Of a DNA stretch of 46,745 nt, positions 1-46,745 are shown piece after piece. The translations under genes were made by a program, and so were the position numbers. Location of the stretch: positions 47,798,000 through 47,844,744 of the forward strand of contig NC_068999.1 in assembly GCF_001194135.2 (NCBI RefSeq). Direction: 5' to 3'. The stretch is from Octopus bimaculoides. Taxonomy: Eukaryota. How positions within the stretch are numbered: the first letter of the stretch is position 1; each line of letters starts with the position of its first letter. Below the pieces are notes generated by a model. It worked only from the letters and a program-made list of their open reading frames with translations. It had not been told where the DNA came from and did no database searches.

Positions 1-816
1 ATTTACGTGCCATATGCTTCCGGGTTGATTGTGTTTGGTGTTAATATATTTGTCGTCTGATTCCAATCAAAAAGTTAATTATAATTTAATTATAATCATT
101 TCTACTTCCAAGTCTGAGCAATACAAACATTCTGCATCTACACAATGCCGTTCATAATATGCCATATAGAAACTTGTAAATAAATAAGTTTGTTAATGCT
201 TTAGAAATATTTTTCTCTGTGTGTGTGTGTGTGTGTGTGTGTGTTTGTCTATGCGTGTGCGTGTGTGTAAATGTACATGTGTGTATATATATATATATAT
301 ATACATATATATATTTGTTTATTTATATACATACACACTCATCTATCTATATTACTATCTATCTATCACTTTACATCCTGACTTTTCTGTGATACACGAT
401 CCCTATTGATCCTTTTTGTTTCTTTTACGATCCCTTTTGATCGAAAATCTACTCCCCCTTTTTTCCCCTTCCTTCTCCTCCCGAAGGAGAAAAGCTCTAC
501 TTTGTAACCTGTCCCCTCTGTGTTCAACCCTGTGTGGCTAATAAAGAAACATATCTATCTATCTATCTATCTATCTAGCTAGCTAATCGCGACATTGTGG
601 TTTCGATTCCTAGACCGGGTGGTGCATTATGTTCTTGAGCAAAACATCTCACGTTGCTCTGTAATCACTTCGACACCCGACATGTGGCACACAGTGCACC
701 TATTCGGCCAACGGCGGCGGCACATACACTTGATCACTATAAACAAATCATTTGTGCAGATCGTCCGGCAAAAGCTGAAGGTTCACACGTTGTCCTCGAC
801 GGGTGAGTTCATCATA

Positions 817-1027
817 CAGGGCGGCCCAAAAGTAGGTTTACAGTTATCACATAGGCACTTTAAATTTCTTTTAAAACATTTTATTACATTTAAATTTCTA
901 TCTTACAATTAACTAAATTAGCATAGAATAATGGTTTCATATTTTTTAATAATTAAGATCTAAACTGTTAATATATGAAAGCGAAAGAGATAGTTGAGTA
1001 TTGTAAACCTACTTTTGGGCCACCCTA
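817..1027. mobile_element. Tc1/mariner-type MITE
   Basis: Inverted termini CAGGGCGGCCCAAAAGTAGGTTTACA (817) and TGTAAACCTACTTTTGGGCCACCCT (to ~1026), with TA on the left flank. The right half recurs inverted at 23506-23606, next to a transposase fragment. Confidence 0.8.
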
Positions 1028-1220
1028 TGTATATGTTCATTTAACGACTTATAATAAAAAATAATTGTGAATTTTCCGAAAGTCCTCTCCACCCACAATG
1101 GTCGTCAGCGCAATTCTTTTTTCATATTCGTTTTCTACATACTTCTTAACACCCAGCGGACTGGTATACTATTTTTTTTGTTCACGGGGGAAGATCTTTG
1201 TATTGACCAATAATTTACAT

Positions 1221-1450
1221 TGTCCGGAAAGTTCGTGCCGATTTTTAAAGGAAAAAAACAAAAAGGGGTCAATAAATACTTGCCATTACATTTCTAATCA
1301 ACCAAATATGAACCATTTTGTTGCACAATGTGTCTCCATCTTTCCTTTAACTTGAAAATACCCTCTTCCCAGAATTGAGGTGGTTTCATGGCAAATAAGT
1401 CGAAAGGTAAGCTACTATAAATCGGCACGAACTTTCCGGACAACCCAATA
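1221..1450 (-). mobile_element. Internally deleted mariner element
   Basis: Perfect 24-bp inverted repeat TGTCCGGAAAGTTCGTGCCGATTT (1221-1244 / 1419-1442). It encloses FDLFAMKPPQFWEEGIFKLKERWRHIVQQNGSYLVD*, a typical mariner transposase C-terminus. Confidence 0.85.
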
Positions 1451-1589
1451 CTATACAATTTACATAATATTTTTTGTAGAGTACATACATATCGTACCTT
1501 TAGTGACTTCGAAGTCACTATCACCACTCGTCTTGTAAAAGTATATGTATGTATGTATGTATGTACGTACGTATGCATGTTTTTCTTCT

Positions 1590-2025
1590 TCTCTTGTTAA
1601 TTTAGAGTAAATTTTGGCAAGGCTTTGAATCTTGCAGATTTTTGTAATCCCAGATATCGAGATTATTTGTAGAATTTGAGATAAGTATTTGTCTCCTCTT
1701 CCCAAGAACCCAAGTTCAGCCATACTTTACTCCAGATGGGTTGGTATGCACCCTGTTATTCCAATAATAATGGGTATGAAGCTGAAAGTGTATCTTGGGG
1801 ACAGGATTTGCAAACTTCTCATCAAGAGTCCATAAATGACCTCTCCCACTTGTACTTTTCTAACCACATTGGCCTCAAGCGGGCAGATGTTTCCCACAAC
1901 AGAACAAAGCTTTTCCTTGTGATCATGTATGTATACCGGGTTTAACTGTGTTGAACTTTGTGTATAGGAACTGGCAGATAACCTGTCATCATTGTGAAAT
2001 TCTGGATTAGGTTTCCTAACAATTC
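1590..2025 (-). mobile_element. Degenerate R4/Dong-like (RLE clade) non-LTR retrotransposon C-terminus
   Basis: ORFs 1727-2062 and 1460-1723 are the same frame separated by one TAA: KEKLCSVV..CP..N...K....YG.L.R.LQIL.P.Y.F.FIPIIIG..G.IP..L...LGF......LQ..S..G..KICK, resembling the restriction-like endonuclease region. The catalytic PD motif is not recognisable. Confidence 0.6.
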
Positions 2026-2611
2026 CTGGAAAAATTATATTTCTGTAAATGTTTAGTTTCATCAGAATTATAGCAGATACCTTGATAGGTGTTGATGTAT
2101 ATATGTATGTAACAAAAGGTGGCGCTGGACGAGCTTTCGGAAAATTTTTATCGGATTACTAGGTTTTCGATGACGGATATTCCGAATATGCTAAAAATCA
2201 ANNNNNNNNNNTATATATATATATGTACACACACACAACAGACGAGGTATCAATAAATAATGGACACTGCATATTTTTCGCTATTGTAGTAAACTTGACT
2301 TGTAACTGTTTCCAGTAACAGCTGAAAGTCAAATTTACTACAATAAAGAAAATTATGTAATAGCCATTATTTACACCTTGTCTTGTATATCACCAGTATA
2401 ACCTTAAAGACCTGTATAACTGGTGCACAAGCGTGGATTTACAACATAGAGTGGTAATGAACGAGAGAACCTCGAACGCTGCCGCCAGAATACGCGGTGT
2501 TCTTAACTTAATCTTTAAAATATTGTTAGCCTGGTGTACTAACACAGAGGTTATAAAGTATTTTGCTTGGGCTGATAATCCCTCACTAATAACTATGTGC
2601 ACACACAGACA

Positions 2612-2654
<43 letters not shown>

Positions 2655-2767
2655 CTAATAAGTTCATTCAGACAAAACTTTAAGTGCAATGATTCTTATA
2701 GCTCAAAACAGCATTAAGCCAATAAAGTGGATTACGCAATTTCTGTTCCCTAATCATTCCATTAATT

Positions 2768-3404
2768 NNNNNNNNNNNNNNNNNNNNNNNNNNNNNNNNN
2801 NNNNNNNNNNNNNNNNNNNNNNNNNNNNNNNNNNNNNNNNNNNNNNNNNNNNNNNNNNNNNNNNNNNNNNNNNNNNNNNNNNNNNNNNNNNNNNNNNNNN
2901 NNNNNNNNNNNNNNNNNNNNNNNNNNNNNNNNNNNNNNNNNNNNNNNNNNNNNNNNNNNNNNNNNNNNNNNNNNNNNNNNNNNNNNNNNNNNNNNNNNNN
3001 NNNNNNNNNNNNNNNNNNNNNNNNNNNNNNNNNNNNNNNNNNNNNNNNNNNNNNNNNNNNNNNNNNNNNNNNNNNNNNNNNNNNNNNNNNNNNNNNNNNN
3101 NNNNNNNNNNNNNNNNNNNNNNNNNNNNNNNNNNNNNNNNNNNNNNNNNNNNNNNNNNNNNNNNNNNNNNNNNNNNNNNNNNNNNNNNNNNNNNNNNNNN
3201 NNNNNNNNNNNNNNNNNNNNNNNNNNNNNNNNNNNNNNNNNNNNNNNNNNNNNNNNNNNNNNNNNNNNNNNNNNNNNNNNNNNNNNNNNNNNNNNNNNNN
3301 NNNNNNNNNNNNNNNNNNNNNNNNNNNNNNNNNNNNNNNNNNNNNNNNNNNNNNNNNNNNNNNNNNNNNNNNNNNNNNNNNNNNNNNNNNNNNNNNNNNN
3401 NNNN
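2768..3404. other. Assembly gap (others at 4430-4871, 15324-15903, 17301-17417, 23845-24755, 29738-29921; short gaps at 2201-2211 and 8194-8203)
   Basis: Runs of N, several flanked by microsatellites. Confidence 0.98.
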
Positions 3405-4010
3405 ATATATATATATTTGTGTGTGTCTGGAGTTGAAAGGGAGTTAGGAGGTAATACATATCAAAAATTATGGTTGAAAATGTTATAAAGCTGGTAGAAA
3501 GGCACAGAAGCATATTTTAGAGAATGTTTAATAGTCTTGTTCCAGTGAGTGATTTAAAATATGACCGGTTTCGGTTATCAAATATTAGAGAGAATTTTTT
3601 AGGAAGTCAAAGAGACAAAAAAAAATGGCGGTGGGGTTCAACAGTTTGTAGCCATGTTTAATGCACTTCAGCGTCACTCCTTAAATATGTTGTGTCTACG
3701 AAGGTTTGTGGTGAGGTTCAGGAATTCTATTGAAAAGAAGTCTTTTGAATTGAATTGGTGGTTTCTATTCATGGTATGAGCAGCTGTGTGTCTATGTGTT
3801 TTGGAATATATTGTCAAAATCTTCCTTCTTTTTTTTTTACCTTTTTTTTTCTATTGAGAGAATATGGACAGCAGTTAAGGATGGTCGTTCAAAGAATTTA
3901 CAAGAAAATATTTTTCATTTGATTTTATTTATTTATTTTTTGTTTGCGTGGGTGTCAATATATGTGTGTTATTTTTGTTCTTTGGAAATATGTTTTGTAT
4001 ATTATGGTGG

Positions 4011-4057
<47 letters not shown>

Positions 4058-4229
4058 CTCAGACAGACACACACACATGACGACGATGGTGTTGGTGTGA
4101 AGTTCATTGAATAAAAGAGGAGAGGAAGCGCGCGCGCACACACACACACACACATACACACACACACACTCGCACACACGCTCGCACAGGTACAGGCAGA
4201 CACGTTGTATGCGTGGATGAGACACATAT

Positions 4230-4420
4230 GTACAGGCGTGGCTGTGTGTGGTAAGATGCTTACTTCCAAACCACGTGGTTCCGGGTTCAGTCCCACTGCG
4301 TGGCATAACCTAGTGAGTAGATTTGGTAGAAGGAAACTGAAAGAAGCACGCCATACATATATGTGTATATACATACATACATACATACATATGTGTGTGT
4401 GTGTTGACTCTTTTGTCTAA
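4230..4420 (+). mobile_element. tRNA-derived SINE family B copy
   Basis: Head GGCGTGGCTGTGTGGTAAGA..GGGTTCAGTCCCACTGCG with A/B-box-like motifs, body ..GATTTGGTAGA.GGAAACTGAAAGAAGC, running into microsatellite. About 10 further copies in the window (e.g. 17715-17885, 25500-25810, 28215-28540, 30392-30660, 33660-34035, 41730-42110, 42670-42970, 44270-44430; approximate). Confidence 0.8.
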
Positions 4421-5399
4421 TATATATATNNNNNNNNNNNNNNNNNNNNNNNNNNNNNNNNNNNNNNNNNNNNNNNNNNNNNNNNNNNNNNNNNNNNNNN
4501 NNNNNNNNNNNNNNNNNNNNNNNNNNNNNNNNNNNNNNNNNNNNNNNNNNNNNNNNNNNNNNNNNNNNNNNNNNNNNNNNNNNNNNNNNNNNNNNNNNNN
4601 NNNNNNNNNNNNNNNNNNNNNNNNNNNNNNNNNNNNNNNNNNNNNNNNNNNNNNNNNNNNNNNNNNNNNNNNNNNNNNNNNNNNNNNNNNNNNNNNNNNN
4701 NNNNNNNNNNNNNNNNNNNNNNNNNNNNNNNNNNNNNNNNNNNNNNNNNNNNNNNNNNNNNNNNNNNNNNNNNNNNNNNNNNNNNNNNNNNNNNNNNNNN
4801 NNNNNNNNNNNNNNNNNNNNNNNNNNNNNNNNNNNNNNNNNNNNNNNNNNNNNNNNNNNNNNNNNNNNNNNATTCCAGAACTCATCCATGAAAATCCAGT
4901 CACATATAGAAAAAAATTAATAAGTAAATACACTAAAAAGAACTATAATAAAATACAATATTTGACTGTGGCCATGCTGGAGCACTGCCTTCAGTCGGAG
5001 AAATCGACCCCAGGACTTATTCTTTGTAAGCCTAGTGCTTATTCTATCGGTTCTCTTTTGCTGAACCGGTAAGACACGGGGACATAAACCCACCAACATC
5101 GGCTATCAAGCGATAGACACACAAACATATATATACATAAGATAAATTAAATATAGAGATATTCTAATGACAGTCCAATAATTTATTTATATTACAACAT
5201 TACATTAAATACTATGAATATAATATTATATAAATAATACAAAAATCGTATAAAAGGCCAACAAATTGTTTCGACTTATATATATTATTTCTGATATATA
5301 TAAACGCATTTCCATTATATATAAATCACTTTGAAGGATTTCTTTTCCTCAGTTTGTTACGATATATATCATTAGTATATATATGTATATATATATATA

Positions 5400-5760
5400 T
5401 AATAAAAAACAAAGAAAAAGACAACAGGAAAAAAAAGCAACAACGCGAGGACGTGGTACGTTGCAAAGTGTTAATAAGAGAAGAAAAGACAGGGTGTTTT
5501 ACGTTTCAAGCAAAGGCTCTTCTTCAGAAACAGGGAATAAGAAAGTCCAAGTCAAAAAGAAGACGGCGGAAAAAAATCGTTCAATGCTCCAAATGAGGAG
5601 TAGATAGACAACCGACAACTGATGAAGGGCCGTTATTTGTGTTACTTGTCCTGTTTTCCATTTGTTTCTCTCGTTGTTTGCGTATTGAACCCATTTGTTC
5701 TTGTATTTCATGTTGTTTACTGTTTATTCGCCGGTTTATACCAGTGTTCAGTGCTAACTA
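5400..5760. mobile_element. Possible Penelope-like element terminal fragment
   Basis: Motifs ACGTTTCAAGC..CTCTTCTTCAGAAA and CTGATGAAGG resemble PLE terminal repeats. No coding homology recognised. Confidence 0.3.
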
Positions 5761-7004
5761 ACTACTTTAGTTTTGCATTGGTGTATATTGGTATTTAAAA
5801 TATTCATGAATGTGTGTATGTATATGTATAGAGGCATGTATGAGCACATAAACTACACTCTTCCAATTTAAGTGCGCATAGGTATGTATGTTTGTATCCA
5901 TGAATATACATGTGTGTGTGTGAATGCACTTCTGTATACGTGTATGCACATATGTATGTAATTATGCATCAGGCCATGTCGTCTTCTCGCCTAAGTCAAC
6001 ACCATCCTTATTGGCAATCTTTCCCCACCAATACCACTCTCTTGGTCTGACCATCACAACCTCTCCCGCATAAATATGACAATCTCCCATACACAAACAC
6101 CATCCCCTCCTCTGATCATCACCACTGCATCGACATCATCCCCATCGTCTGATATCTCTCCTACACCAACAGAGTCCGCTCCATCTGACCAGGTCTCCCA
6201 TACCAACACCATCTGCTTCCCATATACTAACACTCTTCCCTTCACCTGTCCATCTTCCCACGCCAACACCCCTCTCTTCCATGGACCATTTCTCCCACAC
6301 CAACACCATCCCCTTCATTTGACCATCTCCTCCATACCAACACCATCTTCATCGACTGACCATGCATCTCACACTAACAACATAATCTTCCTGCAATCAT
6401 TTTGATATAACAAACTGGTTTGCTATTTCATCGACAAATCTTGTACTTAAGAATGATAATCTTCACTTGACAGAACACGACGCACGTTTTAATTGCTCCA
6501 ACATTTTGTATAAATTATTTAAAGAAATTGCCAGTCCGAATGAAAATTATATTTTTAATGAATAAGGCTCTTTTGTCTGAAGTAGCAAAGAAAAAAAACG
6601 ATATATAAAAATGAGAATCATACAAACGTAACAGTTTAACTGGAATTTATACCTTGTGGTAATACAACTAGATTAGAAACCATTTAGCGGTGTTTGACTT
6701 GATTTTTCTTATTGTTTCTGGACGGGCAACATTTAGCGAAAGTAATTATTTCCCTCGCCTCTGCCATTGAAAGGCATTCAACACGGAATTGTGATATCAG
6801 TCGCTCTGAATTAACCAATCTTAAATAATTGTGGCAGACGTATGAGCAAAACTGAGTTAAGCAATGATCTTTCTTAATTTTGGCAAGATGGTTCAAATCT
6901 GTTTTCACTATTTCATTATCACGACGGAAAGATATTCATTATACTTAAAATTTTGTGTTAAGCAACCTGTTTTAGTGATAAATTCTTATAATATAGACGT
7001 CAGT

Positions 7005-7200
7005 GAGGCAGCAAGCTGGCTGAATCGTAAGCACATCTGGCGAAATGCTCAGCGGCATTTCGTCCTGTTTTGAGTTCAAATCCCACCGTGGTCGACTTTA
7101 CATTTCGTCTCTTTCGTGGTCGGTGTAATCAACTTACCTCTACGCCCGAAATTGTTGGCCTTGTACCAAAATTTGAAATCAATCTACATAAAGTTAGGGA
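7005..7200 (+). mobile_element. tRNA-derived SINE family A copy
   Basis: Matches the recurring consensus GAGCTGGCAGAATCGTTAGC..GAGTTCAAATTCCGCC..GTCGACTTTGCCTTTCATCCTTTCGGGGTCGATAAA. About 15 copies in the window (e.g. 11122-11300 +, 11590-11800 -, 12190-12405 -, 15940-16110 +, 19680-19866 -, 32570-32960 -, 34510-34720 -, 34850-35070 -, 39775-40070 +, 40710-40900 +; approximate). Confidence 0.75.
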
Positions 7201-7503
7201 CAAATAGAAAATTTAATTAATAATTTCGAAACATTAAATTTATGCCAGTGACAAAAAGGAAAAAAACGTATTTAATACGTTAACGCTTTAGTATCAAAGA
7301 CACTTTTGAAGAGAATTTGAAACAAAAAGGCAGAGTATTGAATGGAAGACTAAAATGGGTTCAGAAATGAAAGTTAAAAAATCGCCAACAGTTTTGAGTT
7401 TGACTCCTCGTTTATAGCGCAAGTTGCATCAAGTGTTTTACTGTACGTACACTACACCCTCTGAAATCATCATCATCATCATCACCGCCATCACCACGAC
7501 TAC

Positions 7504-7535
<32 letters not shown>

Positions 7536-8965
7536 CTTAACGTCCGCCTTCTATGCTGGCATGGGTGGGACGGTTTGGTAGAAGCCTGCACCAGACTTCT
7601 GTGACTGTTTTGGCAGGATTTTTACAGCTGGATGCCCTTCCTAACACCAACCACTCAGTGGAGTGGACTTAGTACTTTTTACAGCTGGGTGCCCTTCACT
7701 TTACAGTGTGGACTGGGTGCTTTTAAGTGGCACCTGCACTGACAGGGTCACCAAGTACTTGCAAGACAAAAAAAATCTCTTTTGAGAAGGGTGGGGACAT
7801 TGGAGAAGGTGATCTTGTGTCAGATGATGAAAGGTTATAGTGAGGCAGAGAGACAGAAACAGAGGAGGTACAAGGTTACTCGGCGAGAGAGAGAGAGGGA
7901 GGTGGGGAGAGATCAGGAATGAAGAGAGTAACAGGTGCAGTGCCGCAAAGGAAATACATGATTACCAAACCTGAGGGAAGTGCAGGAGGAGGGAGTGGGA
8001 GACAGCAGGATAGAGATGGTGGCAAAGTGCCGGGCATACTCAAAAGGGACGGGGATCAGAATATAAATGGGATGGTGAGTAAAGGAAGAGAGAGATATAG
8101 ATGGTGTACCCTTGGGGTTCGAACGTCGTAATATAAATGGCAGGTTATTGCGAGGAAGCGTGATTAGAGAGTGTAGACGGGGTGGGGCGAAAGNNNNNNN
8201 NNNAACAGGATTGGGAAGTGAGAGGTAGGCATAGTGTATGAAGGAGGAAATGTGAGGAAAAGAAGAGATGTAGATTAGTTTGTTGGGGTAGGGTGTGTGA
8301 AAAGTTTTCTTGATACGCGTGGGTGGACCACACAAGTCGGACTAGCGGATATCAATGATTCAGTGAGACAGGGCCAAGAGAGGATTGGGGAGTAAGTAGG
8401 AGATAAGCATAATGCATAAAGTGGAAATGCGAATAAGAGAAGAGATGTAGTTTCATTTGTTGTGGTAGTGTGTGTGTGAGAAGTTTTCTTGTTTGAGTTT
8501 CGCTGACGTGGGCGGGTCTTGTCAAGAAACTCATATTGCCAGACATCTCGGTCCATTGTCATTTCCTCTGCGAGGCCCAACATCATGAGATCGGTCCTTA
8601 CCAACTTCATCCACGTTTTCCTGGGTTTCCCTCTTCTGTGGGTACCATCCACTTTCAGTGATCGGCACTTCTTTATGCAGCTGTCCTCATTCATACGTAC
8701 CACATGTCCAAACCAACATAGTCTTCTCTCTTGCATGCTACATTTGATTCCTCTTATGCCCAACTTTTCTCTCAATACATTTGCACTTTGTCGTACATGC
8801 GCACTGATGTTGTACATCCAACGAAGTATACTAACTTCATTTCTCTCCAGTCTACGCATGTCTTCTGCATTCAGAGTCCATGTCTCACTACCATGGAGCA
8901 TAACCGCTCGCACACAAGCATCATACAGTCTACCTTTCACTCTGAGAGCGAGAGAGAAAGTCCAT
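7536..8965 (-). mobile_element. 5'-truncated RTE-clade LINE (ORF2 C-terminus, 3' UTR, (GAT)n tail)
   Basis: ORF 8275-8940: KGRLYDACVRAVMLHGSETW..RLCWFGHVVRM..RRGKPRKTW..DRDVW, the post-RT C-terminus typical of RTE. The 3' end ..CCATGCCAGCATAGAAGGCGGACGTTAAG is followed by (GAT)n at ~7505-7535. Related 3' fragments at ~23080-23470 and ~30640-31490. Confidence 0.9.
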
Positions 8966-9754
8966 TTGCTGTCATAAAAATCAGATTTTATGTTTCATTA
9001 TATTCTCTCATACACTGGGTATCCCATCCTTAATACGGTTACATTAGACGCATGCCAATTTTTCGCTTAATTTACGAATAAAAAAAAAAGTGCGTTAATT
9101 ACCGGCTTAAAGCAAAGAATGCGAAATCTTTGTTAACTGGTAAGGGTGATAACTAGAGACTTGTTTCGATCTATTAGACATCATCAGAGCTATGTTGTCT
9201 GATCAAACATTATTTCTTGATTATCTCCCTTTTATAAGTGTCGCTAATAATTACTACCAGGTATCAGTTTTCTTTCCATAACCAAGAAAGAAAATTAAAT
9301 AAAGATTTTTTTTTTTGCGTAAGCTCTTCAGTACCTGTTTCCTCTTTTAGTTCACTTTATTATTTATTGTACATTATTTATATTTATTATATATATTATT
9401 GCCTTACGACAATCAAATCGATTTTTAAAAATCTGTTTCATTCTCCTTAAAAAAATGTTTGTACATAAATAATTTGAAGTTTCATCAGATCTTCGGCTCA
9501 GCATAGAAATAATGAATCTTTTGAAACTGTGTTAGTTTTTCCTGTTTATTAAAATGAAATTATTTACAAGTTATTTCATATGAAACCTTGTGTGATAGTC
9601 TGTGTATAGTTTCATATGAATTTCTAAACGATGTTTTCTTCATAAATGTTTACTGTCAATTTTCTCTTCACTTATAAAATTCCATTCAATAATTTTCGCG
9701 GCGACCATGAAAAATTTAATCTTATATATTTTTATATATTTCTCTTTGTTTCAG

Positions 9755-10111
9755 AAAGCCGAAATATTACTACTTCTCTTTACATTTCCATACCTGTCGT
9801 CTCCTGCCTACATGAACTTCAAAGAAAACGCAGATTGTTCCATTGCGTGCGGTAATTTTTCCCTCTCCTGCTTCAAGCAATGTTTTACACATCTGAAGCA
9901 CAGCTTCGACCATTGTATCAAATACTGCAAATATTACATGAAGCAATGCGATTTCTTCTGCTTTTGTATAGATTGTAAAGGCAGCTTGCGGCCACCAAAT
10001 CCTAGACGATTCGTTTATACAAAACTAACTAAATCAAGACTAACTAAATCTCGAAAACCTTCAGAGGAAATATCTAATCTTTCTAAACCTAAAGGAAAGT
10101 CCTTGGAATAA
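9755..10111 (+). CDS. Probable terminal exon of a secreted cysteine-rich peptide precursor (family not recognised)
   Basis: Strong acceptor TTTCTCTTTGTTTCAG ending at 9754. 118 open codons: hydrophobic KAEILLLLFTFPYLSSPA, then 10 Cys arranged CX3C-X6-CX3C-X10-CX3C-X6-CX3C-X-C-X2-C, a dibasic RR and a basic tail. AATAAA at 10441. Confidence 0.55.
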   Translation, partial: KAEILLLLFTFPYLSSPAYMNFKENADCSIACGNFSLSCFKQCFTHLKHSFDHCIKYCKYYMKQCDFFCFCIDCKGSLRPPNPRRFVYTKLTKSRLTKSRKPSEEISNLSKPKGKSLE

Positions 10112-13044
10112 ATTTTGTTCATGAAATATGACTTTGTTCCGCATTTTCTGATGACAATGACTTTGTTCCGCATTTTCTGAATAACGATTTAGCATTAAAA
10201 TAGCGGAAATTTGGTAATAAGTGTATAGATATTGTGTGCGTTTATGTATAAGTATGTAAACACATATGCTCATATACATACGCATGAATATTTATGGATG
10301 CATGAATCTGTTTTATGGATGCGCTGGTATAATTCTTTTTTTTTTGTTTGTTTTGGTATAAAAGTTATAATCTATTTCGCAAATACATTATTTGCAAACA
10401 TTACAGAAATGATTTACATCGTGTCAAGAGTCGAAGAGAAAATAAATGATTTCTTTATAAATGTTTTCTGAGTTCCAGAAATGTTGTAACCAAAAATGAT
10501 ATTAAAGTTTATTTCGTTATTTGAATCTAGTTGAAAAAAAAAAGATGTCCGTAAATTTGGATGTAGTTGGCACCGTGTTGCTTGTTTTACATATTTTTTT
10601 TTTTACCGGTGTTTGTAATTTGATGCATGTCCACCAAAAATAGTTTCCTGTTAAGAACCAGAATGGAATTGTCTTTTCATTTATTAATATTCCATCTTCC
10701 CACTGATCGTAAAATACGTATATAAATTACAGAGAATTAGATTTTCAAACTGGCATTCAACAGTACTATGACTCTGAGACGTGCAATTGTCTTCAATACC
10801 TGTACACAAACTATTACTCTATAACAAATGCTACTGGCTACCTTTACTCCCCACCTCCAATGTTTTTTCTTTTTTAATTGTAAGTTCTGTTTGCGTCATA
10901 CGCCCTATTCTTTCATTCTGAATGTAACTTAGCAGAATTTAGACGATTAGATTAAATAATTTGTAATTTAAAGCTTCTTTCTTCTGTGTCCAATTCTCTC
11001 GAAGACATAACAGTATACAAGTAAAATATTAGATTCTACACAGGAATCGAACCGCTTTCCAGCAAACATTAGTCTTGCGCTTTGTGAAGACGTATATGAT
11101 CTTTCATTCCCAGTATTGTAGTAAGGCGGCGAGCTGGCAGAATCGGTACCGCGTCGGCCATTTATGCTTAGCGGCGTTTCTTCCGCCTTTACGTTCTGAT
11201 TTCAAATGTCGCTGAAGTCAACTTTGTCCTTCATCCTTTCGCGATCGATAAAATACGGGCCAGTTGGGCTCCTTCCCACAAAATTTCAGGTTTTGTGCTT
11301 ATAATCGAAAGAATTATAACAGATTTAATAGACTTGAGTTTCACAATATATAAAAAAAAGCTAAGCTGAAAGGGAAAATGTCCCAGGTTTTTTTCTTTGA
11401 TAAAATGAAATGTCACATTGTAAAGTTTGCAGCGAAGGAACAATTGACCAATTTTTTGGCAAGCACTTGGTACTCCCGGTGTAGGTGGGGAGTGCTTTTT
11501 TTTTCTTGTCACTGATAAATCGCTAACAGTGGACAACTTGATCAAATGCTGAATCTATTCACTTTCTTCATTAGTCATTCTTTCTAATTTTGTCACAAGG
11601 CCAGCAATTTTGAGAGGACGGGGCCAGTCGATTACATCGACCCCAGTACTTGATTGGTACTTATTTTATTGACCCCGAAGGGATGAAAGGCAAAACTAAC
11701 CTTACTGAGATTTGAACTCAGAACATAAAAAGCCGGAAGAAATGCAGCCAAGCATTTTGTCCGACGCGCTAACCGTTCCTCCAGCTCGTCGCCTTTCTCC
11801 CCAGTTATTGGAAAGAAATCATTACCACAGTAAACAATAGTGGATTAATGACTGTATTGACGAAAATAGATTCTTTGTAAATGTAGCAGAAAATTTATGG
11901 TAAAGAACTCAACTGGATTCCACGTTACGGATTTCGGGCCAAGTGTTGGCAAGTGGTCAGTGGTTTTTAATAATGTTGGAATCTGAATAAAAACTAAAAT
12001 GTTAATTTGACGTTTTAGAAGTTGAATCGCAGAGAAAGATGTTCACTCTAAAACTGTGGGAGATACGGGTGGATTGAGACCAGTCAAAGCTTTTGAAAAA
12101 ATCTATCATAACGACAGTTACTATCCATTTACCAAATGCTTCGGTCCCTGTTTCGAGTATTAGGTTCTGGATTGTATGTTACTTATTGGTTTCAAATTTT
12201 GGCACAAGGCTAGCAATTACGAGGGAGATGGGGTCGAGTTGATTTCATCGACCCCAGTGCCCAGCTGGTACTCAATATATTGACGCCAAAAGGATGAAAG
12301 GCAAAACTCGACTTCAGCGGAATTTGAACTCAGAACGTAAGAGAAGATGAAATGCCGCTAAGCATTTCGCCCAGCGTACTAACGGTCCTGCCAGCTCGCT
12401 GCCTTGTTGTAAGTAAATAATTACAATTATTAATTATTAATACTTTGAATAATGTATCCATATTTTATCATCACCATTAGAACTATAGTGGTAGTCTCAT
12501 AGTGACTGGCTAATCTTATTGTTGCACCACATTGTTCCATCCAGGAAAGAAATAGTCCATTTTGTAGAATTGGAATTGTTCTGTAAATTTATATCTCAAC
12601 TAAGTACTCAATACCTCTTCATGAATGTACACTAAACATATTTGTTATTCTTGGTCCATCTTAGCCATTGTCTTAGATTTGTGAGAATATTATTTCTGTA
12701 TTAACGCTCAGTTCAGTAATAAGAGATTTTCTGCTTAGTTTGAACGGTATATTCATCAATAATAACTCTCTTATATATAATACATTCAACCATAAGGTTT
12801 GACTTTTCTGGAATATATTCAATAAAAAGTAGGCCATATACAAACATCAAAATCTTAACTGTTCTTTGTAAAAGAACGAATAAAGATCTTAAAGACATTC
12901 CATTAGTACCTGGTTCGATTCTTCTCTGGAGACTCCATCAGTATACACATTATTGCCTGTAAAACATAATGAACAATCGCTTCTTCGAGAGAAGTTAGAT
13001 GTTTTTGTGTTATAACTGTTAGGAATTTGGCGCATTTGAGTTTT

Positions 13045-13970
13045 TCACACGAAAAACACTTTGTTAGCGGCTGACAAATATTCAGATGAATTTCGTTTCA
13101 TAGATGTCTGGGGTGAACATTCTAGTCTCGGTTTTAAGCTCATTATAAGGGGATTTCCGTCATGATCTGATGTGCACCATTTATGAACAGACATTGGTTT
13201 ACAGACATTTGGAAAATGTGGCATCAGAATACCAATATCAGATATCTGAAATTCAAGTTCAACGAAATATAATGGTTCGGGAATAATATGTGGAGGCAGT
13301 TGTTTGAGAACAAACTGTATGTCATAGTGTACTTGGTTGTCCACTGTAAACATACAGAAGTCATCTTGTTCGTATTCAGGAGCTGAATTCATAAGAACTT
13401 TGTAAAAGTTCACCATCGCAAGCCAATTGTCGTAGCTGACAAATAACATAAATCGCAAATGCTCTTTTCCATAATGTACACGACGAATTCCCCAGAGAGG
13501 ATAACCTTTTGAAGTACCATAGAATTCCTGCATATTATCGGAACAAAATTCTATTGCTTTTCTTTTGTCTATTCGTGATTGATGATAAAATTTCCACGGT
13601 TTCTGTTGAAAATAAAACTGAGCTTCCAAAAATCTTTGCTGAGTAAGCAATCCGTCCTCGAGTAAAAAAATCAAAATAGAAAAACTAGGCACAAAAACAT
13701 GGCGGAGACAATCTTGCTTTTTCAGTGAATTATTCTCGGAACAACGAGGACTTCTATTTTCTGATATTTTTATAATATGTAGATCAGAATCAAGAAGATT
13801 TATTAGCGGCCGATACAGTGTATTAAGCATATTGATTTGGCTGCTGTCGGCGAATATTTTAACTTCAAAAGGTAGAAATGATTCATAAATTTCGGTAGTG
13901 ATTATACTCGCGACTTCGGAACTGGAATCTGAACGACTCGAGCTTTCCTTCGAAGAATTCGAGCTAGCAC
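13045..13970 (-). CDS. FAM124: FAM124-family protein, main coding exon
   Basis: PLWGIRRVHYGKEHLRF, DDFCMF, DIQFVLKQLP, EFQISDIGILMPHFPNVCKPMS..W.TSDHDGN match the FAM124A/B core (LWAIRPVHYGKEIVRF; EFRVRDIGELVPLLPNPCSPISEGRWQTEDHDGN) as recalled. Acceptor TTTTCTTTCCGTTTTTAG ends at 13971, so the exon starts in phase 1. Confidence 0.9.
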
Positions 13971-14403
13971 CTAAAAACGGAAAGAAAAAAAAATTGTGTA
14001 ACTGTTGGCCATAAACCCAAAGTAAATAAAAACAAAATAAATGCAATTTAAATGTACACAACTATGAATAAAAATACAAAATACTTTTACATAAGAATCT
14101 GAGCGATTTATATAATTGTGTGCCTAAAACTAATTTCAAATATTTGTTGTGCCATTCCATAGATATAAATTCGCAAGCATAATGTGTTTGCGCACGCGCG
14201 CGTTTTGTATATTAATACCCGACACCTCCTCTACATCTTACCATTACATCTTGACAAAAATACGCACGTTATACATCACACGACAGCGTTATCACACCTC
14301 ATCCTCCCTACTCATGAATGAAACAGTCTAAAGTTATCAAGCACTATAGAAATTCTAAGCCTGCTAAGCATTCTGCTAATATTATTTACATCTGCAGTGA
14401 CGT

Positions 14404-14411
14404 TGACGTCA
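14404..14411. promoter_or_regulatory. Perfect CRE/ATF palindrome TGACGTCA in a CpG-enriched patch upstream of the FAM124 main exon
   Basis: Direct sequence match, with GCGCACGCGCGCG near 14190. Function untested. Confidence 0.3.
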
Positions 14412-14468
14412 CGAAGATACTATTTTCTATGTCTTGTAATTTTATATTCTTCATATCAATGGTACGGC

Positions 14469-14830
14469 CAGGGCCGGATTAAGACCCACAGAGGCCCTGA
14501 GCACTTAAAAGATTTTGGCGCCTCCATATATATATGTAAATCAAAATATAAACAATAATAAATAATAAAATGAGTTTTTAGTTTTCAAAATGAAACAAAG
14601 CTAACACAGTAAGATGGAAAATGATGTTTATTTTTTTTATACTTCCGCTTAATTTATATTTGAAAAGTTTTCTCCTACTTTTTTTATTGCAAAGTCTTTT
14701 ATCAGATCCTCACTATGACAAAATGAACACTTCGAAATTACATTTCCGATCATATAAAGAAACTTCGAATATTATTTTAGCAAGTCTAAAGTGATATCTT
14801 GTTTGTCGTAAACCATTTACCATTTCTTCG
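14469..14830 (-). mobile_element. hAT-like DNA transposon remnant
   Basis: Terminus CAGGGCCGGATTAAG. Minus-strand EDLIKDFAIKK resembles the end of the hAT dimerisation domain (I..FA.KK.R). Confidence 0.55.
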
Positions 14831-14916
14831 GTGCCCCGCCTAAGATCCACTTTAACAGGGTTTGGGTAATTGCATATCAACTAAAAAAAAAGAAATAATA
14901 TACATACTCTGTCACT

Positions 14917-15287
14917 GTTGTTGTTGGCACTCCGTCGCTTACGACGTCGAGGGTTCCAGTTAATCCGATCAACGGAACAGTCTGCTCGTGAAATTAACGT
15001 GCAAGTGGCTGAACACTCCACAGACACGTGTACCCTTAACGTAGTTCTCGGGGATATTCAGCGTGACACAGTGTGACAAGGCTGACCCTTTGAATTACAG
15101 GCACAACAGATACAGGAAGTAAGAGTGAGAGAAAGTTGTGGTGAAAGAGTACAGCAGGGTTCCCCACCATCCTCTGCCGGAGCCTCGTGGAGCTTTAGGT
15201 GTTTTCGCTCAATAAACACTCACAACGCCCGGTCTGGGAATCGAAACCGCGAGTCCGCTGCCCTAACCACTGGGCCATTGCGCCTCC
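14917..15287 (-). mobile_element. tRNA-derived SINE family C, near full-length young copy
   Basis: Minus-strand head GGAGGCGCAATGGCCCAGTGGTTAGGGCAGCGGACTCGCGGTTTCGATTCCCAGACC (A and B boxes) and (CAA)n tail. Nearly identical to 27063-27413. Confidence 0.85.
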
Positions 15288-17417
15288 ACACTCTATCACT
15301 ACTTTCGGAGAAAATACAGCTCCNNNNNNNNNNNNNNNNNNNNNNNNNNNNNNNNNNNNNNNNNNNNNNNNNNNNNNNNNNNNNNNNNNNNNNNNNNNNN
15401 NNNNNNNNNNNNNNNNNNNNNNNNNNNNNNNNNNNNNNNNNNNNNNNNNNNNNNNNNNNNNNNNNNNNNNNNNNNNNNNNNNNNNNNNNNNNNNNNNNNN
15501 NNNNNNNNNNNNNNNNNNNNNNNNNNNNNNNNNNNNNNNNNNNNNNNNNNNNNNNNNNNNNNNNNNNNNNNNNNNNNNNNNNNNNNNNNNNNNNNNNNNN
15601 NNNNNNNNNNNNNNNNNNNNNNNNNNNNNNNNNNNNNNNNNNNNNNNNNNNNNNNNNNNNNNNNNNNNNNNNNNNNNNNNNNNNNNNNNNNNNNNNNNNN
15701 NNNNNNNNNNNNNNNNNNNNNNNNNNNNNNNNNNNNNNNNNNNNNNNNNNNNNNNNNNNNNNNNNNNNNNNNNNNNNNNNNNNNNNNNNNNNNNNNNNNN
15801 NNNNNNNNNNNNNNNNNNNNNNNNNNNNNNNNNNNNNNNNNNNNNNNNNNNNNNNNNNNNNNNNNNNNNNNNNNNNNNNNNNNNNNNNNNNNNNNNNNNN
15901 NNNAAAATTGAAAAGAATAAAATAATGTAAATAAATAAAATTTGTTCGTCTTTACGTTCTGAGTTCAATTTCCACCGAGGTCGACTTTGCCTTTCATCCT
16001 TTCGGGGTTGGTAAACTAAGTACCAGTTGAATACTGGGGGTCGATGTCATCGACTATCCCCTCCCCCAAATTATTACAGGCCCTGTGCCTATAGTAGAAA
16101 GGATTATGAGGAATTGTATAAAAATATTGTTTAAAATATTTTGTGTATTGTAGAAGTGCAACCAGTTTATTGGACATAAACTTAAAAACAAAATCTAACG
16201 TGACCCCCCCCCCCAAGGGTCATATGGACCCCGGTTCAGAACCACCGATACCCAGTAAAAGACTCGTTCTTGCTGAGTTTCATACACAATCCCATTTCAA
16301 TCACAACTTATATACATTCTATTTATTTTACGTCGCAATTAAAATCGCGAAAATGTTCTCCTAATCATTCCACGCGGTTGTGTCGTCTTTTTGCCTCTGG
16401 CATTTATCTGTTCCACTCAATTTCTCTTTGTTGTAAGAGCTATGTGATGTGGTAGAAAAGAACCATTCTCGTCACCTCATATCACAGTCCTTACAACCTC
16501 GTACAATAATTTCATTCCGACTATTTCTAGTCACGAATAACACATTTCTTTACACGGAATCACTATAAAAACACTCACCATCACTGCTCGAACCAACTGA
16601 ACTGTATCTTTGTGATCTGAAAATATAAACAACATTTTTTTCTTTTTTTTTTTCACATAAGCAACAAATTCAGAATATAAACACCAAAGTTTATATAAAT
16701 TATATAAAACAAATCTCTGATGCATCCTTCTTTGAACACCAATTTATGTAACATCTTAATCTTTAATCTTTTATTTGTTTCAGTTAGTGAACTGCGGTCA
16801 TACTGGGGCACTGTCTTAAAGAGTTTCAATCAAACAGATCGCCCCCGGTACATATTTTCAACCCCATGACAATGGTTTTTTTGTCAAGCAACTGTGTTGC
16901 ATTGACGGTAATCATCTCGGCTGAGATCAGCAATTAGCGCACGACAATGGTTCGGCGTTTATTTACATCAACCGCTTTAACCAGTTTACGGCAGTGGTTT
17001 ATTCGGTTGCTTGCGCGCGTCGGTTGAGGTTAGCACTCAGTGCGATATTCACGTTCGGCGTATATTTACGTCAACCGCTTTAATGCAAGTACCTTTTCAT
17101 TTACCTACACTATATCCCTGCGCAGGACACTCATGCGGTATCATTCCTGAATAAGATCACTTGACAGCACAAGAAGTCAGATCAACTTTATATATTTACA
17201 ATCACGTGAATTCGAAAATTGACTTTAGTGTGGTAGAGTTCTGTTATAAACCCAAACTCGAATATCAAAGTTAAAAAGGTTTTAATCTACGTCCAATGCC
17301 NNNNNNNNNNNNNNNNNNNNNNNNNNNNNNNNNNNNNNNNNNNNNNNNNNNNNNNNNNNNNNNNNNNNNNNNNNNNNNNNNNNNNNNNNNNNNNNNNNNN
17401 NNNNNNNNNNNNNNNNN

Positions 17418-17461
<44 letters not shown>

Positions 17462-17559
17462 CAGAACCAGCCAAAACTAGTAACCATTTATTAAGTATTA
17501 TCCTAGCCAAATAAAATTATACATGAAGCAATCAAACAATATCAATATATACAACTCAC

Positions 17560-17606
17560 CATAAATCATGAACCCAAAACCATACTCAGCCATACAATTA
17601 TGAAGG
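17560..17606 (-). CDS. FAM124: Candidate upstream FAM124 exon (..MAEYGFGFMIY-G)
   Basis: ATG at 17593 in good context. Donor G|GTGAGT at 17560/17559 is phase 1, matching the phase-1 acceptor at 13970. Possible acceptor TCAG ending at 17607. Confidence 0.45.
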
Positions 17607-18687
17607 CTGACTCAAAATAACACCCAAGATATAAAAGATTCACAAACAAGTATATTAAACATATTCCCATCTTCAGCTTCCTAACAGATATCACTATGGT
17701 TTCGACACCTGGACAGTAATATTCAATCGGGCGAACTTTCAGTTTCCGTCTACCAAATCTACTCAAAAGATTTTGGTCGGGCCTGGGCTATAGTAGAAGA
17801 CACTTGTCCAAGGTGCCACACAGTGGGACTGAATCGAAAGATACATGGTTGGGAAGCGAACTTCTTAACCACAATTCCATGCCATTTCAAATATACTAAC
17901 ACTGAACAATAGGAATACAAAATACTGAATGAAAAAAATAAATATTTTTTTACTGCCACTAAACAGAATAAAAAGGGTCTTTGATGAGAAAATTTATTTT
18001 TAGGATATGCTTACTTGATAAAGGAAGATTGGAAAAAAAGGCTGATTGAATAGTTTTGTTTGAAAATAAGGATAAGAATACAGAAACGCAGTACAAGTAA
18101 AGGAAGTAATTTCTGTAGGAACATAAAAGAAATCCATGGCGTTGCTCATTTACTCCACTGATATCATCATCATCATCATCATCGTCAGTAGTAGTAGCAG
18201 CAGCAACATCATCGTATTCATCATGGTCGTAATCATTGTCACTTAAAACAATAACATGTTTACTGGATGTCTCTGGGACAAATACTGATAGAGTGAATAA
18301 CACAAACATAATTCAGAGTATAAAAGAGTATAATAAGAGTATAATTCAGAGTATAATGGTGGTCTCTCGAGTCCGAGAAGCGATTTTGCAATTTTTCTTT
18401 CTTTTTTTTTTTGCTGAATAATCTTCACAGATGAATTGTCGATGAGGATCAAACGCCTGTGCTGCACAATAAGCTCTATCAAATCGATATTACCTGTACA
18501 GGTGCATCGTGCGCCAGACGTCAGATGTCGAAGTGATCCACAGATCAACGTGAGATGAAGTGCTTTGCTCAAGAACACAACATGTCGCCTGATCCGGGAA
18601 TGGAATGCACGATCTTGCGATCGTAAGTGCAACATTCTAACCACCAGACCATGAGGCGAAACATGTATAATGAAGTTAATTCTAGAG

Positions 18688-18974
18688 CAGTGTTTCCCAA
18701 AGTGGGCGGGCGGTATTGCCCCCGTAGGGACGGAGGAAATTTCCAAAGGGGCGCTGAAGAAAAGTGGGGCGATAATGGGGTAGCGATTCATGTAAAAAGT
18801 GGGGCGATAACTAGGGAGCTATTCATGTAAAAACAACAAAATAAAGGGTTCATTATGTTAAGCTTTATTTGTTAAATACAGTTGCTTTGAATTTGTTTCA
18901 GAAAGGTCTATGCTTGCGATGGTTAGTTGGGGTGGAGTTGCCAGGAATGTGGCCCGAAAAAGTCAGAACTAATG
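18688..18974 (+). mobile_element. Charlie-type hAT MITE
   Basis: Left TIR CAGTGTTTCCCAAAGTGG and a degenerate right TIR ending AGAACTAATG. 8-bp TSD TTCTAGAG (18680-18687) / TTCTAAAG (18975-18982) fits the NTCTAGAN target consensus. Confidence 0.75.
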
Positions 18975-20163
18975 TTCTAAAGTTATTTATTTGAAAGCGT
19001 TGGATGCGAGATTGTGGATTGAGATGATGTGAAAACATCCCATTATTCTCTTAAATAACCAGAAGTAGTTTATTGAAAATGGCAGTAGTATTTTTGTTAC
19101 TGCCACTTGCGCTATTTTCGAAAGGCATTGCTTCCTTCAACATTCTAAATATGAGATATCTGCCTCCTGATATTCCGTGATTCACAATTCGAGCAACGTT
19201 TAAAAAATACCTCTGTTAATCCTTCAGGCACATCAGTAATCTTATAGTTAAAGAGGCCGATGGTGACATTTTCTTTCAGCTTTGCACCACATCCCGTCGT
19301 CTATGAACGCTTAACTAGTATCGTTGGACAACAGCCAACAGATGTATTCGAGGAGTGGAAGGTAAAGAATGCAAAGAATCAAAAACAAAGAATAAATGGG
19401 AAGGTCAGAATGGCTTTTGAATGAAAAGCTGTTCTAAAGGTTCTGGAGTTCTTTGGTGGTTACTCATGCGCATCATTCGTGGCAACGTGGGTACACACAC
19501 ACACGTATATACGTTTATATACATTAACACACATACACAAATGCATATATATATATACATATAAATATAGATATATATAGACACACGTATATGTGTATAT
19601 ACATGTATGTATGTATGTATACATACATACATACATATATATATATATATTGAGGGATCACTGTATATAATAAATCTTTTCTACGCTAGGCACAAGGCAG
19701 TCGATTAGATCGACCTCAGTACGCAACTGGTACTTAATTTATCGACCCCGAAAGGATGAAAGGAAAAGTCGACCTCGGCGGGATTTGAACTCAGAACATA
19801 ACGGCAGACGAAATACCGCTAAGCATTTCGCCCGGCGTGCGAACGTTTCTGCCAGCTCGCTGCCTTAATGTATATAACAAATAATCTAAAAATGAAATTA
19901 AAAACAATCTCAAAAAAATCTTTTCTTAGTTTAATCGAATTAAATCCTTAAGGCACCGCTCCTGATAGTTTACTTGAATCTATTCCATGGAATTTCTATT
20001 TGTGTGTCAACATCCTACCACCGCTTTCCTCGGAACATACTGTAGTTTCCCGCTCAAGTTCACCACTAAAGCTATATTGATTGGCACCATGCCAAGCCGA
20101 TTATTGGGCCAAACCCGTAACGAAAGATCTGGGACCGTACCCTTTAATTCCTTTCACACTTAC

Positions 20164-20180
20164 TGTTGTAATTCACTCAT
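20164..20180 (-). CDS. FAM124: Candidate first FAM124 exon (MSELQ-H)
   Basis: ATGAGTGAATTACAACA|GTAAGT is a consensus donor in phase 2 and joins in frame to the acceptor at 17606, giving MSELQHLHNCMAEYGFGFMIYGASSNSS. CpG-richer sequence lies upstream. Confidence 0.3.
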
Positions 20181-20390
20181 TTTTTTTTTAAACTTTCGAT
20201 CTCTTTCACTTCACAAACCCTGCTTCCATCACCTTCTCCGTCGGTGAATTTGGTAGCGACAATCTGTTCACCTCGTTTTGACGCCGTAATCCTCCGCTAT
20301 ATCCACTCGTTTATTATTAATTAAAAGCTCAATTCATAAATTAGCAACTAAACATACCATTTCGTTGACCTCGCCATGATTATACAAACT

Positions 20391-20546
20391 GGCAGTGTTT
20401 CGGTATTAGGATATGACGTCAGCCATGAGTGAGTGTGTGTGTGAGTGCGCGCAACTGGGTGTTTAACCGTTCAGCTCTGTTGAGGATATGAAGGACAATG
20501 TGACGCACTCACTCATGACGTCATAGATTTTTACCGAAATATTGCC
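20391..20546. mobile_element. Foldback/MITE-like element carrying two CRE palindromes
   Basis: Imperfect ~45-bp inverted arms GGCAGTGTTTCGGTA..TATGACGTCA..ATGAGTGAGTG / CACTCACTCATGACGTCATA..TACCGAAATATTGCC. Flanks TACAAACT / GACAAACT (7 of 8 identical). TGACGTCA at 20414 and 20516. Confidence 0.6.
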
Positions 20547-22045
20547 GACAAACTAATAATTTTTGGCACCTACCTGTAATCCCACAATGGATAATTACAC
20601 GTGTTCTGTTTCGGCCCAAGACCATATGTCCGTAAGATGTAAGGATTCATTTTAAACGTGTTATCTTCTCTGTTTACGACACACTACATTTTACTTTCTC
20701 GTTATCTGACCAATATCGTAATCTGCAAGACATTGTCCACGATAGTTTCTATTATGTTATTTTAAAAAATAATTGGTTTTCCTGGTGACATTCTTTTCAA
20801 TATTGTTCACCTTCTGCATTCGATGTTTATATTCGATGCCTAATTTCTTAGCAACGAAAGCACATCAACAATAACACCGTTGCTAGGGACAGAACAAACA
20901 TCACCTCCACCCCCACTCAATTAACATACACAAATTTACGACTATATATGTCAAGCTTTATGTGTTTCCTAGTCGTAAAATATCAGGCATTCAAGCACAA
21001 GTGTTCCCTCGCTCCACCACCAATAACAACACCACTACCACCACCAGCCCTGCCACCGCCGCCGACTGTGTTTCGTCATAACTTTCAGAAATATAGATAT
21101 TTTTTAATGAAATTTTCTACAAATACCTTTCAGATGGTATAGATAACAATTATATCGGAATTTACCACAAAAAAGAAAATTGGTGGGCACACAAATATAC
21201 GTACTGGTACACATCACATATATATATCTACAAAATGAAACTTGAAATTTTGAAAAATTAGGTGATATATGTCACTATGTATGCTTGTGTGTCTTCCAAA
21301 TTTTCCTTTTCTTTTTTTTCCCCACATTAAATTTTAATATAATTACGATCTATCTACAACATCTGAAAGTTATTTGTAGAAATACCATTTTTTCTGGAAG
21401 TTATAAGGAAACAAAATCGGAGGTGAGGCGGCACATTCGTGTAGGTGTATCAAATATTTTTGAAGCATTCAAAAAATAAAATAACGAATGTACATTTTTC
21501 GGAAATGTTTGTGGACATTTACACGTCATATCAATGTCTGGAAAAACACACGTCAGGGAATTGGGGGTTTAGGAACACATCGATTTCAGTACTAGACTGG
21601 TTCTTTATTTTATCGATTCCTGCAGGACGAACGTCAAGGTCGACCTCATCAAGATTTGAACAGATGAACACACACACAGAGTAAAATAAGGATTCAGATA
21701 GAATCAGGTAGTTGAAAAGATATGCACCAGACAGGGTTCGATAAACCTGTGGTTCCGGTCTATGATTGGTAAGTATCAAATAGGATATTCCAGTGGTGTC
21801 CACAGAGAAAACTTGTCCTGCTGATACGTCACGCCTTCAGAGAAGTTGCAGAGTGGGAGAAGGGAGATAACTTCCACAATGATATATATGTACAGACCTT
21901 TCAATAGAAGACAAAAACTGTCTCTCTATATCTATCCATGCACACACACACATATATATATATATATATAAATTCAATAATAGGATGAAATCTTTTACAA
22001 GAATTTATCAAGTAGCTAGCATGAAAAAAACCATCATTTATTCCC

Positions 22046-22051
22046 AATATA

Positions 22052-22094
<43 letters not shown>

Positions 22095-22258
22095 GCATAT
22101 ACATATATATATACAGATATATATACATAATATACATATACATATATATACATAATATATTTATATATATACATAGTATATATATATATATATATATACA
22201 TACATAATATATATACATACATATATTTACATATATATATATATATACACACACACAC
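22046..22258. repeat. Compound (TA)n/(TACA)n/(CA)n microsatellite; many similar tracts across the window
   Basis: Seen directly. Other tracts at e.g. 219-310, 2604-2652, 4013-4175, 17418-17460, 19490-19650. Confidence 0.95.
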
Positions 22259-23505
22259 AAAATTACTCGCAATTTATCAGATGCAGCTATGCATTATTAA
22301 CTAGCTAGAGGTGTCCCCTTGGGGTTAAAAAATCGCAGTAGTCCTTTTGAACGGACAGTCATGTTAAAGTTGCTACGAATATTACTTGTTTTATATATAT
22401 ATATATATATATCGTAAAATATATTCACCAACTTAATGTGGCAGTCCCACAGAGGACGATGTTACTGTTGTTTTTAGCCCCAGGAAGACCTCTCCTTCAG
22501 CTGACTAATCAGACAGACAGTGCCACATTTAGTTGGCAAATATATTTTACTATTCCGTACTGTTACTGTTTGCCTCTCACTCAGAGATTTAATATAGCTT
22601 ATATATATATATGTATATACACACACAAAGATGAAGACAGTGCTCCAGTTGGACCAGGCACCTAAAATCTAATGTCAAAGGTACCAGCCTTGTCACACTG
22701 TACCTCCCTAAGAACTACATTAAGGGTACCCATGTCTGTGGAGTGCTCGGTCACTTGCATGTTAATTTCATGAGCAGGCTTGCAGGATTGCCAGTTACAT
22801 GTGCATGTAGTAAGTTGGTGTTAACAAATCCATGTGAAATAACACAAATTTAAATTATATCATCATTCTTTCATCTGTGATATTAAAGTATGAAGTTTCA
22901 GGATGTCTACCAACCTATAAAGAACTACAATGAACTTTTGCTTACCTGATTTTCCTTTTTTTTCTGCTTAAATATATTTATACTTACTTCTCTATAACTA
23001 TTTTATAAATGCTTTGGTGCAACTGTCTGCCCATCATTTATTTTAATATACATACATACATGTGCATATATTATATCCCATCATCCACATTTAATGCTTG
23101 TTTTCCATACTGGCATGGGTTGGACGACTCGACAAGAACTGGCAAAGGCAGGGCCCACACAAGGTTCCATAGTTTGTTTTGGCTTAGTTTCTATGACTGG
23201 TTGCCCTTCCTAATGCCAACCACTTTACAGAATGTACTGTGGGTATTCATGTGGCACCAGAACCCACACCAATGCTTTTTAAATGATACCTTGGTTTTAG
23301 GATCTCAACTGTTATGGTGGGTGGATCTTCTTGAGTATAGTAGTGCACCACACATCGCAGTCCTCTGTCACCTCCTTTGTAAGGCTCAACGTTTTGAGGT
23401 TGGCTTTCAAAACTTCATCCTATTTTTTCCTGGGTCTCTTCCACAACTTCCCTATATTACCATTTAATGTCCTTTCTTCCATACACACACATATATATAT
23501 ATACA

Positions 23506-23745
23506 CAGGGTGGTCCAAGTAGGTTTACAGTTATTCAACTATCTCTTTCGCATTCATATATTAACAGTTTAGATCTTAATTATAAAAAAATATGAAACCA
23601 TTATTCAGCAAGATGGAGCACCTCTACATTATGCATTAGTAAGAGACTACCTTAACCAAGCCTTACCACAATGTTGGTTTGGAAGACGGGGCAGTATCAA
23701 ATGGCCACCACATTCACCTGACCCGACACCAATGGATTTATCTTA
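23506..23745 (+). mobile_element. Tc1/mariner remnant with TIR and DDE fragment
   Basis: TIR CAGGGTGGTCCAAGTAGGTTTACAG, then QQDGAPLHYALVRDYLNQALPQCWFGRRGSIKWPPHSPDPTPMD (QQDGAP..H and WP..SPDL.P.D motifs). Confidence 0.85.
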
Positions 23746-25100
23746 ATTCCAGATTTACCTTGTTTTCAATGAAAAGATTTGTATCAATATTAATAAACAC
23801 AATCATCTTAAGAAAGAATTAAAATGGTGTCCTCACTGGTCGGANNNNNNNNNNNNNNNNNNNNNNNNNNNNNNNNNNNNNNNNNNNNNNNNNNNNNNNN
23901 NNNNNNNNNNNNNNNNNNNNNNNNNNNNNNNNNNNNNNNNNNNNNNNNNNNNNNNNNNNNNNNNNNNNNNNNNNNNNNNNNNNNNNNNNNNNNNNNNNNN
24001 NNNNNNNNNNNNNNNNNNNNNNNNNNNNNNNNNNNNNNNNNNNNNNNNNNNNNNNNNNNNNNNNNNNNNNNNNNNNNNNNNNNNNNNNNNNNNNNNNNNN
24101 NNNNNNNNNNNNNNNNNNNNNNNNNNNNNNNNNNNNNNNNNNNNNNNNNNNNNNNNNNNNNNNNNNNNNNNNNNNNNNNNNNNNNNNNNNNNNNNNNNNN
24201 NNNNNNNNNNNNNNNNNNNNNNNNNNNNNNNNNNNNNNNNNNNNNNNNNNNNNNNNNNNNNNNNNNNNNNNNNNNNNNNNNNNNNNNNNNNNNNNNNNNN
24301 NNNNNNNNNNNNNNNNNNNNNNNNNNNNNNNNNNNNNNNNNNNNNNNNNNNNNNNNNNNNNNNNNNNNNNNNNNNNNNNNNNNNNNNNNNNNNNNNNNNN
24401 NNNNNNNNNNNNNNNNNNNNNNNNNNNNNNNNNNNNNNNNNNNNNNNNNNNNNNNNNNNNNNNNNNNNNNNNNNNNNNNNNNNNNNNNNNNNNNNNNNNN
24501 NNNNNNNNNNNNNNNNNNNNNNNNNNNNNNNNNNNNNNNNNNNNNNNNNNNNNNNNNNNNNNNNNNNNNNNNNNNNNNNNNNNNNNNNNNNNNNNNNNNN
24601 NNNNNNNNNNNNNNNNNNNNNNNNNNNNNNNNNNNNNNNNNNNNNNNNNNNNNNNNNNNNNNNNNNNNNNNNNNNNNNNNNNNNNNNNNNNNNNNNNNNN
24701 NNNNNNNNNNNNNNNNNNNNNNNNNNNNNNNNNNNNNNNNNNNNNNNNNNNNNNNGGGGGGGGGGGTAAAACCCTGTAGTTATGCCTATTTTAAGTCATT
24801 TTATTGCCATTAATTATTGTAGAGTCATAAAATAAATAATTATTTCACAGGAAGCAAAATAGTCGAACCATGTCTCTTTAAAAGGCTCAGTAAATGTATA
24901 CGAAATTGGTAATTTTTGGTAAAAATTACCGTAAAAAACCAAACAAGATTTAAACAAAGCAATCTCCTATCTTAAAGTGCAATTCAACGAGAAATAAAAT
25001 TTGAAGATGAAAATTAAAAATAAAGAACGGAAACTGAAATACACGAAAAGTCTGGCAAATTGTGTATTTCCTGCCCTCGAAGTGTAGTATATGATTAAAT

Positions 25101-25134
25101 GGGGCGAATGCAGTATCGAAACTGCATTCGCTCC
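25101..25134. mobile_element. 34-bp TIR-only mini-element with perfect 8-bp TSD
   Basis: GGGGCGAATGCAGT-ATCGAA-ACTGCATTCGCTCC, flanked on both sides by GATTAAAT (25093-25100, 25135-25142). Same TIR family as 27893-28034. Confidence 0.75.
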
Positions 25135-26146
25135 GATTAAATCACTTATAACTATTAATTCTATATCAACAACTGAAACTATTTACTGTCAACGATTTAA
25201 ACTATTCAGAAATTCAAGTAACCTTTCAATAATTCTATTACATTAGGGAATGTTATTTTGTATAGGCCGAAAACGGGTGGTGTGCGTATCCTTTACCTTC
25301 GCCTCAACCCTAACCGCCGAAAACGGGTGGCGTGTTGTATTCTTTAACTTCGCCAAATCACTTTTATAAATGTAACATCTATTTCGTTGTTTTTGTTTCC
25401 GTGCCGGTTTTTGCCGGGGAATCTCAACATCCGGTTGAATCGCACGTTAAAATCGATTTATCAACCGTTTTACAGCAACGTTTTTTTTTTTGTTATTTAC
25501 TTGTTTTCAGTAATTGGAGTGCGGTCATACTGGGGCACCGCCTTGAAGGGTTTAGTCGAACAAATCTACCCCAGTACTTATTTTTTTAAAGGCTGGTATT
25601 TATTCTACCGATATCTATTGCTGAAAAGCTAAGTTACGGGAACACATATATGACGAGCTTCTTTCAGTTTCAGTCTATCAAATCCATTCACAAGGCTTTG
25701 ATCGGCCCGGGGCTGTAGTAGAAGACACTAGTCCAATGTGCCACGCAGTGGGACTGAACCCGCAATTACGTGGTTGGAGAGCAAACTTCTTACTACATAG
25801 CCATGCCTACGTCTATAATATGTACATTAGAAAGATAAGAATAAAGCATTTAACACAAAGAAGGCTTGCCTACAATTTTAACAAAAGAACCAAAACACGT
25901 TTAAGAATAATATCGACCTACCTCTTGAAAATTATTTTAAAATAAAATACAGCAAAAACAGGAGGGAAAGAAATGATGTTTTCAATGACAACTTGGTATT
26001 TATTGATCGGAATGCAGGCGAATAAGCAGTAGAAAAAAACATTACTGAAACTACTTTTCGCCTTCAGTTCTATAATGATGTGAAATCGAAACACATTCAG
26101 TCATTCTTAGTTTAAAAAATACAAAAATAAGAGTCAACAGTTCTAT

Positions 26147-26905
26147 TCACTCTTCTCCGTCGTCGTCTGCAACCCTGAGGAAGTTCTTGGCAGCGGTTTC
26201 AGCTTCTTCTAAAATATGTGTTGGTACAAGTTCATGTTTTCCACCAGTGTGTTCTCCAACCCAACTTAATTCCAATTCAAAAGCTTTGTCTTTGATTTCG
26301 TCGTGGACAACATGAATGATTTTAGCTACTTCTTTCACTACTTCAGTAATAGGCATATCCTTGGTCTTCAGCTTTTCGATTTCGGTTTTGGCTGTCTGGC
26401 GAGCTTTACCGATGGCGCAGCCGTAATATCCCCAAGATACACCGGAGGGATCGATCATGTAAAGTTGAGGATTACCTTGTTCATACGAGCCCATAATCAT
26501 ACTGACACCGAACGGACGCATGGAGCTGTATAGAGTGTAAGCATGGACGTACATGGAAACTCTGTTGGTAAGATACTTCAGTGGAATCGACTCTCCGTAG
26601 TTGTAACGATAATTAGCAGCTTCTTCACGAGATGTCTTAATTACATGACGAGCATCAGCTAACAGACCAGCAACTGCAGCACCAATGTGTGTATCAATGT
26701 TGAATATTCTCTTATTTGCTCCCACTTCGTACAATTTGGACCGCACAAGTTTCTCAACGCCGAACACAACACCGTCTTTGCCGCGAATGCCGATGGCCGT
26801 GCCGCTGTTCTCTACCGCTTTTTGGGCATATTCCACTTGGAATACACGCCCATCGGGTGAGAACTGCGATGCAGATAAGTCATAACCAGTACCGATGGAA
26901 CTCAT
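26147..26905 (-). CDS. PSMA3: Proteasome subunit alpha type-3 (alpha7), intronless, 252 aa
   Basis: [27 protein letters not shown] start, [49 protein letters not shown] and an acidic tail. True start is Met14 of the ORF track entry. AATAAA on the minus strand at 26004-25999. Confidence 0.97.
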
Positions 26906-26978
26906 TAGAAAGTAAATATGTACAAACCCAAGAAACAGCTTCACTGACGAACGTTAACAAAACTGCTTTATCACTTTG

Positions 26979-26989
26979 AAATGGCGGCT
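26979..26989. promoter_or_regulatory. YY1-type motif (GCCGCCATTT on the minus strand) about 75 bp upstream of the PSMA3 ATG
   Basis: Matches the CCGCCATNTT consensus common near housekeeping gene transcription starts. Confidence 0.4.
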
Positions 26990-27062
26990 GATATGAATAA
27001 TCTCCCTTCAACGTTGAAGATCAACAAAATATGACTAGCTTCCCTCCCTTCTCTCTTTTACT

Positions 27063-27413
27063 GTTGTTGTGTTGGCACTCCGTCGCTTACGACGTCGAGG
27101 GTCCCAGTTGATCCGATCAACGGAACAGCCTGCTCGTGTACCCTTAACGTGTACCCTTAACGTAGTTCTCGGAGGATATTCAGTGTGACAAGGCTGACCC
27201 TTTGAATTACAGGCACAACAGAAACAGGAAGAAAGAGTGAGAGAAAGTTGTGGTTAAAGAGTACAGCAGGGTTCGCCACCATCCCCTGCTGGAGCCTCGT
27301 GGAGCTTTAGGTGTTTTCGCTCAATAAACACTCACAACGCCCGGTCTGAGAATCGAAACCGCGATCCTATGACCGCGAGTCCGCTGCCCTAACCACTGGG
27401 CTATTGCGCCGCC
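27063..27413 (-). mobile_element. SINE family C copy upstream of PSMA3
   Basis: Near-identical to 14917-15287, with two small internal rearrangements. Confidence 0.85.
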
Positions 27414-27892
27414 ACTCTCTTTTACTATGACAGTTAAAAACGTAGATCCTTTCCACAAAACCTAATAAACTTACTGTTTGATATTGATGACCATGGTATG
27501 GTAAATCGAATCTTGTCAAGAACCGAGTATGCGAAGCAGTTTCTATTTTCGATCGACGCAAATTTACTTCCATGAGAAAAACCAAGAAAGTTCCACTGAC
27601 CCAGGCAACTGATTCATCGCTTAACCGACTGATTAAGCGAGCGATTTGTTGGTTCTTTAATCCTTTAGCATTCATATTATTTTGACTCCTGCAATGTTTA
27701 TTTATTCTCATTGTTTTGAATTAATCAGGTTATTACCTTTGTAGCTTTTAGATTTCAGTGATGTCATTGTTTATTATTAGACTGACATTGTAGGGTAGGT
27801 GTGAAAGGCCAGATCTAACCAGTTTGAGCATAAAACAGGTAGAATATTTTGGCCAGGTAAAACCGGTTTATATACGAAAGGATTAAATAACT

Positions 27893-28034
27893 GGGGCTAA
27901 TGCAGTTTCGCACCTTTCATTGAAAAATGCATTTAAAAATTTTTTTTTTTCGGATTCCTACGTTTTAGGTGACGGAGATTACGAATATGCAAAAACAGTT
28001 TAAAAAAATAGAGGTGCGAAACTGCATTAGCCCC
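27893..28034. mobile_element. MITE with 23-bp perfect TIRs and 8-bp TSD (Merlin- or MULE-like)
   Basis: GGGGCTAATGCAGTTTCGCACCT (27893-27915) / AGGTGCGAAACTGCATTAGCCCC (28012-28034). AAATAACT on both flanks. The internal segment resembles 2140-2200. Confidence 0.85.
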
Positions 28035-28888
28035 AAATAACTAACCTAATTAACTAATAATAAAGAAGTGAAATGAAACCAGTGCGTGTGTTTATTATTG
28101 GCATAATGACCGGTGGTCTGTCCAACCGTCATCAGCAGTGGGAGTTGTTCTGGTAACGAGGATATCTATTTTGTCTCATTAATCCTACCTCTTTCCCTTT
28201 CCAAAAGATAGTACCAACAGGACCTGTCTCTTGGGCAAGTGTCTTCTACTTTAGCCTCGACCGACCAAAGCCCCGTGAGTGGATTTGGTAGACGGATACT
28301 AAGAGAAGCCCGCCGTGTGTGTAAATATATATATATATATATGTGTGTGTATGTATATACGTGTGTGTGTGTGATCGCGCTTGACAACCGGTTTTGGTTT
28401 CTTTGTTTCCTCGTAACTTAGCAGCTCGCCGAAGGGACCGATAGAATAAGTACCAGGCTTAAAAATAAGTCCTAGAGTTGATTCATGCGACTAAAATTCT
28501 TCAAGGCCTCATCATGATCGTAGTCAAATGATTGAAACAAATAAAGATACTTTTATTGATGGCTTTCCTGCTTCGGGATTCAATGTTCCGAAAGCAAAAA
28601 AGCAAAAAGAATCATTGCTTGTCTTTTATTTCGTAATTGACTTAACTACAAACACTTTTAACACAAAAAAGCAACATATCAGGTGTTACAGGAACCAATA
28701 TGAGACAGAAAAGAGAATTGGTATATGTTAGTTCTTTTATTTTTTTTCATGCATTTGTAAATTCAATATGGCTGCTGTTGAGATATATTCCCATGTTATC
28801 TGTGTGTATATGTATATCTATGTAGTGTTATAATAAACTACTGACTCTTCCTGGCACAGGTTTTAGCTTCACGTCCAACACGCTGCAA

Positions 28889-28967
28889 ATGGGATCTTCA
28901 TCTCATAAAATTTGTATTACATTTGGGCTTCTTGTTTTAGCTCATGCTGCCTATTCGGCTGCTCAAC
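28889..28967 (+). CDS. MMGT1: ER membrane protein complex subunit 5 / MMGT1, exon 1
   Basis: MGSSSHKICITFGLLVLAHAAYSAAQ-H (human ..LFALAHAAFSAAQH). Donor C|GTAAGT, phase 1. Confidence 0.93.
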
Positions 28968-29531
28968 GTAAGTGCATAACATTATTTTAAATCTTTTTAT
29001 TATTTAAATTCTTAAACTATGGCTAAATATATTCAAAACAGTTTTATTAAATTTGAACGATGCTTCCTTTTTTATTCATCGCCCCGAGCACTTGTTCTTC
29101 AATATTTTAACTGAAATATATATATACTTAATATTAAATACTGGTATTATAAGTTAACGATGGGGGAAATAAAATAAAAACTAAATATATTTTTCCCCTC
29201 GAAAGTGGTTGTGACTACTCAGTTTTGAAGATACAGCTGTTCCCCTAAGACAAAGCAGAAGTGATAGATATTTTAGGGAAGAAATTCAGATTAATAATAT
29301 AATACCTGTAGTATTAGTAATAAAAATATATATACGTTTAGTGTCAGCTGTCAGAAAAAGAGTACTCTGTATATGAGATTAATTATATATTTAATTTTGG
29401 TCGTATTAGTCTCTTGCTATTACACCTGTAGGTGCAAGGATCTTCGAAATTCAGAGTAGCAAGAGACTGACTCGACCAAAATAATATATAGATAGATAAT
29501 GTATATAAATATGTGTGTGTGTGTGTATACA

Positions 29532-29737
29532 CACGAGGGGGTGCTGCAAAATTCCCGGCTTTGAGTAAAAGAAAACGCAGGTGGATCAGTTAATTATGAT
29601 TTTATTCAACGTATTCCCTTCTCAGATTCACACACTTATTGCAGCGGTCCTTCAGTTTAAGCTCTGTAAAAGAACTCGGAAGGTTGAGCCGCCAACCAGA
29701 TCTTTCGTAACACCCTTAAAGCCAGCAACTTTTCAGC
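29532..29737. mobile_element. Mariner-type element end, truncated by a gap
   Basis: CACGAGGGGGTGCTGCAAAATTCC terminus typical of mariner TIRs, following a TA/CA microsatellite. Confidence 0.6.
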
Positions 29738-31771
29738 NNNNNNNNNNNNNNNNNNNNNNNNNNNNNNNNNNNNNNNNNNNNNNNNNNNNNNNNNNNNNNN
29801 NNNNNNNNNNNNNNNNNNNNNNNNNNNNNNNNNNNNNNNNNNNNNNNNNNNNNNNNNNNNNNNNNNNNNNNNNNNNNNNNNNNNNNNNNNNNNNNNNNNN
29901 NNNNNNNNNNNNNNNNNNNNNTTTTTATTTATATCCCTTCGCATTAATATTGCTTTGTGTTGGATTTTGTTTTTATAAAATTCTGTTCATTGATTTACTA
30001 TAATAATTGTACACACATTTTGACAATATTCGAATATAAACAATATTCCAAATATGGAATCGTTGAGTGCTACGTTATTCGTGTTGTTACGGTTTCGTTG
30101 TAAGCTGCATTGCTTTCACATAATTTGTTGGTAAACGAAAAAAATGTTTAGGAAAAGACTCAATTTTGGGCAGGAAACAAAACTCACGGAAAAAAAAAAA
30201 AAATTCTTTCACGGTCCCAAAATCAGGGGCTGGAAGTTAGAGATAATGAAAACAATCGATAGATTTAAAAATGGAGAAAATAAATAATTTGATAACATCA
30301 GCTACGAAAGATTAACAACATTAACGAAAAAAATAACAACTATTTATTTATTTAGAATATATAGATACTAATTGGATATAATTTAAAATAGAAGGCGTGG
30401 TTGTGTGGTAAGAAGCTTGCTTCTCAACCGCATGGTCTCGGATTCAGTCTCACTGCGTGACACCTTGGGTAAGTGCCTTCTACTATAGCCTCGGTCCAAC
30501 CAAAGCCTTGTGAGTGGATTTGGTAGACGGAAATTGAAAGAAGCCCATCGTATATATGTATATGTATATATTTGTGTGAGTATGTCTTTGTCTGTGTTTG
30601 TCCCCCCCCCCCCCAAGCTTGATAACCGGTGTTGGTGTGTTTATGTCTCCGTAACTTAACAGCTGCATAAAGAAGTACAATTGCTTAAAGTGGATAGAAC
30701 TTGCAGGAGAGGGAGACTCAGGAATATATGGAATGCAGTGAATGCTGATTGCAAAATGCTGACCCTTATGGAGGAGATGACAAAGGACTGAGATGATTTA
30801 TAACTTGCTGTACTCAAAAAGGCTGTCCATCATAGCAGAAATGATATTCTAAAACCACTTTGGTTATGTTTGCATGTGTGGGGGCCTTGTCCCTGCTTTT
30901 ACACTCTCCCTGCTCTGCCAATCACAACCTTTTCTGCCTTCATCTATTGCTCTCTTCTGCTATACTTCATTCTTAACTGCTCTCGTACCTGTTATCACTT
31001 ACCATAACCTCCATGAGCTACTCCTATATCTCTTACCATCACTCATTACACGTACCTCAACCCCCATCTTTCCTTTCTATCCCACCCCTAAACAATCTAC
31101 TGTATCTTGAAATCTTCCAGCATTCCACCACCAATTCCATCTTCTTTCAAACTTTCCCACTACTCAGCCTAGTATCTCTATTACAAGCCACCTGGGCTTG
31201 TTTTTCTGTCACATTCTAGTCTCTCAATGCCTAGCATAGAACCATTGCCCCTCCTCCATATAATCCTCCTCCCCTTTTATTCCTTCTTCTTCCTTGCTTT
31301 GCAAGTTATTTGGCAACCTCACTAATGCTGGTGGCATGAAAAAGCAACTAGTACACTCTTTAAAGTTAGCATTAGGAAGAGTATCCAGCCATAGAAACCA
31401 TATCTAAGCTGACATTAGATCTTTGCAGGATCTTGTCAAACCAGCCAGCCCATGCCAGCATAGAAAACGGACATTAAATGATGATGGATGATAAGTGCAT
31501 GTTGAATACGAAAAATACTTTGTAAAATTTAGTTTTCTTAGCTGTTGGGGAAGTGGTTTGAACTGACCTTTTAGGATCTTTTTGTAAATTTACACAAAAT
31601 GATGTGAACTGTGTTGGTCTTAAGAAATTAATCTTAATACAGATAGATTTTTAAAATGTTTAATATAAATCAAGTTTGTGGAAATTTTCAATGGATTTTA
31701 AGATTTTATTTTATTGATAAAAGTTTCTCCTGAGAATTTAATGATGTATATATATCTTCATATGATTTCAG

Positions 31772-31824
31772 ATCGGGCATATCTACGTTTGATTAAAAAT
31801 GACTTTACTCGATTACCATTGGAT
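31772..31824 (+). CDS. MMGT1: MMGT1/EMC5 exon 2
   Basis: TTTCAG|AT CGG.. gives H-RAYLRLIKNDFTRLPLD. Donor GAT|GTAAGT, phase 0. Confidence 0.92.
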
Positions 31825-32266
31825 GTAAGTAATGATTTAAATTATCTAAAAGTAGACTCTCTTAATGTGTGTGTGTGTGTTAGAAATCTATTGTTACTGT
31901 TTACATTTTAACATGTTAACCACCACATGTACAATGGATGGTTCATCACAAACTTCACATAACCACCATATGCTCCACCAGTGGTACATTTTCATAATTT
32001 GAGAAAATATTTTATTCTGTATCTTGACATGGTTTTGAGGATATTTAAATAACATGAATGTTAAGTATTAAAGTTTAATTGCAAAATAATGTGAAAATGC
32101 AAAAAATTTACATTTTCTTCTAATTAAACATTATGCAATGTGATGTGGCACCACTGGTGAGTTCCAGTAACAAGCTGATGTAGTTAACGTGGTGAAGCCA
32201 TTGAAACATTTGTTTGAAGAATGGGATTAAATGTTGTTTCTTTATGTTTTTGTTTTTATTTCTTAG

Positions 32267-32370
32267 ATTTTAGTCCAGTGTCTGGTCAGTTTGTTAATCA
32301 TTTGTTATGGTGTTGTGCATATTGCTGGTGCCTTTAAAGAAATTCAGTCAAGTGCTGAACTAGAAAATAA
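32267..32370 (+). CDS. MMGT1: MMGT1/EMC5 exon 3
   Basis: TTCTTAG| ILVQCLVSLLIICYGVVHIAGAFKEIQSSAELEN-K (human IVLQTLL..CYGIVHIAGEFK). Donor AA|GTAAGT, phase 2. Confidence 0.93.
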
Positions 32371-33267
32371 GTAAGTATTTCACTGGTTTTAGCAACCATT
32401 TGAAAAATACTGTCTGACTGTTAAAAAAGAATGAATTTTTTAAAAATCATATTATTGCCTCAACTTTTAAAAATTATGTTTTCCATTAATATCAAATTTA
32501 ATGAATATAATACATGTTGGTCAACAGAATATTTGCTTGTAGCATAGAAAAAATTTCAATTCTCTAATGATTATTTCAAATTTTGGTAGAGTGCCAGCAA
32601 TGACCTCGATACTTGACTGGTACTTTATTTTATGAAAGGGCAAGCCTAATTAATTACCTGGCATTGCTTGGAAGTTTAAAAAATGTTAAAGAAAATAAAT
32701 ATATTTATTCTGATAAAAAAAATATTTTCAGAAAAATTCTATCAGATGATGTGAGTATAGACAAAGTTATTAAAACAAATCCTGAAATCAATCAGTTTAA
32801 TTTTGTAAAACTTCTAATTATACAATGTTTTCAGTGTCCTGAAAGGATGAAAGGCAATGTTGAGCTTGGCAGCATTTGAACTCAGAATATAAAAAGAAAT
32901 ACAACTAATCATTTCAACTGACATGCTAACAATTCTGCCAGCTCACTGATTTGATAATAACCCTTTCTACTGAAGGTACAAAACCTAAAATCTGAGATGA
33001 GAGGGCTTGTTGATTATATTGACTTCAGGGTTCAACTGGTGCTTATTTTGTTGATCCCAAAAGGTTGAAAGGCAAAGTTGACCTCAACAGCATCTGCTAA
33101 CAATTCTATCTGCTCACTGTAATAGTAATAATAATAATAATAGGAGCATGCGAACAATAATGGTTATGCCTATAATAATTGGTGTGCTTGAATCGGTAAG
33201 CTAAGATATAGACAAATGGTTGAGCAAAAATGTCTAAAGCATTATCTTTTTTTTTCTTTTTTGCCAG

Positions 33268-33340
33268 AAACTGGGAGATGTTGAGTAACCGACAATCTTT
33301 CTGTAGCTTCAACCACAGAGGGAAAGCTTTATTTGCTTGA
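33268..33340 (+). CDS. MMGT1: MMGT1/EMC5 exon 4 (terminal); full protein 102 aa
   Basis: TTTTTGCCAG|A AAC.. gives K-NWEMLSNRQSFCSFNHRGKALFA* (human NHPSFYVFNHRGRVLF). Confidence 0.92.
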
Positions 33341-35172
33341 TAATGCATTTTCTATGTACTTTGACAATGTAAATAAATATGCTTCTGTATAAATTGAATT
33401 GTCTTTTTTATTTTCGTCATTTACAAAAGCATTGATGACTTTATGGTTCATCCCGTTGAAGGGAACGATGGGTTCTGCAATCAAATATCTTCCTTCCATG
33501 ATTAGTGGGGAACAGAGAATAGGCAGGAATCCATTGCTATCCAATGTTGTATGGGAGAATGTGCAGATGGACTGAGATGGTGGTGTGTGACAGAGAAGGT
33601 TACAAGGAGGCTAAGAAAGAATTGGGAAAGAATCAGCGAATAAAACATTCTTTTATTCTTTTACTCGTTTCAGTCATTTGACTGTGGCCATGCTGGAGCA
33701 CCGCCTTCAAGGGTTTTAGCCGAACAAATTGACCCCAGGACTTATTTCTTATACCTAGTACTTATTCTATCAGTCTCTTTAGCCAAACCACCAAGTTACA
33801 GTGATGTAAACAGACCAACATTGGTTGTCAAGTGGTGATGGAGGGGGTGGACAAACATGGACACTTAGATATATACATATATGATGGGTTTCTTTCAGTT
33901 TCCGTCTACCAAATCCACTCAGAAGGTTTTGGTTGGCCTAAGACTATAGTAGAAGACACTTGCCCAAGGTGTCACACTGTGGGACTGAACTCGGAACCAT
34001 GTGATTGGGAAGCAAGCTTCTTACCACATAATCCCATGGTTTCTCTGTTAATACAGTGATAAACATTAATAAAAACATTTAATTGATAGAAAAGAGAAGT
34101 ATAATTTTTAAAATAAATTTGATCATTTATTACTTTTTACAATTGAATACAAACTGTTTTAGTCAAAAGGTGATGGAACAAATGGAGACAAAGAAACAAG
34201 CTGCACTGCAGGCAACCCATCTAGGAATGTAGTGATCCAAAAAAAGAAAAAAAAATACAGTTGTGAGAACTTGTAGTGTTTCTACAACGATCTCTATTGT
34301 ACCAATGGCATGACTAAGAGCTTCCAGTCCATACTGTAAAGTCTTTGGTGAGAGGAAAAGTATCCAGTAGCAAAAAAAAAAACAAAAACAAAAAACAGAT
34401 TTGGCCAGTTATCTCTCTTTTCACGTGTGACAAACCTCTACGAGCTACAAGTAGTGACACATGTCTACGCAATGCCAGCCTTTTAAAATGTACATTTAAT
34501 AATCTTTTCTACTATAGGCACAAGGCCTGGAATTTGTGGGGAGGAGGATAGTCGATCACATCAACCCCAGTACTTGACTGGTACTTAATTTATCGAACCC
34601 AAAAGGATGAAAGGCAAAACTGACCATGGCAGAATTTGAACTCAGAACATAAAGACAGACGAAATGCAGCCAAACCATTTTATCTAGCATGTTTGATGGC
34701 TGCGAGCTCACTGCCTTGGGAAAAAAATGTACATTAAATAATGATTGACAGAAATGGTATCATCAGAAGGAGAAGTGAAGAAATAAAGTTGTAGTTACTA
34801 AACATTTACTACAAATAAAATCTTACTTTATAAATATATGATGATAATAATAATAATGGTTTCAAATTTTGCCACATGGGCAGCAATTTGGTGGGAGGGA
34901 ATGAGCTGATTACATCAACTCCAGTGTTCAACTGGTACTTATTTTATCGACCCTGAAAGGATGAAAGGTAAAGTCGACCATGGTGGAGATGGAACTGAGA
35001 ACATAGCGATGGACGAAATACCGCTAAGCATTTTGTTCAGCACACTAATGATTCTGCCAGCTCACCACCTTCCGTAATAATTATAATAATGTCATCATTA
35101 TTATTATTCAAAAGTTGTATGCTAATTTAATTAACATGGATGTTACTTGAAGTTTGCTGACTACAAGTCTTC

Positions 35173-35385
35173 TCAAATCTCAAGAATCTTTCTTAGGATT
35201 CTTACAGAATACAGGATGGCACTTTTCTGCAGGTTGACAATGCAAGTCTCAATTCCTGTATCCTTTAGCCACTTTGGTAACATTTTGGGTGTTGTGCCAA
35301 GCGCACCAATTCCCATAAGAACAACTGTCACCTTTGTCGTCAACAATCTCTTCGTCTCCCCGACTAATGTCTGATATTTCTTAAG
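35173..35385 (-). mobile_element. 5'-truncated RLE-clade (R4/Dong-like) retrotransposon, endonuclease C-terminus
   Basis: LKKYQTLVGETKRLLTTKVTVVLMGIGALGTTPKMLPKWLKDTGIETCIVNLQKSAILYSVRILRKILEI* matches KY..L..E..R.W...V...GALG..PK.L...LQK.A.L...RILR. The 3' UTR runs into (TAA)n near 35097-35108. Confidence 0.8.
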
Positions 35386-36930
35386 TTATGCTACAGTATC
35401 AACAGAAAGGCTGTCTTCTTCATTCTGAGGAATGGTGAGAATATTCTTTTGTCTTTCATAATTAGACTGCCATTGTGCTATGGGAAAGATTTTCTCTCTA
35501 AAATGCCAGAGACTGAATAAAATTAGGATTGTTGCCACAGTAGAACATACACTAAGAATGACAACAACTAATGTTCTATTATGGTGTTTAGTATCGTAGC
35601 CATATGCTAATTTATGACAATGAAAATCAGAAGGCTTTAATGTCGAAACAGGTAGGTCCAGAAGATGCTTGGGTGAACGACAGCACAATGATTTTTGTAT
35701 GAAATTCTTTTTCTTATTACTAATTTCATTAAAAACATCTAGCAGCCATTGTGCATCACAATCGCAATCAATAAAATTTCCACTCAAGTCAAGAGTTTCC
35801 AAATTCTGCCAGGGAAGAAAATGTTTAGGAAATTTATATATTCCATTATTATTTAAATAAACAATTTTCAAAGCAGGTAAATTATAGAGTGCTTTTGGGT
35901 GTATGTATTTCAAAAGTGGGTTGAAAGCAATATGGAGCACTCTTAAATGGGTAAGATTAAAAGCTAGACCATCGATTTTTGTTAAGTCATTAAGATCGTT
36001 TAGATATAAAACTTCAAGATGAGATAAATTGTAAAACGAATTTGATGCAATAACACTTATCCTATTTGCACCAAGATTAAGTTTTGAAAGTTGTTCTAGT
36101 TGAAGAAATGCTTGTGTAGGTACAACATGTAAATAGTTTTGATTCAAGTCTAAGGATTCTAAAGAATTCTCAAGCCCGCTGAATGCTTTGTCTTCAATTA
36201 TTTTCAAATTATTATTTGCAATATTAATATCTGCAAGCATTGAATTATTATAAAAGCTATTATTGAGTAAATGATATATGTTATTACCTTGTAAGTTAAG
36301 AAACCGTAAATGTTTAACATTTTTGAAAGCTACAGTAGGAATAGTCGTCAATCTATTAGATATCAGATGCAAGCTATCCAATGCATAGAGACCATTGAAG
36401 GCATTGTCACTTATACTATGAATAAAATTCCCAGTTAGATTCAATTCTAGTAGTTTGGGAAAATACTGGAAAGTATTGTCGAGTAAAACAGTCAAATGAT
36501 TTTGACTTATATCTAAAGACACCAAGTTATTTAAACCATGAAATGTTTTGTTGCTTAGATTCGATAAAAGGTTATTCCTCATGATCAATGTGTGCAGTTT
36601 TCCCAGGTGCTCAAAAGAATTATCTTCAATATTGATCAAACCATTAGAGTTAATGTCGAAATATGTTAAACTGCTATATTGATGCAGATCAACATTTAAT
36701 TGCTTAATTTGATTGCCTCTTAGGACTAACTCTGTAATAAATTTAGGTGAATCAATATCATCTGGTATAATAGTTTTAAATGCATTTGAACAATCTAAAA
36801 GCCCAAAGTTTTTAAAACAATTACAGTTTTCAGGACAATGTACAGCAATACATACATTTCCAAATGTCATGAATAATAAAATTATCCTAGTTAAAATCAT
36901 TTTTTCAGACACCCAATCACCAGATCTCAT
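35386..36930 (-). CDS. LRR single-pass transmembrane protein, tartan/capricious-like
   Basis: Signal peptide (likely from Met11, MILTRIILLF), LRRNT CPENCNC..DCS, about 13 LRRs, and FLPWQNLETLDLSGNFIDCDC (cf. Caps/Trn LFPWKDLQTLDLSENPLSCDC). LRRCT, TM TLVVVILSVCSTVATILILFSLW, short tail, no Ig or TIR domain. Acceptor TCTTTTCAG at 37118 suggests an upstream 5' UTR intron. Confidence 0.9.
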   Translation of the reverse strand: MRSGDWVSEKMILTRIILLFMTFGNVCIAVHCPENCNCFKNFGLLDCSNAFKTIIPDDIDSPKFITELVLRGNQIKQLNVDLHQYSSLTYFDINSNGLINIEDNSFEHLGKLHTLIMRNNLLSNLSNKTFHGLNNLVSLDISQNHLTVLLDNTFQYFPKLLELNLTGNFIHSISDNAFNGLYALDSLHLISNRLTTIPTVAFKNVKHLRFLNLQGNNIYHLLNNSFYNNSMLADINIANNNLKIIEDKAFSGLENSLESLDLNQNYLHVVPTQAFLQLEQLSKLNLGANRISVIASNSFYNLSHLEVLYLNDLNDLTKIDGLAFNLTHLRVLHIAFNPLLKYIHPKALYNLPALKIVYLNNNGIYKFPKHFLPWQNLETLDLSGNFIDCDCDAQWLLDVFNEISNKKKNFIQKSLCCRSPKHLLDLPVSTLKPSDFHCHKLAYGYDTKHHNRTLVVVILSVCSTVATILILFSLWHFREKIFPIAQWQSNYERQKNILTIPQNEEDSLSVDTVA

Positions 36931-38109
36931 TGCATAGAATTTATTAAAAAAAAAAAATGAAATTAAAAGTTCATAATGAAAACTTTGTATTTATTTATGT
37001 CCAAGGTTCTGTTTCTCTATATTTGGTAAGAGATTTAGTCCAGAACTTTTGAAAGATTTCTTTTTTGAAGGCACTGAAGGTGGATTTTGTCTCTTGTTTT
37101 TACCATCAGTTCAAAATCTGAAAAGATAGGAATAATATTTTAAAAGTCCATTATTCATGAAAACAACAGAATATATGAGGGAATTAATTATAGCAAATAC
37201 ATAGACTTGATTGAAATAAAAAAAAAAATCTATTAGTGCTAAAATTACATATACTGAATTAATATTCTTTAGCTAACAAAAGAGGGAGAAAGAACGAAAG
37301 AAAGAAAGAGGGGGAAGAAGACATAAGTTGAAAGAGAGGAACTATTACAGAGGGTGAGAGAATATATGTAAGCAAGAGAATGAGAGAAGGGAGAGAATCG
37401 GTTGAAAACTGCAGTTTTTAGAGAAAAACCTGTGTAACACACCTTTTCCCCCCGATTTCTCGCTCTACGCAGATCTGGGCAAAAAAAACTGTAGTGCTTG
37501 ACCATCCTTGGCACATAAGTAATGTGTGTGTAAAGTTTGGTAGAAAATTGGTTGAAAACTATAGAAATGTATTCATATTAGACATACAGACACACTCGCA
37601 CACAGAGCCATCTTTTAGGCTGATTAGATAAAGTCTCTTAATGACATTGTGTTCTTTCTGGTTATTCTTTTATTCTTTTACCTGCTTCAGTCATTTGACT
37701 ACGGCCATGCTGGAGCACCACCTTTAGTGAAACGAATCGACCCCAGGACTTGTTCTTTGTAAGCCCAGCACTTATTCTATCGGTATCTTTTGCTCAACCG
37801 CTAAGTTACAGGAACGTAAACACAGCGACATTGGTTGTCAAGCGCTGGTGGGGGTACAAACACAGACACACAAACATGTGAACCCAGAACCGTGTGGTTG
37901 GGAAGCAAGCTTCTTACCACATAGCAACACCTGCACCTACAGCCACACCTGTGCCCAAAATATAAAATATTTTAGAAGAGTATATAAAATATATTAGAAG
38001 ACAATCTATTGAAGACTTTACAAACAATACGCACGCACGAAGTTAAAGATATAAAATGGCGACAACTTACCCATCGCACCCTGTATGTTCGCACGTATCT
38101 ATGTATCTA

Positions 38110-38998
38110 TGAAGATGATACAAAAGTTTCTCAGAGGATACAGAGCCCTAGAAATGTTGCGCACTTGCAACAGGAGTTGGACGCAATATACTGGTGGGTT
38201 GAGGACAATAACATGAGAGAAAAAGATGTTTTATATGACACATTCTACCAGTATCCCAAGTTTGAAAGTGTTTCGTTAAGAAAACAAGTGTTGGCCGTCA
38301 AACCATAACGATCCAAGTTGGCAATAAAATGCAGACGGCTGGCCGGATGAATTCTAAGAACTTTCAGAACGACAGAAGAGGAAACCATGATGGTCTGCTG
38401 GAGAGCATTTGTCCTCGACCGTTTAGACTACTGCTCCGAATTATGGTCACCACAGTGTAAAATTAACGACGGGTCTCGAAGCAATGCAGCGCAGCTACAC
38501 AAAGAAAATTGTCTCATCGCAACATGTCAGTTACTGAAAAAGACTGAAAAGGTTAAGACTCAACTCCATAGAACGAAGCGGGGGAAAGATATGCAGTGAT
38601 ATACATCTGGAAAATCCTAAAACTTTAGCATTGAAAGTTAACACAAACAGCAGAATGGAGCACACTGCATAATATCAAAATCCCCAATGTTACCATCAGG
38701 ATACAGGGTCAGATATTGCAACAGCTTGGGTGTCAAGGGCCCATAGGCCTTCAATATCCTCCCAAAAACCTGAGAGACCTACACGAGGTGGATGTAGGTG
38801 TTTTCAAAACAAAACTGGATCTCCTCCTTTTAAGATTTCAGGATGAACCTACCTCGAGGCTAGAAACGCAGATGAGGGGAGCAACATCAAACTCAATCAT
38901 TCACCAAATGTCACATGTCAGAGGAGGTTTCAAGTAGTGAAAGTATAGCAAAGCTAACGGCGGTGCCCCAGCATGGCCGCAGCTCTCGAGCTGAAACT
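38110..38998 (+). mobile_element. Degraded CR1/L2-group LINE 3' end
   Basis: YEDDTK (from YADDTK)..LQQELDAIYWW..NNM; GWILRTFRT..RLDYCSELWSP; FNILPKNLR..FKTKLD..DEP, with frameshifts and stops. Confidence 0.85.
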
Positions 38999-41900
38999 AG
39001 CAAAGAAAAAAAGTACATATATGCATGGCTAAGTATACACACACACGCACGCACGACGAACGCACACGCGCACACACACACACACACACACCTGCTTGGA
39101 CAGAAAAAGAAAAATCATTGTCAACGATGCTTTGGCACAACAGGTGCAATAATTGTTTGAAGGGAAGATATCTACTTACTTCATTCAGTACATGGTCCCA
39201 AAACAGTAACAGTTAAACAAGGTCCAGACACAACAATTGCCGTACAGGGCAGGCTCTTTTCGTTATTAGCAGTGACATCACAGCACAACAATATTTATGA
39301 TAAACCTATTAATCCAGATTACAAATCAGATAAACTTTAAATAATCTTATTTAAAACATAGATTAGAAGTGATTGCCAGATTTGCAAGCTGTTTGCCGTT
39401 TCAGTGTTTACTGAGTAGGATTGATCGCGTTGAACATTTCAGCTGCGACTATCCTGTTTTTGGCTTTTTTTTTGTGGGGCATAGTGTACCTGGAGTACAT
39501 TATTTATTAGGTCGTCACATATGAAATTTGTAGTAAGGTATATGGTAAACTCTTACAGCTGGTCATTTTGCACCATTATTATATTTTGACAATCTTTATT
39601 TTTTGTTAGAAAGCTGACACATCTATGTCTTTATTCTGACTCATCATCCACTAAGCATTTTGCCCGGCGTGCTATCGTTTCTGCTAGCTCGCCACCTTTG
39701 CTCCCGGGTATAATGCAGGTATTATCTGTATGAGGAGTAAGCCGCCATTTTTTTTTTCCTATTGTTAATTATTATTAGCGAGCTGGCAGAATCGTTAGCA
39801 CACCGGGAAAAATGCATTGCGACATTTCGTCCGTTTTGTCGTTCTAAGTTCAAGCCGAGGTCGACGTTGCCTTTCCACCCTCGCAAAAAAAAAAAAAGAA
39901 AGAAAATAACAAAATGTCTCGGAGCATTTCGTTCCTCTTTACATTTTCAGTTCAAATTCCGCCGGGGTCGACTTTACTGTTTATCCTTTTGAGGTCAATG
40001 TAATCGATTAGGCTCTTCCCCGCCCCCATTAAAAAATCCAGGCCTTGTGTCTATAGCAGAAGGGCTCATTATTATTACTATTTTATTTACGGCGGTCGTT
40101 TGCGAGGAAAAAAAATGTCTCACGATATTTTTTCTCTGAGTACAAATCCCATGGAGGTCAACTTAACCTTTTATCCTCACAGGGTCGATAAAATAAAATA
40201 CCAGTCAACTACTAAGATAGAAGTAATGGACTATCTCTCTTCCCCTCAAAATTACTGGCTTTCTGCCTAAATTAGAAGCAATTAATTGCTACTTTATTTT
40301 CTTTCGAAATTTTGCGCCCAGGACATTGATCTCGTCTCTATAGTTCCATCCTTATGGTCCCACCTTGATACATTACTGTACGTCATATCATCTTGAAACG
40401 ATGGTTTAATCCAGATTACAAGGCCCCTTTAAGCTAGCAGCAGTTTATTGTACAGAATGTCAATATTAAAAATCTAATCTTTTCTCTTGTGTAATAGTTT
40501 CAACGTTTTCATTTTACATATTTATATATATATATATTCTTTTTATCAGTGTTTACTCCATTTCTATAATTTCTACAAAGAATAACTATTTTGTTTGTCT
40601 TTTCTGCTTATTTGTGTTAACTTGTGGTAAGACTCGGTTCTTAATTTATTAGTTTTCTATTACAAAAGATTTTAACCATCTTATTTCAATTATAATACAT
40701 ATTCTTACAGTGGACAAAATGCTTAATTGCATTTCGTCTGTCTTTACGTTCTGAGTTCAAATTCCGCCATGGTCGACTTTGTCTTTCATCCTTTCGTGGG
40801 TCGATGAAATAAATACCAGTCATGTACTGCGTCGATATGATCGACTAAACCCCTTTCCCTCAATATTCAGACATCGTTCCGATAGTAGAAAGGATGGCAC
40901 TGTCATGGTATTAGCTGTCAGAAGTGAAAGTAGAAAAATCTAAACAAGGAACGTTACTGCTGGTTTGAGTTGAAATGGTATATTCCAAACGTTATTTTCC
41001 CGCTTTTTAGCTTGAGTATTTATATAAGCTATAACAAAAGCTAATCGATAACTATTATCGTAGTTTTATCATTTAAACGGAAGTATTAATGCAATACACC
41101 AATAATTTTTCTTAATCTTTTGTTTGTATCACTCTGTGTCTTTTGTCAGTGTTATCGTGTATCGAGTCCGTTAAATCAAAAGTACGTATTGGGTATAATT
41201 CTGTGTCTTGATCAAAGCAGAGATATTTGTGTTTATGAGTATACTCTTGAAAAGGTAGGTTTCACACATCTCTCTAAAGTAATGTCCTCCCCGGATGCCA
41301 AGGAAAATTAAAACTAATCATGAGCACACAGTTTGTGGCTATGGCGTTGCATAGACAATGTTAAGTGTCATAGACATCTCTTCGTCTACTCAAACAAATT
41401 AATTTCGTTGAGCTTGAACAAGGGTCACCAAACGTTTTTGACGCCGGGCCAGATAACTGAGAGAATGACGTGCGCGGGCCGCATAACTATTTTGTTTAAT
41501 ACAATACAGTGAATATACAAAAAAATAAAGACAACCAGCAAAAAGTTATCAAAAAGTAGCCGACCGTATTGGTCTTCCCTGCTTGTACATAGTCTGTCCC
41601 TGACCTGGACACACACACACACACACTCTCTCTCTTCCTCTTTCTCTCTTTTCTCCTCTTTCTTTCTCTCTCCCACACACAGACACATATACACCTTTCA
41701 CATTGTTTGTACAATTGATTTTTAAGGCATCTTAGTAGGCATGGTTAAGAAGTTTACTTTGCGACCACGTGGTTTTGGGTTCAGTCCTACAGCACGGTAC
41801 CTTGGACAAGTGTCTTCGAATATAATTCCAGGCCGACGGTGAATTTGGAAGATGGAAACTATGTAACTATGTCTCACCATATATATGTGTGCGTGTGTTT

Positions 41901-42314
41901 GTGTTTTTATTTGTATCCCCATCACCACTCGACAGCTGGTGTTGGTTTATTCATGTCCATGAAATTGAGCAATTCAACGAAAAGACTAATACAATAAATA
42001 CCAGACTTTAAAAAAATAAGAATTAGGATCGATTTGTTCGACTAAACCCTTTAATGCGGTACCCCAGCATGGCTGCAGTACAATGACTGAATCAAGTAAA
42101 TGATTAAAAGAAATAAGGAACAACCATGATGTATTAGAAATATTTTATTTTCATAGCGAATAATCTGATCATCGGAATATTTCACAGATTCTAATCAAAC
42201 GATGCGTATATAGTAAAATTTTCTTTTCGGATATTTTCGTGTCATAATATTGGTTATCCTTTAGTGATTGGTCAACTTATTTTCCACCATAAAGCCTTCA
42301 ATTGTCCAACAGAT

Positions 42315-42329
42315 TTAATTTCCATTACC
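42315..42329 (-). CDS. aos: Argos-like gene, terminal coding exon (GNGN*)
   Basis: Strong acceptor TTTCTTCTCATTTTCAG ending at 42330, phase 0, TAA at 42317-42315, AATAAA at 42149-42144. Confidence 0.6.
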   Translation of the reverse strand, partial: GNGN

Positions 42330-43258
42330 CTGAAAATGAGAAGAAACAGAAAATGAAAGTTTACAAACAAATAAACATATTTTCTATTTATGAATCGCTG
42401 TAGTCTCTATTTTAGAACCCAACACTTGTAACTCGAATAGTGGACTAAGCTGGGTGAGGGTAAGCCAATGGGTATGTAACTCTTAGTGAGTTAGGGCTTG
42501 CCTACTTATGCATGTGAAGACCCGGGCTTTTGTTGAAAACGCCCAAGGTGTCACGCAGTGAGACCGAACCCAAGACTGCATGTTTGGAAAGAAAGTTTCT
42601 TATTCACACAGCTATGTATGTGGAAATATATTTCTAAATATTCCTATATTTATGTTTTACCTTTGATCTTTTACTTCTTTCAGTCATTAGAATACGGTCA
42701 TGCTAGGGTACCACTTTAAAGAATTTTAGTCGAACGAATCGATCCCAGTACTTATATTTTAAGACTGGTATAAGGACATTAACACATTAATACCGGTTGT
42801 CTCACACACACACGACTAGGTTATTTCAGTTTCCGTCTACCAAATCCACTCACAAGGCTTTGGTCATCCCAAGGCTATAGTAGAAGACACTTGCCTAATT
42901 TGCCACGCAGCAGAACTGAACTCAGAACCATGTGGTTGGAAAGCAAACTTCTTACCACGTAGCCACGCCTCAAAATTTTGGAATTAAAACAGAAATTTTT
43001 TCCAACAATACAATATCACAATCTTATTTTTCAAGCGGAATACAATGAATAACAGTGGTCTCAGTGCCTGGTTGGTGCTATTTTATTAATCCTGGAAAGA
43101 AGAAATCCTGCGTGGGATTTTAATTCAGAATATAGGGAAATAAAGTGGAGTTTCTTTTGTCATGAACAAGACATACAGTAACATAGCAGTGAGTAGAACA
43201 GTTTTAAAGTCAACAACAAAAAAATAGATTTGGTTACGAACAATATTTGCTTACTTAC

Positions 43259-43381
43259 CGGAATGTTGCAAGTATAATGGTGCACAACATGGTTTGTAAC
43301 AAAGTGGGTATTACCATATTTCACTGATCGATTGAAGGGACCGGGCAGGGATTCAAGGTGATGAGGGCATAAGCATTTCAC
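43259..43381 (-). CDS. aos: Argos-like gene exon (VKCLCP...HHYTCNIP)
   Basis: TTTTATCTTCAG| 123 nt, phase 0-0, |GTAAGT. VxCxCP...YxC matches Argos domain 2 (IVHCRCP...YLFACSP). Confidence 0.8.
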
Positions 43382-44494
43382 CTGAAGATAAAATAATTTT
43401 GATAAAGTTTGCAGATGTAATACAAAATGAGATGTTTTATACATAACAAATGAGTTTTATAGTAAACCACCCATCCCAGAAAAAGCCTAAAGCTTGTAAC
43501 AAGACTATTTGACAGGGTTCCATACACCAATCTACAGTGAATCAAACGAATCACTGTTTTCAAACACAAAACGTAAGTAAATAATACAAAAAGGATATCA
43601 ACAAGCAACTGTCCATTCAAATTTTTGGTAGAAACATGAATGTCATTAACAATTTTGTCTTCGATGCCTTTTATTTGACGTCTAATGCTCTTAGCTTAGA
43701 CTTTTTTGGGGGGCAACCAGATCGAACCATCTCAAGTGTAACTGCCCGAAATGGTCGTGACGTGACTTCTGGGACTTGACTGATGAAAGAAAGCCAAGGA
43801 TGACCCGTCTTTTTTTGCCTGTCCTTCTAATTGTTGTTTCTCTTGTCCGCCTTTGTATCGTCTTTCTGTCCGGACGTTTTAATGCCCTCTGCTGCGTTTC
43901 ATTTATATTTGTTCCATATATATATATATATTATATATATGAGTGTGTGTGTGTGTGTAATTTTGTTTATCTGTTTATGTCAGTTATTACAGTCCAGCCA
44001 ATACCAATGCCTGCATGAATTTAAATCAGTCAACTTCGGCTACATAAGTGAGTGACTGTTACAGTCTACTGTTATTGTGACCATACAGATCTCACGCGAA
44101 CTGTAGCACTTGGGGCAGGTATCTCTCTTTTATAGTTCGTTGCAAAGACGACATTTTTTTTTGTTAACGATAATAAATAGCTTTTGTTTGCAACTTTTCA
44201 CAGACATCTGTTCTTCCATCTCTTAACTCTACCAAAATATTTTATTGTTACAAGGTCATACATACATAAGACGGGCTTCTACACAGTTTCTATCTACTAA
44301 ATTTACGTAGAATGCATTGGTCGACCTGGAGCTATAGTAAAAGACACTTGCCCAAGGTGCAGCGTATTGGGATTGAACTAGAAACCGCGTGGTTGCAATA
44401 CAAGCTTTTTAACTACACAGCCATGCCTGCATCTCAAATTGATAACTGCCAAGTTATAGAAAGTTGTGTTACAGATTTGAAATGTTTTACTTAC

Positions 44495-44603
44495 AGTCGT
44501 GTAACTAAACAAGTCAAATTTTTTGTCCTGGAGATGAACTTCGTGTGCCGTCTGGTTGGGGCGACATTCTGTCAGGCTCGCTATCGGTTGACACAACTGT
44601 AGC
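44495..44603 (-). CDS. aos: Argos-like gene exon (K-LQLCQPIASLTEC...YTT)
   Basis: CATTTCAG| 109 nt, phase 2-0, |GTAAGT. QLCQPIASLTEC resembles Argos KMCQPVHKLPVC. Confidence 0.82.
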
Positions 44604-45848
44604 CTGAAATGACATTGAAACTTGTAATAAGTAAAAGTAATGAAGGCGTCATGTAGCTTAGGGGTCGGCAAACCGGGTTAAATTACCCCAAGCAGGGTAA
44701 AAATGAAATTCTTGGTAACGGGGACTCATTAGACATAAGTAAAAAACGTGTTGCTACGATAGAAAATTTTTCTTCTGGCAACATTGCATCTGTCCAATGT
44801 AATGGACTGTAAACAGATTCAATAAACCTTTTGAATTCAAAGAATCTATGATTTTCTTCCTTTCAAATCAAGGGGGTAACGTCAGCGTGAATAGATGTAT
44901 TTTGGGGGTAATTGGTTACAAAAGTTCCCCGACCCCCTGGAGGGTATTCGGCTGACAATCGTAAGGCCGAGAGTTGAGTCTTCGAGCAAGACACTTTATT
45001 TCACGTTGCTCCATCCAACTCACCTGGCAAAAACGAGTTGTACCTGTAATCTAAAGGGTCAGTCATGTCACATTCTGTGTCACACTGAATCCTCCCTGGG
45101 AGCTACGTTAAGGATAAGACTGTTTGTGGCGTGCTCCGCCACTTGCATGTTAATTTCACGATCAGGCTGTTCTGTTGAATGGGTCAACTGGAACATTCGT
45201 GCCAGTTTGTTGAATGCGCGTGGCCTAGTGGTTAGGATGTTGCAAGGGATTGGTAAGAAATAAATATTGTCTCGAGTCCTAGGGCTCATGGAGCCAGATT
45301 CTAAGATTCCATCGTGTTTAAGTTACCAGGGCCCTGAACGGGACGTCAGTCTGTTGCAAGGTGGATCACTTGCAACTGAGTGGACTGGAGCAAAGTAAAA
45401 TGAAGTGTTTCGCTCAAGAATACAACACACCACCCAGTCCGGGAATCGAAACCTCGATCTTGCGATCACGAGTGCAACATCCTAACCACTAGGCCACGCG
45501 CATTCAACAAAACCTGTACAACTTAAGGGAACAAAGCTCTGTTCCTCTATTTAGGAACAGCACAAGGTTCAGCTATCACATTCCTTCTTAGAAACCAAAT
45601 AATCATTCTTAGGATTTGAATTCAGAAGCTAATGGTAAGTGGACGAAATCAACTAACTGACCCCCACTGCTGAAATAATATGGTACCAGCCTTATCTTAG
45701 ATTTGTATGAAGAATAATTTATATGTAATTATCGTTTAATTAATTAATCGTTGATTTAAGAAAAGATATATTATCTATGAAACAATTTCACTATTATACC
45801 GTAATTAACAACAAACATAACAGGTTTTCAGATTAAAAACATATTTAC

Positions 45849-46024
45849 TTGTGTTTGGATGTATCATATATAATGTGGTTCGTCGAATTTGGGCACTGTC
45901 CTCCTTGACACAGACAGTTGATAACTCGGCGTTCAGTTTTTTGCCTTTTTCCATTTACTGTCTTGGTGAATGAATAGACGTCGGCACAAACAGTACTTTC
46001 ACTCAAACATGGAGAGCTACTTCG
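45849..46024 (-). CDS. aos: Argos-like gene exon (RSSSPCLSESTVC...CLCQGGQCPNSTNHIIYDTSKH)
   Basis: TTTTCTTATTTCAG| 176 nt, phase 0-2, |GTAAAT. Cys spacing and CPNS..HIIYD.SKH resemble Argos domain 1 (GCPSS..GHTIADKTRHY). The signal-peptide exon was not found in the window. Confidence 0.8.
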
Positions 46025-46079
46025 CTGAAATAAGAAAAGTATGACTTACGTTGACGAAAAGAAGAAAATTGGTCATATA

Positions 46080-46560
46080 TAAGGTGTGTCCTAAAACAGA
46101 ACGAACTTTTAAAACGGTGCGGTAACCTTCTGGTGCAGCATGCTCATGATTGAATACGGTTGGTGTTTATCTTAAGTCTAATGACAGCCAAGCCACGCTC
46201 ACGTCAGATAGTAATCGATCCACTCATGCTAGAATGAATGTATGTTTAGAATAATTGGCGATTTGCAGTAAGAAGAGCAGTAAAAGACCAGAAAATACAA
46301 AATGCTTGTGTGAAATTCAATTATAAATCGGGAAAGACTTTAACAAAAGCTTTCCTCATGTTGGGTGGAAGGATTGTTTGAGCTAATGCATGCAATGGTA
46401 CAAGTGATACCAGCGTTTCAAATCAGAAACCACCACTGAAGAGAGTATTCTAAGTCCAGACGACCTTTCACACTAACGACCGACGATCACATTGTGATAC
46501 ATGCTGTAACCCGTTAAAATCATCGTCATGAAGTTTCTCGTGGTATTTGCCAAAGATCGT
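46080..46560 (+). mobile_element. Degraded mariner transposase N-terminal remnant
   Basis: ACVKFNYKSGKTLTKAFLML and QW..RFKS...RRPFT.TTDDH resemble the mariner HTH region (CIKFC.KLGKTATET..ML; W..RFK.G..SGRP.T). Confidence 0.7.
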
Positions 46561-46745
46561 GCCCCGTGGTTTTAAAAGAAAGTTTTCATATGTTTCTTTT
46601 GTTGTATGATTTGTTGCGTTTGTTGACAGAGGAATAAAGAGAACAGATTCACGGGCAATCAGGAGCTGTTTGATTGTTTAAAAAACCGATGAAAACTTTC
46701 TGCAAAATGTCATAACGAATGCCGAAGCGAGGTGTATGACAATGT

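Follow-up and report, generated by a model that had tools for sequence, protein, structure and literature searches.

A probable octopod-only two-exon gene for a secreted ten-cysteine protein in Octopus bimaculoides

Exon and gene structure

The window, that is, the whole stretch of 46,745 nucleotides (46.7 kb) of Octopus bimaculoides DNA that was analyzed, is gapped eukaryotic genomic DNA of about 35% GC. It contains eight runs of N (10 to 911 bases, at 2202-29921). Four of these lie inside the intron of the gene described here, and the length and content of this intron in the window species are therefore uncertain. The gene enters the window with its intron and contributes one coding exon, the open frame of which starts at 9755 and ends at a TAA at 10109-10111. 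The acceptor junction at 9754/9755 reads ctctttgtttcag followed by AAAGCC. The features of the gene that fall in the window are as follows:

1-9754 (+): 3' part of the single intron, with four assembly gaps and repeat- or transposon-derived sequence
9735-9754 (+): splice acceptor, a pyrimidine tract tatatttctctttgttt plus cag, 82% pyrimidine
9755-10111 (+): coding part of exon 2, the final coding exon; 118 codons plus TAA, phase 0
10112-10199 (+): start of the 3'UTR, with the first polyA-like signal, ATTAAA, at 10194 (candidate)

Translation of the frame gives KAEILLLLFTFPYLSSPAYMNFKENADCSIACGNFSLSCFKQCFTHLKHSFDHCIKYCKYYMKQCDFFCFCIDCKGSLRPPNPRRFVYTKLTKSRLTKSRKPSEEISNLSKPKGKSLE, which runs from a hydrophobic start (KAEILLLLFTFPYLSSPA) through ten cysteines and LRPPNPRR to a Lys/Arg/Ser-rich tail, where a 15-nt direct repeat at 10025 and 10040 encodes LTKSR twice in tandem (10025-10054). 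The cysteine spacing is C-x3-C-x6-C-x3-C-x10-C-x3-C-x6-C-x3-C-x-C-x2-C. The original prediction for this exon had given the peptide, the cysteine spacing, the PRR, the duplicated LTKSR, the ATG at 9192, and the CAG/GT at 9260/9261 exactly. It had also held the spacing to be unlikely by chance, which is not so for the motif alone: a regular-expression scan of the six-frame translations of the window returned 12 C-x3-C...C-x3-C strings, mostly from TG/CA microsatellites, and the motif alone therefore proves little. It is the conservation of the cysteine pattern between species, described later, that raises it above chance. A transposon match, which the original prediction had flagged for checking, was not obtained: the window protein matches no Pfam family, transposon families included, and an Rfam search gave no match. 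The locus has no second copy in the window or in the stretches of the orthologous loci that were compared (40 kb and 20 kb), and a search for paralogues in the 46.7-kb window and in the two orthologous loci L001 (O. vulgaris) and L002 (a more distant species) found none.

In all four species compared, a pyrimidine tract plus (C/A)AG stands at the identical codon boundary, as expected from the original description of a spliced exon behind a strong acceptor. Translation upstream of this point gives unrelated F/L/S-rich text that is unconserved across species, and, judged from these comparisons, the sequence upstream of the 9755 acceptor is intron. The O. vulgaris gene occupies 20,150 bp for a 119-aa product and has two exons. 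Its first coding exon reads CAACAAAAATG followed by GTAAGT, contributes only the ATG (annotated ATG/GTAAGT at L001:10001-10003), and lies 19.8 kb upstream of the second. This ATG is the first downstream of a CCAAT (L001:9817) and a TATAAA (L001:9852), both of which are consensus matches only and lie 184 and 149 nt, respectively, upstream of the lone ATG/GTAAGT exon. A SINE copy is found just upstream of the two elements (L001:9539-9696). The O. vulgaris annotation pipeline combined Iso-Seq/RNA-seq PASA-TransDecoder models with protein alignments and ab initio predictions (PMC10700109). Transcript support would be the simplest explanation for an initial coding exon of just 3 nt, and the gene model may be partly ab initio.

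O. vulgaris L001:10189-10536 aligns collinearly to window positions 1-352. Base 1 of the window thus corresponds to L001:10189, which places exon 1, predicted to hold the 5'UTR and the ATG only, outside the window, about 186 bp 5' of base 1. Splicing of the exon-1 ATG to the acceptor at 9754/9755 would give a 119-aa pre-protein. The original prediction had offered two start options, and its second one, an ATG-terminal exon further upstream, agrees with the O. vulgaris gene model. The first one, ATG 9192 with the donor at 9260, was rejected, as in O. vulgaris this ATG is followed by TAG and a 2-bp indel is present. Also rejected was a single-exon ORF from the in-frame ATG at 9707: this ATG is TTG in O. 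vulgaris, and what is translated upstream of the acceptor is, in all species, an unconserved pyrimidine tract. The only other start-donor site of this kind in the window, ATG/GTGAGT at 8072, sits inside a repeat-derived block; the O. vulgaris model does not use it, its conservation is uninformative at 90% background identity, and as a start it is improbable. A search of the 10 kb 5' of the L002 exon yielded no homologue of exon 1.

The repeat-derived block covers 7508-8974 of the intron and carries a 221-aa ORF (8275-8940, minus strand) without a Pfam match, which we take to resemble the C-terminal part of a LINE reverse transcriptase. Its occurrence at the corresponding position in O. vulgaris (81% identity) marks the block as an old insertion. 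On the 3' side of the gene, the 300 nt after the stop codon share 93% identity with O. vulgaris. Just 3' of the stop, a 22-nt exact direct repeat (GACTTTGTTCCGCATTTTCTGA) occurs at 10130-10151 and 10159-10180; O. vulgaris has it too, and it could be either an element of the 3'UTR or the product of a simple duplication. Further downstream, a large exon of a FAM124-domain gene occupies 13045-14061 on the minus strand (E 3e-58, 90.5% identity to the O. vulgaris neighbor). FAM124 on the minus strand is the downstream neighbor in both the window species and O. vulgaris and serves as a synteny anchor; within 10 kb in L002, no FAM124 synteny was seen.

Predicted protein and its orthologues

The predicted protein consists of a signal peptide, a 66-aa core with ten cysteines, a proline-rich hinge, and a basic tail, the last three of which make up a predicted mature protein of about 100 aa, 11.7 kDa, and pI about 9.3. 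Its parts map to the exon as follows:

9755-9808 (+): predicted signal peptide, the exon-1 M plus KAEILLLLFTFPYLSSPA; predicted cleavage between SPA and Y
9836-9976 (+): ten-cysteine core; 10/10 Cys invariant in four species
9854-9862 (+): invariant N-x-S sequon in the first x6 loop; NFS here, NYS in the other clade
9986-10009 (+): conserved LRPPNPR(R/K) hinge with a dibasic pair at its end
10010-10108 (+): basic tail at the C-terminus; 33 aa with a net charge of +6
10076-10084 (+): second invariant sequon, NLS, in the tail

The N-terminus, MKAEILLLLFTFPYLSSPA followed by Y, begins with a charged n-region, continues with some 12 hydrophobic residues, and has small side chains at -3 and -1; the other clade has SYA followed by Y at the predicted cleavage site. 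The maximum 9-residue hydropathy is 2.56 (at ILLLLFTFP, a short h-region), and the 19-residue value is 1.3-1.7, which leaves some room for a membrane anchor. The hydropathy maximum and the small -3/-1 residues bear out, at the level of sequence heuristics, the signal-like start seen originally, and we infer that MKAEILLLLFTFPYLSSPA is a cleaved signal peptide. The same heuristics give the protein the features of the generic class of secreted cysteine-rich proteins: a signal peptide, an even number of conserved cysteines, and no other membrane segment. The even number, ten, is consistent with five disulfides. The tail has a pI of 10.45 when R85 is included (34 aa), and across species the part from R/K85 onward measures 31-34 aa with a net charge of +7 to +9. 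The dibasic pair is RR in the window clade and RK in the other clade. Cleavage by a convertase is thus possible at this site but unsupported.

Three relatives were found in 5.8 billion proteins searched. The closest is O. vulgaris CAI9737000.1 (UniProt A0AA36FFX1; chromosome OX597832.1; 119 aa), a "Hypothetical predicted protein" with 96% identity and five amino-acid differences from the window protein. The other two, P0002 (with a variant, P0005; five sequencing runs) and P0003, have 61-66% identity to the window protein and were called as read-through ORFs on contigs from the genomes of more distant octopod-like species. An HMMER family-profile search of 1.84 billion representative proteins returned nothing beyond octopod sequences and one artifact, P0004, a bacterial exact-repeat protein without cysteines that was rejected as a summed-repeat score. 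The restriction to one lineage, part of the original prediction, thus holds in both searches, and the gene qualifies, by sequence, as an orphan (taxonomically restricted) gene that is octopod-only among these 5.8e9 and 1.84e9 proteins, searches to which unannotated cephalopod exons are invisible. The description of the peptide as unrecognized stands in part: the window species' own protein has no entry in the 5.8-billion-protein collection, and an ORF of the spliced transcript was sought there without success, but the O. vulgaris orthologue had already been deposited, uncharacterized. Neither the sequence nor the accessions are mentioned in any paper in the literature searched.

Like the window gene, that of CAI9737000.1 has the implied two-exon layout, the downstream FAM124 neighbor, and the identical cysteine framework, and the window exon belongs to the orthologue of CAI9737000.1/A0AA36FFX1. 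The two differ in intron length (19.8 kb in O. vulgaris versus about 9.9 kb, gaps included, in the window species), and the O. vulgaris protein is without functional annotation.

A four-way alignment of the window protein, the O. vulgaris protein, P0002, and P0003 showed that all ten cysteines, the block CIKYCKYYMKQCD, two histidines (H46/H49), two N-x-S sequons, and the hinge L78-R84 (LRPPNPR) are invariant, with R or K at position 85. The conservation of the cysteine pattern in related species, on which the original prediction depended, was therefore confirmed in four species. Nei-Gojobori dN/dS was 0.108 for window versus O. vulgaris and 0.061 for L002 versus L003 (the two distant species), these being the two unsaturated pairs. 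Core dN was 0.006-0.019 versus a dS of 0.24-0.61, and dN/dS in the tail (about 0.2-0.5) was higher than in the core. Between the clades, synonymous sites are saturated, whereas core dN is only about 0.16. Each pairwise comparison shows stronger conservation in the exon than in the 300 nt that flank it on the left and on the right. These substitution patterns indicate that 9755-10111 is a genuine protein-coding exon under strong purifying selection.

Likeness to known families

The alpha-hairpinin motif, C-x3-C-x(4-20)-C-x3-C, is widespread inside other families and is non-diagnostic (PMC11591084), and the alpha-hairpinin family itself is a plant family defined by its fold, a helix-loop-helix with C1-C4/C2-C3 pairing (PMC7191063). 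The octopod core fits the cysteine motif formally in three overlapping registers (x6, x10, x6). Alpha-hairpinin precursors and the octopod protein also share a signal peptide, tandem cysteine modules, and a C-terminal extension (PMC7191063, PMC11591084). However, alpha-hairpinin modules are separated by linkers and released by processing, whereas the octopod units are contiguous and have no inter-module cleavage sites; unlike those linkers, the 10-residue stretch between the two octopod units itself completes a third motif. The octopod protein further differs in its two extra cysteines (CxCxxC) and its animal origin; alpha-hairpinins carry at most two cysteines beyond the core motif. Motif and fold define the alpha-hairpinin family, not homology. 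AlphaFold2, run on the four-sequence alignment, gave low-confidence models (pLDDT 42 for the full length and 46 for the core), both with a strand-helix-helix-strand order and helices over CX3C units 2 and 3, and Foldseek against the PDB gave nothing better than E 2.8. The alpha-hairpin idea of the original prediction thus rests on a motif that is non-diagnostic (PMC11591084) and on a fold that structure prediction at pLDDT 42-46 left unconfirmed. Sepia egg-case proteins (SepECPs), with about 50 cysteines and different motifs, are unrelated.

The top PDB sequence match in phmmer and profile searches was CRD2 of TACI (TNFRSF13B; 1XUT), with E values of 0.044 (profile), 0.2 (window core), and 0.0095 (distant-clade core); the reversed window core, used as a control, reached E 0.16 against unrelated proteins. 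TACI CRD2 (A1-D2 modules, PDB 1XUT/1XU1) contains C-x3-C-x6-C-x3-C (C-ASI-C-GQHPKQ-C-AYF-C) and shares SLSC...HL...KQC-YFC with the octopod core. TACI is a vertebrate receptor domain, and one of its cysteines is misaligned relative to the octopod core. The Pfam TACI/BCMA models match neither the window protein nor its orthologues. Membership of the TACI/BCMA (TNFR-type CRD) family was rejected, as human TACI matches at control level and the Pfam models are silent, and we regard the likeness as an analogy in spacing only. In the TACI/BCMA A1-D2 module the cysteines pair 1-3/2-4 and not in the manner of a hairpin, so that an alpha-hairpin would not be the only way to read the CX3C pairs.

Another lead came from Pfam CRAL_TRIO (PF00650), against which the two distant orthologues score between 22.4 and 25.2 bits (E 1.6e-5 to 1.2e-4): their cores reach 25.2 and 24.0 bits, and the full-length proteins 23.8 bits (P0002) and 22.4 bits (P0003). 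Relative to the gathering score of 22.6, three of the four scans lie above and full-length P0003 just below. The window and O. vulgaris proteins gave no PF00650 match. The match spans only profile positions 17-68 of 153, and the ORF ends about 30 residues later in the basic tail. Variant mapping showed that the match requires both halves of the core and is kept when Cys is changed to Val and lost when it is changed to Ser; the cysteines therefore occupy hydrophobic positions of the profile. When window residues 26-36 were placed in a distant core, the score dropped to 14.7 bits, and the window protein with residues 26-36 of the other clade scored 22.8 bits. Twenty control sequences (one reversed, the others Cys-fixed, full, and hydrophobic-pattern-preserving shuffles, with n = 10 for the last kind) gave no CRAL_TRIO match, and the match is therefore not a simple composition artifact. 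On the other hand, an HMM of 120 TTPA/RLBP1/Sec14 proteins scored the cores at -2.5 bits, and hhalign against CRAL-TRIO gave probabilities of 0.2% and 0.05%. PDB searches returned no Sec14-like chain, and no CRAL_TRIO gene was found in the window or the orthologous loci. A complete CRAL-TRIO domain (about 150 residues) was rejected, as a third of it is covered and a signal peptide and ten cysteines are present; Sec14-like proteins are cytosolic lipid carriers, unlike the octopod protein with these two features. No described family includes the octopod protein, and no fold or function has been described for it.

Proposed nature and surroundings of the gene

We consider it probable (about two chances in three) that the locus is an octopod-only two-exon gene for a secreted, disulfide-rich, probably N-glycosylated basic protein that acts on a conserved endogenous partner. 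The mature protein of about 100 aa would fold in the ER around five disulfides, probably become N-glycosylated, and then be secreted. The tail, which is basic and evolves faster, may undergo trimming at RR/RK or serve to bind polyanions. The protein may act on its partner as a signaling ligand or as a component of the matrix or of a secretion. An endogenous partner is proposed because the gene has a single copy locally (checked over the 46.7-kb window plus 20-40 kb around two orthologues) and because its core has hardly changed across lineages whose synonymous sites are saturated. Such a pattern is usual for proteins matched to a conserved endogenous partner and unusual for effectors in an arms race; evolutionary rate and copy number thus lead us to infer a partner of this kind and not a role as toxin or antimicrobial.

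The original prediction had named a lineage-specific toxin, antimicrobial, or signaling precursor as possibilities. On the toxin or antimicrobial reading, the exon would encode an antimicrobial precursor or a toxin of the venom, saliva, or skin, with active alpha-hairpinin-like hairpins freed at RR and a cationic tail adding membrane activity. The basic pI of the mature protein (about 9.3) and the two helices placed over CX3C units 2 and 3 by the low-confidence AlphaFold2 models would suit such a peptide. Toxins and antimicrobial peptides, however, are usually multi-copy and diversifying, and this gene is single-copy in the examined sequence and under strong purifying selection, with a dN/dS of 0.06-0.11 and a nearly invariant core, which makes the suggestion a poor fit. 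In addition, RR is RK in the other clade, and Foldseek did not confirm a fold. Each C-x3-C-x6-C-x3-C unit does fit the alpha-hairpinin motif formally (PMC11591084), and the alpha-hairpinin fold is a helix-loop-helix with C1-C4/C2-C3 pairing (PMC7191063), but the motif is widespread and non-diagnostic (PMC11591084), and alpha-hairpinins are plant peptides. We regard a toxin or antimicrobial as unlikely. Rather improbable, in our judgment, is descent of the core from a CRAL-TRIO/Sec14 beta-alpha-beta fragment (profile positions 17-68), with buried hydrophobic residues replaced by cysteines after a signal peptide was gained. The 22.4-25.2-bit matches of two distant orthologues, their survival of the Cys-to-Val change, their need for both core halves, the restoration of a match in the window protein by the 26-36 swap, and the silence of the 20 controls argue for such an ancestry, and the strand-helix-helix-strand order modeled by AlphaFold2 would fit it. 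The lack of a match in the window and O. vulgaris proteins, the results with the 120-protein HMM and hhalign, the PDB searches without a Sec14-like chain, and the absence of a nearby CRAL_TRIO gene speak against it; moreover, only one third of the domain is covered before the protein ends about 30 aa later, and the same residues weakly match the structurally incompatible TACI. Even more of a long shot is the combined proposal that the gene founds an undescribed octopod-specific family of ten-cysteine secreted proteins, for example hormone-, pheromone-, or matrix-type ligands, whose core was perhaps exapted from that fragment by remaking its hydrophobic core into cystines.

It is also conceivable that the protein is not secreted, with the hydrophobic segment being an anchor or unused and the ten cysteines and conserved histidines binding metal (Zn, Cu, Fe-S) in an intracellular or membrane-tethered protein. 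CX3C and CxCxxC motifs together with histidines are possible metal ligands; the invariant H46 and H49 could thus act alongside the cysteines, and the 19-residue hydropathy reaches 1.66 in one clade. We find this very improbable, given that the hydrophobic run spans only about 12 residues, with a cleavage motif of the classic small-x-small type after it, that the even cysteine number and the two invariant N-x-S sequons fit passage through the ER, and that metal-binding Pfam families gave no match. Finally, the AT-rich intronic surroundings and the transposon fragments directly upstream could hint at a chance ORF, a pseudo-exon, or transposon-derived sequence without a protein product. A dN/dS of about 0.1, cysteines that are invariant across saturated synonymous divergence, an exon that is more conserved than its flanks and unique in the window, the absence of a transposon domain match, and the annotated O. 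vulgaris orthologue leave this reading largely refuted and its likelihood close to nil.

Lineage-specific genes without a known role are numerous in cephalopod genomes, and orphan secreted cysteine-rich proteins are common. The proposed secreted protein is an unusually clean case, with two exons, a single copy in the examined sequence, and a constrained ten-cysteine core across deep octopod divergence, and it is a tractable candidate for a clade-specific secreted factor, possibly with a new disulfide-rich fold. Already known was the O. vulgaris orthologue as an uncharacterized prediction; new is a family within the familiar orphan secreted cysteine-rich class. The window species appears to have an annotation gap at this locus, probably because the start codon makes up an exon of its own far upstream, a layout that gene finders often overlook. 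The result is thus of use to cephalopod biology and as an annotation fix.

Elsewhere in the window, two families of dispersed repeats were observed. One is a SINE-like element of about 165 bp, of which the window and the O. vulgaris locus both contain numerous copies in either orientation.

11626-11797, 12237-12405, 15947-16107, 19699-19866, 34497-34689, 34844-35089, 40712-40895 (both strands): SINE-like copies of about 165 bp
4960-5114, 25642-25819, 28230-28545, 30393-30671, 33648-34028, 37665-37877, 42821-42970, 44257-44430: second repeat family, 150-380 bp

Two further long ORFs lie on the minus strand. The one at 26147-26944 is an uninterrupted 265-aa frame for a complete proteasome alpha subunit (Pfam Proteasome and Proteasome_A_N, E 4e-52), presumably similar to PSMA3; lacking introns in an intron-rich genome, it could be a retrogene or a genuine single-exon gene. 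The other, at 35386-36930, encodes a 514-aa leucine-rich-repeat protein in a single ORF (LRR_8 x7, E 1e-53), with a hydrophobic N-terminal start and a membrane-like C-terminal segment, and its product is probably an LRR transmembrane protein.

Follow-up and report, generated by a model that had tools for sequence, protein, structure and literature searches.

A 5'-truncated Dong/R4-like LINE fragment at the stop codon of a leucine-rich repeat receptor gene in Octopus, most probably an ordinary insertion into the 3'UTR

We present an analysis of a receptor gene in Octopus bimaculoides whose stop codon is followed directly, and in the same reading frame, by a stop-free piece of a transposon. The window, i.e., the whole stretch of DNA that was analysed, comprises 46,745 nucleotides (contig NC_068999.1, positions 47,798,000 to 47,844,744 of assembly GCF_001194135.2), and all coordinates below refer to it. 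Very probably, a 5'-truncated Dong/R4-like LINE of about 315 bp entered the beginning of the receptor 3'UTR at TAA or TAA-rich sequence, the insertion being an ordinary one and the agreement of the reading frames a matter of chance. Sequence comparison establishes what the fragment is and where its limits lie, that it occurs in three Octopus species and that its frame is broken in two of them. The finding is an ordinary one, adding one more 5'-truncated Dong/R4-like LINE copy, located in a 3'UTR, to the inventory of a repeat-rich octopus genome. It provides a worked example of how a TAA-targeting element that lands on a TAA stop codon can leave an open in-frame ORF that mimics a readthrough extension, and it suggests that searches for recoded stop codons in cephalopods ought to remove young transposon ORFs by comparison with sister species before editing is invoked. 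If the tail were in fact translated, it would count among the rare documented cases in which part of a transposon nuclease has become a recoded C-terminal extension on a neuronal receptor.

The receptor is encoded on the minus strand by a single exon at 35386..36930, as delimited by the list of open reading frames and by Pfam. Counted from the first ATG, the protein has 514 aa; the O. sinensis model starts at the ATG at 36900, which gives 504 aa. It has the architecture of a signal-peptide / LRR / transmembrane protein, with a Pfam match to LRR_8 (1.4e-53) and a weak match to LRRCT. The O. sinensis orthologue carries the NCBI name 'leucine-rich repeat neuronal protein 2-like'. The exact receptor sequence is encoded on chromosome CM046619.1 of the O. 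bimaculoides assembly GCA_001194135.2; it is 92% identical to XP_029648035.1 of O. sinensis and 62% identical to the orthologue of Argonauta hians, the O. vulgaris orthologue being CAI9736996.1. Between O. bimaculoides and O. sinensis, the receptor CDS has a dN/dS of 0.27 at a dS of 0.148.

The protein ends in ..SLSVDTVA, its last codons being GTA GCA TAA. The native TAA (35386..35388, minus strand), assigned from the sequence, the orthologues and the alignments of element copies, is followed by C and marks the 5' junction of the LINE fragment. The position of the stop is kept, as TAA in O. sinensis and O. vulgaris and as TGA in Argonauta, and so is the end of the protein, which reads ..DTVA in Octopus and ..DTVT in Argonauta. 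Because the orthologues end at the same residue, the position of the stop is ancestral, and the insertion did not create it. We rejected the possibility that the element supplied the stop, with its homology reaching into the receptor CDS, since the fragment-free Argonauta gene ends at that same residue; element homology upstream of the stop also finds no support in the alignments to other copies.

Directly after the stop, the bases CTT AAG AAA TAT continue in the receptor frame and open a run of 70 sense codons (35176..35385, minus strand) which translates as LKKYQTLVGETKRLLTTKVTVVLMGIGALGTTPKMLPKWLKDTGIETCIVNLQKSAILYSVRILRKILEI and ends at a TGA (35173..35175). By its translation and its HMMER matches, the run corresponds to the last part of the restriction-like endonuclease (RLE) domain, from the K-KY motif onward, and the C-terminal tail of the ORF of a Dong/R4-like LINE. 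The earlier note, made from the letters of the sequence, had drawn attention to these 70 in-frame, stop-free codons and had taken them for the C-terminus of an RLE retrotransposon; the former is confirmed by the sequence, the ORF list and the translation, and the latter is borne out by the HMMER relatives, the domains of a full-length relative and the matches to R2 structures described below. At least 70 open codons directly after a stop are found at 153 of 4786 positions in the AT-rich window (3.2%), but with part of a transposon ORF in this place such openness comes as no surprise.

An HMMER search with the tail among 1.84 billion representative proteins gave 243 matches at E <= 1e-3, the best at 4.9e-15, almost all of them short predicted proteins, i.e., other transposon fragments. 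Among the matches listed, most reach or nearly reach their own C-terminus, and many stop both at query residue 69-70 and at the last residue of their own sequence; consequently, the TGA at 35175-35173 is the native stop of the element. In the aligned copies, the same position holds TGA in L004, L007 and L008 and TGG in L006. In five longer relatives (P0237, P0178, P0122, P0121 and P0127), the motifs C..C..H..C, RRPD, D(F/I)A(I/V)P and EKxEKY lie upstream of the matching segment and continuous with it, the nuclease context among the relatives being RRPD...D(F/I)A(I/V)P...EKIEKYQDL. The full-length relative P0237 (1110 aa) matches RVT_1 at 2.3e-21 and has no Exo_endo_phos match that would indicate an AP-endonuclease domain. 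Its best matches among solved structures are R2 proteins over the reverse transcriptase (RT; 4e-28), and a further alignment to them covers the CCHC/RLE region.

When P0237 was compared with the window by tblastn, it matched solely 35382-35176, so that RT is absent from the window copy, which keeps the nuclease only from K-KY onward and has neither the CCHC nor the PD..D part. Neither tblastn nor blastn found further copies of the element within the window, and Pfam returned for the tail a chance match to DUF5708 alone (E = 0.11). Judged by these similarities, the fragment is the last part of the RLE domain plus the C-terminal tail of a 5'-truncated LINE of the R2 superfamily (RLE-type). R2 itself inserts in 28S rDNA and carries no (TAA)n tail. 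P0237 is like R2 (solved structures 9nl2, 9dou and 8gh6) in that it has the same domain order and no detected AP-endonuclease domain, but unlike R2 in that its similarity is weak outside RT.

The boundaries of the fragment were determined by aligning the window copy with four unrelated copies (L004, L006, L007 and L008). Homology to the unrelated copies starts at or just after the receptor stop, spans the ORF stop and the 3'UTR (~65-75 nt), and ends in (AAT)n. These alignments locate the 5' junction at the stop codon with an uncertainty of about 2 nt: the junction reads GCA TAA CTT AAG AAA TAT in the window and GAA AAA CTT GAC AAA TAT in L006, and the letters leave room for a possible microhomology of 1-2 nt at the stop. 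In the window copy, the LINE 3'UTR, about 64-65 nt long (35109..35172, minus strand), aligns to the 3'UTRs of the same four copies and is followed at 35072..35108 (minus strand) by the remnant of a (TAA)n-type tail or target, consisting of (AAT)4 at 35108-35097 and then the degenerate GATGACATTATTATAATTATTACGG; Tandem Repeats Finder called no repeat in this AT-rich remnant.

Taken together, the AAT-type tails of the related copies range from 20 to 45 or more units. L007 has about 45 AAT units after a 3'UTR of ~75 nt; L004, likewise a 5'-truncated copy, is bordered by (TAA)n on either side and has a tail of >20 units; and L006 and L008 likewise have tails of the AAT type. The 5' flank of the window copy is a single TAA, namely the stop codon of the receptor. 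The earlier note had described (TAA)n at the 3' end of the element, and this holds as regards the type of the repeat, but the array itself is reduced to (AAT)4 (35108-35097) and a degenerate AT-rich stretch of ~25 nt.

According to published work, TAA microsatellites are the target of Dong elements, in a snail as elsewhere (PMC3812793), and Octopus genomes contain abundant Dong-R4 LINEs that have been active in recent times (PMC13282606, PMC8967140); in O. vulgaris, the recently active RLE classes are Dong-R4, Hero and R2, with Dong-R4 by far the commonest (PMC13282606). We call the element Dong/R4-like, a label for resemblance, on account of the (TAA)n tails and TAA flanks. The Dong/R4 clade of RLE-type LINEs includes Dong of Bombyx mori, DongAg, and DongBg of the snail Biomphalaria glabrata. 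The window copy shares with this group an RLE end from K-KY, a short 3'UTR and a (TAA)n-type tail, and related copies sit inside (TAA)n arrays. Unlike full elements of the group, it comprises only the last ~315 bp, with no RT, CCHC or PD..D, and its 5' flank is the single TAA of the gene's stop rather than a microsatellite. Insertion at the TAA stop or at a TAA-rich site, as had been suggested, is thus plausible: the (TAA)n tails, and one copy lying inside a (TAA)n array, fit the targeting known for Dong (PMC3812793).

The fragment is also found, at the identical junction, in O. sinensis (L001) and O. vulgaris (L005). At the Argonauta hians locus there is no LINE fragment, and GA-rich low-complexity sequence follows directly after the TGA stop. 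The check for presence or absence at orthologous loci that had been proposed thus returns the insertion in three Octopus species and its absence in Argonauta hians. Since the fragment and its junction are common to all three, the insertion predates the split between O. bimaculoides and O. sinensis/O. vulgaris.

The alignment and the translations further show that a 25-nt segment, CTGCAGAAAAGTGCCATCCTGTATT (35208..35232, minus strand), is present in O. bimaculoides and missing from O. sinensis and O. vulgaris. The same segment (35232-35208) occurs in the unrelated copies L004, L006, L007 and L008. Because unrelated copies of the element contain it, it must have been deleted in the sister lineage. 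This loss shifts the frame, leaving 52 sense codons and then TAA in O. sinensis or TAG in O. vulgaris, so that the sister-species translation after the receptor reads ..DTVA*LKKYQ...CIVDL*ES*. Conservation of the frame across octopus species, which the earlier note had proposed to examine, is accordingly broken in O. sinensis and O. vulgaris, the very outcome that it had named as speaking against its own proposal.

We picture the history of the locus as follows. In an ancestor of Octopus, target-primed reverse transcription would have placed the element right where the receptor 3'UTR begins, at a site that was TAA or rich in TAA; the copy is present today both in O. bimaculoides and in the O. 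vulgaris/O. sinensis lineage. The LINE fragment would almost certainly be transcribed as untranslated 3'UTR, with the receptor presumably terminating at the conserved ..DTVA-UAA. The 70 codons have probably stayed open in O. bimaculoides solely because the piece is short, coding in origin and little diverged, and the match of the frames is most simply a 1-in-3 chance outcome, as had also been noted earlier. The location at the stop would reflect the preference of the element for TAA together with the circumstance that any insertion farther upstream would destroy the gene.

A rival reading is that the UAA is bypassed in some transcripts, through readthrough or because A-to-I editing of both adenosines turns it into UGG, either in O. 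bimaculoides or ancestrally in a 52-aa version, which would add a LINE-derived tail and hide the native ..TVA end. If the stop were decoded, the predicted junction would be ..SVDTVA-W/X-LKKYQTLVGETK, and peptides such as ..SLSVDTVAWLK, YQTLVGETK and VTVVLMGIGALGTTPK would be predicted from the hypothetical tail. A stop codon is leakiest when C stands at +4, as it does here, but UAA is the most efficient terminator and UAA becomes UGG only by two A-to-I edits. Programmed readthrough is known in mammals from UGA-CUAG genes. The context UAA CUU AAG of the receptor stop contains no CUAG or CARYYA-type readthrough motif. Many cases of programmed readthrough are known in Drosophila (PMC3840789). The receptor resembles such genes as a neuronal-type membrane protein with an open in-frame extension after the annotated stop, and it differs from them in lacking a known stimulatory motif and in that the extension is broken in sister species and consists of a recent transposon fragment, not of coding sequence conserved as an extension. 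Editing of mRNA is extensive in coleoids, and stop-loss from UAG to UGG is among its recognised types (PMC8382921); the organism group and the proposed outcome, a stop read as Trp, are the same here, but two adenosines would have to be edited and no duplex is predicted around them. When the literature on coleoids was searched for stop-loss editing of UAA, the sole change described was UAG to UGG.

The 301 nt around the stop fold with z = +0.55, 69 of 100 shuffled sequences folding at least as well, so that there is no excess of structure; no inverted repeat within 33500-37500 involves 35386-35388, and Rfam has no match around the stop. That no editing-guide hairpin is visible had been conceded from the outset, and the fold and the inverted-repeat search agree. 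In the collections searched for a transcript-derived contig encoding the receptor, genome assemblies were the only sources found. The tail matches no predicted protein in a word-indexed search of a 5.8-billion-sequence protein database with its 70 residues.

Points in favour of translation, besides the 70 open codons in frame, come from the substitutions in the tail. Over the 51 codons shared by O. bimaculoides and O. sinensis there are 9 substitutions (5 synonymous, 4 non-synonymous), and omega is 0.24 vs 0.27 in the receptor CDS, which matches what is expected of translation under purifying selection. It is weak evidence, since at least 5 synonymous changes arise in 6.3% of trials in which the nine substitutions are re-placed at random (P = 0.063, not significant), the +1 control frame has an omega of 0.34, and the nucleotide identity of the 'coding' part (94.7%) equals that of the element's non-coding 3'UTR (94.9%). 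The first 70 nt past the stop, with 1 interspecies difference against 9 in the last 75 nt of the CDS, are well conserved, a further point for an extension. Random re-placement of the nine substitutions yields a stop in only 31% of trials, so that persistence of the open frame is what one would expect; the null explanation offered earlier, that a lightly mutated fragment can stay open, is supported by this simulation. Against a recoded extension in general stand the frameshifting 25-nt deletion with in-frame stops in both sister species, the two edits needed at an efficient terminator, the missing motif and duplex, and the free ..DTVA/..DTVT terminus kept to Argonauta. We consider such an extension very improbable, and slightly more so its particular form in which an O. 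bimaculoides isoform arises from a fraction of the mRNA decoded through the UAA, burying ..TVA under a domesticated tail of 71 residues and leaving the low dN/dS as its trace. The tail by readthrough or editing that the earlier note had entertained is, in view of the sister-species frameshift, the two edits, the unstructured RNA and the conserved end, left unsupported.

Greater weight, though still small, belongs to the idea that the untranslated fragment was exapted as a regulatory RNA module, e.g., for an ATTAAA poly(A) signal or for microRNA or RBP sites in its conserved first 70 nt; we regard this as unlikely. A hexamer scan found no AATAAA or ATTAAA between the receptor stop and the end of the tail ORF, and the first such hexamer past the stop is an ATTAAA at 35131-35126, inside the LINE 3'UTR, the next ones being an ATTAAA and an AATAAA at 886 and 1255 nt from the stop, respectively. 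This hexamer and its surroundings are invariant across the three Octopus species, and the fragment is ~95% identical between O. bimaculoides and O. sinensis, as against a CDS dS of 0.148 and 82-96% identity in the other orthologous non-coding blocks at the locus. The 95% nevertheless falls within the range of those neighbouring blocks, the hexamer, as a putative poly(A) signal, is not kept in the element's other copies, and the sister lineage tolerated the 25-nt deletion. Least probable of all, and by our estimate negligible, is an artefact of assembly or annotation, in which the fragment was mis-joined to the gene or the true CDS continues by splicing. The O. vulgaris model CAI9736996.1 does propose an alternative 3' structure, with a splice donor within the transmembrane segment, at 35550 in window coordinates, and a downstream terminal exon, but the counterpart of that 'exon' is frameshifted in O. 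bimaculoides, the junction is identical in three independent chromosome-level assemblies of three species, and the uninterrupted ORF ending in ..DTVA is kept to Argonauta. An ordinary LINE insertion with a fortuitous frame thus remains our preferred account of the locus.

Beyond the AT-rich remnant lies, oriented oppositely, a copy of a SINE-like repeat that is abundant in octopus (34880..35071, plus strand), which is recognised from its copies in the window and is not part of the LINE fragment; its end ..CACCACCTT at 35071 adjoins the remnant. We rejected the assignment of the AT-rich remnant to this repeat because its other copies end in ..CGCCTT with unrelated flanks. The window holds at least 12 further copies, several of which have full 3' ends reading ..GCCAGCTCGCCGCCTT and then pass into unrelated sequence, and the repeat is found at the orthologous loci of O. 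sinensis and O. vulgaris as well.

The 437-aa O. vulgaris gene model CAI9736996.1 uses a consensus donor, AGT|GTATGT, that lies within the transmembrane-coding segment of the receptor gene and is joined to a downstream terminal exon, PPCNLLYHKPLTTISVHLHILPYNIG. The same donor is also found in O. bimaculoides (window 35549-35550, minus strand), and in an isoform of this type the receptor stop codon and the Dong/R4-like LINE fragment that follows it would both be intronic. The region of the downstream "exon" (window 33540-33610, minus strand) is frameshifted in O. bimaculoides and may therefore represent a non-coding 3' exon or an artefact of the gene model. In the Argonauta hians orthologue, the receptor stop reads TGA CTA G (L002:11555-11575), i.e., the UGA-CUAG motif, which promotes readthrough in mammals. 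Any readthrough extension there would be tiny because only five codons separate the TGA from the next in-frame stop, TAG, in the same interval.

An MMgT-family gene (PF10270; L003:13591-18042), convergent with the receptor and on the opposite strand, lies ~2 kb past the receptor stop in O. bimaculoides and Argonauta, and at a greater downstream distance in O. sinensis and O. vulgaris. It is conceivable that the 3'UTRs of the two genes overlap, and hence that sense-antisense RNA could form.

Unrelated copies of the LINE element are found at L004 and L008, among other loci. The copy at L004 has a 5' junction with a ~22-nt tandem duplication, GACCAGATATGA(C/T)TGTGGAG, inside a (TAA)n array (L004:5930-6030), and at L008:4363-4800 the short AAT tail of one copy runs straight into another copy of this element. 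The junction duplication and the back-to-back copies together suggest that the element inserted repeatedly into the tails of earlier copies.

The SINE-like repeat is ~190 nt long and occurs in at least 13 copies within the window, including those at 34880-35071, 34531-34717, 19703-19866, 12212-12438, 11602-11795 and 11123-11266; several of them share the complete 3' end ..GCCAGCTCGCCGCCTT. In O. sinensis, additional sequence missing from the window adjoins the SINE-like copy downstream of the receptor gene, and a further SINE-like copy (L001 ~12008-12168) makes up part of it.

Elsewhere in the window, G+C content in 1-kb bins falls to 0.075 in 24001-25000 and 0.187 in 3001-4000; the base counts there suggest either an assembly gap, represented by a run of N, or simple sequence that is extremely AT-rich. 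On the plus strand at 38009-38937, several short ORFs, for example ..VCWRAFVLDRLDYCSELWSPQ.., resemble the remains of a different retroelement, and O. sinensis conserves this block at 89% identity (L001 7081-8096).

Follow-up and report, generated by a model that had tools for sequence, protein, structure and literature searches.

The locus raises the question of what kind of protein is encoded on the minus strand towards the end of the window (by which we mean the whole stretch of 46,745 nucleotides of Octopus bimaculoides DNA that was analysed) and what such a protein could do if it holds only a part of Argos. Argos is the classic secreted antagonist which acts by trapping the ligand and not by blocking the receptor, and to our knowledge no relatives of it outside insects were known for years. 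An earlier note, made from the sequence of the window, had proposed a hidden four-exon gene for an Argos-like protein with a six-cysteine and a four-cysteine domain and without domain 3.

The gene model of LOC106877028

Splicing of the four minus-strand segments gave exactly the claimed product of 140 amino acids with 10 cysteines, and the splice sites and phases (0-2, 2-0, 0-0, 0-stop) are as had been described: all acceptors within the window consist of a pyrimidine tract followed by CAG and all donors read GTAAGT or GTAAAT. The AATAAA after the stop codon is also present, and the list of bacterial-style open reading frames indeed holds only intron-contaminated pieces of the gene. The gene is, however, not hidden. 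The 140 amino acids are identical to residues 36-175 of XP_014781295.1 (UniProt A0A0L8GGM5), annotated in NCBI and UniProt as 'uncharacterized protein LOC106877028 [Octopus bimaculoides]'. The four exons are real, but the gene has five coding exons, the first of which lies past the window end; the window covers exons 2-5 (42140-46024, minus strand). This gene model is based on two annotation pipelines and on cross-species conservation, and no paper came up when the literature was searched with the accessions of the gene and of the protein. As regards identity and architecture, the reading of this part of the window as exons 2-5 of LOC106877028, with a product related by homology to Argos domains 1 and 2, is quite probable. 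The features are as follows, in the order of transcription:

48327-48223 (window numbering, past the window end, about 1.5 kb beyond), minus strand: coding exon 1, amino acids 1-35 (MITKLAHPRWICFLILLFVGEVFC QSQAVVYEQAQ), signal peptide
46025-46745, minus strand: 3′ part of intron 1 (whole intron 2198 nt; exon 1 outside the window)
45849-46024, minus strand: coding exon 2, 176 nt, phase 0 in, phase 2 out
44604-45848, minus strand: intron 2, 1245 nt, GTAAAT...TTTCAG
44495-44603, minus strand: coding exon 3, 109 nt, phase 2 to 0, encoding K94-T131
43382-44494, minus strand: intron 3, 1113 nt, GTAAGT...CTTCAG, with the second copy of a SINE-like repeat at 44284-44411
43259-43381, minus strand: coding exon 4, 123 nt, phase 0 to 0, encoding V132-P171
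42330-43258, minus strand: intron 4, 929 nt, GTAAGT...TTTCAG, with a SINE-like dispersed repeat at 42827-42954
42315-42329, minus strand: coding part of the terminal exon, 15 nt, GNGN and the TAA stop codon at 42317-42315
42140-42314, minus strand: putative 3′ UTR, AATAAA at 42149-42144, transcript end presumed

The complete protein has 175 residues: a signal peptide of 24 residues and then a stretch of about 150 in which ten conserved cysteines are arranged 6+4. Its C-terminus lies seven residues past the last cysteine of domain 2. Exon 2 covers R36-H93 and K94 up to its second base, i.e., most of domain 1 with cysteines 1-5 (C41, C48, C72, C74, and C79). The last cysteine of domain 1 (C98) is found in exon 3 together with the first cysteine (C107) and the first β-hairpin of domain 2, and exon 4 completes domain 2 with a CxC motif (C133, C135) and the last cysteine C168. 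By blastn exon 2 shows 73% conservation with Argonauta and exon 4 also has a match there, and the length of exon 3 is identical in Argonauta, Solemya, and Babylonia. The terminal exon is the counterpart of the short C-terminal tail exon of the other family members, which in gastropods contains an extra cysteine. In Argonauta the coding part of this exon is likewise 15 nt long (KKEN and stop); the tail exons of Babylonia and Solemya are longer and located at nearly the same place. When the window was scanned in six frames with a profile of the family, exon 2 (E=1e-18), exon 3 (E=1e-9), and exon 4 (E=9e-11) were recovered and there was no other significant match.

Relationship to Argos and distribution in molluscs

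The link to Argos emerges only with a family profile or with a structure model. A Pfam scan of the 140 amino acids returned no family even at E<=10, Pfam also has none for the relatives, and a single-sequence phmmer search against the PDB gave nothing but noise (GLD2 and a GABA-A receptor, E>0.09) and no Argos. With the family profile, Argos (3c9a_A) was the sole significant sequence match in the PDB (E=4e-8), profile positions 39-143 being aligned with chain residues 27-123, which comprise domains 1 and 2, and hhalign of the family against Argos reported a probability of 96.9% (E=2e-10, 27% identity). Nine cysteines align one-to-one with those of Argos domains 1 and 2; the tenth is outside the local profile alignment. 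All ten occupy positions homologous to the ten cysteines of these Argos domains, with which the two-domain 2FTX proteins described below have five structurally conserved disulphides in common. Both proteins have the motifs C-x-x-x-AVC, CxCPxxxxCP, MCQP/LCQP, and CxCP(R/H) and the same 6+4 cysteine pattern, even though their identity is only about 16-27%. For Argos itself the pattern 6+4+6, which the earlier note had given, was verified on the PDB sequence.

The AlphaFold2 model of XP_014781295.1 (pLDDT 92.7, pTM 0.82) contains four β-hairpins, paired according to DSSP at residues 46-58/61-70, 86-88/93-97, 112-120/126-131, and 150-158/161-168, and a helix at residues 8-23 in the signal peptide encoded by exon 1. 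A Foldseek search with this model against the PDB yielded four matches with E<=0.001, all of them Argos (3c9a and 3cgu; E 1.4e-6 to 7.5e-6, prob 1.00, TM 0.54-0.58, about 155 columns), and the next match, uPAR (E=0.17, TM 0.15), is not significant. The octopus protein is thus predicted with high model confidence to consist of two tandem 'two-finger' (2FTX) β-hairpin domains. The Argos-like character proposed for its 6-Cys and 4-Cys domains is borne out by the family profile and by the predicted fold, the Pfam scan of the spliced peptide having remained empty. A second AlphaFold2 model, calculated for a gastropod member from an alignment of six sequences, was discarded (pLDDT 41).

Like Drosophila Argos/giant-lens (3C9A, 3CGU) the octopus protein would be secreted, and we infer that it acts extracellularly as a disulphide-stabilised protein-binding module. 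Argos differs in having a long flexible N-terminal region and an insert of 119 residues in domain 1, both missing from the octopus protein, and a domain 3 with six cysteines, which the octopus protein lacks. The 2FTX fold has been defined by Khilji et al. (2025; PMC12514838), who reported two-domain Argos-like members, molluscan ones included, and who argued that the loss of domain 3 precludes the Argos binding mode and stated that Spitz binding relies on domain 3. The architecture, and the argument drawn from the missing domain, are therefore not new. Two-domain Argos-like 2FTX proteins are already known and LOC106877028 adds a further one, XP_014781295.1 being very probably a two-domain Argos-related 2FTX protein.

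The earlier note had also considered a cephalopod variant. The two-domain family is, however, not cephalopod-specific and spans Mollusca: members are found in chitons, bivalves, and grazing gastropods, all non-venomous, and in the neogastropods Babylonia and Nucella, and the family includes Aplysia LOC101853874 and Pomacea LOC112555418. The 175-residue proteins of O. vulgaris and O. sinensis are at least 90% identical and fall into the same 90%-identity cluster, and the identity to the Argonauta protein is about 62-67%. Between Octopus and Argonauta pN is 0.21 and pS, which is saturated, is 0.75, a sign of purifying selection. Five further species show intact reading frames and share the intron positions. 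The intron phases are 0,2,0 plus a phase-0 mini-exon in Octopus and Argonauta, 0,2,0 with exactly four exons in Dreissena, and 0,2,0,1 in Solemya and Babylonia. Molluscs also possess endogenous three-domain proteins (Aplysia XP_005110430.1; Pomacea and Conus in PMC12514838), which are likewise secreted, non-venom 2FTX proteins of conserved sequence but have phases 0,1,0 and domain 3 on a separate last exon, whereas the two-domain family has no domain 3 and phases 0,2,0(,0/1). Both kinds coexist in Aplysia and Pomacea, and the two- and three-domain proteins are therefore paralogues. Octopuses, and molluscs generally, thus retain a conserved secreted protein that corresponds only to the domain 1-domain 2 half of the Argos trap. 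In practical terms the gain is a modest one; dozens of mollusc genomes have an 'uncharacterized protein' that can now be called a two-domain Argos-related (2FTX) secreted protein.

Possible function and relation to venom proteins

In the clamp mechanism domains 2 and 3 of Argos are the two jaws closing on the EGF ligand Spitz. Since the octopus protein has no domain 3, no C-clamp can form and the entrapment of a ligand in the Argos manner would be impossible. Probably the protein is a secreted binding protein which is unable to form the Argos clamp. Binding to a partner by one face, as in single Ly6/uPAR-type modules, would be more likely, with a growth-factor-like ligand or a receptor ectodomain as conceivable partners; the choice of any particular ligand or role is tentative at best. 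The three-finger proteins of the Ly6/uPAR type (uPAR, TGF-beta family receptor ectodomains) are similar in that they are built of small disulphide-rich β-hairpin finger modules which bind protein ligands, but they have three fingers per domain, the octopus protein having two and neither a GPI nor a transmembrane anchor.

It seems unlikely to us that the protein is still an antagonist of EGF ligands, with domains 1 and 2 sequestering an EGF-family ligand in another geometry, e.g., as a dimer or with a partner protein. The homology extends to the domain that forms one jaw of the Argos clamp (PMC12514838), the purifying selection fits an endogenous signalling role, and a modulation of EGFR signalling by protostome 2FTX proteins has been put forward as a speculation by Khilji et al. 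(PMC12514838). The binding of Spitz by Argos relies, however, on the very domain that is absent here (PMC12514838), and gastropods also have three-domain Argos-like genes beside the two-domain ones, so that the canonical role is probably filled by the paralogue. The two-domain family offers a clean natural test of an Argos-type module without the second jaw.

The posterior salivary glands of octopuses are venomous. We also considered whether the protein could be a venom or salivary toxin and correspond in cephalopods to the 2FTX conotoxins with two domains, which we judge to be very improbable. The likeness to the two-domain 2FTX proteins (macro-conotoxins Tx33.1/MLSML, MMLFM, and others, turrid proteins, CLANS clusters A and D; PMC12514838) is considerable: they too have a signal peptide and two two-finger domains that correspond to Argos domains 1 and 2, without domain 3, and in their genes a separate exon holds the signal peptide, the mature part is distributed over further exons with phases 0, 2, 0, and the exon borders are out of step with the domain borders. 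These proteins have, however, 12 cysteines, and the conotoxins are hypervariable, whereas the octopus protein has 10 and is under strong purifying selection, and neither its pN and pS values nor its conservation across octopods show the hypervariability of conotoxins. The octopus gene also differs by its extra short terminal exon and by belonging to a family with orthologues in molluscs that have no venom, and it is present as a single copy in the window and not in a tandem toxin array. At the sequence level the searches did not lead to the Tx33.1 entry: two family profiles searched against the PDB found Argos only and left Tx33.1 (9FRQ) unmatched, and a database search with a gastropod profile yielded no named conotoxin, its matches being uncharacterized proteins of gastropods throughout. 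Among the best 50 Foldseek matches 9FRQ did not appear.

For centipede venom, the link to Argos that the earlier note had mentioned is backed in substance by kappa-scoloptoxin Ssd1b, a non-insect 2FTX protein related to Argos. It differs from the octopus protein in that it has three 2FTX domains and originates from the venom gland (PMC12514838).

For the 2FTX conotoxins no ancestor could be established by Khilji et al.; their three-domain candidate has phases 0,1,0 and the toxins have 0,2,0 (PMC12514838). Tentatively we suggest that the mollusc-wide two-domain family might represent the endogenous lineage that gave rise to the two-domain 2FTX macro-conotoxins (MLSML, MMLFM, and others), because the family has two domains, the signal peptide on exon 1, and the phases 0,2,0 at positions conserved from bivalves to cephalopods and because it is present in neogastropods. 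If this were true, the loss of domain 3 would predate Conoidea, probably having occurred before the mollusc classes diverged, and would have had no part in venom recruitment. As well-behaved non-toxins the members of the family can serve for comparison with the 2FTX conotoxins, whose ancestor the family possibly is.

The search for a third domain

Domain 3 is indeed missing from the gene. It is highly improbable that a domain 3 exon escaped both the earlier note and the annotation, or enters only an alternative isoform, and that LOC106877028 would then be a complete Argos orthologue with three domains. A possible site for the insertion of such an exon does exist, a phase-0 intron being located three residues past the last cysteine of domain 2 and followed by an exon of four codons, and in the three-domain mollusc genes domain 3 stands alone on the last exon after a phase-0 intron. 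The alternative terminal exon that the earlier note had proposed to look for was, however, not found at the locus by a six-frame profile scan, a scan for Cys-rich open reading frames, or tblastn with Argos domain 3, and both intron 4 and the 5.4 kb up to the next gene are free of domain 3-like open reading frames. In blastn between Octopus and Argonauta there was no conserved block from the stop codon to the next gene. The orthologues of O. vulgaris, O. sinensis, and Argonauta have the same stop point, as has a relative of 167 amino acids on transcript-sized contigs, which terminate without domain 3. All members in four mollusc classes lack the domain, 26 of 26 relatives ending soon after cysteine 10, and the presence of the short tail exon in Solemya and Babylonia marks this exon, too, as ancestral. 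The evidence thus already disfavours a missed domain 3.

Two kinds of candidates from these scans were rejected. The Cys-rich open reading frames downstream of the gene are all translations of (TG)n microsatellites, and a marginal profile match at 38297-38151 (E=0.09) is a stretch with three cysteines, without the motif and without a counterpart in Argonauta.

A chance arrangement of open reading frame fragments or a pseudogene can be dismissed as already refuted by the very low E-values of the single exons with the family profile, the identical 175-residue protein in two independent sources (NCBI and UniProt), the intact frames and conserved intron positions in the five further species, and a pN far below pS.

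ARAGORN found no tRNA in the region, and the tRNA-like repeats in the introns are of the SINE type.

Structure of LOC106877028

Within the window the gene is read from splice sites and frame in four coding segments, which are followed by an AATAAA:

46024-45849, minus strand, first coding segment in the window
44603-44495, minus strand, second coding segment
43381-43259, minus strand, third coding segment
42329-42315, minus strand, last coding segment, with TAA at 42317-42315
42149-42144, minus strand, AATAAA downstream of the stop codon

All four segments are preceded by a pyrimidine tract and CAG, the first three have GTAAAT or GTAAGT directly 3′, and their phases (0-2, 2-0, 0-0, 0-stop) are mutually compatible. 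When spliced they give exactly the 140 aa with ten cysteines of the earlier note, which was correct in splice sites, phases, peptide, stop and AATAAA; the mechanical ORF list holds at this place only fragments running into introns. The peptide is 100% identical to residues 36-175 of XP_014781295.1 (UniProt A0A0L8GGM5), labeled 'uncharacterized protein LOC106877028 [Octopus bimaculoides]'. The coding sequence for its first 35 residues is absent from the window and was found on the chromosome record CM046619.1 (locus L001), 1478-1582 nt past window position 46745. This exon encodes MITKLAHPRWICFLILLFVGEVFC-QSQAVVYEQAQ, which judged by its sequence comprises a typical signal peptide and also the fold's first strand. 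An exact protein-to-genome reconstruction yielded five coding exons of 105, 176, 109, 123 and 15 nt with intron phases 0, 2, 0, 0 and GT-AG at every intron. Contrary to the earlier note, the gene is therefore neither hidden nor four-exon; it is already annotated and its exon 1 lies beyond the window. It is scarcely conceivable that the gene model is an artefact.

The positions of introns 1-3 and their phases (0, 2, 0) are kept in Octopus, Argonauta, Solemya, Dreissena and Babylonia: intron 1 follows the signal-peptide exon, intron 2 lies four to five residues N-terminal of Cys 6 and intron 3 one residue ahead of xCxC. Exon 3 measures 109 nt in four of these five species. The intron 1 donor of the Argonauta hians orthologue (locus L002, position 10109) is GC (GCAAGT) and not GT. 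At the Dreissena polymorpha locus L004 the signal-peptide exon occurs in three alternative copies (6001, 24234 and 33363; 80-100% identical) upstream of a single set of mature exons, which fits the 'isoform X1/X2' labels in several bivalves.

Likeness to Argos across a molluscan family

Single-sequence searches gave no Pfam family for the 140 aa and no PDB sequence match for the octopus protein. A word-indexed search returned only the octopus protein and its 177 aa Argonauta hians orthologue (67% identity over the 140 aa, 62% over the full length). When 1.84 billion representatives were searched exhaustively with a profile, 26 clusters reached E<=1e-3, including a spurious one (a repetitive 828-aa protein). 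The true members range from 150 to 280 aa, mostly with a hydrophobic N-terminus, and have in common the cysteine pattern C-x6-C ... CxC-x4-C ... C | C ... CxC ... C and the motifs xAVCAD, NCxCPxxxxCP, CxP and CxCPxH. Some gastropod members have one or two additional disulphides (an N-terminal Cys with a C-terminal DPC; NGTxC with CEPxC). All named members are molluscan and annotated as uncharacterized or hypothetical, and they come from a chiton (Liolophura), bivalves (Crassostrea, Solemya, Mercenaria, Ruditapes, Mactra, Dreissena, Pinctada, Potamilus, Sinanodonta), gastropods (Haliotis, Patella, Gigantopelta, Elysia, Pomacea, Babylonia, Nucella, Physella, Bulinus, Bradybaena, Littorina, Aplysia, Batillaria) and cephalopods (three Octopus species and Argonauta). 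The suggestion of a cephalopod variant thus does not hold, two-domain members being present also in the other three groups. A 167-aa relative ending in CNSGD (53% identity to the octopus protein) was found in 74 short-read assemblies on contigs of 1-2 kb whose CDS is uninterrupted and which are most likely transcripts; it probably belongs to another cephalopod because its score (2e-56) is well apart from that of the next match (1e-18).

A family profile of 27 sequences found a sole significant PDB sequence, 'Protein giant-lens' (3C9A/3CGU, E=4e-8), profile positions 39-143 aligning with Argos chain 27-123. In a weak second match the CxCPxxxxCP motif of domain 1 fell on the equivalent motif of Argos domain 3 (chain 168-193). 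With hhalign, family and Argos aligned at 96.9% probability (E=2e-10, 27% identity, 84 columns). The PDB chain sequence 27-217 bore out the 6+4+6 cysteine pattern given for Argos in the earlier note, and nine cysteines of the octopus protein pair one-to-one with the first nine of Argos in the profile alignment.

Cysteine pairs between the octopus protein and the Argos chain
octopus 41, Argos chain 29
octopus 48, Argos chain 35
octopus 72, Argos chain 50
octopus 74, Argos chain 52
octopus 79, Argos chain 58
octopus 98, Argos chain 80
octopus 107, Argos chain 89
octopus 133, Argos chain 114
octopus 135, Argos chain 116

A tenth pair, octopus C168 and Argos C143, lies just outside the local alignment with similar spacing. 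AlphaFold2, run on the family alignment with no templates, predicted four beta-hairpins (pLDDT 92.7, pTM 0.82). When this model was compared by Foldseek with 350,542 PDB chains, all four matches at E<=0.001 were Argos (E 1.4e-6 to 7.5e-6, probability 1.00, TM 0.54-0.58, about 155 columns), the first other match being uPAR (E=0.17). Sequence matches and predicted structure together support the Argos/giant-lens-like identity put forward in the earlier note.

Absence of the third domain, function and origin

The octopus protein ends seven residues past the last cysteine of domain 2. Domain 3 is found in none of the true family members from four mollusc classes, all of which terminate at a comparable place. 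A scan for cysteine-rich ORFs from the stop codon to the next gene downstream gave only (TG)n microsatellite translations. The neighbours are:

35386-36930, minus strand, leucine-rich repeat (LRR) gene (LRR_8, E=1e-53)
32315-33340, plus strand, exons of the membrane magnesium transporter MMgT (PF10270; gene calls on the chromosome record)

The family profile, whose domain 1 motif also recognises Argos domain 3, gave no significant matches beyond exons 2-4 in a six-frame scan, and tblastn with Argos domain 3 found at the locus the domain 1 exon only, weakly. In blastn of the syntenic octopus and Argonauta loci the conserved blocks coincide only with coding exons, the LRR and MMgT genes and dispersed repeats. 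These five lines argue against a missed domain 3 exon, which we consider very improbable, and agree with the two-domain protein (6-Cys and 4-Cys) described earlier. The single marginal six-frame match, a stretch with 3 Cys at 38297-38151 that lacks a counterpart in Argonauta, was rejected. The 4-codon terminal exon was also rejected as a scar of a lost exon, Solemya and Babylonia having a comparable short tail exon at a near-identical place in phase 1; Dreissena has none, and in Babylonia it encodes the additional C-terminal Cys.

The macro-conotoxin Tx33.1, whose structure was solved by Khilji et al. (Protein Sci 2025; PMC12514838), resembles Argos domains 1-2, and the fold was named there 'two-finger toxin (2FTX)'. 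The paper reports about 1800 protostome 2FTX proteins, including molluscan ones, in twelve sequence clusters; two of these, A and D, consist of two-domain proteins. The authors argue that Spitz binding relies on domain 3 and that two-domain proteins would need another binding mode. They also confirm an Argos-like venom protein from a centipede, kappa-scoloptoxin Ssd1b, in line with the centipede venom link of the earlier note. The protein class and the functional inference of that note were therefore already published; our literature search found no mention of the octopus protein itself.

The protein combines a signal peptide, ten conserved cysteines, the fold and homology of Argos domains 1-2, no domain 3 and conservation. 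It would be secreted, its disulphides making it a rigid extracellular binding module. Having no domain 3 jaw it would be unable to hold an EGF domain within a C-clamp and may more likely touch a partner on one face, by analogy with single modules of the Ly6/uPAR type. That it is still an antagonist of EGF ligands, as homology to Argos might suggest, would call for another geometry and seems rather unlikely to us. A role as salivary toxin has the venom members of the class in its favour and is more doubtful again: between Octopus and Argonauta pN is 0.21 at a pS of 0.75, with synonymous sites saturated, and the 175-aa proteins of O. vulgaris and O. sinensis fall into the same 90%-identity cluster as the O. 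bimaculoides protein, a pattern of purifying selection on an endogenous protein and not of toxin-like diversification.

The toxin origin was left open in PMC12514838 because the candidate endogenous ancestor, a three-domain gene, has intron phases 0,1,0 and the toxin genes 0,2,0. The family described here has phases 0,2,0 like the toxin genes, and is endogenous and two-domain; thus it is structurally a better candidate for the ancestor of the 2FTX conotoxins than the three-domain Argos-like genes, which occur beside it in Aplysia and Pomacea. As neither the PDB profile searches nor a database search with a gastropod profile found a sequence-level link to conotoxins, this remains a lead. This point may go beyond the published work. 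What is new is limited to a further, conserved member of the class described in 2025, with one testable evolutionary lead.

Other features of the window

The single-exon LRR neighbour encodes 514 aa, including one transmembrane helix and a C-terminal LRR cap rich in Cys. The order LOC106877028 orthologue, LRR, MMgT is the same in Octopus and Argonauta hians, and two MMgT blocks are 86-92% identical between them. Further ORFs are:

26147-26944, minus strand, complete proteasome alpha-type subunit ORF of 265 codons (PF00227, E=4e-52, and alpha N-terminal signature)
13045-14061, minus strand, FAM124-domain ORF of 338 aa (E=3e-58)
8275-8940, minus strand, 221-aa ORF …LYDACVRAVMLHGSETWTL…RLCWFGHVVRM…, like the C-terminal tail of retrotransposon reverse-transcriptase ORFs

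The proteasome ORF likely starts at MSSIGTGYD; being intronless in an intron-rich genome, it suggests a retrocopy or a truly single-exon gene. The FAM124 ORF probably forms one large exon in a gene of FAM124-like type, and the 221-aa ORF, which gave no Pfam match, is probably a decayed retroelement. A SINE-like dispersed repeat with a tRNA-like head, in which ARAGORN called no tRNA, occurs in introns 4, 3 and 2 of LOC106877028 (42827-42954, 44284-44411 and ~45420-45500, in that order), with related copies at ~33887-33975 and, in the Argonauta locus, at a position that is not syntenic. Runs of N (assembly gaps) lie at about 2.7-3.4, 4.4-4.9, 15.3-15.9, 23.8-24.8 and 29.7-29.9 kb, and spurious Cys-rich 'CVCVCV' ORFs arise from the many (TG)n/(TA)n microsatellites.
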